Source: Patescibacteria group bacterium (GTDB lineage: Bacteria; Patescibacteriota; Patescibacteriia; Magasanikbacterales; GWA2-37-8). From it: a DNA stretch of 64,000 bases. The notes under the pieces are model-generated. The model was not told the DNA's origin. It worked only from the letters and a program-made list of their open reading frames with translations, and did not search any database. The stretch lies in the NCBI GenBank assembly GCA_004321885.1, contig SCQK01000013.1, positions 1-64,000 on the forward strand, written 5' to 3'. Shown here piece by piece: positions 1-64,000 of the stretch (positions are counted from its first letter, which is position 1; every line of letters begins with the position of its first letter). Made by a program: the position numbers and the translations under genes.

Positions 1-12
1 CATGGCGATTTC

Positions 13-39
13 TCGTGTAGTATGAACATACACGAGAAT
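13..39. promoter_or_regulatory. Perfect 9-bp inverted repeat (TCTCGTGTA-N9-TACACGAGA) upstream of the copper gene cluster; candidate operator
   Basis: Seen directly: tctcgtgta gtatgaaca tacacgaga. Sits about 85 bp upstream of the first ORF of a copper-handling cluster. Which regulator binds it is unknown. Confidence 0.3.
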
Positions 40-124
40 TATCCCAGAAAAAGGCGAAATAAGCTCTTACTTTAGCATAATTCACTGCCTAGCTTTCAAC
101 CGAATTAATTTAATCATCCCTAAT

Positions 125-628
125 ATGAGCAACAAAGCATTCCGCGCGAAAAAAATCAAAAGCGGGGCCTGGTTCGTGTTCGCCGGGCTGGTCTTGGCGG
201 CACTTATCTGGCTGGCCGCGTCTTCGGGTGGCGGTTCCGTGGCCTCGGGCAATCCGCGCGCGGAAATTACCCCGGCCGAAATTGACGCCGGTACAGTTTC
301 CATGGCCGCGGGCAAAATCACTAAGACATTCACGGTTAAAAATGCCGGCACCGGCGACCTGGTCATAGACAACGTCTGGACCTCTTGCCATTGCACCACC
401 GCCTATTTAATTATAGACGGCAAAAAAAGCTCGCGCTTTGGCATGGACAAAATGTCCACTTTCCAGAAAATCGGCGCCGGCAAAACCGCCGAACTGGAGG
501 TGGTGTTTGACCCGGCTTATCACGGGCGCGACGCCATCGGCGCGGTTAATCGCATAGTCTATTTATCCACTAACGATTCCACCAATAAAGTCGCGCAAGC
601 GGTTTTATTGGCCAACGTCACACGTTAA
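125..628 (+). CDS. DUF1573-like membrane-anchored protein (N-terminal TM helix, conserved TSCxCT motif)
   Basis: ORF track gives 167 aa. N-terminal hydrophobic helix. The 'WTSCHCTT' motif resembles the TSCGCT signature of DUF1573. Lies upstream of the copper module. Confidence 0.5.
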   Translation: MSNKAFRAKKIKSGAWFVFAGLVLAALIWLAASSGGGSVASGNPRAEITPAEIDAGTVSMAAGKITKTFTVKNAGTGDLVIDNVWTSCHCTTAYLIIDGKKSSRFGMDKMSTFQKIGAGKTAELEVVFDPAYHGRDAIGAVNRIVYLSTNDSTNKVAQAVLLANVTR

Positions 629-691
629 TCAGCTTGCCATTCCGGTCCCGCCTGCCCGCCTCTGGCGGGAGCCGGAATCCAGGTTCGTCTT

Positions 692-868
692 ATGTTCAAA
701 GATTGGTTCAGGCCAAAATGCCCTGTCTGCCAGATGAAAATCAGCAGCCAGTTTGTGGAGGATATGGGTCAAAAATTTTGTTCCACGGCCTGCCGCGACC
801 AGTACAAAGAGCAGATGCAAAAGGCGCGGCACGAGGGCGGGGGCGGCTGCTGCTCATCGCATCAATGA
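692..868 (+). CDS. Small YHS/TRASH-type metal-binding zinc-ribbon protein (58 aa), missing from the ORF track
   Basis: My own translation: [62 protein letters not shown]...FCSTAC is the TRASH/YHS pattern and there is a C-terminal CC tail. Its TGA stop overlaps the ATG of the next gene (ATGA). It lies in a different frame from the spurious N-terminus of ORF 634..1896. Confidence 0.55.
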   Translation: MFKDWFRPKCPVCQMKISSQFVEDMGQKFCSTACRDQYKEQMQKARHEGGGGCCSSHQ

Positions 869-1896
869 GATTTTTTAGCCGGCAAAAAAGGCATATCCTG
901 TGGGGCGTTCTCGGGGGCGTCTTGCTTTTAATTTTCTATTTCGCGGTTTTGTCCATAGCCAATGATTTTGCTCACGCGCTTGCCGAATTCCGGCGCCTGT
1001 GGCCGTGGATTTTCTCTCTGGCCGCGGGCTTTGGCGCCCAGGCCGGCCTTTATTCATTTATTAAAACCAGTCTGCGCGAATGCGCCCGCGGCCAAGCGAC
1101 CGGCGTGGCGGCCGGCGCCGGTATTTCGGGCCTATCCATGGCCGCGTGTTGCGCCCATCACCTAACCGACATATTGCCCGGGGTCTTTGGCCTTTCCATT
1201 GCCTCGTCTTTTCTGGTACAATACCAAATGCCCTTCATCTACCTCGGCGTTGGTTCAAACATCCTGGGCATTTTGCATTTTTTGAATTTAATCAAAAGAC
1301 ATTCGCTGTTCGGCGAAAATAAATACCCTTTCTCGTCCTCCCCCTTATTAAGGGGGAGGGAGGTAGGGGTAAATCCTATGCGAAAATTAGCCTACATAGC
1401 CGCCGCGGTTTTGCTGGCGGTTCTCGTTGTTTCTTTCGGCTGGATTAGGGTGAAAGGGCCTGTCGCCGAATACGTTAATGGTATTCGGCGACAGGCCATA
1501 AAATCAAAAAATAATTCAGGCGCGGCTCCGGTTGCGGCGCCGTCTGCGCCAGAGCAAAGCGAGACAGGCGCGCAGTTTGAAACAAAATCAAACGAGGGCG
1601 GGGGACTGTCGGTGGACGCCGCGCCCGTCAGCCTAAGTATGGGGTATCCAACACAAATCAAACTGACTTTTAACACGCATCAGGGCGATTTGAATTTTAA
1701 CCTGCTCATGCAGGCCGCGCTGTTTGACGACAGCGGACGCGTCTACCGTCCGGCGCGCTGGCTGGGAGAAGCAGGCGGCCATCACCTTGAAGGCAGTTTG
1801 GTTTTTCCCCCGCTTAATCCGGGCGTGAAAAAAATTATGCTCAAACTTTTTGACATTTACGACGTGAAAGAACGGGCGTTTGAGTGGAATATATAA
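865..1896 (+). CDS. Membrane protein (multi-TM N-terminal half with a CCAHH motif, then TM-anchored extracytoplasmic beta-rich half); possibly two fused genes
   Basis: ATG at 865 overlaps the stop of the YHS peptide. The ORF continues in frame to 1896. An in-frame GC-rich palindromic repeat (1336-1376) is followed by an SD-spaced ATG at 1378 that begins a new TM helix ([13 protein letters not shown]...). Coupled to copA. Confidence 0.45.
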
Positions 1897-1927
1897 AGTC
1901 TGGACCAAAGCTTACTTACTCCAAATT

Positions 1928-4324
1928 ATGAGAATCACGATTCTCAAAATTTCCGGAATGCACTGCGCCTCGTGCGCCAACACCATTGAACGCGCGTTGA
2001 AAAAAATGCCCGGCGTTAGTTTGGCGCAAGTCAACTTTGTGACCGAAAAGGTAAAAATTGAATTTGACCCAACGCGTTCCACAGAGGAAGATTTCGTCAG
2101 CGCCATTAAACGTTTGGGATACGGCGCCGAGATTGACCACGTTGCCATGGGCCACACAGCGCACGGCGAACAGGCGCCGGACCAGCACGTCGGCCATCGC
2201 GCCATGCCAGGTCCGGCGCATCATGACCATGGCGCCGCGCCTCAATGGCGGAATAAATTTTTTTGGAGCCTGGGCCTGTCTCTGCCCCTGTTCTATTTCA
2301 TGCTGATGCTGTTTTTTGAAATGCCCGCGTCCGGCTTCCTGCGGCCCTATGTGCCGCTCATCTCTTTTATTTTAACCACGCCGGTACAGTTTATTATCGG
2401 CGCCGGTTTTTATCGCAGCGCCTATTTTGCCCTGCGGCGCAAAGCATTTGACATGGACAGTCTCATCGCCATCGGCACCACGGCCGCTTATATCTACAGT
2501 GTGGTAAATTTTGTAAAATATATTTCCGTTTCCGGTTCAATATTGCTCAAAGACGTTCAACTTTCTGAATTATATTTTGAAACCGCCGCCTTTTTGATAA
2601 CCTTCGTTGCGCTGGGCAAGTGGCTGGAGGCCAGGGCCAAAGGCCGCACCTCGGACGCGATACGCAAACTAATCGGGCTAAAACCCAAGACAGCGCGCGT
2701 GAAAAGAAACGGGGAAACTGTTGATATCCCGGCGGACCAAGTGAGGGTCGGCGACATTATCATCGTGCGGCCGGGCGAAAAAATTCCCACTGACGGCCAG
2801 GTCACGAGCGGTTATTCGTCCGTGGACGAATCAATGGTGACGGGTGAGAGCATTCCGGTGGAAAAAAAAGACAATGACCAGGTCATCGGAGCGACCATAA
2901 ACAAAACCGGCAGTTTTGAATTTAAAGCCACTAAAGTCGGCAGTGAAACCGTGCTGGCCCAGATAATCAAATTCATAGAAGACGCGCAGAATTCCAAGGC
3001 GCCGATACAAGCGGTGGCCGATCGGATTTCGGCCTGGTTTGTGCCGGCGGTTATTTTAACCGCTGTGCTTACTTACGGAATTTGGTTTTTTGGTTTTGGC
3101 GCCGGTTGGTCATATAGCCTGATGGCGTTCACGGCCGTGCTGGTCATCGCCTGCCCGTGCGCCCTGGGACTGGCCACGCCCACGGCCATTATGGTGGGCA
3201 CGGGCAAGGGCGCCGAATATGGCATTTTAATAAAGGGCGGCGAACCATTGGAGGCGGCGCAAAAAATTCAGGCGATTGTTTTTGACAAAACCGGCACATT
3301 GACAAAAGGCCAGCCGGAAGTGACAGACATCATCGCCCTGCCAGATGTCAAACTATCAAATGACCAAATTCTTCAGCTGGCCGCGTCAATAGAATTTAAG
3401 TCAGAACATCCGCTGGCCGACGCTGTCGTTAAAAAAGCCAAAGAAAAAAATCTGCCGCTGTTGGAAATTCAAGAATTCAAAACAATCCCTGGGCATGGCG
3501 TAATAAGCGAAATCAGTGGACAAAAAATTCTTCTGGGAAATCGTAAGCTATTGACTGATAATAATTTAGCCGTTCAGCAAATAAACAATGATGCCGCGGA
3601 AAGACTGGAAAAAGACGGGAAAACAGTAATATTTTTAGCGGCCGGCAATGAGCTGGCCGGCCTCATCGCCGTGGCCGATACGTTAAAGGATGGCTCGGCC
3701 GAGGCCGTGGCGCGTCTCGCCAAAAAAGGCGTTGACATATATATGCTCACGGGCGACAATCAGCGCACGGCCGAGGCCATCGCCCGCCAAGCCGGCATAA
3801 AAAATATACTGGCTGAGGTCCTGCCACAAGACAAGGCCGAAGAGATAAAAAAATTACAGCAACGCGGGTTTAAGGTCGCCATGGTCGGCGACGGCATCAA
3901 CGACGCGCCGGCCCTGGCCCAGGCTGATTTGGGCATTGCCATGGGCAGTGGAACCGATATTGCTATGGAAACCGGCGGCATTGTCATGGTGAAAAATAAT
4001 TTGCAGGATGTTTTGACAGCCATTGATTTGAGCCGCCAGACCATGGCTAAAATCAGGCAGAACTTGTTTTTCGCCCTGTTTTATAATGTCGCTGGCATAC
4101 CCATCGCGGCGCGCGCTTTTGCCGCGTTCGGATTCGTGCTGCGGCCCGAGCTGGCCGGGCTGGCCATGGCGCTGTCTTCGGTTTCGGTGGTCGGCAATTC
4201 TCTGCTTCTGCGCCGCTTTAGGCCCGGCCGCTCAAATTGGCTGTCGTTGGTCGCGCCGATAGTTATGACAGCCGTCTTTATTCTATTATTCCTGCTGTTC
4301 GCCCGCTGGAGCGCCAAGATGTAA
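1928..4324 (+). CDS. copA: Copper-translocating P1B-type ATPase
   Basis: N-terminal HMA domain (GMHCASCA), His-rich linker, CPC motif (ACPCALG), DKTGTLT phosphorylation site, GDGINDAP hinge. The ATG at 1928 precedes the HMA domain. Confidence 0.9.
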
Positions 4325-4325
4325 T

Positions 4326-5462
4326 ATGGATTTGCTTTTACATTTGGATGAAATTTTTCTCAAGGGCAAAAATCAAAATTTTTTCATCAGAAAGCTGACG
4401 CAAAATTTGGAAAGCCTGTTCAAGAAAACAAAAGCCGCCCGCGTGGAGGGCGGCATTATTTTGCGTAATTTTTCAGAGGGCGAAATGGCCCGCTTGTCTT
4501 TGGTTCCTGGCATTGCCAATTTCGCGCCGGCGCTGGTGGTTGGTTCGGAGCCGGAGAATATACAAAAGGGAATTAATGAGTTGATTGGCTCATTGTCATT
4601 CAGCAAAAAAACAAAATTTCGCGTTTCGGCCGAGCGCTCGTTTAAGCAGTATCCGTTCACTTCGGCGCAGATGCAAGACAGACTCGGCGATTATATCAGA
4701 AAAAAAACCGGCTGGGGCGTTGCCCTTAAAAATTTTGACGTTGAAATTTGCGTTTCCGTCGGCAAGGACCGGGCGCTGATTTACGCCAACCCGCGGCCCG
4801 GAGCCGGGGGCCTGCCCACCGGTAGTTCGGGCAAAATTTTGTGCCTGCTTTCTGGCGGCTTGGACAGCCCGGTGGCGGCGTATAAGATGATGAAGCGAGG
4901 AGCCGAGGTCGTTCTCATTCATTTTCAAAATCAAACAGCGGCCGACAAAGAAGTAGGCCAAAAAATCATGGACCTCGCGAACGTTTTGTCGCGCTACCAG
5001 CCGCGGGTGAAACTTTTTATGGCGCCATTCGCGAATTTACAGAAAGAAGTGATTATGAAAGTGCCGAGCCAATACCGCATGCTGGCCACGCGGCGGCTAT
5101 TTAACAAAATAGCCGAGCGAATCGCCCGCCAGGAGGGTTGTCTGGCGCTGGCCACCGGCGACAGTCTGGGGCAGGTGGCCTCGCAAACATTGGAAAATCT
5201 TAATGTCATCAATTCAAGCCTAAATTTGCTTTCGCTCGCTCCGCTCATCGGCGAAAATAAATCGGAAATCACGGCCCTGGCGCGGAAAATCAGCACCTTT
5301 GATATTTCCATCCGGCCGTACGAGGATTGCTGTAGTTTATTCGTGGCCAAGCACCCGGAAACCAAGGCACGCTTGAAAGATATTTTACAATACGAGAAAG
5401 GCATAAACCTTGACGCGCTTGACACCAAACAAATTATATCATACTATATTGGTAAGAATTGA
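4326..5462 (+). CDS. thiI: tRNA 4-thiouridine synthase ThiI (THUMP + PP-loop)
   Basis: PP-loop 'LLSGGLDSPVAAY'. ThiI-like length and domain order. Confidence 0.8.
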   Translation: MDLLLHLDEIFLKGKNQNFFIRKLTQNLESLFKKTKAARVEGGIILRNFSEGEMARLSLVPGIANFAPALVVGSEPENIQKGINELIGSLSFSKKTKFRVSAERSFKQYPFTSAQMQDRLGDYIRKKTGWGVALKNFDVEICVSVGKDRALIYANPRPGAGGLPTGSSGKILCLLSGGLDSPVAAYKMMKRGAEVVLIHFQNQTAADKEVGQKIMDLANVLSRYQPRVKLFMAPFANLQKEVIMKVPSQYRMLATRRLFNKIAERIARQEGCLALATGDSLGQVASQTLENLNVINSSLNLLSLAPLIGENKSEITALARKISTFDISIRPYEDCCSLFVAKHPETKARLKDILQYEKGINLDALDTKQIISYYIGKN

Positions 5463-5463
5463 T

Positions 5464-6048
5464 ATGTCCAATGAAATAGTCTTTGACATAGAAACGCAAA
5501 ACATCTTCGCCGACGTGGACAATGATTTTAAGCGTCTGAAAATTTCGGTTGTATCCATTTACCGATACGACGGCGACAAATATCAGAGCTTCACCGAAAG
5601 CGAGCTGAAAGACTTGTGGCCGCTCCTGGAAAAAGCCGACCGCATTATCGGCTATAACAGCGAGCACTTTGACTTGCCGATTCTAAACAATTACTATTTG
5701 GGCGACCTGTCCAAACTGCCGCATCTGGATATTATGAAAAAAATAAAAGAGGCGGTGGGGGTGCGCCTGAAGCTGGCCGATGTGGCGCAAGCCACCCTTG
5801 ACAATATAGCCAAGAGCGCCGACGGGCTGGCGGCCATTCGCTGGTGGCGCGAGGGCAAAATTGACGAAATAAAAAAATATTGCGAGCAGGACGTACGGGT
5901 GACAAAAGAATTGTACGAATTTGGGAAAAACAACCGCCAGCTATTTTACAAAACATTAACCGGAGAGATTACGCCCTTCGCGGTGGATTTCTCGCCGACG
6001 AAGACGGTCGCGGCAAACAAGAATATTAATTTAACCCTGCCTCTATGA
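5464..6048 (+). CDS. DEDDy-type 3'-5' exonuclease (RNase H-like fold)
   Basis: Exo I 'FDIETQN', Exo II 'YNSEHFDLPIL', Exo III 'YCEQDVRVT'. ATG at 5464 directly follows the thiI stop. Confidence 0.65.
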   Translation: MSNEIVFDIETQNIFADVDNDFKRLKISVVSIYRYDGDKYQSFTESELKDLWPLLEKADRIIGYNSEHFDLPILNNYYLGDLSKLPHLDIMKKIKEAVGVRLKLADVAQATLDNIAKSADGLAAIRWWREGKIDEIKKYCEQDVRVTKELYEFGKNNRQLFYKTLTGEITPFAVDFSPTKTVAANKNINLTLPL

Positions 6049-6440
6049 TCGGTCTAAAAAGGGAAACGGACTACGCCATACAGCTACTCAATTTTTTGGC
6101 GGCAAAAAAAAAGGGCTTCAGCAGTCTAAAAAAGTTCGCCGACATTTCGGGGATTTCTTTTTGGTTTTTACAAAAAATAGCGCGTAAACTAAGCCTGGCC
6201 GGAATGATAACAGCCGGGCAGGGGATAAAGGGCGGCTACAAATTAAAGTCGGCCAAAAATCTAAACCTGCTGGAAGTGATTAAAGCGATGGAGGGCAGGG
6301 TGGTTTTTGCGCCCTGCCTATGTGAAGACGCGGTTGACTGCGCCGGTAAGAATCGAAAATGCTTCACGAAAGCCGTCTCGGCCAAAATCAATAAAGGTAT
6401 GGTAAAGATGCTGCGGGGAGTGAACATCTATGCTGCCTAA
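6045..6440 (+). CDS. Rrf2-family transcriptional regulator (IscR-like)
   Basis: N-terminal wHTH 'TDYAIQLLNFLA...FSSLKKFADISGISFWFLQKIARKLSLAGMITAGQGIKGGYKL' and a C-terminal Cys cluster. Heads the Fe-S assembly genes. Confidence 0.75.
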   Translation: MIGLKRETDYAIQLLNFLAAKKKGFSSLKKFADISGISFWFLQKIARKLSLAGMITAGQGIKGGYKLKSAKNLNLLEVIKAMEGRVVFAPCLCEDAVDCAGKNRKCFTKAVSAKINKGMVKMLRGVNIYAA

Positions 6441-7665
6441 ACCGAAAAAAAACCGCAACGTATATCTGGACCACGCCGCCACCACGGCTATGGACGAGCG
6501 CGTGCTAAAAGCCATGCGTCCGTATTTTTTGGAGCAATTTGGCAATCCTTCCTCGCTGTACAATCTGGGCAGAACAGCGAACCGCGCTTTGGCATCGGCG
6601 CGGGCAACCATCTCTGCGGCGCTTCACGCTTTGCCGGAAAATATTATTTTCACGAGCGGAGGCACCGAGTCGGACAACTTGGCCATTTACGGCATAGCCC
6701 GCGCGCATCAGAGCCGCGGCCAACACATTATCTCCACGCTGATTGAGCATCATGCTGTTTTAGGTCCGCTGGCAGATTTAAAAAAAGACGGCTGGGACAT
6801 AACCTATGCCGGCGTGAATAAAGAAGGGTTTGTAAGCGCCGATGAAATTATTAAAAAAATTCGCAAAGACACGACGTTGGTTTCCGTGATGTACGGCAAC
6901 AACGAAGTAGGTTCTATTCAGCCCATTGCCGAAATCGGACGCGCTATTTTGAAATACCGAAAGGAAAATAACACGGCTTACCCGTATTTTCACACCGATG
7001 CCTGCCAGGCCGCCGGCGCCCTAACTTTGGACGTGGAAAAATTACATGTTGACCTGATGACGATTAACGGCAGTAAAATTTACGGCCCAAAGGGGGCGGG
7101 GATTTTGTACTTGCGCCGCGGCGTAAAAATCAAACCCATGATTTTGGGCGGGGGCCAGGAAAAACGGACGCGCTCCGGCACTGAGAACGTGCCCGCCATT
7201 ATCGGACTGGCCGAGGCGCTGAAGCTGGCGCAAGCGGACCGGATTAAAGAAGGCGACAAACAAAAAAAATTATGCTCTATGCTTTGGAATGAAATTCAGA
7301 AAAAAATTCCCAAGGTGAAATTGAACGGGCCGGAAATAGGGGACGGGCGCCTGCCCAATAATTTGAACGTTACTTTTATGGATGTGGAGGGCGAAGCGCT
7401 TTTGCTGTACCTGGACGAATACGGCGTGATGTGCTCCACTGGTTCGGCCTGCACCTCGGAATCGCTGGAGCCATCGCATGTGCTGATGGCCATGGGACTG
7501 CCCTACGAGTATGCCCACGGCAGTTTGCGCTTTACTTTCGGGCGGGAAAACAGCCTGGCGGACGTGACGTATCTGATGAAATATCTGCCGGCGATTGTGG
7601 AGCAGTTGCGCGAGCTGTCGCCGGTGAGCATCGGGTTCAAACAGCACGCGAAATACAAGAAATAA
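6430..7665 (+). CDS. iscS: Cysteine desulfurase (IscS/NifS class)
   Basis: PLP-lysine region 'INGSKIYGPKGAGILY' and catalytic-Cys loop 'SACTSES'. Confidence 0.85.
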   Translation: MLPKPKKNRNVYLDHAATTAMDERVLKAMRPYFLEQFGNPSSLYNLGRTANRALASARATISAALHALPENIIFTSGGTESDNLAIYGIARAHQSRGQHIISTLIEHHAVLGPLADLKKDGWDITYAGVNKEGFVSADEIIKKIRKDTTLVSVMYGNNEVGSIQPIAEIGRAILKYRKENNTAYPYFHTDACQAAGALTLDVEKLHVDLMTINGSKIYGPKGAGILYLRRGVKIKPMILGGGQEKRTRSGTENVPAIIGLAEALKLAQADRIKEGDKQKKLCSMLWNEIQKKIPKVKLNGPEIGDGRLPNNLNVTFMDVEGEALLLYLDEYGVMCSTGSACTSESLEPSHVLMAMGLPYEYAHGSLRFTFGRENSLADVTYLMKYLPAIVEQLRELSPVSIGFKQHAKYKK

Positions 7666-7682
7666 ATGTTAAAATCCAAATT

Positions 7683-7765
7683 TCCAATGTCAAATCAATA
7701 TTAAATTTCCAATGTCCAATTTGGACATTGGACATTGATTGAAAATTGGTCATTGGGATTTGAAA
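7683..7765. promoter_or_regulatory. Array of five CAATGTC/GACATTG half-sites including a perfect palindrome CCAATGTCC-N5-GGACATTGG; putative operator upstream of nifU
   Basis: Seen directly: 'tttccaatgtcaaatcaat...tttccaatgtccaatttggacattggacattgattga...ggtcattgg'. Lies between iscS and the nifU-like gene, downstream of the Rrf2 regulator. Confidence 0.45.
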
Positions 7766-7777
7766 ATTTAAAATTTT

Positions 7778-8455
7778 ATGTCTAAAAAAGTAAAGAAAAC
7801 TGATGATTTATCTGAACCAGTAGATATCCGCTCAAGTAGTGGGGGTGGCTGGCTGTATTCCGATGTCGTGAAAGACCACTTTTTTAATCCGCGTAATTTT
7901 ATGCAATATGACGAGGAGGAAAAGTTTGAGTATAATGGTATGGGGCGGGTGGGTTCGCCGGCCTGCGGCGACGAGATGGTGATGTGGCTGAAAATAAACC
8001 CGCAAACGGAAAAAATCACAGACTGCCGCTGGCGTACGTTTGGCTGCGGCTCGGCCATCGCCTCCACCTCGGTACTCTCCGAGATGTTGGTGGAAAAAGG
8101 CGGTATGCCGATAGACGAGGCGCTCAAATTAAAACCCCAGGATATTTTGGCGCGTTTGGGCGGTTTGCCCGACCGCAAGGTGCACTGCTCGGTGCTTGGG
8201 GATAAAGCCCTGCAGGCGGCTGTCAATGATTATTTCCGCCGCACCGGCCAGCACGCGCGCGTGCTCACGGCCGGAGCCAAGGTGATTGACGCGGCTTTGA
8301 ATGTTACGGACAAAGATATAGAGGAAGCAGTTTTGGAGGGGGCGCGGGTTTTGGAAGATGTGCAGAAGAAATTAAAAGTGGGGGTGTTTAACAAAGAATC
8401 GGTGCCGCAGATAGAAGAGCTCTTACGGTTTTATACGGAGAAATATTACGGATAA
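7778..8455 (+). CDS. NifU/IscU-like Fe-S scaffold protein with C-terminal extension
   Basis: Scaffold cysteines in 'SPACGDEMVMWL', 'FGCGSAIASTS' and 'HCSVLGDKA'. Confidence 0.75.
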   Translation: MSKKVKKTDDLSEPVDIRSSSGGGWLYSDVVKDHFFNPRNFMQYDEEEKFEYNGMGRVGSPACGDEMVMWLKINPQTEKITDCRWRTFGCGSAIASTSVLSEMLVEKGGMPIDEALKLKPQDILARLGGLPDRKVHCSVLGDKALQAAVNDYFRRTGQHARVLTAGAKVIDAALNVTDKDIEEAVLEGARVLEDVQKKLKVGVFNKESVPQIEELLRFYTEKYYG

Positions 8456-8467
8456 AATCCTGCTGGC

Positions 8468-8674
8468 TTGATATTACATTATATGATTCCACAAATAGAC
8501 GAGGAAAAATGTATTGGCTGCGGCACGTGTCCGGCGCTGGCGCCCGGCACTTTTCGCATGCGTGACGATAACAAGGCCGAGGTGTATAATGAAAAAGGGG
8601 ACGAGGACGAGGCGATAAAAATGGCCGCCGAAGCCTGCCCCACCCAAGCAATTTTAATTCTCCCTCCACTTTAG
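8468..8674 (+). CDS. 4Fe-4S ferredoxin (single cluster)
   Basis: 'CIGCGTCPALAP...EACP'. The real start may be the internal Met at 8483. Confidence 0.65.
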   Translation: MILHYMIPQIDEEKCIGCGTCPALAPGTFRMRDDNKAEVYNEKGDEDEAIKMAAEACPTQAILILPPL

Positions 8675-8698
8675 AAGGGGAGGGATAAACATTATTAT

Positions 8699-9424
8699 AT
8701 GTCGGAAAATAAAAATCCCTTGTTATCGTTGGCTTTGATTTTAGGCGCCAGCTTAATCATCAGCGCCATTATCGGCGGCGTCAGTTTTTATAAGGTGCGT
8801 TCGCTGGACAACACCCTGGCCATGACCGGCTCGGCCAAAAAAGCCGTGCGTTCGGACAAGGTAAAATGGCGCGCCAATTTTACCCGCGTGGCCCTGGTGG
8901 ATAACCTGAAAACCGGTTACACCCAGATGAAAACCGACCAAGCCGCGGTGGCGAAATTTTTCAGAGACAGCGGTATTGCGGATAAAAATATCAGCATCTC
9001 GGCCGTGCTTATGGACCAGAATTACAAATACAATTACAGCGGGCCAGCCGAATACACCCTGCGCCAAAATGTTGACATAGAATCCGATGACGTGGATAAA
9101 ATTACCAAATTGACGAAAAACATCCAGAGCTTGATTGACCAGGGCGTAATTTTCTCCACCCTGAACGTGGAATATTATTATTCCAAACTGCCCGAACTGC
9201 GCGTGGAGCTTTTGGGCGAGGCGGTCAAAGACGCGCAGGCGCGGGGAAGTAAAATTGCCGAATCCAGCGGTAAGCGCTTGGGGGCTTTGAAGTCGGCCAG
9301 CGGGGGGGTGGTGCAGGTTTTAGCCCCAAATTCCACGGACGTATCCGACTACGGAGCCTATGACACGGCTACAATAGAAAAGGAAGTGATGGTAGCGGTC
9401 CGCGCGACATTTGTAATCAAATAA
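8699..9424 (+). CDS. SIMPL-domain (DUF541) protein with N-terminal TM anchor
   Basis: Length and pattern are typical of SIMPL/YggE-like proteins. Preceded by a repeat-element SD hairpin. Confidence 0.5.
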   Translation: MSENKNPLLSLALILGASLIISAIIGGVSFYKVRSLDNTLAMTGSAKKAVRSDKVKWRANFTRVALVDNLKTGYTQMKTDQAAVAKFFRDSGIADKNISISAVLMDQNYKYNYSGPAEYTLRQNVDIESDDVDKITKLTKNIQSLIDQGVIFSTLNVEYYYSKLPELRVELLGEAVKDAQARGSKIAESSGKRLGALKSASGGVVQVLAPNSTDVSDYGAYDTATIEKEVMVAVRATFVIK

Positions 9425-9425
9425 C

Positions 9426-10151
9426 ATGCTTTACATTGTCGCGACACCCATCGGCAACCTAGGCGACATCACTTTGCGCGCCTTAGAGACACTCAAAAAT
9501 GTTGATTTTATCTTGTGCGAGGACACGCGCGTGACAAAAAATTTGCTGGCGCATTATAAAATAGAAAAGCCGCTTATCAGTTATCACCAGCACACCGACG
9601 CTCGCAAGACGAAAGAGATCATCGGCCTGCTGGAAAGCGGCAAGAATTTGGCGCTCGTAACCGATGCGGGCACGCCGAGTATTTCCGACCCGGGGGCACA
9701 CAGTTTCCTCCCACTTTTAGGGGGAGGACAGGCCACCACACCAAAGAATTTGGTGTGGTGGCAGGGGAGGGGGTATTCGGTCGTTCCCATTCCAGGTCCA
9801 TCCGCGGTTGTCGCCGCTCTTTCCATTTCCAGCCTCCCCACCGACAAATTTGTGTTCATGGGTTTCCCGCCGCACAAAAACAAGCGACAAAAGTTTTTCA
9901 AAGAAGTGGCCGAGGCCAAACACACAGTCGTGTTCTACGAATCCAGCCACCGCATAAAAAAATGCCTGGCCGAACTGGCGCAGGTCTTGTCGCCAAACAG
10001 ACAAGTGGTTATCTGCCGCGAGCTGACCAAAAAATTTGAGAGCGTTTACCGCGGCACAATTTCCGAAATCGCGTCTCAAACCATTCCCGATAAAGGAGAG
10101 TTTGTGATAGTTATATCCCCCCTTTATAAGGGGAGGACTAAGGATGGGTAA
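9426..10151 (+). CDS. rsmI: 16S rRNA (cytidine1402-2'-O)-methyltransferase RsmI (tetrapyrrole-methylase fold), carrying an in-frame repeat insertion
   Basis: 'MLYIVATPIGNLGDITLRALETLKNVDFILCEDTRVT'. A GC-rich composite palindrome at 9704-9775 is in frame, encoding 'LPLLGGGQATTPKNLVWWQGRGYSVV'. Confidence 0.8.
   Translation: MLYIVATPIGNLGDITLRALETLKNVDFILCEDTRVTKNLLAHYKIEKPLISYHQHTDARKTKEIIGLLESGKNLALVTDAGTPSISDPGAHSFLPLLGGGQATTPKNLVWWQGRGYSVVPIPGPSAVVAALSISSLPTDKFVFMGFPPHKNKRQKFFKEVAEAKHTVVFYESSHRIKKCLAELAQVLSPNRQVVICRELTKKFESVYRGTISEIASQTIPDKGEFVIVISPLYKGRTKDG
9704..9775. repeat. Composite GC-rich repeat: C/G hairpin + 31-nt perfect palindrome GCCACCACACCAAAGAATTTGGTGTGGTGGC + GGGGAGGGGGTA (inside rsmI)
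   Basis: Seen directly. A near-identical 31-nt palindrome (1 mismatch) recurs at 59667-59697. Confidence 0.7.
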
Positions 10152-10160
10152 GATACTGTC

Positions 10161-11702
10161 ATGTTAAACAAATTCTACATCACCACCACCATACCTTACG
10201 CCAACGCGGACCCGCACATCGGGTTTGCTTTGGAAATTTTATACGCCGATATCATGGCGCGCTATAGGCGTCTCTTGGGTGATGACGTATATTTTCTCAC
10301 CGGCACCGACGAGCACGGACAGAAGATGTTGAAAACCGCCAAAGAAGCCGGCCAACCGGTGGAAAAGTTTGCCGCGGAAAAATCCGCCAAGTTCCAAAGT
10401 TTGGCGGACCAGTGCAATATCAGCAACAACGATTTTATCCGTACAACCGAGGAGCGGCATATTAAACGCGCGAAAAAGTTTTGGGAACTGGCGCAGAAAA
10501 ACGGCGACATTTACAAAAAACAATATTCCGGTTTGTATTGCGTGGGCTGCGAGTCGTTCAAGACCGAAAAAGACTTGATGGATGGCAAGTGTTCGCTCCA
10601 CAATACAGCGCCCGAAATACTTACCGAAGAAAATTATTTTTTCCGTTTGTCACGTTTTCAGAAATCGCTGGAAAAATTATTCAAAAAAAATAAAAGTTTC
10701 GTTTATCCGGCCAGCCGCTACAATGAGATGCAAAATGTTTTGCGAAGCGGGCTGGAAGACATAAGCATTTCCCGCGAAAAGAAAAAATTACCATGGGGGA
10801 TAGAAGTGCCCGGCGACGCGGAACAAGTGATGTACGTGTGGTTTGACGCGCTCACCAATTACATCACCGCTTTGGGCTGGGGTTCGGCGGACGAAAGTTT
10901 GTTCAAAAAATACTGGCCGGCCGACGCGCACGTCGTCGGCAAAGACGTCAACCGTTTTCACTCTTTGCTCTGGCCGGCGATGCTGTTATCGGTGGGAATT
11001 GATTTGCCCAAGCAAATCGCGGTGCACGGATTTATTTACGTAGACGGACAAAAGATGAGTAAGTCGCTGGGCAACGTGGTCAACCCCGATGAACTTTCGG
11101 CAAAATATCCGCTGGACAGCGTCCGCTATTTTTTCGCGCGCGAAATACCTTTTGACAACGACGGCGATTTTACCAATGAAAAATTCGTTGAAAGATATAA
11201 CGCCGACCTGGCCAACGGCATCGGCAATCTTACCAGTCGCGTGTTGACAATGGTGGAAAAAACCGGCGGTGTCGTGCCAGCCGCCGAAAAGAAAAACGCC
11301 AAATGGCAGAGTCTGGTTACAAAAACCTGGAAAGAATACGCGGGATTTTTGGCCCAGTGGCGTTTTGACCGCGCCTTGGAAACCGTCTGGAAGTTTGTGT
11401 CTTTTTGCGACCAGACCATTTCCGAAAAACAGCCGTGGAAAATGGTCAAACAACTGTCATTCCCGCGAAAGCGGGAATCCATGTCGGAATTGGAAGATTT
11501 ACTTTTTTATCTCTGCGAATCATTGCGCCAAATCGCGGTAATGCTCTTGCCGTTTATGCCCGACACGACGGACAAAATTTTTGTCCGGTTGGGTCTGGAC
11601 GCCGGCAAAGAACTGGCCAAATCGTTTTCCGAATTGCGGACCTGGACCGATATTTCTGGCAACAAAATTAGCAAAGGCGAACCATTGTTCCCAAGAATTT
11701 AA
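10161..11702 (+). CDS. metG: Methionyl-tRNA synthetase (core only, no C-terminal tRNA-binding domain)
   Basis: HIGH-class motif 'PYANADPHIGF', KMSKS 'KMSKSLGN', Zn knuckle 'CVGCESF...C'. A short in-frame hairpin insert at 11455-11480 encodes 'LSFPRKRESMS'. Confidence 0.9.
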   Translation: MLNKFYITTTIPYANADPHIGFALEILYADIMARYRRLLGDDVYFLTGTDEHGQKMLKTAKEAGQPVEKFAAEKSAKFQSLADQCNISNNDFIRTTEERHIKRAKKFWELAQKNGDIYKKQYSGLYCVGCESFKTEKDLMDGKCSLHNTAPEILTEENYFFRLSRFQKSLEKLFKKNKSFVYPASRYNEMQNVLRSGLEDISISREKKKLPWGIEVPGDAEQVMYVWFDALTNYITALGWGSADESLFKKYWPADAHVVGKDVNRFHSLLWPAMLLSVGIDLPKQIAVHGFIYVDGQKMSKSLGNVVNPDELSAKYPLDSVRYFFAREIPFDNDGDFTNEKFVERYNADLANGIGNLTSRVLTMVEKTGGVVPAAEKKNAKWQSLVTKTWKEYAGFLAQWRFDRALETVWKFVSFCDQTISEKQPWKMVKQLSFPRKRESMSELEDLLFYLCESLRQIAVMLLPFMPDTTDKIFVRLGLDAGKELAKSFSELRTWTDISGNKISKGEPLFPRI

Positions 11703-11754
11703 TAATGTCATTGCGACCCCCGACGTCACGTCGGGGGGAAGCAATCCCACGCGT

Positions 11755-12279
11755 ATGTCTTTATTTGATATTTTCCTCCTCATCATCATCGCCGGGTTCG
11801 GACTCTATGGCATGTGGTTCGGACTGGTGCGCGCCGTGGGCCGCCTTATCAGTTTGGTGGTCGGTTTGTATTTGGCCGGCAAATACTACGAACCCATGGC
11901 CAACTGGCTGATGAATTTCACCGGCTGGAAACCCAATTTTTCCAAGGTGCTTGTTTTTATTATCGCCTTTATCATTATTTCCCGGCTGGTAGGGCTGGTA
12001 TTTTGGTTTTTGGAAAAGGTGTTCAGTATTTTTACGCGCCTGCCGGTGATAAAAAGTTTGGACCGGCTTTTGGGTTTGGTTTTTGGTTTGTTGGAAGGAG
12101 CGATAATTCTGGGCGTGATTTTTTATTTCATCGCCCGTTTTCCGGTGAGCAAATGGCTGATGGATCAGCTCGTCGCGTCCGCGGTGGCGCCCTACACTGT
12201 TAAAATCGCGTCGTTTTTATGGCCGCTTCTGCCCGAAGCCCTGCGCGTGCTCCAAAGCGCGGTAAAAGGAATTTTGTGA
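11755..12279 (+). CDS. cvpA: CvpA-family membrane protein (colicin V production protein-like)
   Basis: ATG at 11755 follows the repeat element at 11706-11748. Four TM helices. The upstream part of ORF 11581..12279 overlaps metG and the repeat. Confidence 0.6.
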   Translation: MSLFDIFLLIIIAGFGLYGMWFGLVRAVGRLISLVVGLYLAGKYYEPMANWLMNFTGWKPNFSKVLVFIIAFIIISRLVGLVFWFLEKVFSIFTRLPVIKSLDRLLGLVFGLLEGAIILGVIFYFIARFPVSKWLMDQLVASAVAPYTVKIASFLWPLLPEALRVLQSAVKGIL

Positions 12280-13127
12280 TAGACACTCATTGCCACGTAC
12301 AATTTAAGGCGTTTGCCAAAGACAGCGATGAGGTGATAAAGCGATGCGCCGAGAAGGGCGTTGTTTTAAATGTGGTTGGCACGCAAAAAGACACCAGCGC
12401 TATGGCCGTGAAGTTCGCGGAAAAATACGATAATATTTTCGCCACGGTGGGCTTGCATCCCATTCATACCTGCTCCACCGAAGTTGACGAGGAGGAAATT
12501 ACTTTTAAGTCGCGAGAAGAAGAATTTGATTACGAATACTACAAAAAACTCGCCTCTCATCCGAAAGTTATCGCGATAGGGGAGTGTGGGCTGGAGCTTT
12601 TTCATTTACCAAAAAAAATAGACAAGGATGATTGCCTGAAAACACAAAAGAAAAATTTTATCGCGCAAATTGATTTGGCGCGAGAACTGGATTTGCCGCT
12701 GGTGATTCACGTGCGCGACGCGTACGAAGAGACATTGTCTGTCATTGCGAACGAAGTGAAGCAATCCCATCCGTTAAAGGGCGTCATTCATTGCTACTCG
12801 TCCGACTGGCCGACCGCCCAAAAATTTTTAAACCTTGGATTTTACATCGGTTTCACTTCCATCATCACCTTTCCGCCCCGCAAAACAAACCCCAAGCCGG
12901 ATTTTGACCTGGTGGAAGTGGTAAAAAATTGTCCGCTGGACAAAATTTTGATAGAAACCGACGCGCCCTACCTGGCTCCGCAGGCGTATAGGGGCAAACG
13001 GTGCGAACCGTGGATGGTGGAGGAAGTAGCCAAGAAAATCGCGGAAATAAAGGGTTTAAGCTTCAAAGAAGTGGTTGAAATCAGCGAAAATAACGCAAAA
13101 AAACTTTTCAACAAGCTAAAATCTTGA
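12219..13127 (+). CDS. tatD: TatD-family metal-dependent DNase/hydrolase
   Basis: Motifs 'IDTHCH', 'GECGLE', 'HVRDA', 'ETDAPY'. Start is uncertain: ATG 12219 overlaps cvpA, while GTG 12276 overlaps only the cvpA stop. Confidence 0.8.
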   Translation: MAASARSPARAPKRGKRNFVIDTHCHVQFKAFAKDSDEVIKRCAEKGVVLNVVGTQKDTSAMAVKFAEKYDNIFATVGLHPIHTCSTEVDEEEITFKSREEEFDYEYYKKLASHPKVIAIGECGLELFHLPKKIDKDDCLKTQKKNFIAQIDLARELDLPLVIHVRDAYEETLSVIANEVKQSHPLKGVIHCYSSDWPTAQKFLNLGFYIGFTSIITFPPRKTNPKPDFDLVEVVKNCPLDKILIETDAPYLAPQAYRGKRCEPWMVEEVAKKIAEIKGLSFKEVVEISENNAKKLFNKLKS

Positions 13128-13163
13128 CCTTTTCAAGGTTTTTTAGTAGAATATTGTCGCACT

Positions 13164-13394
13164 ATGAGCGACCGCAAGTATTACATGTTTGGTTTGAAAA
13201 TCGCCGGCGACTTCGGGATAAGCATTGCCGCGCCCGTGGTGTTGTTCGCTTTGTTGGGGCAATATCTGGATGAGAAATACAACACGGGTCCATGGCTCTT
13301 AATTGTCGGTTTTGTTTTGGCCGCGGCCATCTCGGCGAAACTTATTTACAAAAAAGCGAAAAGGTACGGAGATGAGTATCAGAAAATGAAATGA
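13164..13394 (+). CDS. AtpZ/AtpI-like small membrane protein preceding the atp operon
   Basis: 76 aa, two TM helices, immediately upstream of atpB. Confidence 0.5.
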   Translation: MSDRKYYMFGLKIAGDFGISIAAPVVLFALLGQYLDEKYNTGPWLLIVGFVLAAAISAKLIYKKAKRYGDEYQKMK

Positions 13395-13437
13395 CCCCTC
13401 CCTAACCCTCCCCTTAGCAAGGGGAGGGGAAACACTT
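13395..13437. repeat. GC-rich C-tract/G-tract hairpin repeat carrying the SD, immediately before the atpB ATG (family copy)
   Basis: 'cccctccctaaccctccccttagcaaggggaggggaaacactt|ATG'. Same architecture at 1336-1376, 8660-8686, 10116-10148, 17207-17249, 21164-21204, 38877-38933. Confidence 0.7.
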
Positions 13438-14211
13438 ATGCACATACCCACACTGGCTCCTGAAACACTATTTCACGTCGGTCAGTTCCCAGTCACGAAC
13501 ACGATAATAAATGTTTGGCTGGCCATAGTTATTTTTTTGATAATCGGTCTGTGCTTGCGCCGGCGTTTGGGCGTGCGGCCGGGCAAGATGCAAAACTTCA
13601 TTGAATATTTTTTGGAAATACTGCTGGGCTATTTTGACCAGGTTACCGGCGATCGGAAAAAAACCATGAAATTTCTTCCGCTGGCCGGTTCCATTTTTTT
13701 CTTCATCCTGCTTTCCAACTGGCTGGGCCTTATTCCCGGCACCGGCAGTATCACCTTTGGCGGCAAAATGCTTTTGCGCCCCGCCAACACCGATCTCAAC
13801 CTCACGGTTTCCATGGCTTTGGTTTCGGTTGTGGCCTCGCATTTGTTTGGTCTGATTACCGTGGGTGTTTTCACGCATTTGAACAAATTTGTCCAGATCG
13901 GCACTTTGATAAAAAGTTTTCGCAAAGGGCCGATGGCAATTTTTACCGCCATCATTGAAGTCGCGGTAGGTTTTATAGAAATAATCAGCGAGATGGCCAA
14001 GGTACTGTCGCTCTCACTCCGGTTGTTCGGTAATATTTTCGCCGGCGAGGTGCTGATGACCGTGATGAGCAGTTTGGTCGGCTTACTCGTGCCCACGCCC
14101 TTTATGTTGTTGGAACTGCTGGTCGGTTTGATACAAGCGGCGGTGTTTACCATGTTGACCTTGGTGTATTTGACGGTACTGACCACCGAACCGGCGCATG
14201 AAGAACATTAA
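13438..14211 (+). CDS. atpB: F0F1 ATP synthase subunit a
   Basis: Conserved 'LSLRLFGNIFAGE' helix carrying the essential Arg. 257 aa. Confidence 0.9.
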   Translation: MHIPTLAPETLFHVGQFPVTNTIINVWLAIVIFLIIGLCLRRRLGVRPGKMQNFIEYFLEILLGYFDQVTGDRKKTMKFLPLAGSIFFFILLSNWLGLIPGTGSITFGGKMLLRPANTDLNLTVSMALVSVVASHLFGLITVGVFTHLNKFVQIGTLIKSFRKGPMAIFTAIIEVAVGFIEIISEMAKVLSLSLRLFGNIFAGEVLMTVMSSLVGLLVPTPFMLLELLVGLIQAAVFTMLTLVYLTVLTTEPAHEEH

Positions 14212-14360
14212 AGTGTCATCCTGAACTTGTTTCAGGATCTCCAATCGCGAACGGAGATGCTGAAATAAATTCAGCATGACAATTAATAATTAATGCGGCG
14301 TTACGCGAGGTAAAATAATTCATTTCCTCCTCGACGTAAGTCGCAAGAAAGGTCCATAAT

Positions 14361-14582
14361 ATGGAACACGAATCAATCGTGGTGCTGGCCAAAGCCATGG
14401 CCATCGCTATCGGCGGTTTCGCCCCGGCTCTGGCCATCGGTCGTTTGGTGGCCAAGGCATTGGAATCAATCGGACGCAATCCCGAGGCCTCAGGCAAGGT
14501 ATTTGTTCCGATGTTGCTCGGCGCCGCTTTCGCCGAAGCCATCGCCATTTACGCGTTGGTGGTGGTATTCACTTTGAAGTAA
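14361..14582 (+). CDS. atpE: F0F1 ATP synthase subunit c
   Basis: 73-aa hairpin proteolipid: 'IGRNPEA', 'AFAEAIAIYALVV'. Confidence 0.85.
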   Translation: MEHESIVVLAKAMAIAIGGFAPALAIGRLVAKALESIGRNPEASGKVFVPMLLGAAFAEAIAIYALVVVFTLK

Positions 14583-14633
14583 TTTTATGCGGCCGGTTGC
14601 TTCGGGCGACCGGCTCAATAAAATTATTTACAT

Positions 14634-15203
14634 ATGTTTCTAATTGACATAGCGTACGCGTCAGAATCAGCCGAAGCGGCCGCCGAAACCGCCAGCGGCG
14701 GGGGAGTGCTGGCTTCGCTCGGCATAGACCCCGTTCTTTTGATTTTTCAGCTTATCAACTTCGCGGTGGTCGCCGCTATTTTGTGGTTTTTGATTTTGAA
14801 ACCCCTCACCAAAAAAATGGCGGAAAGGCAGAACATGATAGACGACAGTTTGCAAAACGTGAAAAAGATTGAAGACAATCTGGCCAGGAGCGAACAAAAA
14901 TATCAGGAAAGAATTGACCAGGCGAAAGTGGAAGCGAGCAAAATTTTGGAGAAGACCAATCAGGAAGCGGTTGAGCTCGGCGACAATTTGAAGAAAAAAG
15001 CGAAAAAAGAAATTGAACTTTTGGTGGACCAGGCCAAACGCAACATCAAGATAGAACACGACGAGATGGCCGCTCAAATCAGGGCCAGCGCCGCCGAATT
15101 GGTGGTCGCCGCGGTGGAAAAAGTTTTGGGCGAAAAATTAAAAGAGTCGGATGATAAAAAAGTAATCAGCCACGCCTTGAAGGATCTGGGCGAGAAATTA
15201 TAA
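14634..15203 (+). CDS. atpF: F0F1 ATP synthase subunit b
   Basis: N-terminal TM helix followed by a long charged coiled coil. Sits in the operon position. Confidence 0.8.
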   Translation: MFLIDIAYASESAEAAAETASGGGVLASLGIDPVLLIFQLINFAVVAAILWFLILKPLTKKMAERQNMIDDSLQNVKKIEDNLARSEQKYQERIDQAKVEASKILEKTNQEAVELGDNLKKKAKKEIELLVDQAKRNIKIEHDEMAAQIRASAAELVVAAVEKVLGEKLKESDDKKVISHALKDLGEKL

Positions 15204-15211
15204 TAATAGAT

Positions 15212-15598
15212 GTGAAAAGAACCAACAAACAATTTGCCGTGGCTTTGTACGAATTGACGCTGGAAGCGACAGCCAAAACATTGCCGGACATACTGCGCGC
15301 TTTCGCGGCCTTGCTGGCGCGTGAGCACAAATTGCGCCGCGCCGATGGCATTATCAAAGAGTTTGAAAAATATTCCAAAGCGAAATCCGGGGCGCGGGAA
15401 ATAGAGGTGGAAGCGGCCAGAGAATTGAGCGGAGCCGTGAAAAAAGAAATCAGCGCGCTTTTCGGAGGCAAGGCGGAGATAACCGAGAAAATAGATCCGT
15501 CACTGCTGGGCGGCGTGCGCGTCAAAATCGGAGACGAGATTTTCGACGCCAGTTTACGCAAACAATTACAAAGATTACAAACACAACTAACAATTTAA
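15212..15598 (+). CDS. atpH: F0F1 ATP synthase subunit delta (OSCP), short form
   Basis: C-terminal OSCP-like 'LLGGVRVKIGDEIFDASLRKQLQRL'. Operon position. Confidence 0.7.
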   Translation: MKRTNKQFAVALYELTLEATAKTLPDILRAFAALLAREHKLRRADGIIKEFEKYSKAKSGAREIEVEAARELSGAVKKEISALFGGKAEITEKIDPSLLGGVRVKIGDEIFDASLRKQLQRLQTQLTI

Positions 15599-15669
15599 TG
15601 TCATTGCGAGGAGCGAAGCGACGAAGCAATCCCATGAGATTGCTTCGACCCTGCGGGTCTCGCAATGAC
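15599..15669. repeat. Full-length copy of the 'TGTCATTGCGAGGAGCGAAGCGACGAAGCAATCC...CTCGCAATGACA' hairpin element (intergenic, atpH-atpA)
   Basis: Outer stem gtcattgcgag/ctcgcaatgac, inner stem gaagcaatc/gattgcttc. Shorter copies sit at 11706-11748, 11455-11480, 17904-17931, 21411-21447, 21679-21712, 21892-21974, 32910-32940, 55979-56027, 58629-58650 and 60107-60164. Confidence 0.7.
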
Positions 15670-15683
15670 AAACTAAAATTTAT

Positions 15684-17204
15684 ATGCACACAAACGCAAT
15701 CGTGGAAGAACTGAAAAAAAATATTACGCACTTTAAGCGTGAGATTGAAAAAGAAGAAGTCGGCGCCGTGCTCGAAGTCGGCGACGGCATCGCCAGAATC
15801 AGCGGGCTTTCCAAATGTCAGTCCAGCGAGATGTTGGAATTCCCCGCCTCCGCTAAAGCTGCGGCGGGCAAGCCGGGCGAGGTCGTTTATGGTGTAGCTC
15901 TCAATTTGGAAGAAGAAACAGTCGGCTGCGTGCTACTAGGCGAATACGAACATATTAAACAAGGCGACTTGGTGAAGCGCACCGGCCGCGTGTTGTCCGT
16001 GCCGGTGGGCGAGGGACTGGTCGGCCGCGTGGTCAACCCTTTGGGCCAGGCCATAGACGGCGGCAAGGAAATCAAGAGCGACAAATTTTATCCCATTGAA
16101 AAAATCGCGCCGGGCGTGATGTCGCGCGAACGCGTCAGCCAACCCGTGCAAACCGGCATCAAGGCGATTGACGCCATGATACCGATCGGTCGCGGCCAGC
16201 GCGAATTGATTATCGGCGACAGGCAGACAGGCAAGACCGCCGTGGCCATAGACGCCATCATCAACCAAAAAGGCAAAGACATGCTTTGCGTTTACGTGGC
16301 TATCGGCCAAAAAGAATCCAAAGTGGCGCGCATCGTGGCCAAGCTGGAAGAAACCGGCGCCATGGATTACACCATCGTGGTGGTGGCCGGCGCTTCCATG
16401 CCCGCCTCGCTGTCATATATCGCGCCATACGCCGGCGTGGCCATGGCCGAGTATTTTATGGACCAGGGCAAAGACGTTTTATGCGTCTACGACGATTTAT
16501 CCAAACAGGCCTGGGCTTATCGCGAAATTTCATTGCTATTACGCAGACCGCCGGGACGCGAGGCCTATCCGGGCGACGTGTTCTACTTGCACTCTCGTTT
16601 ATTGGAACGCGCTTGCCGCCGCAACAAAGAAGCGGGCGGCGGTTCCATCACCGCTTTGCCGATTATTGAAACGCAAGCCAGCGACGTCACCGCGTATATC
16701 CCCACCAACGTCATTTCCATCACCGACGGGCAGATATTTTTGGAAACCGATTTGTTCTATCGCGGCATTCGTCCGGCCTTGAACGTGGGTATTTCCGTGT
16801 CGCGCGTGGGCGGTGACGCTCAAATCAAACCAATGAAAAAAGTGGCGGGCAAATTGAAATTGGCCATGGCCCAATTTCGTGAGCTGGAGGCTTTTGCGCA
16901 ATTTGCCAGCGACCTTGACCCGGAAACCAAAAAACAAATAGACCGCGGTCAGCGCATTACCGAACTGCTTAAACAGCCGCAGTACAGGCCCTACGCCGTG
17001 GAAGATCAGGTGGCGGGCATTTACGCCGTTAACAATGGTTTCTTTGATGACGTCGCGGTACAAGATGTGCTGGAAACCGAACAAAAGTTTCTGACTTATC
17101 TGAACAAAACCAAGCGCGTTTTGTTGGATAAAATCGCGGCAAAAGAATGGGACGATAAAATAGAAAAAGAATTGAAAGAAGCGTGCGAAGGGTTTAAGCG
17201 ATAA
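15684..17204 (+). CDS. atpA: F0F1 ATP synthase subunit alpha
   Basis: P-loop 'GDRQTGKT'. Length 506 aa. Confidence 0.95.
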
Positions 17205-17249
17205 TTTTCTCCCCCTTTATAAGGGGGAGACGAAGAGGGGGTAAACATT

Positions 17250-18209
17250 ATGGCGGTTAACACCAAAGCAATTAAGCGCCGCATCAAATCCGTGGGCAGT
17301 ACGCGCAAGATCACGAAAGCCATGGAGATGGTAGCCGCGGCCAAAATGCGCAAAGCTGTGAACGCGGCTTTGGACACCCGCGCCTATGCCAAACTGGCCT
17401 GGGACTTGCTTGTTGATTTGGCGAAATCGCAAAAGGCAAAGATCCCGTTGTTGGACGTGCGGCCCGTGAAAAAACTTTTAGTGGTGCTTATCACTTCCAA
17501 CCGCGGGTTGTGCGGCAGTTTCAACGCCAATATTATCCGCAAAACCGCCGAGCAATTGAAAAATCCGGCCAACATCAGCCGACAGCGGGTAAAAGGCAAA
17601 CAAGTTGAGCCCGAGCAAAGCATTGAAGTGGATATTATCGGCATCGGCAAAAAAGGCGCGGATTTCGCGCGCAAAACCGGCCATCATTTGGAGGCGTCAT
17701 TTTCCGAATTCAGCGACACGCCCGCCATGGCCGACGCCCTGCCCATCAGCCGGATGATTATCGGCGATTACGAAAACAAAAAGTACGATAAAGTGGTGGT
17801 GGCTTACACTGATTTCAAATCCACCATCGCGCAAATAGCCAAGTTGCGACAAGTACTGCCGATTTCCGAACAGGATTTGGAGAAGATGATGATTGACAGT
17901 GAAGTCATTGCGAGCGAAGCGAAGCAATCCCAAACACAAACGCTGGAACTCTCTGAATACTTATTTGAACCGAACAAACTTGATGTTTTGAAAATAATTT
18001 TACCGCGTCTGGTGGAAGTGCAGATTTTTCAAGCCATGCTGGAATCGGCGGCTAGCGAACACAGCAGTCGCATGCTCGCTATGAGAAACGCCAGCGACGC
18101 GGCCGAGGACATGATTAAAGAATTAAATTTGAATTTTAACAAAGCGCGGCAGGCGGCGATCACGCAGGAAATCGCGGAAATCGCTGGCGGCGCCGCGGCA
18201 TTGGATTAA
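17250..18209 (+). CDS. atpG: F0F1 ATP synthase subunit gamma, carrying an in-frame 'GTCATTGCGAGCGAAGCGAAGCAATCC' element
   Basis: N-terminal 'IKRRIKSVGSTRKITKAMEMVAAAKMRKA' and C-terminal 'ITQEIAEI'. The repeat at 17904-17931 encodes 'EVIASEAKQSQ'. Confidence 0.9.
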   Translation: MAVNTKAIKRRIKSVGSTRKITKAMEMVAAAKMRKAVNAALDTRAYAKLAWDLLVDLAKSQKAKIPLLDVRPVKKLLVVLITSNRGLCGSFNANIIRKTAEQLKNPANISRQRVKGKQVEPEQSIEVDIIGIGKKGADFARKTGHHLEASFSEFSDTPAMADALPISRMIIGDYENKKYDKVVVAYTDFKSTIAQIAKLRQVLPISEQDLEKMMIDSEVIASEAKQSQTQTLELSEYLFEPNKLDVLKIILPRLVEVQIFQAMLESAASEHSSRMLAMRNASDAAEDMIKELNLNFNKARQAAITQEIAEIAGGAAALD

Positions 18210-18212
18210 TTT

Positions 18213-20664
<2,452 letters not shown>

Positions 20665-20666
20665 TT

Positions 20667-21101
20667 ATGGCCACGCTCAAATTCAAAATCGTGACGCCGG
20701 AAAAAACCGTTTACGAAAACGATATTTTTCAGGTTTCCATTCCGACCATGACCGGCGAAATCACGATTTTGCCGAACCACATTCCTTTGGTTTCTATTTT
20801 GAAATCCGGAGAAATGAAAGTTGTTGACAAACTCGGCGAACAATACATCGCCGTGGCCGGCGGATTTTTGGAAGTGAAAGGCAACAATGAAGTCGTGATT
20901 CTGGCCGACAACGCCGAGCGCGCTGAAGAAATTGACATTACCCGCGCCGAAGAAGCGCGCCAGCGAGCCGAAGAGCAGATGAAACAGGTCAAAACCGTGC
21001 AAGACATTGATTTCGCCAAACTGCAAGCGGTAATAGACCGTGAAATGAACCGCATCAGAGTGGGGAAGAAGTATAAAAAACTACCACAGCAGCATTCCTA
21101 A
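20667..21101 (+). CDS. atpC: F0F1 ATP synthase subunit epsilon
   Basis: N-terminal beta-sandwich 'KIVTPEKTVYENDIFQVSIPTMTGEITILPNHIPLVS' and C-terminal helical hairpin. Confidence 0.85.
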   Translation: MATLKFKIVTPEKTVYENDIFQVSIPTMTGEITILPNHIPLVSILKSGEMKVVDKLGEQYIAVAGGFLEVKGNNEVVILADNAERAEEIDITRAEEARQRAEEQMKQVKTVQDIDFAKLQAVIDREMNRIRVGKKYKKLPQQHS

Positions 21102-21103
21102 AC

Positions 21104-21137
21104 AAAGAAAAACCCGGCCTTGTGCCGGGTTTTTTAA
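21104..21137 (+). terminator. Rho-independent terminator of the atp operon
   Basis: 'aaacccggccttgtgccgggtttttt': GC stem plus T-run directly after the atpC stop. Confidence 0.8.
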
Positions 21138-21210
21138 TCTGGTATAGTAAGTAAAGCAAAGTTTTCCTCCCCTTGATAAGGGGAGGACTAAGGAGGGGTA
21201 ATAATGCGCT

Positions 21211-21342
21211 ATGGAAAAATGCGCCAAATGTAGCATGCCGCTGGAAGCCGAGGAGGTCACTTGCGCGTGCAATGACACGCTTTGCGTTCATTGTTGCGAT
21301 TGCGGGTCTGACTGCGGATGCGAATGCGCCCAGAAAAAGTAG
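21211..21342 (+). CDS. Unannotated 43-aa cysteine-rich peptide (11 Cys): metallothionein-like or zinc-ribbon mini-protein
   Basis: My own translation: MEKCAKCSMPLEAEEVTCACNDTLCVHCCDCGSDCGCECAQKK*. Preceded by the repeat-element SD (AGGAGGGGTAATA). A 9-codon uORF (ATG 21205) overlaps its start. Confidence 0.45.
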   Translation: MEKCAKCSMPLEAEEVTCACNDTLCVHCCDCGSDCGCECAQKK

Positions 21343-21344
21343 GT

Positions 21345-22037
21345 ATGAACGCGCGAAAGGTGTATAAGCACCTTTTCAAGAAATACGGACCACAAGGTTG
21401 GTGGCCACTTTGTCATTCCGACCGAGCGAAGCGAGTGGAGGAATCCCTTTTTGAAATAGCAGTCGGAGCGATACTTACCCAAAGCACCGCCTGGCGCAAT
21501 GTGGCCGTGGCGATTGCGAATCTGGACAAAGCCAAAGCCCTCACGCCCAAGGCGATAATAAAAATGCCGAAAGCACGACTCTGTAAGTTGATAAAGCCGG
21601 CCGGATATTTCAATCAAAAATGCAAGAAGTTGAAAATATTTGCCAAATGGCTGATGGAAAATTGCGGCGGCGACGTCCTGTCATTGCGAGGAGCGAAGCG
21701 ACGAAGCAATCCTTTGGAAATCAGGAATAAATTATTGTCTATCTGGGGCATCGGCAAAGAAACCGCTGATTCAATCATTCTTTACGCCCTGAACAAACCG
21801 ATTTTCGTGATTGACGCCTACACTCGCCGTCTCTGCGCAAAGTTTAGCATAAAATTCAAGGAATACGACGAGTATCGCGAGTTTTTTGAAATGTCATTGC
21901 GAGGAGCGCAGCGACGAAGCAACCCCAAACGTTTAAGCAGGGGATTGCTTCGGCCTGATGGCCTCGCAATGACATACCAAGAATACCACGCCCTTATCGT
22001 CGCCTCAGGCAAAGACAAACACAAGTACGTATTATGA
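21345..22037 (+). CDS. HhH-GPD superfamily DNA glycosylase (endonuclease III-like, no Fe-S cluster) carrying three in-frame repeat-element insertions
   Basis: 'YGPQGWWP', HhH 'IWGIGKETADSIILYAL', 'VIDAYTRRL'. Inserts at 21411-21447, 21679-21712 and 21892-21974 encode 'LCHSDRAKRVEES', 'SLRGAKRRSNP' and 'SLRGAQRRSNPKRLSRGLLRPDGLAMT'. Confidence 0.65.
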   Translation: MNARKVYKHLFKKYGPQGWWPLCHSDRAKRVEESLFEIAVGAILTQSTAWRNVAVAIANLDKAKALTPKAIIKMPKARLCKLIKPAGYFNQKCKKLKIFAKWLMENCGGDVLSLRGAKRRSNPLEIRNKLLSIWGIGKETADSIILYALNKPIFVIDAYTRRLCAKFSIKFKEYDEYREFFEMSLRGAQRRSNPKRLSRGLLRPDGLAMTYQEYHALIVASGKDKHKYVL

Positions 22038-23788
22038 AAACCCATACCAAATTAGCTCTAAAAATTTATTGGCAACACGCGAAGCGATACAGGCTTCTGC
22101 TTTTTATCGTATTTTTTTCTGCTGTCGGTGCCGCCTTGACCGGGGTTGTCATTCCTCTTTATCTTAAGAAATTCGTGGATATACTGGCGTCTCCGGGCGC
22201 TGATGCCTCCAGCCGAATAACATCCATATTAACGCTGTTTGCCGTTTGGCTGGTCGCGCAATGGGCTTTGTGGCGAATAAATACTTTTTCTTTCGCTTAT
22301 TGGCAGACAAAAATCGTGTCGGATTTATTTAACACTTGTTATCAATATTTACACAGGCATTCTTATTCGTTTTTCAACAATACTTTCGTCGGGTCGCTGG
22401 TGAAAAAAGTACAGTGGTTCAGCCGCGGCTTTGAAAACATCTCGGCCACCATTGTTTGGAATTTTTTACACATGGCGGTTCAACTGGTGTTTATCGTGGC
22501 TGTTTTGTTCGGCGTAAATACTGTCTTGGGATTGGGTATGATCGTTTGGCTGATTGTGTTTTTGGTTGTCGCCTGGATTTTCAGTTTGTATAAATTAAAA
22601 TTTGACATCAAACGCAGCGAATCGCAAACGGCCGTGTCGCGCCACTTGGCCGACACTATCACGAATCACAACACTGTTCGTCTATTTGGCGGTTTCGGCA
22701 AAGAAAAGCGTCGCTTTTGGCAATTGACGCAAGAGTATAGCAAGCGCAATATTTTTTCTTGGAATTTGAATAACTACTTTGAAATGGCGCAGGGTGTGTT
22801 GGTGGTGCTTTTGGAATTCGGTTCGCTTTTTATGGCCGCTTATTTGTGGAAGCGCGGTCAATTTACGGTGGGCGATTTTGTGTTGTTGCAAACATTTGTC
22901 TGGACGATTTTTGACCGCACCTGGGAGTTTGGTCGCAACGTGCGCCATTTTTATCAGGATTTGGCCGACGCCGAGGAGATGTCACAAATTTTTGACACAC
23001 CGCACGATATTCAAGACAAGCCCGGAGCCAAAGATTTGAAAGCGAGAGAAGGAAAAATTGAATTCGCGGATGTGACGTTTAATTATCACGAGACCAGAAA
23101 AGTGCTGGACAAATTTAATCTGGTGATCAATTCGCGCGAGCGCGTAGGGCTGGTGGGCCAGTCAGGCGCCGGCAAAACCACGATTGTCGGACTGTTGTTG
23201 CGTTTGTTTGACGTGGGCAGTGGCAAGATTTTGATTGATGGGCAAAATATCGCCGATGTTACGCAAGAAAGTTTGCGCCGCGCCACCAGCATGGTGCCGC
23301 AAGACCCGATATTATTCCATCGAACTTTGATGGAAAACATCCGCTACGGCCGAGCCGATGCCAGCGACGCCGAGGTGATGAAAGCGGCCAAATTGGCGCA
23401 CTGCCACGAGTTTATCAGCGACTTGCCGGATAAGTATGATACCTATGTGGGCGAGCGCGGGGTAAAATTGTCCGGCGGAGAACGCCAGCGCGTGGCCATC
23501 GCGCGCGCCATACTGCGCGACGCGCCGATTTTAGTGTTAGACGAAGCCACTTCCAGCTTGGATTCCGAGTCGGAAAAATTGATACAAGAAGCGATGCTGA
23601 ATTTGATGAAAGACAAGACCGTGATAATCATCGCGCATCGCTTGTCCACCCTCGCGCGTCTGGACAGAATTGTCGTGATAGAAGAGGGTGGGATTATTGA
23701 AGAGGGCTCGCACGAATCCTTGCTCAAAAACCAGCAGGGGATTTACAACAAACTTTGGAATTTGCAAGCCGGGGGATTTATTGTGTAA
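22034..23788 (+). CDS. ABC transporter, fused permease/ATPase (MsbA/exporter type)
   Basis: Six-TM N-terminal half. Walker A 'GQSGAGKTT', signature 'LSGGERQRVAIARA', Walker B 'ILVLDEATS'. Confidence 0.9.
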   Translation: MKTHTKLALKIYWQHAKRYRLLLFIVFFSAVGAALTGVVIPLYLKKFVDILASPGADASSRITSILTLFAVWLVAQWALWRINTFSFAYWQTKIVSDLFNTCYQYLHRHSYSFFNNTFVGSLVKKVQWFSRGFENISATIVWNFLHMAVQLVFIVAVLFGVNTVLGLGMIVWLIVFLVVAWIFSLYKLKFDIKRSESQTAVSRHLADTITNHNTVRLFGGFGKEKRRFWQLTQEYSKRNIFSWNLNNYFEMAQGVLVVLLEFGSLFMAAYLWKRGQFTVGDFVLLQTFVWTIFDRTWEFGRNVRHFYQDLADAEEMSQIFDTPHDIQDKPGAKDLKAREGKIEFADVTFNYHETRKVLDKFNLVINSRERVGLVGQSGAGKTTIVGLLLRLFDVGSGKILIDGQNIADVTQESLRRATSMVPQDPILFHRTLMENIRYGRADASDAEVMKAAKLAHCHEFISDLPDKYDTYVGERGVKLSGGERQRVAIARAILRDAPILVLDEATSSLDSESEKLIQEAMLNLMKDKTVIIIAHRLSTLARLDRIVVIEEGGIIEEGSHESLLKNQQGIYNKLWNLQAGGFIV

Positions 23789-23850
23789 TATGAAAAATAA
23801 AAGTTTTTTATATAGTATCCTTTTATAAATATTGTGGCTATCTTTTTATT

Positions 23851-24309
23851 ATGCCAAAAGAAAAAATGAGAAAAATTGACGAATTGTTTTCAAATGGAAA
23901 AATTTTTGAAGCAAAAAATAAAGAACTTGATAGTATTTTAACTGAATTTACAAGCGATCCAGACACGAATTTACCACAATATAAAAAATTAATACGCGCA
24001 ATTACAGTCCTAACAGTGAAAAATAATAGAAGTGCAAATAGAATCCAAATTTTATTAGTTTTACTCGCTATTTCCTCTGTTTATTTATCCATCATACAAA
24101 CTCGTTTATCTATACAACAGGCAGACTATACAGAAATATCAACAAGAGCTGCTCGTATAGATCAAAATATTTCACTAAGGCAGGGGGCTGATTATTGTAA
24201 ACAGAATCCTACTTCTACCGATTCAGGTTTGTTTTTCGATAATGGCAAATCAGCAACATGCGCTGAAGTTTTAAAATCAAGCAAAATAAAAAATTTGGAT
24301 AATAAATAA
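23851..24309 (+). CDS. Hypothetical single-TM protein in an AT-rich islet
   Basis: 152 aa, one central TM helix, strongly AT-rich codon usage compared with neighbours. Confidence 0.35.
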   Translation: MPKEKMRKIDELFSNGKIFEAKNKELDSILTEFTSDPDTNLPQYKKLIRAITVLTVKNNRSANRIQILLVLLAISSVYLSIIQTRLSIQQADYTEISTRAARIDQNISLRQGADYCKQNPTSTDSGLFFDNGKSATCAEVLKSSKIKNLDNK

Positions 24310-24322
24310 ATAGAACGTTTGT

Positions 24323-24796
24323 ATGGCTCAAATTTTTCAAACAGAAAATTTCATTGTTGAGGCGGCTGACTATCCGCACGTTACGCGCAAAGATGGCGGG
24401 CATATTAAAATTTATCCCAAAGTAAGAATTGTTGACCGGACACAATTATCACCCAAGTTAGCCATTGAACTTATGCGTTTAACGATGCTTATTGGCGAAG
24501 CGATGACTGTCGGACTCAATAATAGAGGCATAGATATAGGCAGGATAAACTATCACGATGATGGAAATTGGAGCGTTTTTAAGCCCGAAGGTCCATATCT
24601 GCACATTCACCTGTACGGCCGGGCTAAAAGTGCAAAAATTCAAAAATGGGGAGATGCACTTTATCAGCCGCAACGCGACACAGGATTTTATGAAAATTGT
24701 GAGCCGTTAAATAACGAGGATATTGTCGAAATTAAAAAAGAGATTGAAATTTTGTCGCGACAGAAAAAATATCAACTTACTGAGTGGGGACTTTGA
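24323..24796 (+). CDS. HIT-like superfamily protein with variant H-x-H-x-Y motif, in the AT-rich islet
   Basis: 'GGHIKIYPK' resembles the HIT 'GHxLVIPK' motif. 'PYLHIHLYGR' sits at the HIT histidine-triad position with the third His replaced by Tyr. Confidence 0.4.
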   Translation: MAQIFQTENFIVEAADYPHVTRKDGGHIKIYPKVRIVDRTQLSPKLAIELMRLTMLIGEAMTVGLNNRGIDIGRINYHDDGNWSVFKPEGPYLHIHLYGRAKSAKIQKWGDALYQPQRDTGFYENCEPLNNEDIVEIKKEIEILSRQKKYQLTEWGL

Positions 24797-24804
24797 TAAA
24801 TATT

Positions 24805-27800
24805 ATGGCGGAGCTAAACAAATCGCAAAAATCGGCGGTGGAGTATGTTGGCGGACCGCTACTGATAGTGGCGGGCGCTGGCACGGGCAAAACCACTGTC
24901 ATCACCAAAAAAATCGCCCACCTGATAGAGCAAAACCTGGCCAAGCCCGAGGGAATTTTGGCGTTGGCTTTTAACGACAAAGCGGCCGATGAAATCCAGA
25001 CCCGCGTTGACGCCGAACTGGAGCTGGGCTACGTCGAAACGCATATTTCCACGTTCCACGCTTTTTGCCAAAAACTTTTGGAAACATACGGGCTGGATAT
25101 TGGCATCTCCAATCAGTTCAAAGTACTCACGCAAACAGACGCCTGGATTTTGGTGCGCAAAAATCTGGATAAGTTCAATCTTGATTATTATCGTCCGCTC
25201 GGCAATCCCACGCGCCATATTCACGAACTCATCAAACATTTTTCCAAATGCAAAGACGAACTGATTACTCCGAATGAATATCTGGAATACGCCGAGAACG
25301 TGGAATTAGACAAAGACAACAAAAACACTGGCGAGCGCACGCGTCTGACAGAGGTGGCCAACGCTTATCACGCCTATAATCAGCTGTTGCTGGACAACAA
25401 CGTCTTGGATTTTGGCGATTTGATTTTTTACGCGAACAAACTATTGGCCGAACGGCCGAAAATTTTAGATGGTTTGCGCAAGCAATTCAAATATATTTTG
25501 GTGGATGAGTTTCAGGACGTGAATTACGCGCAGTATGAGCTCGTGCAAATGCTCTCCCACCCCCCCTCCGTCCCCCCCTCAGGCAGGGGGGGAGGACATG
25601 GAGCCCAACTCACGGCGGTAGGGGATGATGACCAGAGTATCTACGCTTTTCGCGGGGCCTCGGTGTCCAATATCTTGCGCTTCAAAGATGATTATCCGAA
25701 GTGCAAAGAAATCGTGCTGACCGAAAACTATCGCTCGGGACAAAAGATATTGGACATCTGTTACAAATCAATTCAAAACAATAATCCTGACCGGTTGGAA
25801 GCGAAATTAAAAATTGATAAAAAGTTGAAAGTGGCTACCCCCCCTTCGCCCCCCCCTTATCAAGGGGGGGAAGTAATCCATATCCACTGCGCCACCTTGG
25901 AGCAGGAGGCGAGCGCGGTGGCCCAAGAAATATCACGGCTTAAAAAAAGCGAGTCCGAAGCGAACTGGGACGATTTCGCGATTTTGGTGCGCGCCAACAG
26001 CCACGCTGATATTTTTGTAAACGCGCTTGCCAATGCCGGCATTCCCTGTGAGTTTTGGGCCGCCAGCGGCTTGTATCATCAGCCCATCGTATTGGATTGC
26101 TTTAATTTTTTCAAACTCATCACCAATTATCACGAATCAACGGCAATTTACCGCCTCCTGCGCCTGCCGTTTGTAAACTTCAAGGAAAACGACTTACAAA
26201 AAATCACGTATAACGCCCACAAAAAAACCGTTTCGTATTACGAGGCGCTTAAACGCGGCGCCGAGTTTGGTTTATCAACCGAAGGCGCCGTAATCGCGGA
26301 TAAAATCATTTCTCTTATTCACGACGGCATGAAATCCGGCCGCTTTGAAAAACCACACCGCGTGCTTTACGACTTTTTGGACAAGAGTGGCTATCTGAAA
26401 TATCTGGCGCACGAAGAAAACGAGGGCAACGCCAATGTTATCCGACAAATCTACCAGCTGACCGACTTTTTTGAGTTTATAAAAAAGTACGAGCAGGCTA
26501 GCCCCGACGCCAACGTTTACGGCCTGATGGAACACATGGAATATCTGCTTGACTCTGGCGAAGAAGGCGCCATGCGCCAACAAAACGATACGCCCGATTC
26601 GGTGAACATTTTTACCGTGCACAAGGCCAAGGGTTTGGAGTTCAAGTATGTTTTTATGGTCAATCTGGTGGAAGACCGTTTTCCCTCGCGCAAAAAATCC
26701 GAGCCTATTGAAATCCCTCTGCCGCTGGTGAAAGAAAAACTGCCCGAGGGAGACAGCCATCTGCAGGAAGAGCGCCGCTTGTTTTACGTGGCGGCTACGC
26801 GCGCCAAAGAGCGCTTGTATTTTACCAGCGCCGACGACTACGGCGGAGCGCGCAAGAAAAAAATCAGCCGCTTTTTGGATGAGTTGGGGTATAAAGCTGG
26901 CTCCATAGTCCCGCAGGGCTATGGAGCCAAGATGCAGTATGTCTCCATAGGATTGCCTGCGGCAACCACTATGGAGCCAGCGAAGGGTGAGTTTGTTTAC
27001 GCCCCGCCCAAGATTTTTTCCTTTTCGCAAATCAAATCGTACAATAATTGTCCGTATCAGTACAAACTCGCCAGCATTATTCACTTACCGCAAAAGCAAA
27101 GTCACTATTTCAGTTTTGGCAACAGCATGCATAACACCTTACTGGAGTTTTACAAGCGGGTACAGGCGTTAAATAACAGCCGGCAGGAAAGTTTGTTCGG
27201 AATTACAAATGGCTCCGCAGGCCGCGCGGCGGGCACTATCCGCCTACGCGGCACTATGGAGCCAACCGTGAACAGTGTAAACAACGAAGTAAAAGCCCCG
27301 CCCTTGGATGAACTTCTGGGAATTTATCAAAAAAATTGGATTGACGAGTGGTATTTGAGCAAAAAACAAAAAGATGAATACTTTAGCGAAGGCAAAAAAA
27401 TGCTGGCCGCTTTTTACGAATCCAATAAGGACAGGTGGACGGTGCCCGTGGCGCTGGAAGGCGCGTTCAAAATCAAAATAGGGGAGTACTTTTTGGCCGG
27501 ACGCATGGACAGGGTGGATAAACTGCCAGACGGTTCGTTGGAAATTATTGATTACAAAACCGGCGAAAGTAAAGAAACGGCCGCGGGCGAAGAAAAAGAG
27601 CAGTTGATGATTTACCAGATGGCGGCCGAGCAGTTGTCACGCTACAAAGAAATTGGCCGCGCCGGCAAACTCACCCTGTATTATTTACGCGATAATTTGC
27701 CGGTGTCTTTTATCGGCGAGGAAAAAGAACTGGAAAAAATAAAAACAAAACTGCTTGGGGTGATGGAAAAAATAATTGCCGGCGACTTTCGCGCCACGCC

Positions 27801-27858
27801 GGAAAAATTTGTCTGCAAAAATTGCCATTTCCGCGATATTTGCGAATTTCGCGTATGA
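24805..27858 (+). CDS. UvrD/PcrA-family SF1 helicase fused to a C-terminal PD-(D/E)xK (Cas4/AddB-like, Cys-cluster) nuclease, with two in-frame GC-rich repeat insertions
   Basis: Walker A 'AGAGTGKTT', 'LVDEFQD', 'GDDDQSIY'. C-terminal 'GRMDRVD...EIIDYKTG' and C...CKNCHFRDIC. Inserts at 25553-25602 ('HPPSVPPSGRGGGHGAQ') and 25838-25880 ('PPSPPPYQGGEV'). Confidence 0.85.
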   Translation: MAELNKSQKSAVEYVGGPLLIVAGAGTGKTTVITKKIAHLIEQNLAKPEGILALAFNDKAADEIQTRVDAELELGYVETHISTFHAFCQKLLETYGLDIGISNQFKVLTQTDAWILVRKNLDKFNLDYYRPLGNPTRHIHELIKHFSKCKDELITPNEYLEYAENVELDKDNKNTGERTRLTEVANAYHAYNQLLLDNNVLDFGDLIFYANKLLAERPKILDGLRKQFKYILVDEFQDVNYAQYELVQMLSHPPSVPPSGRGGGHGAQLTAVGDDDQSIYAFRGASVSNILRFKDDYPKCKEIVLTENYRSGQKILDICYKSIQNNNPDRLEAKLKIDKKLKVATPPSPPPYQGGEVIHIHCATLEQEASAVAQEISRLKKSESEANWDDFAILVRANSHADIFVNALANAGIPCEFWAASGLYHQPIVLDCFNFFKLITNYHESTAIYRLLRLPFVNFKENDLQKITYNAHKKTVSYYEALKRGAEFGLSTEGAVIADKIISLIHDGMKSGRFEKPHRVLYDFLDKSGYLKYLAHEENEGNANVIRQIYQLTDFFEFIKKYEQASPDANVYGLMEHMEYLLDSGEEGAMRQQNDTPDSVNIFTVHKAKGLEFKYVFMVNLVEDRFPSRKKSEPIEIPLPLVKEKLPEGDSHLQEERRLFYVAATRAKERLYFTSADDYGGARKKKISRFLDELGYKAGSIVPQGYGAKMQYVSIGLPAATTMEPAKGEFVYAPPKIFSFSQIKSYNNCPYQYKLASIIHLPQKQSHYFSFGNSMHNTLLEFYKRVQALNNSRQESLFGITNGSAGRAAGTIRLRGTMEPTVNSVNNEVKAPPLDELLGIYQKNWIDEWYLSKKQKDEYFSEGKKMLAAFYESNKDRWTVPVALEGAFKIKIGEYFLAGRMDRVDKLPDGSLEIIDYKTGESKETAAGEEKEQLMIYQMAAEQLSRYKEIGRAGKLTLYYLRDNLPVSFIGEEKELEKIKTKLLGVMEKIIAGDFRATPEKFVCKNCHFRDICEFRV

Positions 27859-28148
27859 TAGATTCCCTGGGCAACATCTTAAAACAACGCGCCAGTACCT
27901 CGCCTATATGGCGCGGGGTGCGGGCGGCGACCATTCTGGAGCAGGCCAACTTTGAAATAAAACGCCTCTTGGGCGAGGAAGCAGGCAAATACGCGAACGC
28001 CGCTTACGTTAAAAACAACGTTTTGACGGTGGCCTGCCTTAGCACCGTGGCCGCCCAAGCCATCCGCCTTAATGAAAAGGAAATAATCAAAACAATCAAC
28101 TCGCGGGCAGGCGAAAACGCAGTGCAAAAAATACGCTACTTGGCGTAA
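27855..28148 (+). CDS. DUF721/DciA-like small protein
   Basis: 97 aa. ATG overlaps the uvrD stop (ATGA). The pattern resembles DUF721. Weak call. Confidence 0.35.
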   Translation: MIDSLGNILKQRASTSPIWRGVRAATILEQANFEIKRLLGEEAGKYANAAYVKNNVLTVACLSTVAAQAIRLNEKEIIKTINSRAGENAVQKIRYLA

Positions 28149-28199
28149 TTTCAACGCCTTGACCGCTTGACTGAAAGGGGATAAAATACCTCCGCGCGT

Positions 28200-28565
28200 A
28201 TGTCTCTAAAAGCCTACTTAATTTTGATGTCCATTGCCACGGCGATTTGCTGGGCCGCCTGGCTCTTCGTGGTCACCAGCATGGACCCGGGTGAAGCCAA
28301 AACAGCTGGATTCTTTTTTTTCTATTCCAGCTTGTATCTGGCCCTGCTCGGCAGTTTTTCGGTTATCGGCTTCGCGCTCAAAGAGTGGCTTTTCGCCAAC
28401 CCTGCCACTGTGCTCTTTAACCAGGTCAAGCGCGCTTTTTGGCAGGGAGCGCTGGCGGCTGGCGCGGTAATTTTCGCCTTGCTCCTGCAGCAGTTCAGAA
28501 TTTTACGCTGGTGGAATGTAATCTTGCTTCTTTTTGTAATCGGAATATGTTTAAAAAAATACTAA
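28200..28565 (+). CDS. Small integral membrane protein (3-4 TM)
   Basis: 121 aa hydrophobic protein immediately upstream of mreB, overlapping its start. Confidence 0.4.
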   Translation: MSLKAYLILMSIATAICWAAWLFVVTSMDPGEAKTAGFFFFYSSLYLALLGSFSVIGFALKEWLFANPATVLFNQVKRAFWQGALAAGAVIFALLLQQFRILRWWNVILLLFVIGICLKKY

Positions 28566-29596
28566 ACCACTTCAAGCGCGATATCGGCATTGATTTGGGC
28601 ACGGCCAACACTTTGCTTTACGTGAAGGGCCGCGGCATCGTGATAAACGAGCCAAGCGTCGTAGCCATCAACACGCGCACCGAGCAAATTTTGGCCGTGG
28701 GCAACGAAGCCAAAGAAATGCTGGGCAAAACTCCGCCGCATATCGTTACTACGCGCCCGCTCACCGGCGGCATCATTTCCGATTTTGAAGTCACCGAAAA
28801 AATGCTGCACTATTTTATAGAAAAAATTTGCGAGGGCAGTATGAATTTTTTCAACCGTCCCCGCGTGGTCATCGGCGCCCCCTTGGAAATTACCGAGGTG
28901 GAACGAAAGGCCATCAGCGACGCGACCATGAGCGCCGGCGCCAAAGAAGTGTGGATTGTGGAAGAACCGATGGCGGCCGCTATCGGGTCGCGCATGCCCA
29001 TTCAAGAACCGATGGGTAACTTCATCGTGGAAATCGGCGGGGGCACCACTGAAATCGCGGTCATCTCTTTAAGCGGCATTGTCACATGGCGGTCGCTCAA
29101 AATAGCGGGCGACGAGTTGAACAAAAATATCGTCGCCTACGCGCGCGACATATTCAACCTACTGCTCGGGGAAAAACAGGCCGAGGAAATTAAAATCAAA
29201 ATCGGCTCGGCCATAGAGCTGTCCGAACCCATGCAGTTTCCCATGCGCGGCCGCGACATGATTACGGGCCTGCCCAAGGAAGTGATGATTTCCGACTCGC
29301 AGGTGCGCGAAGCCATGACCAAATCATTGCGCCATATCGTGGATAACATTAAAGAAACCTTGGAGAAAACCCCGCCCGAGCTGGTGGCCGACATTCACGA
29401 ACGGGGTATTCTTATCTCGGGCGGGGGAGCGCTCTTGCGCGGCGTAGACCAACTTATCGCGCGGGCCGCCGAAATCCCGGTGCGCGTCAGCGATGACCCG
29501 CTCACGTCAATGGTGCGCGGAGCCGGCGCTCTATTAGACGAAGACGACCTGTTAAAATCGGTCGCGGTAAATCCGACGAGTGCCAAATATGCCTAA
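28547..29596 (+). CDS. mreB: Rod-shape determining actin homologue MreB
   Basis: 'DIGIDLGTANTLLYVKGRGIV', 'EEPMAAAIG', 'IGGGTTEIAVIS'. ATG at 28547. Confidence 0.9.
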   Translation: MFKKILNHFKRDIGIDLGTANTLLYVKGRGIVINEPSVVAINTRTEQILAVGNEAKEMLGKTPPHIVTTRPLTGGIISDFEVTEKMLHYFIEKICEGSMNFFNRPRVVIGAPLEITEVERKAISDATMSAGAKEVWIVEEPMAAAIGSRMPIQEPMGNFIVEIGGGTTEIAVISLSGIVTWRSLKIAGDELNKNIVAYARDIFNLLLGEKQAEEIKIKIGSAIELSEPMQFPMRGRDMITGLPKEVMISDSQVREAMTKSLRHIVDNIKETLEKTPPELVADIHERGILISGGGALLRGVDQLIARAAEIPVRVSDDPLTSMVRGAGALLDEDDLLKSVAVNPTSAKYA

Positions 29597-30386
29597 GCAA
29601 TCACGCAAAAAAGTCATTCTTTTGGCCGGTTTTTTTGTTATTTATCTAACGGCCCACTATTTGGGTTTAACCGGGGCGATGGAAAGGGCCGCGCGCGGCG
29701 CGCTTATTCCATTTGCGGCGGCCGCTTATGGCTGGAGCAATAACCTCGTTTCCAAATATAATTTTTTCTCCAGCCGCGAAAAACTATCGGTCGAGCTCAA
29801 CCAATGCCTGGCCGACAGGGCCAAACGCGAATCAGCCGAAGCCCGTTTGAAAAATTTGGAAATGGAAAACGCCGAATTAAAAAAATTGGCCGCTTTTAAA
29901 TCAAAAAAAGGCCAAGGCATGCTCGCGACAAACGTCATTGGAAAAAATACCGACAACATTGAAAAAATGGTCATTATAGACGCCGGCGAAAAAGAAGGCG
30001 TGGTAGTCGGGCAGGCGGTTGTTGCCGGCGATGGGCTCTTCGTCGGAGTCGTCGCCAGAGCCAAGCCTGACATTTCTTTCGTCAGACTGATAAATGATAA
30101 CCAAAGCAAGATAGCCGCGACAGCGCTGAACAAGGATAAAAGCATCGGCGTGGTGGAAGGCGGCTTTGGTCTTAGCGTACGGATGAATTTTATTCCCCGC
30201 GGCGAAGAATTGCTGGTGGGAGATTTCGTTATTACCTCGGGACTGGACAAAGCTATTCCGCGCGGCCTCCTCATCGGCCAAGTAGCCGTCTCGGAAAACG
30301 AGGCCTACCAGCCTTTTCAGCAGGCTGTTTTAATCACGGCGGCCGATTTGGAAAAGCTCTCCATAGTGGGCGTGCTTAAATATTAA
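29580..30386 (+). CDS. mreC: Rod-shape determining protein MreC
   Basis: N-terminal TM, coiled coil, C-terminal beta domain. Position after mreB. Confidence 0.75.
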   Translation: MPNMPKQSRKKVILLAGFFVIYLTAHYLGLTGAMERAARGALIPFAAAAYGWSNNLVSKYNFFSSREKLSVELNQCLADRAKRESAEARLKNLEMENAELKKLAAFKSKKGQGMLATNVIGKNTDNIEKMVIIDAGEKEGVVVGQAVVAGDGLFVGVVARAKPDISFVRLINDNQSKIAATALNKDKSIGVVEGGFGLSVRMNFIPRGEELLVGDFVITSGLDKAIPRGLLIGQVAVSENEAYQPFQQAVLITAADLEKLSIVGVLKY

Positions 30387-30397
30387 AACCCAAGCGC

Positions 30398-30940
30398 ATG
30401 CCTTTTCTTCGCGCCTTAAAATTTTTAACGCTCGCCCTGACAATCTTCGTGATTCACATTTTTTTTATAAATTTTTTTCCCTTTCCGATAAACAGAGTCA
30501 ACATTATTTTTTTATTTCTGCTTTGGCTGATTCTCTTGGACCGGGGCGTCAAAATTTATTGGCTCGCGTTTTTGACGGTTTTTATGTCTGAACAATTCAT
30601 AAATTTGCCGTACGGGGCCAGCGCGGCGGCTACCCTCATCGCCTTCGTTGTCATCAATTGGTTTTTAACGAATATCCTCACGAATCGTAATGGCTATATC
30701 GTTTTCTTGTCGGCGGCCGGCGGTTTGCTGTTGTTTCGGTGCGTCTTCTTTTTCTTCTTGTTTCTGTTCAATTTGTTTGCGCGCCAAAAAACAGCCATCG
30801 GCCTTGACGCGCTGATAGATTTTGCCTGGGAAGCCGGTCTCACGGCGCCGCTTCTGACCATAATTTATTTTGGAGCGGCGCGCGTCATCAAGACGCTCAA
30901 TCCGATGTATGTCAGCGCCCGCAAACAAATCTATGAATAA
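30398..30940 (+). CDS. mreD: MreD-like polytopic membrane protein
   Basis: Highly hydrophobic 180-aa protein lying between mreC and mrdA. Confidence 0.55.
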   Translation: MPFLRALKFLTLALTIFVIHIFFINFFPFPINRVNIIFLFLLWLILLDRGVKIYWLAFLTVFMSEQFINLPYGASAAATLIAFVVINWFLTNILTNRNGYIVFLSAAGGLLLFRCVFFFFLFLFNLFARQKTAIGLDALIDFAWEAGLTAPLLTIIYFGAARVIKTLNPMYVSARKQIYE

Positions 30941-32834
30941 ATTCGCCCTGCGCGGAAAATACAAGCGGGCGTGGGTGGAAGAATCCTTTTCGGTTGACAA
31001 TGCCAACCGCGCTTATCTGGGTACGAGCGTCAAAAACGGGCGCGTCGCGATTTTGGCCCTCGTCGCTTTCGGCTTGCTGGCGCTGGCGCTGACAAAAATA
31101 TTTATCTTACAGGTAATAAAAGGCGGCGAATTTCGCGCCCAGGCCGAAGGCAACCGCGTGCGCCTGCGGCCCATTCCCTCGGAAAGGGGAATAATCTACG
31201 ACCGCTTTGGCCGCGAACTCGTGCGCAACACGCCCAATTTTTCCTTGGCGCTGGTGCCGCAAGATTTACCCAAAACATCCGAAGATAGAAAAAAAATCAT
31301 CAAGGAAGTGGTGGAGATAAGCGGCGCCGATGAAACCTTGATAAACGACCTCCTGAAAAAATACGGCTCATACAGCTACGCGTCGCTCATGATAAAAGAA
31401 AACTTAAATTATGAAACTGCCATCCGCCTGATTATACAGAGCGCGCACCTGCCCGGAGTGATTATAGAAAAAGGCAGCAAGAGAAAATATCTATTGCAAA
31501 CCACAACCACCACTTTAAGCCTGTCTCATATCCTGGGCTATGAAAGCAAACTGAATGAGGAAGAATACAAGCTGAACAAAAACGCCGGCTATCTGCTTTT
31601 TGACGACATCGGCAAAACCGGTTTGGAAAAAATTTATGAACCGGAATTGCGCGGCCAATACGGACGGAAAAAAATTGAGGTGGACGCCCTGGGACGCGAG
31701 CGGAACGTGCTGGCCGAGGAAGCGCCCCGGCCCGGCGACAATATTTATTTAACCATAGACATTGAAGCGCAAGCCAAGCTGGAACAACTTTTGCAGGCCG
31801 CTCTGGACAAGCAGGGCAAGAAAAAAGGGGCCGCCGTAGCCATGGATCCGCGCGACGGCTCTATTATAGCCCTCGTCAGCCTGCCGGCCTTTGACAATAA
31901 TTTATTTTCCGGAGGAATAGGCCAGGATGAGTACATGAAATACGCGAACGACGAAAACAATCCGCTTTTTGACAGGGCTATCAGCGGTCAATATCCCTCC
32001 GGGTCCATCGTAAAAATGCTGGTGGCCGCGGCCGCTTTGCAGGAAGGAATCATAAATTCAAAAACGACCGTGCTAAGCAAAGGCGGATTGCAGGTTGGTC
32101 GATGGTTTTTTAAGGATTGGAACGCCGGCGGACACGGCATCACCAATGTTGCCAAAGCAATTGCCTGGTCCGTGAATACCTTTTTTTATTACATCGGCGG
32201 CGGCTACGGAGACTTTTCCGGTCTGGGCGCCGACCTTTTAACCAAGTACCTGCGCGATTTTGGACTAGCCAAAAAAACAGCCGTTGATTTGCCGGGCGAG
32301 GCCGACGGTTTTGTGCCAAGCAAAGAATGGAAACTAACGACCAAAGGCGAAAAATGGTTTGTGGGTGACACATATAATCTGTCCATCGGCCAGGGCGACT
32401 TGTTGGTGACGCCGATTCAAGCAGCCGCCTGGACAGCGGCGGTGGCTAATGGGGGGTTTATCGTCACTCCTCATTTAGCCGCCAAAATTGAAAATACGCT
32501 CAAAAAAAAATCCGTGGAAATTGAGTACGAGAAGCGGCGCGGACCGGTTTCAGCATCCAATATGGCCGTCGTCAGGGCCGGCATGCGCGAATGTGTGACA
32601 TACGGCAGTTGTAAAATAATGCAGACATTACCGTTTGCCGCGGGCGGCAAAACCGGCACGGCCCAGTGGAGCAAATCAAGGGGCAATCACGCCTGGTTTA
32701 CCTCTTTCGCCCCCTACGACTCTCCCAAAATCGTCGTCACCGTGCTAGTGGAGGAGGGCGGCCAGGGCAGTTCGGTTTCCCAGCCAGTGGCGCGCGATTT
32801 TTTGGCCTGGTGGGGAAAAAAATACATCAGATAA
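30933..32834 (+). CDS. mrdA: Penicillin-binding protein 2 (elongasome transpeptidase)
   Basis: Active-site 'SGSIVK' (SxxK), 'SVN', 'KTGTA'. ATG at 30933 overlaps the mreD stop (ATGAATAA). Confidence 0.85.
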   Translation: MNKFALRGKYKRAWVEESFSVDNANRAYLGTSVKNGRVAILALVAFGLLALALTKIFILQVIKGGEFRAQAEGNRVRLRPIPSERGIIYDRFGRELVRNTPNFSLALVPQDLPKTSEDRKKIIKEVVEISGADETLINDLLKKYGSYSYASLMIKENLNYETAIRLIIQSAHLPGVIIEKGSKRKYLLQTTTTTLSLSHILGYESKLNEEEYKLNKNAGYLLFDDIGKTGLEKIYEPELRGQYGRKKIEVDALGRERNVLAEEAPRPGDNIYLTIDIEAQAKLEQLLQAALDKQGKKKGAAVAMDPRDGSIIALVSLPAFDNNLFSGGIGQDEYMKYANDENNPLFDRAISGQYPSGSIVKMLVAAAALQEGIINSKTTVLSKGGLQVGRWFFKDWNAGGHGITNVAKAIAWSVNTFFYYIGGGYGDFSGLGADLLTKYLRDFGLAKKTAVDLPGEADGFVPSKEWKLTTKGEKWFVGDTYNLSIGQGDLLVTPIQAAAWTAAVANGGFIVTPHLAAKIENTLKKKSVEIEYEKRRGPVSASNMAVVRAGMRECVTYGSCKIMQTLPFAAGGKTGTAQWSKSRGNHAWFTSFAPYDSPKIVVTVLVEEGGQGSSVSQPVARDFLAWWGKKYIR

Positions 32835-32854
32835 GGGATGCCCTTTCCGTGCGG

Positions 32855-32882
32855 TTGACTTTACTTTAATTCGTGCTATAAT
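32855..32882 (+). promoter_or_regulatory. Sigma70-like promoter (TTGACT-16-TATAAT) for greA
   Basis: Seen directly: 'ttgactttactttaattcgtgctataat'. A GTCATT...AATCC family hairpin (32910-32940) follows in the leader. Confidence 0.5.
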
Positions 32883-32947
32883 CTACTTCATTAAACAACA
32901 AAATAACATTGTCATTCTCCCGATTAAGTCGGGGGAATCCAGCATAT

Positions 32948-33418
32948 ATGACAGATGAAAAAGTTCACTATCTCACTCCGCAAGGATTGGACGCGCTGAA
33001 AAAAGAATACGACGAGCTGAAAAACATAAAAATTCCGGAAATCGCGAACCGGATAGACGAGGCCAAACAGCAGGGCGACCTATCGGAAAACGCCGAATAT
33101 CACCAGGCCAAAGAAGATATGGCCTGGGCCCAAGGCCGGCTGATGGAGGTGAGATACGTACTTGACCGCGCCCAAGTAATGGAGCCGGGCAGTAAAAAAA
33201 GCGAAGTGGTGAACGTGGGCAGTACCGTGAAGACAAAGGTGAATGGCAACGAGAGACAGTACACCATCGTGGGCCCCCAGGAGGCTGACCCGCTCGCAGG
33301 CAAAATTTCCAACGAGTCTCCGTTGGGCGCGGCGTTTTTGGGCGCCAAGGCCGGGGACAAGGTAGCTGTCAGAACTCCGGCCGGAGAGCAGATTTATAAA
33401 ATTATTGAAATTAATTAA
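32948..33418 (+). CDS. greA: Transcription elongation factor GreA (copy 1)
   Basis: 'DLSENAEYHQAKE' and C-terminal FKBP-like domain. ATG at 32948. Confidence 0.85.
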   Translation: MTDEKVHYLTPQGLDALKKEYDELKNIKIPEIANRIDEAKQQGDLSENAEYHQAKEDMAWAQGRLMEVRYVLDRAQVMEPGSKKSEVVNVGSTVKTKVNGNERQYTIVGPQEADPLAGKISNESPLGAAFLGAKAGDKVAVRTPAGEQIYKIIEIN

Positions 33419-33421
33419 CCT

Positions 33422-34567
33422 ATGTCTAATTTTTTAATTTCGTCAGAATCCGTAACCGAGGGTCATCCGGATAAAATTTGCGACCAAATTTCAGACGCGA
33501 TTTTGGATTCGCTTCTTACCCAGGACGCGAAATCGCACGTGGCCGTAGAAAGTTTTGTTACGACCGGTTTGGCCATAGTGGGAGGAGAAGTAAGCACGCG
33601 CGGCTACATTGACGTGCAAAAAACCGTGCGCGAGGTGTTGTGCGACATCGGCTACAACGACGCGGCTTACGGCATTGATTACGAACACGCCGGGGTTTTA
33701 GTTTCCATTCATGAACAGTCACCCGATATCGCGCAAGGCGTCAACAAGACGACCGTGGAAGAGCAGGGGGCCGGGGATCAGGGCTTGATGTTTGGCTATG
33801 CCTGCGATGAGACGCCCGAGCTGATGCCCCTGCCGATTACGTTGGCGCATAAGCTGGCGCGCCGGTTGGCCGAGGTGCGCAAAGACGGCACTCTGCCGTA
33901 CTTGCGGCCGGACGGCAAAACCCAGGTGGCCGTGGAATACAGCGATAACGGACCGGTGCGCGTGCACAATGTGGTGGTGGCGGCGCAGCATCATGAAACA
34001 GTGGCCTTGGAACAATTACGCGAGGATATAAAAAAGCACGTGATAATGCCGGTGTGCGAAAAATACGTTGACGAGCGCACGGAATATCACATCAACATGA
34101 CCGGCCGGTTCGTAGTCGGCGGTCCGCAGGGCGATACCGGACTGACCGGCAGAAAAATTATCGTTGACACTTACGGAGGCATTGGCAGGCACGGCGGCGG
34201 CTGTTTTTCAGGCAAAGACCCCTCCAAAGTTGACCGTTCCGCCGCGTACATGGCGAGATATGTCGCCAAAAATATTGTGGCAGCCGGATTGGCAAAGAAA
34301 TGCGAACTGCAGGTGGCGTATGTCATCGGCCGCGCCGAGCCGACCAGTTTGCATGTGGATACTTTTGGCACCGGCAAGGTGAGCGATGAAAAATTAGAAG
34401 AAGCGGTGAAAAAAATATTTGATTTCCGGCCGGGAAAAATTATTGAACACTTGGATTTAATGCGGCCGATATACCGTGCCACGGCCGTCTATGGTCACTT
34501 TGGCAGGCCGGAATTTCCCTGGGAGAAGACGGACAAGGCGGAAGAATTACAGAACGCGGTTTGCTAA
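33422..34567 (+). CDS. metK: S-adenosylmethionine synthetase
   Basis: '[19 protein letters not shown]', '[12 protein letters not shown]', 'GGGAFSGKD'-like 'GGGCFSGKD'. Confidence 0.95.
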
Positions 34568-34643
34568 TGTTCAAAAAAATAACTATACGAATTTCGTCTG
34601 ACTCACTTCGCATAGGCGCTAAATTTGTATAGTTATTTTATTT

Positions 34644-34672
34644 TTGACCATTTTAGCAAATTGAGGTATAAT
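34644..34672 (+). promoter_or_regulatory. Sigma70-like promoter (TTGACC-17-TATAAT) upstream of lysS
   Basis: Seen directly: 'ttgaccattttagcaaattgaggtataat'. Confidence 0.5.
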
Positions 34673-34701
34673 ATCTCTGCTTTTAAGCGTATTTTTGATA
34701 T

Positions 34702-36168
34702 ATGCTACAAAATATAAGCGAGGAAAAAATAAGATTGGAACGGCTGGAAAGTTTGCGCCAACAGGGGATTAACCCGTACCCGGCCAGAGTAGAGCGCGAG
34801 CAGACAACTAAAGAAGCCAAAGCAGAGAAAGAAGGGGCCAAAACATCCATTGCCGGCCGCCTTGTTTCCAAAAGGGAAATGGGCAAACTTTGTTTCTCGC
34901 ACATTAAAGACGAGAGCGGTTCTGTTCAAGTCGCTTTTTCGGAAAAAGAATTGGGCAAAGAAAAATACAAATTTTTCACCAAGAATTTTGACCTAGGCGA
35001 TTTTGTGGCTATCTCCGGAGAAATGTTTGTCACGCATAAGGGCGAGATAACGGTTTTGGTAAAAGATTTTCAGCTTATCAGCAAGGCGCTTCTGCCTTTG
35101 CCAGAAAAATTTCACGGCTTGTCAGACGTGGAGATCCGTTACCGCAAAAGATACCTGGATTTGTTGGCCAATGAGGAGGCGATGAAAATCGCCAAGACGC
35201 GGTCGCTTTTGGTGCGCGAGATACGCCGGTATTTTGACGACAAAGGGTTTTTTGAAGTGGAGACGCCGGAACTGCAGTCGCTCTACGGCGGCGCCTTGGC
35301 CAAACCGTTTGTCACGCATCACAACGCCCTGAACATGGATTTGTATCTGCGCATCGCGCCTGAATTGTATTTGAAACGCCTCATCGTGGGCGGATTTGAA
35401 AAGGTTTACGAAATCGCGCGCTGTTTTCGCAATGAGGGCATTGACCACAACCACAATCCGGAATTTACCCAGATAGAATTTTATTGGGCTTACGCGGATT
35501 ACAACAAATTGATGGATTTGATGGAGGATTTATTGCCGACGCTGATTAAAAAAATCGGCCTGCCTTTGCGGTTTACCGCCGAGGGGCAAGAAGTGGATTT
35601 TACACCGCCGTACCCGCGCGTCACCATGAGGGACTTGATAAAAAAACACGCCAAGATAGATATAGAGGATTTTCCGGACCAGAAATCGCTTTACAAAAAA
35701 GCGGTCGCGCTGAAGGTGGAGGGGATTGATAAAAACACCGGCCGGGGAAAATTGATAGACGAGATTTATAAAACTTTCGCCAGGCCGAAGATCACCGATC
35801 CGATTTTTGTGATTGACCATCCGGTGGAGCTGTCGCCTCTGGCCAAGGCCAAAGAAGACGACCCGCGCTACGTGGAACGCATGCAGCTGTTGTGCGTGGG
35901 CGGAAACGAGCTCTGTAACGCTTTTTCCGAGCTGAACGACCCGCTGGATCAGGAAGCGCGGTTTAAGGAGCAGGAGCGTTTGCAGAAAGAGGGCGACGAA
36001 GAGAGTATGCCCTATGACGCGGATTTTGTGGAAGCGCTAAGGCACGGCATGCCGCCGACCGCCGGGTTGGGCATGGGTATTGACCGGCTGGTGAAGCTTT
36101 TAGTCAATGCTGGCAATTTGAAGGAGGTAATTCTGTTCCCAACCCTCAAACCAGAGCAGAAATTATGA
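34702..36168 (+). CDS. lysS: Lysyl-tRNA synthetase, class II
   Basis: OB-fold N-terminus and class II motifs ('FRNEGID', 'GGNELCNAFSELND', 'GMGIDRL'). Confidence 0.9.
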   Translation: MLQNISEEKIRLERLESLRQQGINPYPARVEREQTTKEAKAEKEGAKTSIAGRLVSKREMGKLCFSHIKDESGSVQVAFSEKELGKEKYKFFTKNFDLGDFVAISGEMFVTHKGEITVLVKDFQLISKALLPLPEKFHGLSDVEIRYRKRYLDLLANEEAMKIAKTRSLLVREIRRYFDDKGFFEVETPELQSLYGGALAKPFVTHHNALNMDLYLRIAPELYLKRLIVGGFEKVYEIARCFRNEGIDHNHNPEFTQIEFYWAYADYNKLMDLMEDLLPTLIKKIGLPLRFTAEGQEVDFTPPYPRVTMRDLIKKHAKIDIEDFPDQKSLYKKAVALKVEGIDKNTGRGKLIDEIYKTFARPKITDPIFVIDHPVELSPLAKAKEDDPRYVERMQLLCVGGNELCNAFSELNDPLDQEARFKEQERLQKEGDEESMPYDADFVEALRHGMPPTAGLGMGIDRLVKLLVNAGNLKEVILFPTLKPEQKL

Positions 36169-36575
36169 AAAAAGTGATGGTGTTTGGAACTTTTGATATT
36201 TTACACCGGGGACATGAGTATGTGCTAAAGCAGGCGAAGAAATATGGGGATTATTTGGTGGCCGTGGCGGCGCGAGACACCAATGTGCGCAAAATTAAGG
36301 GTCGCGCGCCGTTAAACAACGAAAAAACCCGCGTCCGTAATTTGAAAAAACTCGGTTTGGCCGACAAGGCGCGCTTGGGGTATGTGCGCGATCCATATAA
36401 AGTGATAACTGAAGAAAAACCAAATGTAATCGCGCTGGGATACGACCAAAAAGAGTTTGTTGAGGGTTTGAAGAGGTTTAAAAATGTAAAAATAGTGCGG
36501 TTAAAAGCATTTAAGCCGAACATTTACAAAAGTTCAAAGATGCGAAATGAAAAAAATTCTTATTGCGACAAGTAA
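36165..36575 (+). CDS. Cytidylyltransferase-like nucleotidyltransferase (RibL/TagD-type HxGH)
   Basis: 'VFGTFDILHRGHEYVL' H-x-G-H motif. 136 aa. Confidence 0.6.
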   Translation: MKKVMVFGTFDILHRGHEYVLKQAKKYGDYLVAVAARDTNVRKIKGRAPLNNEKTRVRNLKKLGLADKARLGYVRDPYKVITEEKPNVIALGYDQKEFVEGLKRFKNVKIVRLKAFKPNIYKSSKMRNEKNSYCDK

Positions 36576-37581
36576 TCAAGGAAAATTTGAGGAAATGACG
36601 GCAGAATTCGCCGACCTGCCTTTTAAGTTTGTTTCTCTGCGTGATTTAAGATTGAACAAGCTTGAACCAACCGAAACAGCCAATACTACTTGGGAAAACG
36701 CGGTCAGTAAAGCGCGATTTTTTGCCAAAAAAAGCGGATTACTAACGATAGCTGAAGACACGGGATTTTTTGTGGATTATTTAAACGGCCGGCCGGGTGT
36801 GCACGCGCGCCGCTGGGCCACCACGCCACAGGAGCGCAACCGCAAAATAATTGATGGGTTAAAGGACGCGTCCAAAGGCAAACGCGGAGCGTACTTTGAA
36901 ACATCGGCCTGCGTCTACAATCCGGGAAACAATTCGTTTAGTGTGTTCAAGGGTCAGGCGAGGGGAGTGATAACGCGAAAATTGACCGGCGCTTCTCGGG
37001 GCGGTTTGCAGTATGATTCCATTTTTTATTATCCCCCGCTCAAAAAAACATTCGCCGAACTCCCGCTTTTGGAAAAAAACAAAGTCAGCCATCGGGGCAA
37101 AACGGTTAATCAAATAAAATATTTTCTCACTAAACAATTTGACACGCGGCAGTTTTCCGTGCCGGTCGCGCTTATAGTCAAAGACCACAGAATGCTGGTG
37201 CTCAAGAGGCGCGATTATCGTGAAGAGTTTAACGGCAAATGGGAATTCCCCGGCGGCGCCGTGGAGTATGGAGAAAGCATAGCCGATTGCTTGAAAAGAG
37301 AGACGCGTGAAGAATCGGGGTTTTCCGTGAAAATATTGGAACAATTGCCGGAAGTTATGACAACGGTCAGAAAACCGAAAGACGGCGGCTATCAAGTTCA
37401 TCTAGTCATCTTTATTTGCCGCGTGAAATCCGGTTCCCTGAAACTGGCTGACAACGAACATTACCAAAGCGGCTGGTTTAGTTATCGCGAGGCGTTAAAA
37501 AAGAAAATTATTCCCTTGAACAAAAAAAGTTTTCAAGCTCCCGCCAATAAAAAAGTACTATTAAAATACATTGATTTATAA
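36547..37581 (+). CDS. Fusion protein: RdgB/Ham1 non-canonical purine NTP pyrophosphatase + NUDIX hydrolase
   Basis: N-terminal 'ILIATSNQGKFEEM' and 'AEDTGFFVDYLNGRPG' (Ham1). C-terminal Nudix box 'GKWEFPGGAVEYGESIADCLKRETREESG'. Confidence 0.75.
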   Translation: MKKILIATSNQGKFEEMTAEFADLPFKFVSLRDLRLNKLEPTETANTTWENAVSKARFFAKKSGLLTIAEDTGFFVDYLNGRPGVHARRWATTPQERNRKIIDGLKDASKGKRGAYFETSACVYNPGNNSFSVFKGQARGVITRKLTGASRGGLQYDSIFYYPPLKKTFAELPLLEKNKVSHRGKTVNQIKYFLTKQFDTRQFSVPVALIVKDHRMLVLKRRDYREEFNGKWEFPGGAVEYGESIADCLKRETREESGFSVKILEQLPEVMTTVRKPKDGGYQVHLVIFICRVKSGSLKLADNEHYQSGWFSYREALKKKIIPLNKKSFQAPANKKVLLKYIDL

Positions 37582-37590
37582 TGAACACAT

Positions 37591-38874
37591 ATGTTGGACA
37601 TAAAATACATCCGGGAAAACGCAGAAGCCGTGAAAGAAAATTGCGCCAATAGGGGAGTGGCGGCTGACATTGACGCATTGTTAAGATTAGACGAGCAGAG
37701 GCGGCAAACCCTGCAACAAGTGGAGCAGATGCGGGCCCAACGCAAACAGAAATCAAAAAGTAAACCCTCGGACGAGGAAATCGCCAAAATGCGTGAAGCA
37801 GGGGAGGAAATAAAGGAGGTGGAAGCGGAGTTGGCAGCCATTATGGCTAAACTTGAAGAAATTGCCTACAAAGTTCCAAACATGGTTTATCCGGGCACGC
37901 CCATAGGCAAAGATGAAACCGAGAATAAAGTAGTTAGAAAATTCGCCAATCTGCCCAAGTTTAATTTTCAACCAAAAGAACATTGGGAATTGGGTGAAAA
38001 ATTGGGGATAATTGACACAATTACGGCCACAAAAGTATCTGGCTCAAGATTCGCGTACTTAAAAGGCGCGTTGGTGAAGCTGGAATTTGCTTTAGTCCAG
38101 TATGCACTGGACGTATTGACCGATGAAAAAATTCTTAAAAAAATAATAAAATACAATAAGCTCAAAGTGTCGTCCAAGCCATTTTTGCCGGTAGTACCAC
38201 CTATGTTAATCAAACCAGACGTAATGCATAAAATGGCTCGCCTGGAACCACGCGAAGAACGTTATCATATCTCCGGCGACGACCTTTATCTGGTGGGTAG
38301 CGCCGAACATACCTTGGGCCCGATGCACATGGATACTATTTTAAAAGAGGAAGACCTGCCCATAAGATACGTCGGCTTTTCCACTGCTTTTCGCCGCGAG
38401 GCCGGCTCTTACGGCAAGGACATGAAGGGCATTTTGCGCGTGCACCAATTTGATAAAGTGGAAATGGAATCATTTACTGCGCCGGAGCAAGGCGTGGCCG
38501 AACAGGATTTCATTGTCGCCATTCAAGAATATCTGATGCAATCACTTGGCATTCCTTATCAGGTGGTGCAAAAATGCACAGGCGACATGGGAGCGCCGGA
38601 TTATAGAGAGTTTGATATAGAGGCATGGTTGCCCGGACAAAATAGGTATCGCGAAACACATACGGCTGATTACATGGCCGACTATCAATCGCGAAGATTA
38701 AACACAAAAGTGAAATTAGATGACGGCACAATCCATTTTGCTCATATGAATGACGCGACGGCTTTTGCCATTTCCCGCACGCCCATTGCCATAATGGAAA
38801 ATTTTCAGCAAGCAGACGGCAGTATTCTGGTGCCGAAAGCGCTACAGAAATATACGGGATTTAAAAAAATTTAA
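37591..38874 (+). CDS. serS: Seryl-tRNA synthetase
   Basis: N-terminal coiled coil and class II core ('FRREAGSYGKD', 'GSRFAYLKG'). Confidence 0.9.
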   Translation: MLDIKYIRENAEAVKENCANRGVAADIDALLRLDEQRRQTLQQVEQMRAQRKQKSKSKPSDEEIAKMREAGEEIKEVEAELAAIMAKLEEIAYKVPNMVYPGTPIGKDETENKVVRKFANLPKFNFQPKEHWELGEKLGIIDTITATKVSGSRFAYLKGALVKLEFALVQYALDVLTDEKILKKIIKYNKLKVSSKPFLPVVPPMLIKPDVMHKMARLEPREERYHISGDDLYLVGSAEHTLGPMHMDTILKEEDLPIRYVGFSTAFRREAGSYGKDMKGILRVHQFDKVEMESFTAPEQGVAEQDFIVAIQEYLMQSLGIPYQVVQKCTGDMGAPDYREFDIEAWLPGQNRYRETHTADYMADYQSRRLNTKVKLDDGTIHFAHMNDATAFAISRTPIAIMENFQQADGSILVPKALQKYTGFKKI

Positions 38875-38933
38875 TACCCCTCCTATCCTCCACCTTAATT
38901 AAGGGGGGGTAAGGTAGGGGGGTAAATATTATT

Positions 38934-40049
38934 ATGTTTTCGTGGATGGAAATAAACTCCAAAGCCATAGAGCATAACCTGAAAGAATTTCGCCGCGTAA
39001 TTGGCCCCAAAATTTTACTCATGCCTGTCGTAAAATCAAACGCTTATGGGCATGGACTTTTGGAAGTGGCGAGGATTTGCGACAAAAGTAAAGAAACGGA
39101 CCGGCTTTGCGTGGTCAATTCGGATGAAGCCATGGAACTGGTAAAAAATAAAATAAAAAAACCGATAATGATACTGAGTTTCTATGATTTTGATGAAAAA
39201 AGTCTGCTAACCTTAGCCAAAAAAGACGTTATTTTCCCGCTTTTTTCACTGAAACAAGCTAAAATCCTGAACAAAGCAGGGGAGAGGGCGCGTAAAAAAA
39301 TCAAAGTCCACCTTAAAATTGACACCGGCGCCGCGCGCCTGGGAATCTTGCCGCAAAACGCGGTTTCTTTCTGTGAGCAAATTCGTAAATTTAAAAATCT
39401 GAAATTGGAAGGATTGTGGAGCCACTTCGCCTCCAGCGAGGAAGACGGGGAGTACACAGAAAAACAAATTGCCAAATTCAACGAAACAACGCTCGCGCTC
39501 AAAAAAGCGGGGATTGATCCGCCGCTTAAACACATGGCTTGTTCGGCCTCGTCTGTTTTATACGAAAAAGCCAACCTAAACGGCGTCAGGCTTGGTCTGG
39601 GCATGTATGGTTTGTATTCGGCCAACAGCGACATGAAACTTAAAGTCAAACTGCGGCCGGCCCTGGCCTGGCGGGCGCGCGTCATTCAAATTAAAAACAT
39701 ACCGGCCGGCTCCAAAATCGGCTACGGAGGCACAGCCACCGCCGGCCGCCCCACAAAATTAGCCGTCATACCGGTCGGATACTTTGACGGCTACGACCGC
39801 GGGCTGTCCAATAAAGCGTTTGCGCTTGTAAAAGGCGAAAAATGCCCTGTGCTGGGCCGCATCTGCATGAACCTGTTTATGATAGACGTCACTTCTATTC
39901 AAAACGTAAGGGAAGGTGACGCGGCCACGCTTATCGGCCGGGAAGGCGCGAATGAAATATCGGCCGAAAATTTGGCGGACTGGGCCCAAACGATAAATTA
40001 CGAGATTGTTTCCAGGCTCAACCCGCAATTACCGAGAATTTTCAGATGA
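38934..40049 (+). CDS. alr: Alanine racemase
   Basis: PLP-Lys motif 'VVKSNAYGHG'. Two-domain length. Preceded by the repeat-element SD hairpin at 38877-38933. Confidence 0.85.
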   Translation: MFSWMEINSKAIEHNLKEFRRVIGPKILLMPVVKSNAYGHGLLEVARICDKSKETDRLCVVNSDEAMELVKNKIKKPIMILSFYDFDEKSLLTLAKKDVIFPLFSLKQAKILNKAGERARKKIKVHLKIDTGAARLGILPQNAVSFCEQIRKFKNLKLEGLWSHFASSEEDGEYTEKQIAKFNETTLALKKAGIDPPLKHMACSASSVLYEKANLNGVRLGLGMYGLYSANSDMKLKVKLRPALAWRARVIQIKNIPAGSKIGYGGTATAGRPTKLAVIPVGYFDGYDRGLSNKAFALVKGEKCPVLGRICMNLFMIDVTSIQNVREGDAATLIGREGANEISAENLADWAQTINYEIVSRLNPQLPRIFR

Positions 40050-40939
40050 AAAAATTTTATCGCTCACAAACCAATTTCAAACAATACAAACCGTACATTA
40101 GTAGACGGAGGCGGACGGTTAATCATGGCGTAAAAAAAATATTTATCATCGCGGTAGTCGCGCTGGCGACCGCCGGATGGCTCTGGCTCTTGTTGCGCCC
40201 ACCTTATTTTCAGATTCAAACCGTTTCCATAGAGGGTTTGGAAATAATTGACAGCGAGGAAATTCATTTACTCGTCAGGAATGAATACTTGAGTAAAAAA
40301 AGCTGGCTGGGTCTGCTCGCCAATGATAATTATTTTTCCGCCAGCGCCGCAAAAATAGAAAGGTTGATTGCGGATAAATACCCGCTCAATTTTCTTTCGG
40401 TTAAAAAATTATTTCCGAGAAGCATTTCCATATCACTAAAAGAAAAAATTTCCACCGTCATTTTAGACAACGGCAAAGATTATCTCCTGCTTGACGCAGA
40501 CGGCGGGTTGCTCAAAAGCCTCGGCGCGGCCGCTGTTTCAAATTCTACGCCGGTCGCGACCACGAGCGCGAGTACGACTATTTCCGCGCGCGCGCCGGAT
40601 TACTCCAAATTCAAAATTTTATATCCAAAATTTCCGCTGCTACTGTATGAAATGGAAGGACAAATTTCAGCTGACGGAAAAAATTTTCTATCAAGCAAAA
40701 TAATCAGTTCAGTTCTTGAACTTTCCCAAAGGCTAACCGCGGAAGCGGTGGAGACCAGGTATTTTGAGATGAACAGCCCGACGCACATCACAGCGCACGC
40801 GGCTAGACCAAAACAAATTATATTTGCTCTTAACGCTGACTTGGAACCACAAATGGAAAAACTGCGCATAATCATGCGCGCGAAAAAACCAAAAGAATAC
40901 GTTGACCTGCGCTACGGGGAAAGGGTGTTTTGGAAGTGA
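40046..40939 (+). CDS. ftsQ: FtsQ/DivIB-like cell-division protein (TM + POTRA)
   Basis: N-terminal basic tail and TM. 'FQIQTVSIEGLEIIDSEEI' POTRA-like. Confidence 0.6.
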   Translation: MKKFYRSQTNFKQYKPYISRRRRTVNHGVKKIFIIAVVALATAGWLWLLLRPPYFQIQTVSIEGLEIIDSEEIHLLVRNEYLSKKSWLGLLANDNYFSASAAKIERLIADKYPLNFLSVKKLFPRSISISLKEKISTVILDNGKDYLLLDADGGLLKSLGAAAVSNSTPVATTSASTTISARAPDYSKFKILYPKFPLLLYEMEGQISADGKNFLSSKIISSVLELSQRLTAEAVETRYFEMNSPTHITAHAARPKQIIFALNADLEPQMEKLRIIMRAKKPKEYVDLRYGERVFWK

Positions 40940-41088
40940 GGGGAATAGAGGAGGGGGTGTGGACAAGTGCGTTTGACCATATTTATAAAGAGTTATATAA
41001 TTGAGTATAATATCTCTTACACTCAATTCCGTCGCAGTAAAACTGCTCCGGAAGTGTAAGAGTCGGTTAAGTTAGTATTCTATTACGT

Positions 41089-42042
41089 ATGTCTATAAAT
41101 GCACTTCCCTACCTGGATGATTTTATTTTGAACTTGAAAGCAAATAATTTTTCGGAAGAAACCGCGTATAATTACGAACGCGACCTCAATACTTTTGAGA
41201 TTTTTTTGAGTGAAGACCTAAAAAAAACATTTAACAAAGTAGATAAAACTGACCTGCTGAGATTTAAGGCCTATTTGATGTCTTCTGACCGTAAAACGGC
41301 TAAAACCGTCAAAACAAGCAAAAAATTAAGCAGTTATTCTATAAATCGCATACTATCTTCGTTGAGGTCGTATCTGAAATTTTTAGAAGATATGGACCAC
41401 AACCCTCCCGTCTCCCCTGCCGCGGTAAAATTAATCAAGAACATAAAAAAACACGCGCAGGTGCCGGAATTTGAAGAAATCATAAAAGTGATTGAGGCGC
41501 CGATGAAATACGAAGAAGACGAACGAATAGCTCTACGAAATCGGGCGATATTAGAGACACTGTTCGCTACAGGCATGCGTATTTCGGAACTTTTGTCGTT
41601 AAAAGTCGTTCAAATTGACCAAACCGGACGCATCTATATACTGGGAAAAGGCAAAAAACAACGTTTTGTCTACCTGACACCCAGAGCGCTCGCGCACCTA
41701 AAAAATTACCTGGCGAAACGAAACAGTACTTCTGAAATGCTATTTGTCCCCTACCGCGGCAGAAATAACAAAGAAAAAAATAAAAAAATATCGCCTAATT
41801 ATCTTCAATTTAAGATTAAGCGATACAGAGAGTTGCTTGATATCAATATTCCCATCAGCGCGCACACCTTGCGACACGGGTTTGCCACCTATCTGGCTGA
41901 AAACGGGGCAAACCCGGCCGCCATCCAGATATTGCTTGGCCACGAGTCGCTGGATACGACCACTCGCTATGTTCACGCTTCAGACAAATTCGCGGAGAAA
42001 ACTCACCACGATTTTCACCCTCTCTTTAAGGACAAAAACTAA
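41089..42042 (+). CDS. Tyrosine site-specific recombinase (XerC/XerD-like)
   Basis: 'ETLFATGMRISELLSL', catalytic 'HTLRHGFATYL' and 'LLGHESLDTTTRYVH' (R..HxxR..Y). Confidence 0.85.
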   Translation: MSINALPYLDDFILNLKANNFSEETAYNYERDLNTFEIFLSEDLKKTFNKVDKTDLLRFKAYLMSSDRKTAKTVKTSKKLSSYSINRILSSLRSYLKFLEDMDHNPPVSPAAVKLIKNIKKHAQVPEFEEIIKVIEAPMKYEEDERIALRNRAILETLFATGMRISELLSLKVVQIDQTGRIYILGKGKKQRFVYLTPRALAHLKNYLAKRNSTSEMLFVPYRGRNNKEKNKKISPNYLQFKIKRYRELLDINIPISAHTLRHGFATYLAENGANPAAIQILLGHESLDTTTRYVHASDKFAEKTHHDFHPLFKDKN

Positions 42043-43064
42043 ATACTCGCCTCAATTATTAAATCCAGCATCTCGGGAAAAGAGATTCCCATTTTTGCGG
42101 CCGCCTCGGGAAACAAGCTCGCCGGCGTCATACCGGGAATGGTGTTGGTCTCTATCACATAAATTTTTCCGTCGTCGGCCACAAACATATCGGTGCGCGA
42201 CATTCCCCTGCAATCCAAAATTTTGTGCGCCTTCTTTGCCAATTCCTGAATTTCTTTATTCACCTTTGCCGAAAAATCCGCCGGACAAATATGCGTGGAA
42301 CCGCCAGCCGCGTATTTTGACTTATAATCATAAAACTCGCCCAAATTAGGCAAAATATGAGTGGGCGGAAACGCAATCAGCTCTCCCCTCTTCTCTATTA
42401 TTCCGCAGGTGGCTTCCTTTCCTCTGATAAATTTCTGCGCCATTAACCACGGAAATTTTTTAATCGTTTTGTTCACGGCTTTTATCAATTCATTTTCATT
42501 TTTTACGATACTCACACCCACGGCCGAACCCTGGTCAACCGGTTTGAGCACGCACGGGTAGCTGATATTTTTTTTCACAACCGCGAGAAACTTTGGCTGA
42601 TTATTTTTCCACTCGTCTTTCTTAAAATGTTCAAACTTTGGGTGCGGCAGACCGTTGTGTTCATAAATCTGTCCGCTAAAAACTTTGTTCATGGCCAGGG
42701 CGCTGGCCAATACGCGCGAGCCTGTGTAAGGAATATCCAAACTTTCCAGCAACCCTTGTAAGCTGCCGTCTTCACCGAATGTGCCGTGAAGGGCAATAAA
42801 AACAACATCAATTTTTTTGTTTGCTTCCTCTCCGCTTTTCATCAATTTCGTTTCGTCGCTTAACTTTAGCGCGCCGACGGAATTCAATTGATGATAGAAT
42901 TTTTTATCAAACAAAATTTTGCGCTTTTGGTCTATTTCAAACGGCAGAATTTCATATTTTTTTTTGTCCAAACCCCTGCAAATCGCCTTGCCGGTAATAA
43001 GCGATATTTTTCTCTCGGCCGATGGGCCTCCCATCAGTACGCTAACGGATAATTTTTTTGGCAT
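42039..43064 (-). CDS. ddl: D-alanine--D-alanine ligase
   Basis: ATP-grasp motifs: 'MPKKLSVSVLMGGPSAERKISL', 'IALHGTFGEDGSLQGLLE', 'EINTIPGMT'. The 51 upstream codons in the ORF track have no Ddl-like sequence, so the start is set at the internal Met. Confidence 0.85.
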   Translation of the reverse strand: MPKKLSVSVLMGGPSAERKISLITGKAICRGLDKKKYEILPFEIDQKRKILFDKKFYHQLNSVGALKLSDETKLMKSGEEANKKIDVVFIALHGTFGEDGSLQGLLESLDIPYTGSRVLASALAMNKVFSGQIYEHNGLPHPKFEHFKKDEWKNNQPKFLAVVKKNISYPCVLKPVDQGSAVGVSIVKNENELIKAVNKTIKKFPWLMAQKFIRGKEATCGIIEKRGELIAFPPTHILPNLGEFYDYKSKYAAGGSTHICPADFSAKVNKEIQELAKKAHKILDCRGMSRTDMFVADDGKIYVIETNTIPGMTPASLFPEAAAKMGISFPEMLDLIIEASI

Positions 43065-43074
43065 AACTAAAACT

Positions 43075-44295
43075 TTAAGGCAAATACGGCTGCGGGTCAA
43101 CGGGAATGCCGCTCTGTCTAATTTCAAAATGCAAATGCGGACCCGTAACAAACGGCCCGGCGCCGGCTGTACCCGGGGTGCCGCCGCTGTAACCGATAAT
43201 ATCGCCTTTGGCCACAAACTGGTCTTCGGCCACGCTGATACTGCTCATGTGCCCGTATAAAGTGGACAAATTTCCGGGATGCACGATAAGTGTGTAGCTG
43301 TAACAGCTGGCGCTGGAACACCGCTTGGCCCGCGCCACATAACCCGAGGCCGAGGCCTGAATGGGCGTCCCCTGCTTGGCGCGAATATCAATGCCGCTGT
43401 GTTCAAAGACCTTGCGATAGGGGTATTCCGGATCGTGAAACAGGGCCGTGATAAACCGGCCCGGGACCGGCCAGTCAAAATCAGTACTGCCCGCCGATAA
43501 TTTGTTGCTGGCCGCCAATTTCTTTCGCACCTCGTTCTCAAAACCCTTGACCTCGTCTTCTATCTGCTGATACTGCCGCCGCAGGCTGGTAAGCAGGGTC
43601 TGGTATTGCATTTCCGAACTTTTTGTCTGAATAAGCAAACTCTGTTTGACAAAAGTATCTTCCAGCAAGTCTCCCTTCCTGCCTTCCAATTCTTCCTTCA
43701 AATTATCGTACATTTTTTTTCTGTTCTCCACCTGCTCTTTTTTTGACTGTAAATCTTCTTTGGCCAGTCTGATGGTTTTGGCCGAGCGTCCCAAATCAGT
43801 ATAAACATTTTCCAGATATTGAACTTGATTATAAAATTCGGAAAAACTTTTGTTCGTGAGCAAAATTTCCAAGTAGCCTTTTTGCTTATCGGCGTTGATT
43901 TCCCTCATCATTTTCGCTATTATTCTTTTTTCTTTCTCAATAGCCTGCTGTTTCGCCGTTATAGACAGCTCCAAGGCCTCAATTTCCAGCTTGGCCTGCT
44001 TGATTTTTTCTTCGGTAAGCTCAATTTCCGTTTTGAGCTGGTCCACATGATTGTCAAGGATGCTCAACTGATTGCGCAATGACACGGCCTCGGTCTGCTT
44101 TTGCCTGATACTGCGCTTGTAGCTTTCTATTGTCTTTTCCAATTCCTTAATCTTGTCTTTTCGCTCCTGAATTTTGCTGTTCAGCTCTTTTATCTCTTCG
44201 CTCGCCTGCCCCTCTTGCGCCAAAACAGAAAAATTTTGCCAAAGCGGCAAAGCAATAATAATCGCTCCCAAAATTACGACAAGCCTTAATCTCAT
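43075..44295 (-). CDS. M23 family metallopeptidase with N-terminal coiled coil (EnvC-like)
   Basis: Signal/TM, long coiled coil, C-terminal 'HSGIDIRA...GYSGGTPGTAGAGPFVTGPHLHFEIR' (HxxxD...HxH). Confidence 0.8.
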   Translation of the reverse strand: MRLRLVVILGAIIIALPLWQNFSVLAQEGQASEEIKELNSKIQERKDKIKELEKTIESYKRSIRQKQTEAVSLRNQLSILDNHVDQLKTEIELTEEKIKQAKLEIEALELSITAKQQAIEKEKRIIAKMMREINADKQKGYLEILLTNKSFSEFYNQVQYLENVYTDLGRSAKTIRLAKEDLQSKKEQVENRKKMYDNLKEELEGRKGDLLEDTFVKQSLLIQTKSSEMQYQTLLTSLRRQYQQIEDEVKGFENEVRKKLAASNKLSAGSTDFDWPVPGRFITALFHDPEYPYRKVFEHSGIDIRAKQGTPIQASASGYVARAKRCSSASCYSYTLIVHPGNLSTLYGHMSSISVAEDQFVAKGDIIGYSGGTPGTAGAGPFVTGPHLHFEIRQSGIPVDPQPYLP

Positions 44296-44313
44296 GGGAA
44301 TATTTTACAATTC

Positions 44314-45738
44314 TTAGATAATTTTTGCAATCGCTTTGTCAAGCCGGGCCAGGGATTCCGCTTTCCCCAAAACCTCGGCGATTTCAAACGGCCCGGGAGA
44401 ATTTTGCTGGCCGGAAAGCGCCACGCGCATGGGCCACAACGCCGCTCCAACAGAATATCCTTTTTCCGCGAGCCACTCCCCTATCCCCTGCTCCAACTTA
44501 CCCATATTCCAGGCTTGAACACTAAATGTGTTCAATAATTTGGCTAACTCTGGCAAAATTTTAGCAACTTCTTGCCTGTTACTCTTTTTCCAAACCAGCA
44601 AATCAGATGGGTAATCGGGCAAAACAAACACAAACTTCAAGGCCCCGGGCAACTCGGACAATGTCGTAATTCGTTCTCTTTCCAAACCGACAGCTCGCTC
44701 AATCAATTCCTTGTTCTCTATGCTATATTCTTTATTCGCGTTAAACCACGGCTCGGCGATTTTGGCCAGTTCTTTATCGGACAATTTTTTAATATACTCC
44801 TTATTATACCAATCAAGTTTATCTACATTAAACACCGCGCCGGCTCTGCCCGCCTTAGTGATGTCAAATTCTTTGACCAACTCTTTTAAAGAAAAAAATT
44901 CTTTATCCGTGCCCGGATTCCACCCCAAAAATGCCACAAAATTCACCAGGGCTTCGGGCAAGTACCCTTTCTGGCGATAGTCCTCCACCGACACATCACC
45001 CTGGCGCTTGCTCAACTTTGATTTATCAGGATTGAGCAAAAGCGGCAGGTGCGCCATCTGCGGAATATCCCAGCCAAAAAAATTATATAACTGAATATGC
45101 TTGGGCACGCTGGAAATCCATTCCTCGCCGCGAATAATGTGCGTTATTTTCATTTCGTGGTCATCGACCACCACGGCCAAATGATAAGTGGGATAGCCGT
45201 CGGATTTTATCAGCACCTGGTCGTCCACCAATTCATTCTTAAATCTCACTTCCCCGCGTATTAAATCATTAAAAACCGTCTCACCGCTAACGGGCATCTT
45301 CATTCTTATCACATGCCTCTCCCCTGCTTGCACGCGCTGGCCGGCTTCCTTCGGGTCTATGTCCCGACAGAGACCGTCGTAGCCAGTAGGTATTTTTTTG
45401 TCCTTCTGTTTTTGACGTAAGTTTTCCAGCCGCTCGGCCGAGCAAAAACAATAATACGCGTGGTCCTCTTTTATCAACTGCTCGACGTGCCGGTGATAAA
45501 TATCCAGACGCTTGGATTGCTCAAACGGCCCTTCGTCAAATTTTATCCCGGACCAAGCCAATGATTTTATAATATTCTCCACCCCGCCCTCCACATATCT
45601 TTCTCTGTCTGTATCTTCAATGCGCAACACAAACTTTCCGCCGTTTTGTTTGGCGAACAAATAATTATACAAAGCTGTCCGGAGTCCTCCGACATGCAAA
45701 AACCCTGTGGGACTGGGAGCAAAACGAGTTCTTACCAT
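44314..45738 (-). CDS. gltX: Glutamyl-tRNA synthetase
   Basis: 'RFAPSPTGFLHVGGLRTALYNY' (HIGH) and 'KLSKR' (KMSKS). Confidence 0.9.
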   Translation of the reverse strand: MVRTRFAPSPTGFLHVGGLRTALYNYLFAKQNGGKFVLRIEDTDRERYVEGGVENIIKSLAWSGIKFDEGPFEQSKRLDIYHRHVEQLIKEDHAYYCFCSAERLENLRQKQKDKKIPTGYDGLCRDIDPKEAGQRVQAGERHVIRMKMPVSGETVFNDLIRGEVRFKNELVDDQVLIKSDGYPTYHLAVVVDDHEMKITHIIRGEEWISSVPKHIQLYNFFGWDIPQMAHLPLLLNPDKSKLSKRQGDVSVEDYRQKGYLPEALVNFVAFLGWNPGTDKEFFSLKELVKEFDITKAGRAGAVFNVDKLDWYNKEYIKKLSDKELAKIAEPWFNANKEYSIENKELIERAVGLERERITTLSELPGALKFVFVLPDYPSDLLVWKKSNRQEVAKILPELAKLLNTFSVQAWNMGKLEQGIGEWLAEKGYSVGAALWPMRVALSGQQNSPGPFEIAEVLGKAESLARLDKAIAKII

Positions 45739-45759
45739 AAAATTTGCTGTAAAGCGCGG

Positions 45760-45835
45760 CTGAATGTGTTCGCAGCGCCTTATCCCGACTCAGTCGGGAT
45801 GGCCGAGGCCTCGCGGCCGAGGAAAGCGAGAACGC
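45760..45835. other. Highly structured intergenic element (nested imperfect palindromes) between gltX and wecG
   Basis: Outer pair 'cgcggctgaatgtgttcgc/gcgagaacgcattcagccgcg'. Inner 'cccgactcagtcggg' and 'ccgaggcctcgcggccgagg'. Confidence 0.3.
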
Positions 45836-45837
45836 AT

Positions 45838-46575
45838 TCAGCCGCGCGAACTTATCAATAAATATGTAAATCTTATAGTCGCGTTAAAGATACGTTCAAA
45901 CCGTCGCGGCTGCGTCAACAACCGGTACATCCATTCTAACCCAACTTTACGCATCAGTAAAGGCGCGCGCTTTACTTTTCCAGAAAGATAATCAAAGGCC
46001 CCGCCCACGCCCATGGCTATTTTTACCGACGGCATTTTTGACAAATTTTCGTGTATCCATTTTTCCTGTTTGCCCATCCCAAAAGCGACAAAGAGAATAT
46101 CCGGCCGTGATTGATTAATTAGTTGAATCGTTGAATTGTCAACTGATTGGAAATTCTCGCTAATAGCCGGTCCCTTATCGCACCCTGCTATTTTCAAATT
46201 CGGAAACTGTTGTTTCAAATTTTCCGCCGCTTTTCTGACAACTTCGTCCTCACCGGAGCCGAGCAAATACACGCTCCTCCCCTCTTCGGCCGCCACTTGA
46301 CACAACTCCAGCATAAAATTCGCGCCGGTGATGCGCGGCGCTTTTGTCCCTGCTAAACGGCAAGCCAACGCCAATCCAAACCCATCGCACAAGTTCAAAT
46401 CGCCAGCGTTCAAAATATTTTTAAAATTTTCATCTTTTTGCGCCTTCACCGCCATCTCGGGATTGGGCGTAAATATCTTGTGCTGCTTGCCTATCAAGTC
46501 ACGCAAAAACTCACGCGCCCTCTCGCGCGCTCCTTCCAAATCCATCTCATCAACTTTCACTCCCAAAATCATCAT
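45838..46575 (-). CDS. WecB/TagA/CpsF-family glycosyltransferase
   Basis: N-terminal 'ILGVKVDEMDLEGARERA' and overall TagA-like pattern. Confidence 0.7.
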   Translation of the reverse strand: MMILGVKVDEMDLEGARERAREFLRDLIGKQHKIFTPNPEMAVKAQKDENFKNILNAGDLNLCDGFGLALACRLAGTKAPRITGANFMLELCQVAAEEGRSVYLLGSGEDEVVRKAAENLKQQFPNLKIAGCDKGPAISENFQSVDNSTIQLINQSRPDILFVAFGMGKQEKWIHENLSKMPSVKIAMGVGGAFDYLSGKVKRAPLLMRKVGLEWMYRLLTQPRRFERIFNATIRFTYLLISSRG

Positions 46576-47126
46576 GGGGTCAGCTTAAAAGTTTGTAAAA
46601 TATTGTAAACCGGACCGGCCGGCGCGAGTTCGCTTTCTATCAGCTCTATTTTATCCGCGAGCCAGTTAATTTTTTCTATTGGCATGGCGGCAAGCCCGTT
46701 CGGATTATTCCATTCTCGCTTCACTCTGCCCAATGTAATGTGCGGCCGCCAAATATGGTCTTCAAATTCCAGCCCCAAGGCAAATAATTTTTCTTCCAGA
46801 TCTTTATGCAACTTCGCGCAGTCGCGTTTTTCCTCGGCCGCGGCGCAAACCAGCACTTTTGGCCGGTTCAAGTCGGGAAAACCGTCCAGTGAATCAAGCC
46901 AAATTGAAAATCCGGGGCGTTTGGCCGCCTCGTCCAGGACTTTTTTTACTTGTTCCGCCTGCCCGTCTGTGATATCGCCCAAAAAAGCCAGCGTGATATG
47001 CATATTCTGCCGTTCTGTCCATTTTATCGGTACGCGCTCATTCAGCCGTTTTATCTCATTCTGCGCCAATTCCAACTCATTTTTGGCCTCTTCCGGCACC
47101 GGCAAGGCAATGAAAATTCGCGGCAT
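46572..47126 (-). CDS. RNA 2',3'-cyclic phosphodiesterase / 2'-5' RNA ligase (LigT/ThpR, 2H family)
   Basis: Two H-x-T/S-x motifs 'HITLAF' and 'HITLGR'. Confidence 0.8.
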   Translation of the reverse strand: MPRIFIALPVPEEAKNELELAQNEIKRLNERVPIKWTERQNMHITLAFLGDITDGQAEQVKKVLDEAAKRPGFSIWLDSLDGFPDLNRPKVLVCAAAEEKRDCAKLHKDLEEKLFALGLEFEDHIWRPHITLGRVKREWNNPNGLAAMPIEKINWLADKIELIESELAPAGPVYNILQTFKLTP

Positions 47127-47149
47127 AATTATGGTAATGATACCATATC

Positions 47150-47203
47150 TTGACAGCCCAGGACAACCCGTGCTATTATCACTCTATTAAGGAGAGTGAT
47201 AAT
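47150..47203 (+). promoter_or_regulatory. clpB promoter (TTGACA-18-TATTAT) followed by a CIRCE-like inverted repeat TTATCACTC-N9-GAGTGATAA overlapping the RBS
   Basis: Seen directly: 'ttgacagcccaggacaacccgtgctattatcactctattaaggagagtgataatATG'. The CIRCE consensus TTAGCACTC-N9-GAGTGCTAA matches at 16/18 positions with identical 9-nt spacing. Confidence 0.5.
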
Positions 47204-49846
47204 ATGATTCCCCAAAACTTCACCAATAAAGCCCAGGAAGCCATCCAAAACGCGGCCCGCATCGCCTTTGAAAACAGCGGCCAGCAAGTAGAGCCGCCGC
47301 ATGTCTTTTTTTCGCTTTTAGAGGGCTCGGAAAGCATCATCAACTCGGTTTTTGCTAAAATCAACACCAACCTCATCGCCCTGAAAGCCGAAACCCAGTC
47401 GCTGATAGACCGCCTGCCCAAACAAACCTTAAATATTCTAAGCGGCGGCCTGGGGCAAATTTTGCTTGGCCAAGGGACGCTTTATTTATTTCAAACAGCC
47501 GGCGGCGAGGCCAAAAAAATGGGAGACGAGTATATTTCATTAGAGCATCTCTTGCTCGCCTTTACCACCACCAAAAATCCGGTCAGCGACCTCTTGGCGC
47601 GCCATGGAGTGAACTATGACAAAATTATCCAGGTGCTGGCGGGCATCCGCGGCTCGCAAAAAATAGACAGCCCTGAGCCAGAAAATAAATACAATGTTTT
47701 AGAAAAATACGGCAAAAATCTCACGGCCCTGGCGGCCAAAGAAAAACTTGACCCGGTCATCGGACGCGACATTGAAATCCGCCGCGTCATGCAGATACTT
47801 TCCCGCCGCACCAAAAACAACCCGGTGCTCATCGGCGAGCCGGGCACAGGCAAAACCGCCATTGTTGAAGGGTTGGCCCAACGCATTGTGAACGGCGACG
47901 TGCCCGAATCTTTGCACAATAAAGAAATCGTGTCCCTTGATATTGGCTCGCTTTTGGCCGGCACCAAATTCCGCGGCGAATTTGAAGAGCGCCTCAAGGC
48001 CGTACTTAAAGAAATAGACAGCTCGGCCGGCAAAATCATTCTATTTATTGATGAATTACACACCATCGTCGGCGCCGGCTCTTCCGAAGGCTCGGTGGAC
48101 GCCAGCAATATGTTAAAGCCCGCTTTGTCGCGCGGCACCCTGCACGCCATCGGCGCCACCACCCTCAAAGAATACCAAAAATACATAGAAAAAGACGCAG
48201 CCCTGGAGCGCCGCTTCCAGCCGGTGCTGGTATTGGAACCGTCGCGCGACGACGCCGTCGCGATACTTCGCGGCATCAAAGAAAAATACGAAGTACATCA
48301 CGGCGTGCGCATCACCGACGCCGCCATTATTTCGGCCGTAGACCTGTCCCAGCGCTACATCACCGACCGCTTTTTGCCCGACAAGGCCATAGACCTGATA
48401 GACGAAGCCACCTCGGCCCTGCGCATGCAGATAGACTCCATGCCCGACGAGCTGGATGCCATGAAGCGCAAAATGCTGAAACTGGAAATTGAAAAGCGCG
48501 CCCTGAAAAAAGAAACCGACGAAATTTCCAAAAAACGGCTCAATGATTTGGAAAAAGAACTGGCCAACCTGAAAGAAGAAAGCTCGGCTTTGGAAGGCCG
48601 CTGGAAAAACGAAAAAGAAATCATCGGCGTGATTCACGAAAGCAAAAAAGAAATTGAGCGCTTAAAATCACAAGCCGAAATAGAAGAGCGCAGGGGTGAT
48701 TTGCAAAAAGTCGCCGAAATTCGCTATGGCCGCATTCCCGAACTGGAAACCGCCATCAAAAACAGCGAGCGCAAGCTAGTGAAAATGCAAAAAGAGCGCG
48801 GCATCTTGAAAGAAGAAGTTACGGAACAAGACATCGCCGGCGCTGTCTCGCGCTGGACTGGCATTCCGGTTTCCAAAATGCTCATGACCGAAGCGGAAAA
48901 ATTGGTCAAAATGGAAAGTGAACTGGCCAAACGGGTGGTGGGACAGGAAGAAGCGGTGGAAACTATTTCCAACGCCATTCGCCGCTCGCGCGCCGGCATC
49001 AGCGAACCCAAGCGCCCCATCGGTTCGTTTATTTTTCTCGGCCCCACCGGCGTGGGCAAAACCGAATTGGCCAAGGCCCTGGCCGAATTTATGTTTGACA
49101 CCGATGAAGCCCTGGTGCGCGTGGATATGAGCGAATATATGGAAAAACACAGTGTGAGCAAAATTATCGGCTCGCCCCCGGGCTACGTGGGCTACGAAGA
49201 AGGCGGACAGCTGACCGAGGTCGTCCGCCGCCGCCCCTACGCCGTGGTCTTGTTTGACGAAATAGAAAAAGCCCACCCGGACGTATTTAATATTTTGTTG
49301 CAAATTTTGGATGACGGAAAAGTAACCGACTCCAAAGGCCGCGCCGTGAACTTCAAAAACACCATCATCATCATGACCAGCAATGTGGGCAGTGAAATGA
49401 TTTTAGACTTCAAGAAACGCGGGGAATTCGGCTTTGCCGAAGAAGCGAAGCCTGGTAAAAAAGACAAACAGGACGAAAAGAAAATTGAAGAAAAAGTGCT
49501 GGAAGCCCTACGCGGCCAATTCAAACCGGAATTTTTAAACCGCGTGGATGATATCGTGATTTTCCATTCCCTCGGGCAAAAACAAATCGCGAAAATAATT
49601 GAGATGCAATTGAATGAATTGCAGGAACGGCTAAGCGAACAACGTATCACTCTAAAAATAGATGAGGCGGCCAAAAAACATTTAGCGCAAAAGGGCTTTA
49701 ACCCCGACTATGGCGCCCGCCCCTTAAAGCGCGTGATTCAAACCGAACTGATGAATCTTTTATCTCTTCGCATTATTGAAGGAAAAATAAAAGACGGCCA
49801 AACCGTCAAAATCTCCGCCGACAAAGGCGCCATTGTCATCGCCTAA
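47204..49846 (+). CDS. clpB: Chaperone disaggregase ClpB
   Basis: N-domain '[13 protein letters not shown]', two AAA+ modules ('GEPGTGKTA', 'GPTGVGKTE'), long middle coiled coil. Confidence 0.95.
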
Positions 49847-49850
49847 ATTA

Positions 49851-49888
49851 CCCCCCCTCCTTTCGGAGGAGGGGGCGAGGGGGTGGTG
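49851..49888. repeat. GC-rich palindromic repeat-family copy after the clpB stop (likely bidirectional terminator between clpB and typA)
   Basis: 'ccccccctcctttcggaggagggggcgagggggtggtg'. Confidence 0.5.
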
Positions 49889-49916
49889 CAAAAAAACCGC
49901 GACATCAGGGAGGGAC

Positions 49917-51716
49917 TTATACGACTGCCGGTTTTTTACGGACCGCCCGCACCCTGCCGGTTTCCGTGAGTATTTGTTTTCGCAAACGAATGCTCTTGGG
50001 AGTAACTTCCAAATATTCGTCTTCGGCCATCATCTCCAAGCCGCGCTCCAGATTCAATTCCAGAGGCGGCGTAAGTTGAATAGCAATATCCGCGTTAGAA
50101 GATCGCATGTTGGTCAAATTTTTGCCTTTGATCGGATTTACCACCATATCCAGGCCTTTGGCCGTGGCGCCAATCACTTGCCCCTCGTAAACCTCCACGT
50201 TCGGACCCACGAACAGCGCCCCGCGCTCCTGCAAATTGGAAAGGGAATAGGCCAACGTTTTACCTGTCTCTCCGGAAATCATTGAACCGGTTTCTTTCTT
50301 TTCAATATCGCCGACATACGGCTTGAAGCCGATGACTTCACCGCACAGTATTCCTTCGCCGCGCGTATCCACGATAAATTCGCCGCGGTAGCCGAGCAGG
50401 CCGCGGGTGGGTATTTCGTAAACCATTCTGGTATGATTTTGCTCGGGGCGCATCTCCAGCATCTGTCCTTTTCTTTTGGCCATTTTTTCAATCACTGTTC
50501 CGCAAAATTCCGGCGGCACGTCAATGGTCACTTCTTCAAACGGCTCGCGCTTCACGCCGTCCACTTCTTTGATAATTACTTGCGGCTGGGAAACCTGCAC
50601 TTCAAAACCATCGCGCCGCATATTTTCCAAAAGAATGGCGATATGCAATTCGCCGCGGCCATAGACTTTGCAATAATCAACCGCGGAAAAATCAATCCTA
50701 AGCCCCACGTTTACCTCCAATTCCTTTTGCAAGCGCTCCCTTATCTGCCGGCTGGTCACATACTTGCCCTCGCGTCCGGCAAAAGATGAATTATTCACCA
50801 AAAAATTAAGCGAGATGGTCGGCTCGTCTATCTTTATCGCCGGCAAGGATTGCTGTTCTTTGTTCGCGCAAACCGTATCGCCGATATAAATGTCGGGCAG
50901 ACCGGCGAGCATCACAATATCCCCGGCTGTCGCTTCCGAAACTTCTTTTTTCGTCAGCCCTTCAAAGGTGTAAATTTTGGTAATGGCGCCCGAGACAATT
51001 TCGCCGGCTGGTTTTTTCACGAAAACATTATCGCCCAATTTCAAGGTGCCTTGATATATTCGGCCGATGCCCATGCGGCCCAAGTAATTGTCATAAGCCA
51101 GGTTAAACGGTTGAAAAGCGCAGGGCGCGTCAATGTCGGCCACAACCGGTGGCACATTTTCCAAAATTGCGTCCAAAAGAGGCGTCAGGTCTTTGCTCTC
51201 GTCAGTCAGTTTTATCTTGGCTATCCCCTCTTTGGCAATGGCGTAAATAGTTGTGAACTCCAGTTGCTCGGCGTTCGCGCCCAAATCCATGAATAGTTCC
51301 AGAATTTTTTCCTGCGTCCATTCGGGCCGAGCCGCGGCTTTATCAATTTTATTTATCACCACCATCGGCTTCAAGCCCAGCTCAAGCGATTTTTTCAAAA
51401 CGAACTTTGTCTGTGGCATGGGCCCTTCCTGCGCGTCCACCAGAAGCAAAACCGAATCAATGGAGCGCAAGACCCGCTCCACCTCGGAACCGAAATCAGC
51501 GTGCCCGGGGGTGTCCACGATATTTATTTTTGTGCCTTTATAAAAAACCGAGGTATTTTTTGAATAAATCGTAATGCCGCGCTCTTTTTCCAGCGCGTTG
51601 AAATCCATGGTCACGGAATCGTCGGTTACCATGCCGGTCTGGCGCATCAAAGCGTCGGTCAGCTTGGTCTTGCCGTGGTCCACGTGGGCGATAATGGCGA
51701 TGTTTCTAACTTCCAT
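49917..51716 (-). CDS. typA: Translational GTPase TypA/BipA
   Basis: 'NIAIIAHVDHGKTKLTDALM', 'DTPGHADF', EF-G-like domains. 599 aa. Confidence 0.9.
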   Translation of the reverse strand: MEVRNIAIIAHVDHGKTKLTDALMRQTGMVTDDSVTMDFNALEKERGITIYSKNTSVFYKGTKINIVDTPGHADFGSEVERVLRSIDSVLLLVDAQEGPMPQTKFVLKKSLELGLKPMVVINKIDKAAARPEWTQEKILELFMDLGANAEQLEFTTIYAIAKEGIAKIKLTDESKDLTPLLDAILENVPPVVADIDAPCAFQPFNLAYDNYLGRMGIGRIYQGTLKLGDNVFVKKPAGEIVSGAITKIYTFEGLTKKEVSEATAGDIVMLAGLPDIYIGDTVCANKEQQSLPAIKIDEPTISLNFLVNNSSFAGREGKYVTSRQIRERLQKELEVNVGLRIDFSAVDYCKVYGRGELHIAILLENMRRDGFEVQVSQPQVIIKEVDGVKREPFEEVTIDVPPEFCGTVIEKMAKRKGQMLEMRPEQNHTRMVYEIPTRGLLGYRGEFIVDTRGEGILCGEVIGFKPYVGDIEKKETGSMISGETGKTLAYSLSNLQERGALFVGPNVEVYEGQVIGATAKGLDMVVNPIKGKNLTNMRSSNADIAIQLTPPLELNLERGLEMMAEDEYLEVTPKSIRLRKQILTETGRVRAVRKKPAVV

Positions 51717-51718
51717 GT

Positions 51719-52228
51719 CTACTCCCTCTTCTTCGCCGCCGCCTTTTTGAGAACCGCTTTTGTCTTAGTTAAAACGTTTTTGCTCTTTTTCGTCTCTTTG
51801 ACTTCCTTTTTATCGGATTGTTCCGGAGCCGAAACCTTAAAAGCAGTGGCTGATAACGTGATTAAAATTTTGTCCAGCTTGACGTTTAGCGCTTCAAATT
51901 GCGCCTTAAATTGATTCTGATTCTGGCCGCCCTCCCTGTTACCGCCGCCAAAGGCCTGAAATGACGGCCCGTTGCCGCCAAAAGATTGGCGCTGTGGCCT
52001 GTTACCGCCGGCATTGTCGCCAAAACCTTTCCTGCCAAAACCACCCCTGGGTTTGTCAAAACCCGCGTCTCTTTGGCTTTTGAAACAATTACTGCAAAAA
52101 ACAGGCCGGTCGCCGGTTGGCTTGAAAGGCACTTCGCAATTGTTGCCGCATTTGCTGCAAACCGCCTGAAACATGGCCTGTCTTCCCTGGCCTCGATTAA
52201 ATCTATTGCCTCGGTTAAAATTGCCCAT
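51719..52228 (-). CDS. Zinc-ribbon (CxxC...CxxC) protein with RGG/Gly-Arg-rich middle and Lys-rich C-terminal tail
   Basis: 'CSKCGNNC...CSNC', then GGFGRKGFGDNAGGNRPQRQSFGGNG, then KKEVKETKKSKNVLTKTKAVLKKAAAKKRE. Confidence 0.45.
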   Translation of the reverse strand: MGNFNRGNRFNRGQGRQAMFQAVCSKCGNNCEVPFKPTGDRPVFCSNCFKSQRDAGFDKPRGGFGRKGFGDNAGGNRPQRQSFGGNGPSFQAFGGGNREGGQNQNQFKAQFEALNVKLDKILITLSATAFKVSAPEQSDKKEVKETKKSKNVLTKTKAVLKKAAAKKRE

Positions 52229-52325
52229 ACGCGAAATATTAGATTATTTAACTCAACCAAGCCAAGCATACCCCTTTTTCAGACAAATAGCAATACCTGG
52301 CCCTTTGTGGTATGATAAAAGTGGT

Positions 52326-52826
52326 ATGCGCTCCACTAACAGAAAATCAGAAAAAATTAGGCAAAACAAATTCGACCCACTTTTGACCGAAAAGAAGGCT
52401 TTTGAATTAAGCGAAAAATTAAAGCGATTAAAAGAAATCAGCCGGCCGCGGGCGGCGGAGGAGGTAAAACGACTCGCCGAATTGGGCGATTTTTCGGAAA
52501 ACGCGGAGTACCAGCTGGCCAAAGCACGGCTACGGGGCATCAATAACAACATTCTTTTATTGGAAACTCAGCTAAACCAGGCAGTTATCATCAAGCCGCA
52601 AAAAACCAACACCGTGCAAGTCGGCCATCTTGTGACCATAGAAGGTAAAAACGGACAAAAAACATATCAGATCCTCGGCTCGGTTGAAACCGACCCGCAA
52701 AAAAATATTATTTCGCGTAATTCCCCACTCGGCGCCGCGCTTTTAGGACGCAAGGTCAGGGATGTGATAAAAATCAAACTGGCGAACAAAGAGGTGAAAT
52801 ATAAAATACTAAAAATCACCTCATAA
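52326..52826 (+). CDS. greA: Transcription elongation factor GreA (copy 2)
   Basis: 'DFSENAEYQLAKARL' and C-terminal FKBP-like 'SPLGAALLGRKVRDVIKI'. Internal ATG at 52326 preceded by an extended -10 'TGGTATGAT'. Confidence 0.8.
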   Translation: MRSTNRKSEKIRQNKFDPLLTEKKAFELSEKLKRLKEISRPRAAEEVKRLAELGDFSENAEYQLAKARLRGINNNILLLETQLNQAVIIKPQKTNTVQVGHLVTIEGKNGQKTYQILGSVETDPQKNIISRNSPLGAALLGRKVRDVIKIKLANKEVKYKILKITS

Positions 52827-52912
52827 GGGTCTGTCGCCGAATACCATTTCTACTGCAATTTCAAAATTTTGACCTTGTTTGGTGTATTCAATTATGATAT
52901 AATTGATTTAGT

Positions 52913-55141
52913 ATGCTCAAAAAAATCGCTTGCCTTTTTTTGATTACGACCTGGATCCCAGTTTTCGCTGGAATGACAGTGTCCTTTTCCCCTGCCCTCG
53001 CCCAAACGGAATTTAATCCGCATTTTATTATCTCCGACGAAGAAATGCAGACCCTGGCGAACTGGACCCGCGACGACGTGCAAAAATTTCTGGACGGCAA
53101 GGGCAGTTATCTGCGCGCCTTTTCCACCGAAGATGTGTCCGGCGCCGTCAAACCAGCGGCCGATATTATCTACGACGCGGCGCGCGCCTACACCATCAAT
53201 CCAAAATATCTGCTCGTTACTTTACAAAAAGAGCAGTCGCTGATTACCGACGACGCGCCCAGCCAAAAACAGCTTGATTGGGCCACGGGCTACGCGGTCT
53301 GCGATTCCTGCGACCGCGGCGACCCGGCCGTGGCCAAACACAAGGGCTTTGGCAAGCAGGTAGACGACGCGGCCGGCATCATCCGCTGGTATTACGACAA
53401 TCGCGACCGCGGCATTGTCAAAAAAAAAGACCAGGCCGTCAGCATAGACAACCAATCGGTCATCCCGCAAAGCTGGGCCACGGCTTTTTTGTACACCTAT
53501 ACCCCGCACTTGCACGGCAATAAAAATTTTTGGAAAATCTGGCAGACCTGGTTTGCGCAAAACTACCCCAACGGCACCCTGCTGGTCGGCGAAACCACGG
53601 GCGACACCTATCTGATTCAAAACAACACTAAACGCAAATTCAAAAATAAATCCACCCTGCTGTCGCGCGCCGACCCGGAAATGATAATCACCGTGCCCGA
53701 AAGCGAACTCTCCAACTACGCCACTGGTCCGGAAATTTCTTTCCCAAATTTTTCGCTCTTGCGCTCTCCGGCGAGCGCCTATTACCTGCTTGACTACGAC
53801 ACCATCCGCCCGTTTGCCGGCGAAGAAGTCATCCGCTATCACGGCTACAATCCGCAAGAAATCATAGACGTTTCCGAAGCGGACCTGACCGGCCTGACTC
53901 TCGGTACCACCATTTACGCCACGTCCACTCCGGTGCAGGGCGTGGTCTATCAAATCACAGATCTAAAAAACGCCCTTTACATGCTCAAAGACGGCACGCT
54001 CTATCCGATTATAGATAAAAAAATGGTGGAGGCGAATTACAAAAATTTGAAACTGGAAAAAAAGAAGCTAACGGACATAAAAAATTATCCGGTCGCCAAC
54101 CAGCCTTTGCAGTTCAAAGACGGCACCCTTATCAGAATAAAAGACAGCGAAACGATTTACGTGATAGAAAACGGCAAAAAGCGCCGCCTGGCCGATGAAG
54201 ACACTTTCCTGGCCATGGGCTATAAATACGCCAACGTCATATCGGTGGAATTGCTGACTGCTTTGAATATCTTTGACGGCGAGCCGATATTCATCAACGG
54301 CAGTCTGCTTTCGGCCAAAGATAAATTTCTGGGCGACAACCAACAGGCTGTCATTGACAATTACGGCGCCAAGCTCCCCTCATATCTGGTGGCCGAGTAT
54401 CCCAGCGGCCGCATCTTATCCGGCAAAAATATAGACGCCAGGCGCCCCATTGCCTCGCTCACCAAAGCCATGGTCGCTTACGAAGCCATATACGAAAATT
54501 TAGCGCCCGCGAAAATCACGGCCTACAGCGCCAAGAAATACCGCTCCGAAGGCTATGCCCTAAAAGTGCGTGACGGAGCCAAATTCAAAAATGCCGACCT
54601 GCTGAGCGCCGCGCTCATCGGCTCTTACAACAATATTGCCAAAGCCGTCGTGGGCGCCACGGGCCTGGACGAAGACGCGTTTTTGGCCGCGCTCAATCGC
54701 CGTCTTAGCGACTGGGGGGCGGATAACACGAAAATCGCCGACCTCACCGGCTTGGATGAAAAAAACTTTTCCACGGCCCGCGACCTGCTTCGCGTTTACA
54801 CGAAAGTTTTGAAAAACGAAACCATCGCCAAGTCCCTGGGCACTAAAAAATTTATCCTGCGCAATGTCTCGGGCAAATCGTACGGTTCGCTCAAATACAC
54901 AGTGCAAAATCGCAATAAATTATTTTTCCAAAACAATAAAAATTATAAAATTATCGCCAGCAAAACCGGTTATACGGACGAGGCCGGCGCCGTGCTTTTT
55001 ATGGTAATAGAATCCAAAAAAACCAAAAAGAAATACACCATCATCACTCTCGGCGACAAAAATTATAATTATCGGTTCAAAGAGCCGGACAAAATCGCCA
55101 GCTGGATTTCTTCCGACAACGCGAATTTAGCCAGCAATTAA
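52913..55141 (+). CDS. Secreted protein with C-terminal D-alanyl-D-alanine carboxypeptidase (PBP5/S11-like) domain and large N-terminal domain of unknown function
   Basis: Signal peptide. Motifs 'SLTK' (SxxK), 'SYNN' (SxN), 'KTGYT' (KTG) in the last ~270 aa. Confidence 0.7.
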   Translation: MLKKIACLFLITTWIPVFAGMTVSFSPALAQTEFNPHFIISDEEMQTLANWTRDDVQKFLDGKGSYLRAFSTEDVSGAVKPAADIIYDAARAYTINPKYLLVTLQKEQSLITDDAPSQKQLDWATGYAVCDSCDRGDPAVAKHKGFGKQVDDAAGIIRWYYDNRDRGIVKKKDQAVSIDNQSVIPQSWATAFLYTYTPHLHGNKNFWKIWQTWFAQNYPNGTLLVGETTGDTYLIQNNTKRKFKNKSTLLSRADPEMIITVPESELSNYATGPEISFPNFSLLRSPASAYYLLDYDTIRPFAGEEVIRYHGYNPQEIIDVSEADLTGLTLGTTIYATSTPVQGVVYQITDLKNALYMLKDGTLYPIIDKKMVEANYKNLKLEKKKLTDIKNYPVANQPLQFKDGTLIRIKDSETIYVIENGKKRRLADEDTFLAMGYKYANVISVELLTALNIFDGEPIFINGSLLSAKDKFLGDNQQAVIDNYGAKLPSYLVAEYPSGRILSGKNIDARRPIASLTKAMVAYEAIYENLAPAKITAYSAKKYRSEGYALKVRDGAKFKNADLLSAALIGSYNNIAKAVVGATGLDEDAFLAALNRRLSDWGADNTKIADLTGLDEKNFSTARDLLRVYTKVLKNETIAKSLGTKKFILRNVSGKSYGSLKYTVQNRNKLFFQNNKNYKIIASKTGYTDEAGAVLFMVIESKKTKKKYTIITLGDKNYNYRFKEPDKIASWISSDNANLASN

Positions 55142-55180
55142 TTAGCGAACTGGAAATGCTGTTCGCTTTAAGAAAATTTT

Positions 55181-55969
55181 ATGCTTGTATTTGCCTGTAT
55201 CACGCCTCACCCCCCGCTGCTTTTGCCCACCATCGGAAAAAAGGTCGCCAAAAAAGTGGAAAAAACAAAAAGGGCCATGGAAAAATTGGAAGAGGATTTG
55301 TATTTGTCCAAGCCCGACATCCTGATTGTAATTTCTCCGCACGGCAGCTGTATGAACGACGCCTTCACGCTGAATCTGGCGCCCGAATACGAAACCGACT
55401 TGTCCGAATTCGGCGATATCACCACCAAGCTGAAATTCAACGGCGAGCAGGAACTGACGTCTCTGCTGCGCGAAGCGAGCAAAGAACAGGCTTTCGCCAC
55501 CGCGGTTATTAGCGAGCCAAAAATTGACCACGGCGCGGCCGTGCCGCTGTATTATCTGGCCGCGCATCTTCCCAAAATTCCGATTATCCCGGTCGGTTTT
55601 TGCGAACTGGACCCAAAACATCATCTTGATTTTGGCAAGATGCTGCAAGAGCAGATAAGCGAGCTCAACAAACGGGTGGCCGTGGTCGCTTCGGGCGATT
55701 TGTCGCACGCCCTTACCACCGACGCCCCGGCCGGATACAGCGAAGCCGGGGCCGGGTTTGACGCCAAAATTCAAGAACTGCTCGCGGCCGGCAACACGGC
55801 CGGCATGCTACAGCTGGACAAAAAATTAGTGGCCGACGCGGCCGAATGCGGCTTCCGCTCCTTTCTCATTTTGATGGGCGCTTTACGCGGCGTAAATTTC
55901 AACTATAAAGCTTACTCGTACGAAGCGCCGTTTGGCGTGGGCTATTTGGTCGCCAATTTCGCGATGTAA
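55181..55969 (+). CDS. Class III extradiol dioxygenase-like (LigB/DODA family) protein
   Basis: 'ISPHGS', 'DHGAAVPL', 'ASGDLSH' match LigB-family metal-ligand positions. Confidence 0.5.
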   Translation: MLVFACITPHPPLLLPTIGKKVAKKVEKTKRAMEKLEEDLYLSKPDILIVISPHGSCMNDAFTLNLAPEYETDLSEFGDITTKLKFNGEQELTSLLREASKEQAFATAVISEPKIDHGAAVPLYYLAAHLPKIPIIPVGFCELDPKHHLDFGKMLQEQISELNKRVAVVASGDLSHALTTDAPAGYSEAGAGFDAKIQELLAAGNTAGMLQLDKKLVADAAECGFRSFLILMGALRGVNFNYKAYSYEAPFGVGYLVANFAM

Positions 55970-56032
55970 TTCGTTCGCTGTCATTCTAGCCCCTGCCTAC
56001 CGGCAGGCAGGCGCGAGCAGGAATCCCACACT

Positions 56033-57922
56033 ATGCTTCTGCAAATTATCCCCGCACGGAGAATGCCTTTTTCTCTTCCGTTTTTGGATTACGCGGCTCC
56101 CGCTGAACTGGAAGCGCGCGTCAAAATCGGCCAGCTGGTGAAAATTCCGTTTCGCTCGCGCGAAGAATTTGGCATTATTAAATCAATCGGCGGCGATGCG
56201 CCGCCAAAAAAAGTCAGGCCCATTTTGGAAATTTTTTATGATACGCCTCTTCTGTCGCAGGCGCAATTAAATTTTTTAGAAGAGATATCGGCTTTTTACG
56301 GCACGCCCTTGTCTTTTCTGTTAAAAACCAATCTGCCGCCGCTCTCGGAAAAAAAATTAAAAAAAGAACTGGACAAAAAAAACTTCAGGTCCGGCGCGGC
56401 GGTCAGTAAAAAACCTAAAAAGCCAGGGGTGTTTTATTACGCCGACAAAGGAGAAAAACAAAAACTATTTATTGACGCGCCGGCTAAACGAGGACAAACT
56501 TTAATTATAGCGCCCGAATTGGAGCAAATTACCGAAATATGGAATCTTTTGTCCGAAGAGCGGCGCGCCAAGTGCGCGGCCATTTCAGGCCGACTAAGCG
56601 AAAAACAATTTTTCGCCGTCTGGATGGATATTTTTTTTGGACGCAAAAACATCGTCATCGGCACGCGCCGGGCACTGTTTTTGCCCTGGCGAAACTTGAC
56701 GCGCGTAATCATTGACGACGAAGCCAATGAAAGCCATAAAAGCTGGGACATGGCCCCGCGCTTTCACGCCAAAGACGCGGCCCTGTTTCTGGCCGCCAAG
56801 CACGGCGCGGCTCTCCAAATTATGTGCCACACGCCCTCGGTGGAAACGTATTTTTTCGCGCAAAAGAACGTTTACAAAACAAAAGACGCGCCCAAAACGT
56901 TCGCTGACTCTGCTACCATCGTGGATATGTGCGGGGAACGTAGGGCCGGCAATTACACGTTTATCAGCCAATACTTGCGCGACAAAATCACGGCTCTAAA
57001 CGGAGACGCCTTTATTTTTCTCAACCGCAAAGGCGCCGCCGCGGCCGTGGGTTGCCGCGATTGCGGCAATGTCATAAAATGTCCGTCTTGCGGCCGCTCG
57101 CTGGTGTATCACGAAACCGATAAATCATTGCGTTGCCATTTTTGTAAAACCCTGAGCCGCATGCCCCCGTCTTGCGCGGTTTGCCGTGGCGTAAATATGG
57201 CCTTATACGGCATTGGCACCCAGCTCGCCGAAAACACCCTGCGCAAGCTCGCCCCTGACAAGCGAGTTATCCGCATTGATTCGGACGACGGCGAGCTTAG
57301 CGAGTTAAAAGCGCCGGGAAATAAAATTATCATCGGCACGCAACTGGCCTGGAATAAAATTGACTGGTCAGCGCTCAAACTGGCCGCTTTTTTGGACGCT
57401 GACTCGTCTCTTTTTATTCCCGAATTTAAGATAGATGAAAATGTTTGGTATCTACTGCGAGACGCGCAGTTTCGTTTGGGCTGTCATTCCGGCCTTGTGC
57501 CGGAATCCACAATCAATCCGGAATTAATCATTCAAACAGGCCATCCGGAATATCCTGTTTTTTCCGGGCTGGCCAAGCCGGCCAATTTTTATGAACAGCA
57601 GATAAAAATCAGACAGCTCTTGGGCTTTCCGCCTTTTAATTTTTTGCTTAAAATATACAACAGCGAGCCGGGCGAAGCGCTGGCCAAAAGCCAGGCCGAG
57701 GCTTTTTTGGCCGAACTGCGCGCCTTGACAAGAGGCATGCCGCGGGTTAATATAACCGGCCCGCTGGCGGCGCCGTTTCGCCGCGGCAAAGATTACTCGC
57801 AAATAATTTTGCTAAAAATCGGGTTTGCCAACTACAAGCGCGACACGGCCAAAATTTCGTCTTTGGCGGCAACGCGCGGCTGGAAAGTAGACCCAAATCC
57901 AAATACCTTATTAGCCCTATGA
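56033..57922 (+). CDS. priA: PriA-like primosomal protein N' with degenerate helicase motifs
   Basis: N-terminal 3'-DNA-binding domain 'LDYAAPAELEARVKIGQLVKIPF'. Four-CxxC zinc module 'CPSCGRS...CHFCKT...CAVCRG'. Where Walker A would sit it reads 'DAPAKRGQT' (no GK[TS]) and motif II reads 'IIDDEANESH' (not DExH). Confidence 0.75.
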   Translation: MLLQIIPARRMPFSLPFLDYAAPAELEARVKIGQLVKIPFRSREEFGIIKSIGGDAPPKKVRPILEIFYDTPLLSQAQLNFLEEISAFYGTPLSFLLKTNLPPLSEKKLKKELDKKNFRSGAAVSKKPKKPGVFYYADKGEKQKLFIDAPAKRGQTLIIAPELEQITEIWNLLSEERRAKCAAISGRLSEKQFFAVWMDIFFGRKNIVIGTRRALFLPWRNLTRVIIDDEANESHKSWDMAPRFHAKDAALFLAAKHGAALQIMCHTPSVETYFFAQKNVYKTKDAPKTFADSATIVDMCGERRAGNYTFISQYLRDKITALNGDAFIFLNRKGAAAAVGCRDCGNVIKCPSCGRSLVYHETDKSLRCHFCKTLSRMPPSCAVCRGVNMALYGIGTQLAENTLRKLAPDKRVIRIDSDDGELSELKAPGNKIIIGTQLAWNKIDWSALKLAAFLDADSSLFIPEFKIDENVWYLLRDAQFRLGCHSGLVPESTINPELIIQTGHPEYPVFSGLAKPANFYEQQIKIRQLLGFPPFNFLLKIYNSEPGEALAKSQAEAFLAELRALTRGMPRVNITGPLAAPFRRGKDYSQIILLKIGFANYKRDTAKISSLAATRGWKVDPNPNTLLAL

Positions 57923-58413
57923 TTCTACCCATCTTAACCGAACCAAATCCCCTTTTGCACAAACAGGCAAAGCCGATTGCGGATGCGCGCATAATCTCTG
58001 CCGAGATGAAAAAACTCGCCACCGACCTTATTGAAACCATGCGCGCCAAAGACGGAGTGGGATTGGCCGCCACCCAAGCGGGACGCCTGGAACAAATTTG
58101 CGTAGTGGCGGTTGATTTAGAAAAACAGGAAAAACGCGAAATCGTTTTAATTAATCCGCGCTGGGAAAAAATCGGCCTAAGGAAAGAAACTGACGATGAA
58201 GGCTGTTTGTCCGTGCCTGAAATTTTCGGCAAAGTGAAGCGCTATAAAAAAATCCGCGTGTTCGCGAAAAATTTGCTCGGCAATAATTTGGAATTTGTCG
58301 CCGAGGACCTGCTCGCGCGAATCATCCAGCACGAGGTGGATCATTTGAACGGAATTTTATTCACAGAGAAAGCCAAGGGTTTGCATAAAATTGACAAAAG
58401 CGCCGGTAAATAG
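57919..58413 (+). CDS. def: Peptide deformylase
   Basis: 'GVGLAATQAG', 'EGCLSVP', 'HEVDHLNG'. Confidence 0.9.
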   Translation: MILPILTEPNPLLHKQAKPIADARIISAEMKKLATDLIETMRAKDGVGLAATQAGRLEQICVVAVDLEKQEKREIVLINPRWEKIGLRKETDDEGCLSVPEIFGKVKRYKKIRVFAKNLLGNNLEFVAEDLLARIIQHEVDHLNGILFTEKAKGLHKIDKSAGK

Positions 58414-58425
58414 CGCGACGAATTT

Positions 58426-59352
58426 ATGACTATTAGCACAATATTTTTTGGAACACATAATTTTGCGGCGAAAATTTTGGCAGAGCTTATCAAAAACGGC
58501 TCTTTTGACATTACACTGGCAGTCACCCAGCCGGACAGACCGGCGGGAAGAAAACAAGACCTGGAAATTCCGGCCGTGAAACTTTTAGCCGAAAAAAACA
58601 ATATTCCGGTCGCCCAACCGGCCGGTTTGTCATTGCGAGGAGTAATCCCTTTTCCTGATTTCTATGACCTGAACATCCTCTGCCAATACGGAAACATAAT
58701 CACCAAAGAAATTTTAGACAAATCAAAATACGGTTCAATCAATGTCCACCCTTCGCTATTGCCAAGATACCGCGGGGCCTCACCCATCCAATCCGCGCTC
58801 GTAAATGGCGAAACCGAAACCGGCGTTTCCATAATTTTGATGGATGAGGAGCTTGACCATGGCCCGATTTTGGCGCAAAAAAAAATGAACATTGGCGATG
58901 ATGATAATTTTGTTTCTTTGAGCGCGAAATTGTCGTATCTATCCGCCCCTCTTTTGGTAAATACGGCCCTTGATTTTGTAAACGGAAAAATTACTCCCGG
59001 GCCACAAAACCACGACCAAGCGACTTTTTGCAAACAACTCTCGCGCGAGGATGGTAAAATTGATTTTAATAAATCCGCCAAAGAAATTTACAATCAGTGG
59101 CGCGGCCTCGCGCCGTGGCCCGGGGTTTGGGCAAGCTGGGAAAACAAACGTCTCAAATTTATTAATATCAGCCCCCTTCCCCTTTATAAGGGGGATGTGG
59201 GGAGGGGGTATGTAAGGGGGCACAAACTCATCATCGCCTGCGCCCAAGGCGCTATTGAAATTTTAGAACTCCAACTTGAAGGAAAAAAGCCCATGGTCGC
59301 GGCCGCGTTTATAAACGGCTATGGCAAAATAAACGGCGCTATTTTACGCTAA
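58426..59352 (+). CDS. fmt: Methionyl-tRNA formyltransferase, with two in-frame repeat insertions
   Basis: 'IFFGTHNFA', 'NVHPSLLPRYRGASPIQ'. Inserts: 58629-58650 ('SLRGVIP') and 59171-59220 ('SPLPLYKGDVGRGYVRGH'). Confidence 0.85.
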   Translation: MTISTIFFGTHNFAAKILAELIKNGSFDITLAVTQPDRPAGRKQDLEIPAVKLLAEKNNIPVAQPAGLSLRGVIPFPDFYDLNILCQYGNIITKEILDKSKYGSINVHPSLLPRYRGASPIQSALVNGETETGVSIILMDEELDHGPILAQKKMNIGDDDNFVSLSAKLSYLSAPLLVNTALDFVNGKITPGPQNHDQATFCKQLSREDGKIDFNKSAKEIYNQWRGLAPWPGVWASWENKRLKFINISPLPLYKGDVGRGYVRGHKLIIACAQGAIEILELQLEGKKPMVAAAFINGYGKINGAILR

Positions 59353-59353
59353 T

Positions 59354-60769
59354 ATGCAGTCCAAAAAACTTTTTCTTGTTTTTTTAGGGCTCTACGCGCT
59401 CCTGCGCGTCTTTTCCTATTTCTTCAGCCCTGAAACCCCGCTTTACTCGGCCAATCCGGTTAATACTTTGGCCGCCGCGCTGGTTCTTTTCACGGCGATT
59501 TATTTTCTGCTCAAAAAAGACCAGCGCGGCTGGCTGATTGTGGCCGGTGAGCTAATTCTCGGCGGCGGTGGAAATTACCTGGCTGTCGGGCCATTATCCC
59601 TACGGACGTCGCTTCTTTTTGCTTCACTGCTAATTTACTTCGCTCAACTTAAAAGGGGAGGGGCAGGCCACCACACCAAAGATTTTGGTGTGGTGGCAGG
59701 GGGTGGGGTTTGGGCAATATTTTTACTGATTGTAGTCGCCATCATCGCGGCCGGCCGCGGCCTATATCTGGGCCACGCTACTCGCCAAATTTTTTCCGAC
59801 ACGCTTCCCTATTTTTTCCTGCTTTATTATTTTCCGCTTCGCGATTTAATTAAATCTGACAATTTCAAGTCCGTCTGTAAGCAAATGCTCTTCGCGGCTA
59901 TTGTTGGCAACGCGCTTTTTATGCTTCTTACCTATGCCGGCTTTTCCAGCGGCCTGTTCGCTTTGCAGGATGAGTATTACCATTGGTTCCGCGATGTGGC
60001 TCTGGGTAAAATTACCGACATCGGCTTTAATTCCTTTCGCATAATTTTAGACGAACATTTATTGCTCGTGCCGCTGCTGCTGGCGTTTCTTTCGTCTGTC
60101 ATTGCGACCCCCTCATCAAGTGTGGGGCTAAAGGCTGCCACGCTCGCAATGACATTCGTCCTCTCTATTAATATTACCCGCATTTACATTCTGGCGTTCG
60201 TTGTCGGTCTGCTGTTCTTATTTTCAAAAACAAACTGGAGGCGCTGGCTGGCAATTTCATCGGCTTCGCTGGTTTTATTTTTTATCTTTTTCACCTCGCT
60301 TCATCTTATTTCCAGCCGCGGCCAAAATTTGGGCTGGGAATATTTTGGCCTGCGCCTGCAAAGCGTAATGGCGCCGCAAATAGAAGAAAGTTCACTTTCG
60401 CGCGTATTGCTTTTGCCCAAAATTTGGGAAAAAATAAAAGCCCATCCCCTCTTGGGTAATGGACTGGGCGACACGGTCACTGTTTACAGCCCGGCGCTCA
60501 AACAAACCATTACCACTCCGCACTTTGATTGGGGCTATCTGGAAATCTGGGCGGAAGTGGGCTTACTCGGTTTGTTTATCTGGATATTATTGCTCACAAA
60601 AATAATTCCCTCCCCTATCAGGGGAGGGACAGAGGGTGGAGTAACGGTCGCGCCACTCGCCTCCCTTCTTGTCATCAATCTCACCTCACCTGCTATTTTC
60701 CACGCTTTCGGCGTTATCTTTCTTACTTTTTACTTCACTCATTATGGCTCAAATCAAAATTCTGATTGA
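59354..60769 (+). CDS. Polytopic membrane protein, O-antigen ligase/Wzy-like, with three in-frame repeat insertions
   Basis: About 12 TM helices. Inserts at 59654-59714, 60107-60164 and 60606-60640. Family assignment is weak. Confidence 0.45.
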   Translation: MQSKKLFLVFLGLYALLRVFSYFFSPETPLYSANPVNTLAAALVLFTAIYFLLKKDQRGWLIVAGELILGGGGNYLAVGPLSLRTSLLFASLLIYFAQLKRGGAGHHTKDFGVVAGGGVWAIFLLIVVAIIAAGRGLYLGHATRQIFSDTLPYFFLLYYFPLRDLIKSDNFKSVCKQMLFAAIVGNALFMLLTYAGFSSGLFALQDEYYHWFRDVALGKITDIGFNSFRIILDEHLLLVPLLLAFLSSVIATPSSSVGLKAATLAMTFVLSINITRIYILAFVVGLLFLFSKTNWRRWLAISSASLVLFFIFFTSLHLISSRGQNLGWEYFGLRLQSVMAPQIEESSLSRVLLLPKIWEKIKAHPLLGNGLGDTVTVYSPALKQTITTPHFDWGYLEIWAEVGLLGLFIWILLLTKIIPSPIRGGTEGGVTVAPLASLLVINLTSPAIFHAFGVIFLTFYFTHYGSNQNSD

Positions 60770-61307
60770 GGGTTATCTGTCCGCTGATTCCGGCGGAAAA
60801 ACCTGTCCCACTATCACTCTGGTGCGCGACGAGCGCTTAAATATCATCATTGACCCGGGCACCACGCCCACGGCCGAAACTATCGTTGAGGCGCTGGCCA
60901 AAGAGGGTCTATCTCCCGACGACATCAACATCGTTTTTCTCACGCACTCGCATTACGATCACTTCAAAAATATTTCCATTTTTTCCAAAGCGAAATTGCT
61001 GGATTATTGGGGGCTGTGGGACAACGACAAACTGGAAAGCGCGCCCGAAGACCTGACCGACGACATTAAAATCATCAAAACACCCGGCCACAGCGATGAC
61101 AATATCACCATGCTGGTTAAAACCGAAAAAGGAATTGTCGCCATCTGCGGCGATGTTTATTTCAAAGAAAATTTTCCGGAAATTGACCCGTACGCCAGCG
61201 ATAATGCCGCCCTTTTTCTCTCCAGAGAACTAATTAAAAAATCCGCGGACTTCATCATCCCCGGACACGGCCGCATGTTCGCGGCTAAACCGCAAAATTG
61301 CGGCTAA
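60744..61307 (+). CDS. MBL-fold metallo-hydrolase
   Basis: 'THSHYDH' (HxHxDH) and 'PGH'. The ATG at 60744 gives a typical length. The upstream part of ORF 60669..61307 overlaps the preceding gene. Confidence 0.75.
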   Translation: MAQIKILIEGYLSADSGGKTCPTITLVRDERLNIIIDPGTTPTAETIVEALAKEGLSPDDINIVFLTHSHYDHFKNISIFSKAKLLDYWGLWDNDKLESAPEDLTDDIKIIKTPGHSDDNITMLVKTEKGIVAICGDVYFKENFPEIDPYASDNAALFLSRELIKKSADFIIPGHGRMFAAKPQNCG

Positions 61308-61316
61308 ACCGCAAAA
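61280..61316. terminator. Tandem duplicated hairpin (GCGGCTAAACCGCAAAA x2) between convergent MBL and GT2 genes; likely bidirectional terminator
   Basis: Seen directly: 'gcggctaaaccgcaaaattgcggctaaaccgcaaaa'. Confidence 0.45.
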
Positions 61317-62075
61317 CTAAGACAGACCGTGTTTTTTCAGGATTATCTCTCTGGCGGCTTCAAATTCTTGCACTGCCCTTGTTTTCCAGAGTAATTTATA
61401 AAAAAATTTCGGAAACCAATGACTGTAGCCTTGTCTGCCGCGTGTAATTTTTTTGTATAAAACTTCCGGCACGAACACGCCGGTTTTATTTTGCTCCAGC
61501 ATGGTCAGCCACAAATCCCAGTCCTGAAAGCGCCTAAGAGATTCGTCCCAGCCAAAGGCTGGTCCGCCTTTGGCGGAAAAGCATTCTAAATAATCGGCTC
61601 TGCGTATCAACGAAGTGGTGTCAATATAATTATTTCTTTTCAATTTTTCGGCGTCAAAATTATGAGAGTTCATTTTTGTCCAGCCAAATTTGAACTGACA
61701 GTAGGCGTATGAAGCAGACGGATTTGCGCCCAGCGCCGCTAGCATTTTTTCCAGCATTTTTGGTTTGGCCACCGTGTCCGCGTCCCAAAAAATTACGTAT
61801 TCTCCCCTGCTTTCGGCCAATCCCCTGTTTCGCGCGGCCGCGGCGCCGCGATTTTCCTGCCGAACTACTTTGATATTCAGCGCCTCATAAACCGGCGTCA
61901 AAATTATTTCCTCCATCACCTTGGCAAAATTGTCCGTGCTGCCATCGTCCACCACAATCACCTCCGCCGGCTTTAGTGTCTGATTCGCAATACAATCAAA
62001 ACACCGCCCCAAAGTATGCGCGTGATTGTAAGCCGGAATAATAATGCTTATACCTTGCATAGCTGTTTCTCCCAC
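61317..62075 (-). CDS. Family 2 glycosyltransferase
   Basis: 'ISIIIPAYNHAHTLGRCFDCI...VIVVDDGSTD' and a DxD-like 'WDAD'. Confidence 0.85.
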   Translation of the reverse strand: MGETAMQGISIIIPAYNHAHTLGRCFDCIANQTLKPAEVIVVDDGSTDNFAKVMEEIILTPVYEALNIKVVRQENRGAAAARNRGLAESRGEYVIFWDADTVAKPKMLEKMLAALGANPSASYAYCQFKFGWTKMNSHNFDAEKLKRNNYIDTTSLIRRADYLECFSAKGGPAFGWDESLRRFQDWDLWLTMLEQNKTGVFVPEVLYKKITRGRQGYSHWFPKFFYKLLWKTRAVQEFEAAREIILKKHGLS

Positions 62076-63160
62076 TTAAATTCGGCCTCGGCGCGGGCGC
62101 GGCCGGCGGCGCCCATTTTTTTACCGTACTCGGCTTCGCGCAACAAGTCAACCACCGCGGCCACCACGCTCATATCCTGATACACATCCACCACCAACCC
62201 GGTTTCCAGGTGTTTCACGACTTCCTCCACTGCCCCGCTGCGGCCGGCCACCACCGGCAAGCCCGAAGCCGCGGCCTCCAAAAACACCGTGCCCCAGCCT
62301 TCTTCTCCCCTGGAGTCGTCGGGATGCGTAAGCAAAACAAACAAATCAGCTGTTTGATAATATTTGGGCAGCTCTTCGTACGAAATTTGCCCCACATAGC
62401 GCACCGTGTTTTGCAGGGAATTTTTCTGAATCTGTTCCATCAGCGCGGCCCGCTTGGGCCCGTCGCCGACAATAAGCCAAACTGCGTTGGGTATTTTTTC
62501 CAAAATTTGCGGCAGCAGGCGCGCCAGATGCGGGTAACCCTTGCCCTCGCCAATGCGGGACACGGTGAGGATTACTTTTTTGCCCGACAGCGCCAGCTGT
62601 GATTTGAGCGCGGTTAGTTTCTCGGGCGGCTCTTTGGCAAAAAAAATGTCAGCCGGACAGGGATAAATAATCTTGATTTTTTCCAAAGGGATTGCCTCAA
62701 ACGCGCCCGCGAATTTATTGCGCGTGAATTCGCTGTTTACAATAACGGCAGACGCCGCCCGGCACACACTTTCCAATTGCCGCCGCTTAAAGCGCGCGCC
62801 CAGTTCCAAATCCGCGCCATGAAAAAAAATCGTGTAGGGAATCTTTTTTCGCGACCAAAAATATCTCGCGACATAGCCCAGGGGCAAGGCGTGGTGCACG
62901 TGAATCGCTGAAATTTTTTCAGTTCTGATAATTTTTTTTATCTGCCAAATCAGGCGCAGCCAATGCGGCCACAAAAACCAATACGGTTTTCGGCGATAAA
63001 CCGGCCACGAATTTTTTTTGTCAAAATTCTCGCCTCCGGCCGTCTTTGGCGCGTAGACGATAATATCATTGGCCGGCGAATGCGCGCAATAATTATAAAC
63101 ATAAGAAGCAATGCCGCCGATCTGCGGTGGGTATTCCAGGGTGATAATCAAAATTTTCAT
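62048..63160 (-). CDS. Family 4 (GT-B) glycosyltransferase
   Basis: 'EGKGYPHLARL', 'EGWGTVFLEAAASGLPVV' (E-x7-E motif). Confidence 0.85.
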   Translation of the reverse strand: MKILIITLEYPPQIGGIASYVYNYCAHSPANDIIVYAPKTAGGENFDKKNSWPVYRRKPYWFLWPHWLRLIWQIKKIIRTEKISAIHVHHALPLGYVARYFWSRKKIPYTIFFHGADLELGARFKRRQLESVCRAASAVIVNSEFTRNKFAGAFEAIPLEKIKIIYPCPADIFFAKEPPEKLTALKSQLALSGKKVILTVSRIGEGKGYPHLARLLPQILEKIPNAVWLIVGDGPKRAALMEQIQKNSLQNTVRYVGQISYEELPKYYQTADLFVLLTHPDDSRGEEGWGTVFLEAAASGLPVVAGRSGAVEEVVKHLETGLVVDVYQDMSVVAAVVDLLREAEYGKKMGAAGRARAEAEFKWEKQLCKV

Positions 63161-64000
63161 ACCGGCTGTTTTTTTAATTTAGCTAAAAAGCCGAAGAGTA
63201 TTTGTTTGGTCAAACCGCCGCTCGCAAATAGTAGCGCGCCGTAAACAATCGCTCCAATGGGAATGGCGAGCAAAAAATGGACTCTTTGCGCCAAAAAATA
63301 AACCGCCATACCCATGACCAGGGCCGGCCATAAAGCGGCAAAGGCCTGCCGCGATATGTTTTTTATATTTAGCTCCGCGTACTTACGGGAAAAATAATAG
63401 CCCCCAACGCACAGCAAAATATTGCTGGCCAGCGCGGCAACGGCGGCGCCCGTAATTCCGATTCTCGGCAGCATTATAAGATTCAAAATCAAATTCAGCC
63501 CCAGGGCCGCGGCCAAAAGGCCGGTCTGGGTTCGCTGATGATTGGTGGCATTGATGAGCGCTCCGGTAATTAAAGACAAATAGCCGAATATCAAACTGAA
63601 CATTAAAATCTTTAATGGCCAAACAGACGGCGCGTACTCGGCTCCATAAATTAATTTAATGATCGGCTCGCCCAGCACAAACAAACCAATGGACAATGGG
63701 AAAACAGCATAGAATAAATAGCGCCACGATTTTTCAAACAGCGGCCCGATTAAGGCGCGCTCGCCCGTGTGCAAATTGGAAAAAACCGGATACACGCTGG
63801 CCGACAGGGCAATGGGAATAAATTGAAAAGCAAAGGTAATTTTGTATGGCACGCTCCACCAGCCCAACTCTTTGGCCGAAAGCATCTTGGACATCAGCAA
63901 AGAATCGCTGTATGAATACAGCCGCCCGATAATGCCGGCCAGGGCGAACGGCAGGGCCGCGATAATAAAAGTTTTGAAAACGGCTTTGTCAAAAGCGAAC
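63157..64000 (-). CDS. Wzx/MOP-family polysaccharide flippase (partial; continues beyond window end)
   Basis: Polytopic membrane protein. The reading frame stays open to position 64000, so the annotated TTG start at 63900 is probably not the true start. Confidence 0.6.
   Translation of the reverse strand, partial: FAFDKAVFKTFIIAALPFALAGIIGRLYSYSDSLLMSKMLSAKELGWWSVPYKITFAFQFIPIALSASVYPVFSNLHTGERALIGPLFEKSWRYLFYAVFPLSIGLFVLGEPIIKLIYGAEYAPSVWPLKILMFSLIFGYLSLITGALINATNHQRTQTGLLAAALGLNLILNLIMLPRIGITGAAVAALASNILLCVGGYYFSRKYAELNIKNISRQAFAALWPALVMGMAVYFLAQRVHFLLAIPIGAIVYGALLFASGGLTKQILFGFLAKLKKQPV

What the first reader, a model, noticed from the sequence alone, without database searches (positions are those of the whole stretch)
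56033..57922. PriA homologue with degenerate Walker A and DExH motifs
The N-terminal 3'-DNA-binding domain, the arrangement of the helicase lobes and the four-CxxC zinc module are clearly PriA. Where GxxxxGK[TS] should be, the sequence reads '...YYADKGEKQKLFIDAPAKRGQTLIIAPE'. Motif II is 'DDEAN' rather than DE(E/A)H. This implies a PriA that binds forks and recruits replisome components but cannot hydrolyse ATP. A GTCATT-family hairpin (55979-56027) lies in its 5' leader.
Basis: partly seen in the sequence, partly recalled or inferred. Interest (0 to 1): 0.55.

Follow-up and report, generated by a model that had tools for sequence, protein, structure and literature searches.

The report
Motor-less PriA replication-restart protein
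This gene encodes a real, conserved PriA replication-restart protein that has lost every ATP-binding motif of its helicase engine but keeps its DNA-fork-recognition and zinc modules; such "pseudohelicase" PriAs are already known from Deinococcus, and here the same loss is shown to be widespread, though not universal, in the tiny-genome Patescibacteria (CPR).

Summary
ORF 56033..57922 (+, 629 aa) is an orthologous PriA: it passes the NCBIfam TIGR00595 cut-off, has a high-confidence PriA fold and sits in priA-def-fmt synteny. It has no P-loop. Motif II reads DDEA, not DEEH, and motifs III, V and VI are also degenerate. The winged-helix domain and the helix before the P-loop are absent; a Lys-rich linker replaces them.

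No frame hides a Walker A, and five other ATPases in the window keep theirs. The loss is shared by all 120 closest homologues, 40 Magasanikbacteria-type genomes, and Sungbacteria, Veblenbacteria, Peribacteria and Paceibacteria versions. It is not CPR-wide: short relatives, including a Torokbacteria PriA at a related locus, keep all motifs, and intermediates exist.

Retained and conserved are the 3'-end pocket, motif Ia, the aromatic-rich loop, motif IV, eight zinc cysteines and the C-terminal domain. The best reading is a fork-recognising scaffold without a motor, like D. radiodurans PriA and E. coli PriA K230R.

The "leader hairpin" is a recently inserted palindromic repeat. A second copy sits in-frame in the motif VI relic and adds 10 residues found in no relative.

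Verdict: new member of a known kind, moderate interest.

The parts
56033..57922 (+). priA ORF, 629 aa (motif-less, winged-helix-less PriA)
   Evidence: (TIGR00595 256.6 bits > 230.35).
56033..56344 (+). 3'-DNA-binding domain (residues 1-104). Pocket residues D19, Y20 and R62 (K in >=90% of the family) correspond to E. coli D17, Y18 and K61.
   Evidence: Pfam PF17764; alignments; residue roles from PMC5778457.
56345..56425 (+). Lys-rich linker (residues 105-131, SEKKLKKELDKKNFRSGAAVSKKPKKP). It stands where the winged-helix domain and the helix preceding the P-loop are in E. coli PriA (about Ec 105-220).
   Evidence: lower pLDDT of 74-79 in this block.
56426..56473 (+). Walker A relic (residues 132-147, GVFYYADKGEKQKLFI). 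Strand beta1 and helix alpha1 are kept; the P-loop is reduced to about 3 residues, with no GK[TS].
   Evidence: secondary structure E132-135 / H139-148.
56495..56524 (+). Motif Ia (QTLIIAPELE), conserved.
   Evidence: LxLVPE is conserved in canonical and CPR sets; Q155 and P161 invariant.
56708..56728 (+). Motif II relic (IIDDEAN, against E. coli VIDEEHD).
   Evidence: The first acidic position varies (D/T/E) in relatives.
56726..56773 (+). Aromatic-rich loop (NESHKSWDMAPRFHAK). K236, R243 and F244 correspond to E. coli K328, R334 and Y335.
   Evidence: ARL definition from PMC5175346.
56822..56836 (+). Motif III relic (MCHTP, against GSATP).
57053..57184 (+). Cysteine-rich region, four CxxC (two predicted zinc sites).
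   Evidence: (cysteines invariant or >=90%).
57326..57370 (+). Motif V relic (IIIGTQLAWNKIDWS). GTQ is kept and the KG is lost.
57452..57478 (+). Motif VI relic (LLRDAQFRL, against QVAGRAGR). The arginine finger is lost.
57479..57508 (+). In-frame 30-nt insertion encoding GCHSGLVPES. It contains the palindromic repeat GTCATTCCGGCCTTGTGCCGGAATC (57483-57507).
   Evidence: Present in 1 of 120 family members; repeat match; pLDDT dip to 64.
57578..57919 (+). C-terminal domain (residues 516-629) with conserved YPPF and a C-terminal WKxDPNP motif.
   Evidence: Pfam PriA_C is weak (19.2 bits); alignments.
55980..56025 (+). Palindromic repeat element (GTCATTCT...GGAATC) filling the LigB-priA spacer.
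   Evidence: The spacer is 63 nt here against a median of 6.5 nt in 36 relatives. No promoter or terminator match and no Rfam family.
55181..55969 (+). Upstream LigB/Memo-like gene, a conserved neighbour.
   Evidence: synteny in 40 of 46 CPR loci; also next to the intact Torokbacteria priA.
57919..58413 (+). def (peptide deformylase). Its start overlaps the priA stop (ATGA).
58426..59352 (+). fmt (methionyl-tRNA formyltransferase).

Best explanation
This is the orthologous PriA of a Magasanikbacteria-type Patescibacterium (CPR). It has become a pseudohelicase.

The two RecA-like lobes persist as a folded DNA-binding body, but the ATP site has been dismantled. The P-loop is excised, the adenine-side helix and the winged-helix domain are gone, DEEH has become DDEA, the SAT of motif III is lost, and the motif VI arginines are lost. 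The protein therefore cannot bind or hydrolyse ATP at the canonical site, and cannot translocate or unwind.

It most likely still does the structural half of PriA's job:
- It lays the lagging-strand template across the helicase-core surface (motif Ia, the aromatic-rich loop, motif IV, GTQ).
- It uses the zinc module and C-terminal domain as a platform to bring in the replicative helicase DnaB, directly or through an unidentified adaptor.

Shown here: the anatomy, the fold, which elements are lost and which are under constraint, orthology by synteny, and the lineage distribution. Inferred: absence of ATPase activity, fork binding, and partner recruitment.
For: Identity as PriA:
- TIGR00595 scores above its cut-off.
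- PDB PriA matches at E=1.9e-52.
- The AF2 model has pLDDT 90.3 and pTM 0.90.
- The best Foldseek hits are PriA 8fak_H (E=4.6e-43, TM 0.75), then the engineered winged-helix-deletion E. coli PriA 6dcr.

Loss of ATPase motifs:
- Alignments to E. coli and 30 canonical PriAs show it.
- 0 of 120 homologues carry a G-x4-GK[TS] Walker A.
- No Walker A exists in any frame, and control ATPases are intact.

Not a pseudogene or an artefact:
- There are 35 invariant and 83 nearly invariant columns across 75 sequences of 41-53% identity.
- PBP5-LigB-PriA-Def-Fmt-Wzy synteny holds in about 40 independent assemblies.
- The priA stop overlaps the def start.

Selective retention of DNA and partner elements: see the motif table, with residue roles from PMC5778457 and PMC5175346.

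Descent from an active helicase at the same locus:
- Torokbacteria P0345 has GSGKT/DEEH/GRTGR in a LigB/Memo-AMMECR1-PriA-Fmt locus.
- Intermediate P0438 (no P-loop, DEAH kept) sits in the identical LigB-PriA-Def-Fmt-Wzy locus and nests in the Magasanikbacteria clade (93% NJ bootstrap).

Functional precedent:
- E. coli PriA K230R lacks ATPase and helicase activity yet supports restart through PriB-DnaT (PMC5778457).
- D. radiodurans PriA lacks ATPase and helicase activity, binds fork DNA and binds DnaB (PMC4504706).
Against: - No biochemical data exist for any CPR PriA.
- Only 64 kb of the genome is visible, so a second, canonical PriA or a compensating helicase elsewhere cannot be excluded.
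- The partners are unknown; I did not search this window or any CPR genome for PriB, DnaT or DnaD.
- A residue I recall as lining the E. coli/Klebsiella SSB-tail pocket is not conserved (E. coli W83 aligns with E84). That recollection was not checked against a source, so SSB coupling may differ.
- D229, E230 and N232 of the motif II relic remain >=90% conserved in the Magasanikbacteria clade, and their role is unexplained.
- Progressive decay in Paceibacteria (one zinc site and the 3'BD Asp lost) shows that constraint on this protein can relax further in CPR.
Confidence: 0.72

Rival explanations
1. The gene is decaying. PriA function is being lost in these reduced genomes, and the ORF is a slowly eroding remnant with little or no function.
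For: - Degeneration is graded across CPR, from intact to intermediates to motif-less to Paceibacteria forms that have also lost one zinc site and the 3'BD Asp.
- This copy tolerates a 10-residue repeat insertion.
Against: - Full-length intact ORFs occur in hundreds of independent assemblies at 30-50% identity. Strong column conservation is concentrated in the DNA-binding and zinc elements.
- Synteny and an overlapping stop/start with the essential def gene are conserved.
- A neutral remnant would not stay open and alignable at this divergence.
Confidence: 0.07
2. The protein is still an NTPase or translocase, using a non-canonical or second nucleotide site or residues supplied in trans by a partner.
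For: [quoted passage not shown]
- D229/E230/N232 are conserved in the Magasanikbacteria clade.
Against: - The P-loop, the motif VI arginine finger, motif III and the preceding helix are all gone.
- The Walker B aspartate position varies (D/T/E) among close relatives.
- In other CPR clades motif II is not conserved at all.
- A single K230R change already abolishes E. coli PriA ATPase.
Confidence: 0.05
3. The protein has been repurposed. It keeps the PriA fold but now serves another DNA transaction, for example fork protection, origin-independent initiation, or a role linked to the def-fmt operon, rather than DnaB reloading.
For: - Loss of the winged helix, of the motor and possibly of the SSB pocket changes the interaction surface.
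- The tight operon with def-fmt is conserved.
Against: - The priA-def-fmt order also accompanies motif-intact relatives: PriA-Fmt in Torokbacteria, and def-fmt about 4 kb downstream of P0376. I recall the same order in many other bacteria (own knowledge). It therefore reflects ancestry, not a new function.
- The 3'-end pocket, the feature most specific to restart, is conserved.
Confidence: 0.12
4. It is a sequencing, assembly or gene-calling artefact: a frameshift or a wrong start hides the Walker A.
For: None found.
Against: - No GK[TS] occurs in any frame within the gene.
- The start matches the family N-terminus (MxxxxIPARRMP).
- The same architecture is found in 120 homologues and more than 40 independent genome assemblies.
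- Other ATPases in the window are intact.
Confidence: 0.01

Closest known systems
Deinococcus radiodurans PriA pseudohelicase (Lopper, Boone & Morrow 2015, PMC4504706)
   Same: - It is a PriA orthologue whose Walker A and B motifs no longer match consensus.
- It is proposed to keep fork recognition and replisome recruitment without ATPase or helicase activity.
- The organism lacks recognisable PriB and DnaT.
   Different: - In Deinococcus-Thermus the P-loop is still present with K->R. Here the P-loop is excised, motifs III, V and VI are also degenerate, and the winged-helix domain is absent.
- Origin is probably independent: this protein nests among short, motif-intact CPR-type PriAs. No Deinococcus sequence was included in the tree.
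- The Deinococcus protein was characterised biochemically; this one was not.
E. coli PriA K230R (priA300) and K230A/D variants
   Same: These are ATPase- and helicase-dead PriAs that still assemble primosomes and support restart (PMC5778457). They are the mechanistic model for a motor-less PriA.
   Different: - They are engineered single substitutions in a full-length protein with the WH domain.
- They depend on PriB-DnaT, for which no counterpart is known in CPR (own knowledge, not tested).
E. coli PriA winged-helix-deletion protein (PDB 6dcr)
   Same: It is the second-best structural match (E=3.3e-40, TM 0.69). The domain composition is the same: 3'BD + helicase lobes + CRR + CTD, without WH.
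   Different: It is an engineered deletion and keeps all ATPase motifs.
Short, WH-less but motif-intact PriAs (Candidatus Torokbacteria P0345; unnamed P0372-P0436; also L051, L054, L058, L076)
   Same: - The architecture is the same short one, about 650-680 aa.
- The Torokbacteria gene sits in a related LigB/Memo...PriA-Fmt locus.
- They form one NJ clade with the query's family (78% bootstrap).
   Different: They keep GSGKT, DEEH, SAT, KG and GRxGR, and they hit Pfam DEAD/ResIII/Helicase_C.
Motif-less PriAs of Actinomycetota (Rubrobacter cluster P0180-P0184), and UniProt's 'Probable replication restart protein PriA' label
   Same: - They lack motifs I, II and VI while keeping the 3'BD and the cysteines.
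- UniRef already names a Sungbacteria relative 'Probable replication restart protein PriA'. From memory, UniProt uses this wording for PriAs without detectable helicase domains.
   Different: - They are longer (about 730-750 aa).
- They form a separate NJ clade (87% bootstrap) that joined the CPR motif-less set in only 25 of 100 replicates.

Membership tests
PriA (primosomal protein N' / replication restart protein) | N-terminal 3'-DNA-binding domain with the 3'-end pocket (E. coli D17, Y18, K61) | tested here: met
   PF17764 scores 51 bits against a 22.7 cut-off. D19, Y20 and R62 (K in >=90% of the family) align to the pocket residues.
PriA (primosomal protein N' / replication restart protein) | Whole-protein match to the curated equivalog model | tested here: met
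   TIGR00595 scores 256.6 bits against a 230.35 cut-off. The PRK05580 sub-models score far below their cut-offs.
PriA (primosomal protein N' / replication restart protein) | Two RecA-like lobes with an inserted Cys-rich zinc module (4 x CxxC) and a C-terminal domain, in PriA topology | tested here: met
   - AF2 model pLDDT 90.3.
- Foldseek top nine hits are all PriA, TM up to 0.75.
- Eight cysteines are invariant or nearly so.
PriA (primosomal protein N' / replication restart protein) | Winged-helix domain between the 3'BD and helicase lobe 1 | tested here: not met
   Absent; a 27-residue basic linker stands in its place. The feature is not universal: motif-intact PriAs with Walker A at residues about 150-166 also lack it.
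PriA (primosomal protein N' / replication restart protein) | Conserved genomic position (priA-def-fmt) | tested here: met
PriA (primosomal protein N' / replication restart protein) | Loads the replicative helicase at abandoned forks | not testable with these tools
   Needs biochemistry or genetics.
Active SF2 DNA helicase | Walker A GxxxxGK[TS] (motif I) | tested here: not met
   Absent in the protein, in all six frames, and in 120/120 homologues.
Active SF2 DNA helicase | Motif II DExH | tested here: not met
   It reads DDEA here, and the first acidic position varies in relatives.
Active SF2 DNA helicase | Motif VI QxxGRxGR arginine finger, and motif III SAT | tested here: not met
   RDAQFRL and HTP stand in their places.
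PriA pseudohelicase (Deinococcus-type concept) | PriA orthologue lacking the catalytic residues of motifs I and II | tested here: met
   The degeneration is more extreme than the K->R described for Deinococcus-Thermus.
PriA pseudohelicase (Deinococcus-type concept) | No ATPase or helicase activity in vitro; fork and ssDNA binding retained; binds DnaB | not testable with these tools
   Only conservation of the DNA-contacting elements could be shown.
PriA pseudohelicase (Deinococcus-type concept) | Common descent with the Deinococcus-Thermus proteins | not tested
   No Deinococcus sequence was in the trees. The query's family nests among motif-intact short PriAs, which argues for an independent loss.

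The most novel reading that the evidence does not exclude
PriA has been turned into a pseudoenzyme stepwise, and probably repeatedly, inside the Candidate Phyla Radiation. This leaves a natural series at one conserved locus:
- active short helicase (Torokbacteria-type);
- P-loop lost but DExH kept (P0438-type);
- all ATP motifs lost (Magasanikbacteria, Sungbacteria, Veblenbacteria, Peribacteria);
- one zinc site and the 3'-end Asp also lost (Paceibacteria).

If this is right, replication restart in a large share of bacterial diversity runs without a PriA motor, and the minimal indispensable PriA is a fork-recognition and loading scaffold. That would contradict the field's working statement that PriA helicase activity is conserved 'except in Deinococcus'.
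Probability: 0.5. Interest if true: 0.55.

Novelty: new member of a known kind. Interest (0 to 1): 0.4.

Why it matters
[quoted passage not shown] These data show that whole Patescibacterial lineages carry PriAs with no ATP site at all, including the very abundant Paceibacteria and the Magasanikbacteria clade of this window. Sister lineages keep an intact helicase at a related locus.

This gives a natural dissection of which PriA parts are indispensable: the 3'-end pocket, the core DNA surface, the zinc module and the CTD. It also gives a compact 629-aa scaffold for structural work. And it raises a concrete question about how DnaB is reloaded in ultra-small genomes without PriB/DnaT or a PriA motor.

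The result is incremental, not conceptually new, because the pseudohelicase idea and the K230R genetics already exist.

Tried and rejected
- **Hidden Walker A:** a six-frame scan of 55000-58500 found no GK[TS] inside the gene, so an upstream frame or alternative start is rejected.
- **Assembly-quality artefact:** rejected. Five other P-loop ATPases in the window are intact, and the architecture recurs in independent assemblies.
- **Leader hairpin as a conserved regulatory element:** rejected. Relatives have a median 6.5-nt spacer. There is no promoter or terminator match at the hairpin and no Rfam family in the whole window. The fold z-score is only -1.97.
- **CPR-wide ancestral loss:** this was my working idea. 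It was rejected when the exhaustive search found 13 short motif-intact relatives, including a Torokbacteria PriA.
- **First NJ bootstrap:** unreliable because a distance cap produced NaNs. It was redone. These NJ trees are rough and open to long-branch attraction among degenerate sequences.
- **AFDB fold search:** it was meant to give UniProt names and organisms, but the library was unavailable.
- **Literature:** searches for CPR/Patescibacteria + PriA and Actinobacteria + PriA found no description of motif-less PriAs in these groups. A search for in-frame palindromic repeats in CPR found nothing relevant.
- **Organism labels:** labels in the genome collection are inconsistent. Many Magasanikbacteria-type loci are titled 'uncultured Gammaproteobacteria'. 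L055 is titled Saccharibacteria, but NCBI calls the identical protein Sungbacteria. Taxon statements therefore rest on the subset with CPR names.
Full report
**Observation.** ORF 56033..57922 (+) encodes 629 aa with an ATG start and no internal stop.
- Pfam finds the PriA 3'-DNA-binding domain above threshold. The PriA zinc ribbon and C-terminal domain fall just below threshold. There is no DEAD/ResIII/Helicase_C hit.
- NCBIfam TIGR00595 (priA equivalog) scores 256.6 bits against a cut-off of 230.35.
- Against the PDB the best match is Klebsiella/E. coli PriA (E=1.9e-52). The alignment comes in two pieces: query 11-104 to Kp 24-118, and query 151-593 to Kp 258-708. About 140 residues of the reference, covering the winged-helix domain, the first helix of lobe 1 and the P-loop, correspond to about 47 residues here.

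**Alignment with canonical PriA.** I used MAFFT with E. coli PriA (taken from NC_000913) and with 30 canonical PriAs from Bacteroidota, Bacillota, Pseudomonadota and others.
- Elements lost:
  - Motif I: GVTGSGKT aligns with YADKGEKQ. Strand beta1 and helix alpha1 remain in the AF2 model at 132-135 and 139-148, and the loop between them is about 3 residues.
  - Motif II: DEEH has become DDEA.
  - Motif III: SAT has become HT.
  - Motif V: the KG is lost.
  - Motif VI: QVAGRAGR has become RDAQFRL.
- Elements kept:
  - The 3'BD pocket is kept (E. coli D17/Y18/K61 correspond to D19/Y20/R62, K in the family).
  - Motif Ia (LxxxPE), the GTRxALFLPW block and motif IV (FLNR[KR]G) are kept.
  - The aromatic-rich loop is kept (E. 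coli K328/R334/Y335 correspond to K236/R243/F244; loop defined in PMC5175346).
  - The four CxxC pairs, the GTQ of motif V, the LPEF/YK..E block and the YPPF of the CTD are kept.
- Residue roles come from PMC5778457.

- No GK[TS] exists in any of the six frames inside the gene.
- The AddA-like helicase-nuclease, ClpB, an ABC transporter, the ATP synthase alpha subunit and BipA in the same window all have normal P-loops.
- The N-terminus matches the family consensus, so the start is right.

**Structure.** An AlphaFold2 model built on 75 relatives has mean pLDDT 90.3 and pTM 0.90.
- Lower confidence is confined to the basic linker (blocks 74-79) and residues 481-490 (64).
- The nine best Foldseek PDB hits are all PriA. 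The first is 8fak_H (E=4.6e-43, TMq 0.75).
- The second is 6dcr, the engineered E. coli PriA lacking its winged-helix domain. That structure has the same domain set this protein has naturally.

**Do relatives share the loss?** Yes, widely.
- All 120 listed homologues (41-53% identity, about 615-635 aa) lack a G-x4-GK[TS] Walker A. Those with source names are called Magasanikbacteria, Parcubacteria or Patescibacteria. None has a precomputed helicase Pfam domain.
- A scan of GTDB species genomes returned 80 loci. The 40 Magasanikbacteria-type PriAs (L002-L041) all lack motifs I, II and VI. So do loci labelled Veblenbacteria and Peribacteria, and a Sungbacteria-type locus.
- 30 canonical full-length PriAs in that scan keep Walker A and motif VI, and nearly all match the DExH pattern too.
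- A profile of the non-Magasanikbacteria versions found a Sungbacteria family (16 clusters) and a very divergent group of about 630 aa.
- That divergent group is named Paceibacterota/Pacebacteria where names exist. It is motif-less in 117 of 117 members. It has additionally lost one zinc site and the 3'BD aspartate.
- Even these proteins lie immediately upstream of def-fmt.

**The loss is not CPR-wide.** An exhaustive HMMER search of 1.84 billion 50%-identity representatives used a broad profile.
- It found 12,298 proteins at E<=1e-30.
- Of the best 150, 129 are motif-less, 13 are short (648-737 aa) with all three motifs intact, and 8 are intermediates.
- One essentially intact form (EVTGSGKT, DEEH, QVSGRTGR) is from Candidatus Torokbacteria. 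It sits in a RadicalSAM-LigB/Memo-AMMECR1-PriA-Fmt locus.
- Intermediate P0438 has no P-loop but keeps DEAH. It sits in exactly the window's LigB-PriA-Def-Fmt-Wzy arrangement and groups with the Magasanikbacteria clade (93% NJ bootstrap).
- All short forms make one clade against outgroups (78%). The motif-less and intermediate forms nest inside the intact short ones, but with weak support (33%).
- The most economical reading is that the CPR ancestor had a short, winged-helix-less but active PriA. ATP-site decay then began within CPR, with the P-loop and motif VI going before motif II. These are rough NJ trees and are open to long-branch artefacts.

**Orthology and selection.**
- The order PBP5-LigB-PriA-Def-Fmt-Wzy is found in 39-41 of 46 CPR loci.
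- The priA stop overlaps the def start (ATGA).
- Across 75 sequences of 41-53% identity there are 35 invariant and 83 nearly invariant columns.
- This excludes a pseudogene or an artefact.

**Mechanism.** The canonical ATP site no longer exists. A single K230R change already abolishes E. coli PriA ATPase, helicase and translocase activity (PMC5778457). I therefore infer no ATP hydrolysis and no unwinding.
- I therefore infer a fork-recognising loading scaffold.
- Two precedents support this. E. coli priA300 cells are nearly wild type and the K230R protein assembles primosomes. D. radiodurans PriA has no ATPase or helicase activity, binds ssDNA and forks, and binds DnaB directly in an organism without PriB or DnaT (PMC4504706).
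- The conserved Lys-rich linker (PLxKRKLKK...KP) may substitute for the winged helix in duplex contact. This is speculation.
- What replaces unwinding of an annealed nascent lagging strand is unknown. An AddA-like helicase-nuclease is present in the window.

**The hairpin.** The 46-nt element GTCATTCT...GGAATC at 55980-56025 is real.
- It occupies most of a 63-nt LigB-priA spacer. That spacer has a median length of 6.5 nt in 36 relatives.
- One relative (L003) carries a related hairpin at the same place.
- The window holds at least 12 copies of GTCATT[CG]C...G[CG]AATC palindromes.
- One copy (57483-57507) lies within a 30-nt in-frame insertion (57479-57508). The insertion adds GCHSGLVPES directly after the motif VI relic. 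No other family member among 120 has residues there, and the model is least confident there.
- Tolerance of an insertion at the former arginine-finger loop is consistent with that loop having no remaining catalytic role.
- The leader copy is therefore a mobile-repeat insertion and not a priA regulator. Its right arm happens to place AGGA 10 nt before the ATG, which may serve as a ribosome-binding site. This was not tested.

**Comparison with what is known.**
- Pseudohelicase PriA is a published concept for Deinococcus-Thermus (PMC4504706).
- In the library I could search, no paper describes it for CPR or Patescibacteria. The 2017 review names Deinococcus as the only exception.
- Databases already call these proteins primosomal protein N'. 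UniRef labels a Sungbacteria relative 'Probable replication restart protein PriA'. From memory, this is UniProt's wording for PriAs without detectable helicase domains.
- Motif-less PriAs also occur in a Rubrobacter/Actinomycetota cluster, which forms a separate clade.
- Another occurs in one Rikenellaceae-labelled MAG, which groups with a canonical Alistipes PriA.
- The loss has therefore happened several times.

**Verdict.** I file the protein as a new member of a known kind, at the strongly degenerate end of that kind. The added value is the lineage-level picture and the natural decay series. Interest is 0.4.

Noticed in passing
window 636-679, 11456-11479, 12741-12766, 15600-15631, 15638-15669(-), 17904-17929, 21412-21445, 21680-21711, 21943-21973(-), 32911-32939, 55980-56025, 57483-57507: A dispersed family of short palindromic repeats, GTCATT[CG]C...G[CG]AATC. 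Several copies lie in-frame inside housekeeping ORFs: MetRS 10161..11702 aa 432-440 'SFPRKRES'; ORF 12219..13127 'VIANEVKQS'; ORF 17250..18209 'VIASEAKQS'; and PriA. From memory this behaviour resembles Rickettsia palindromic elements. Only the PriA copy was verified as an insertion relative to homologues.
   Followed up: partly
window 21318-22037: A 239-aa ORF contains three copies of the palindromic repeat (two on +, one on -). It may be a spurious ORF made of a repeat cluster rather than a gene.
   Followed up: no
L003:3874-4000: A relative has a 127-nt LigB-priA spacer carrying a related hairpin (GTCATCCCGAATGAGCCGTAGCGACGAGGGATC) at the same position as the window's element. This suggests repeated insertion into this spacer.
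   Followed up: no
L074:3245-5473: A MAG labelled Rikenellaceae encodes a 743-aa PriA. It keeps a winged-helix-length N-terminal region but lacks motifs I, II and VI. It groups with the canonical Alistipes PriA L051 (69% NJ bootstrap), so it is a probable independent pseudohelicase origin in Bacteroidota.
   Followed up: partly
P0180-P0184, P0187-P0200 (Rubrobacter / Actinomycetota): PriA homologues of about 730-750 aa have five CxxC and no Walker A, DExH or motif VI, and no helicase Pfam hits. They form a clade separate from the CPR motif-less set.
   Followed up: partly
P0179, P0201-P0317 (Paceibacteria-type); loci L082-L084: This is a hyper-degenerate PriA of about 630 aa. It usually has no Pfam hit, only two CxxC, Ser in place of the 3'BD Asp, and TTPSHAF in place of GTRSALF. 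It is still encoded directly upstream of def-fmt.
   Followed up: partly
window 24784-27858 (+): An AddA-like protein of 1024 aa (UvrD helicase + PD-(D/E)XK nuclease) has an intact P-loop. It is a candidate for the end-processing or unwinding functions that a motor-less PriA cannot provide.
   Followed up: no
window 55181-55969 and L087:2297-4933: The LigB/Memo-like gene upstream of priA is a conserved neighbour. In the Torokbacteria locus it sits between a radical-SAM gene and AMMECR1, which is the AmmeMemoRadiSam trio. The window's locus shows only the LigB/Memo member next to priA.
   Followed up: no
Genome contigs record titles of L003-L006, L013, L016-L018 and others; L055: Many loci with Magasanikbacteria-type synteny and PriA are titled 'uncultured Gammaproteobacteria' (TPA assemblies). 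L055 is titled Saccharibacteria, while NCBI names the identical protein Sungbacteria. These are probably taxonomic mislabels in public records.
   Followed up: no
P0010 and P0022 (homologues), region aligned to window residues about 115-150: Two relatives carry private insertions in the linker and Walker A relic region ('LGRGRGGLAWGLPTIYNDIQPTPGLRAFPAQ' and 'CRFCLGKIEHPRFRCE'). These may be further repeat-derived insertions in a permissive part of the protein.
   Followed up: no
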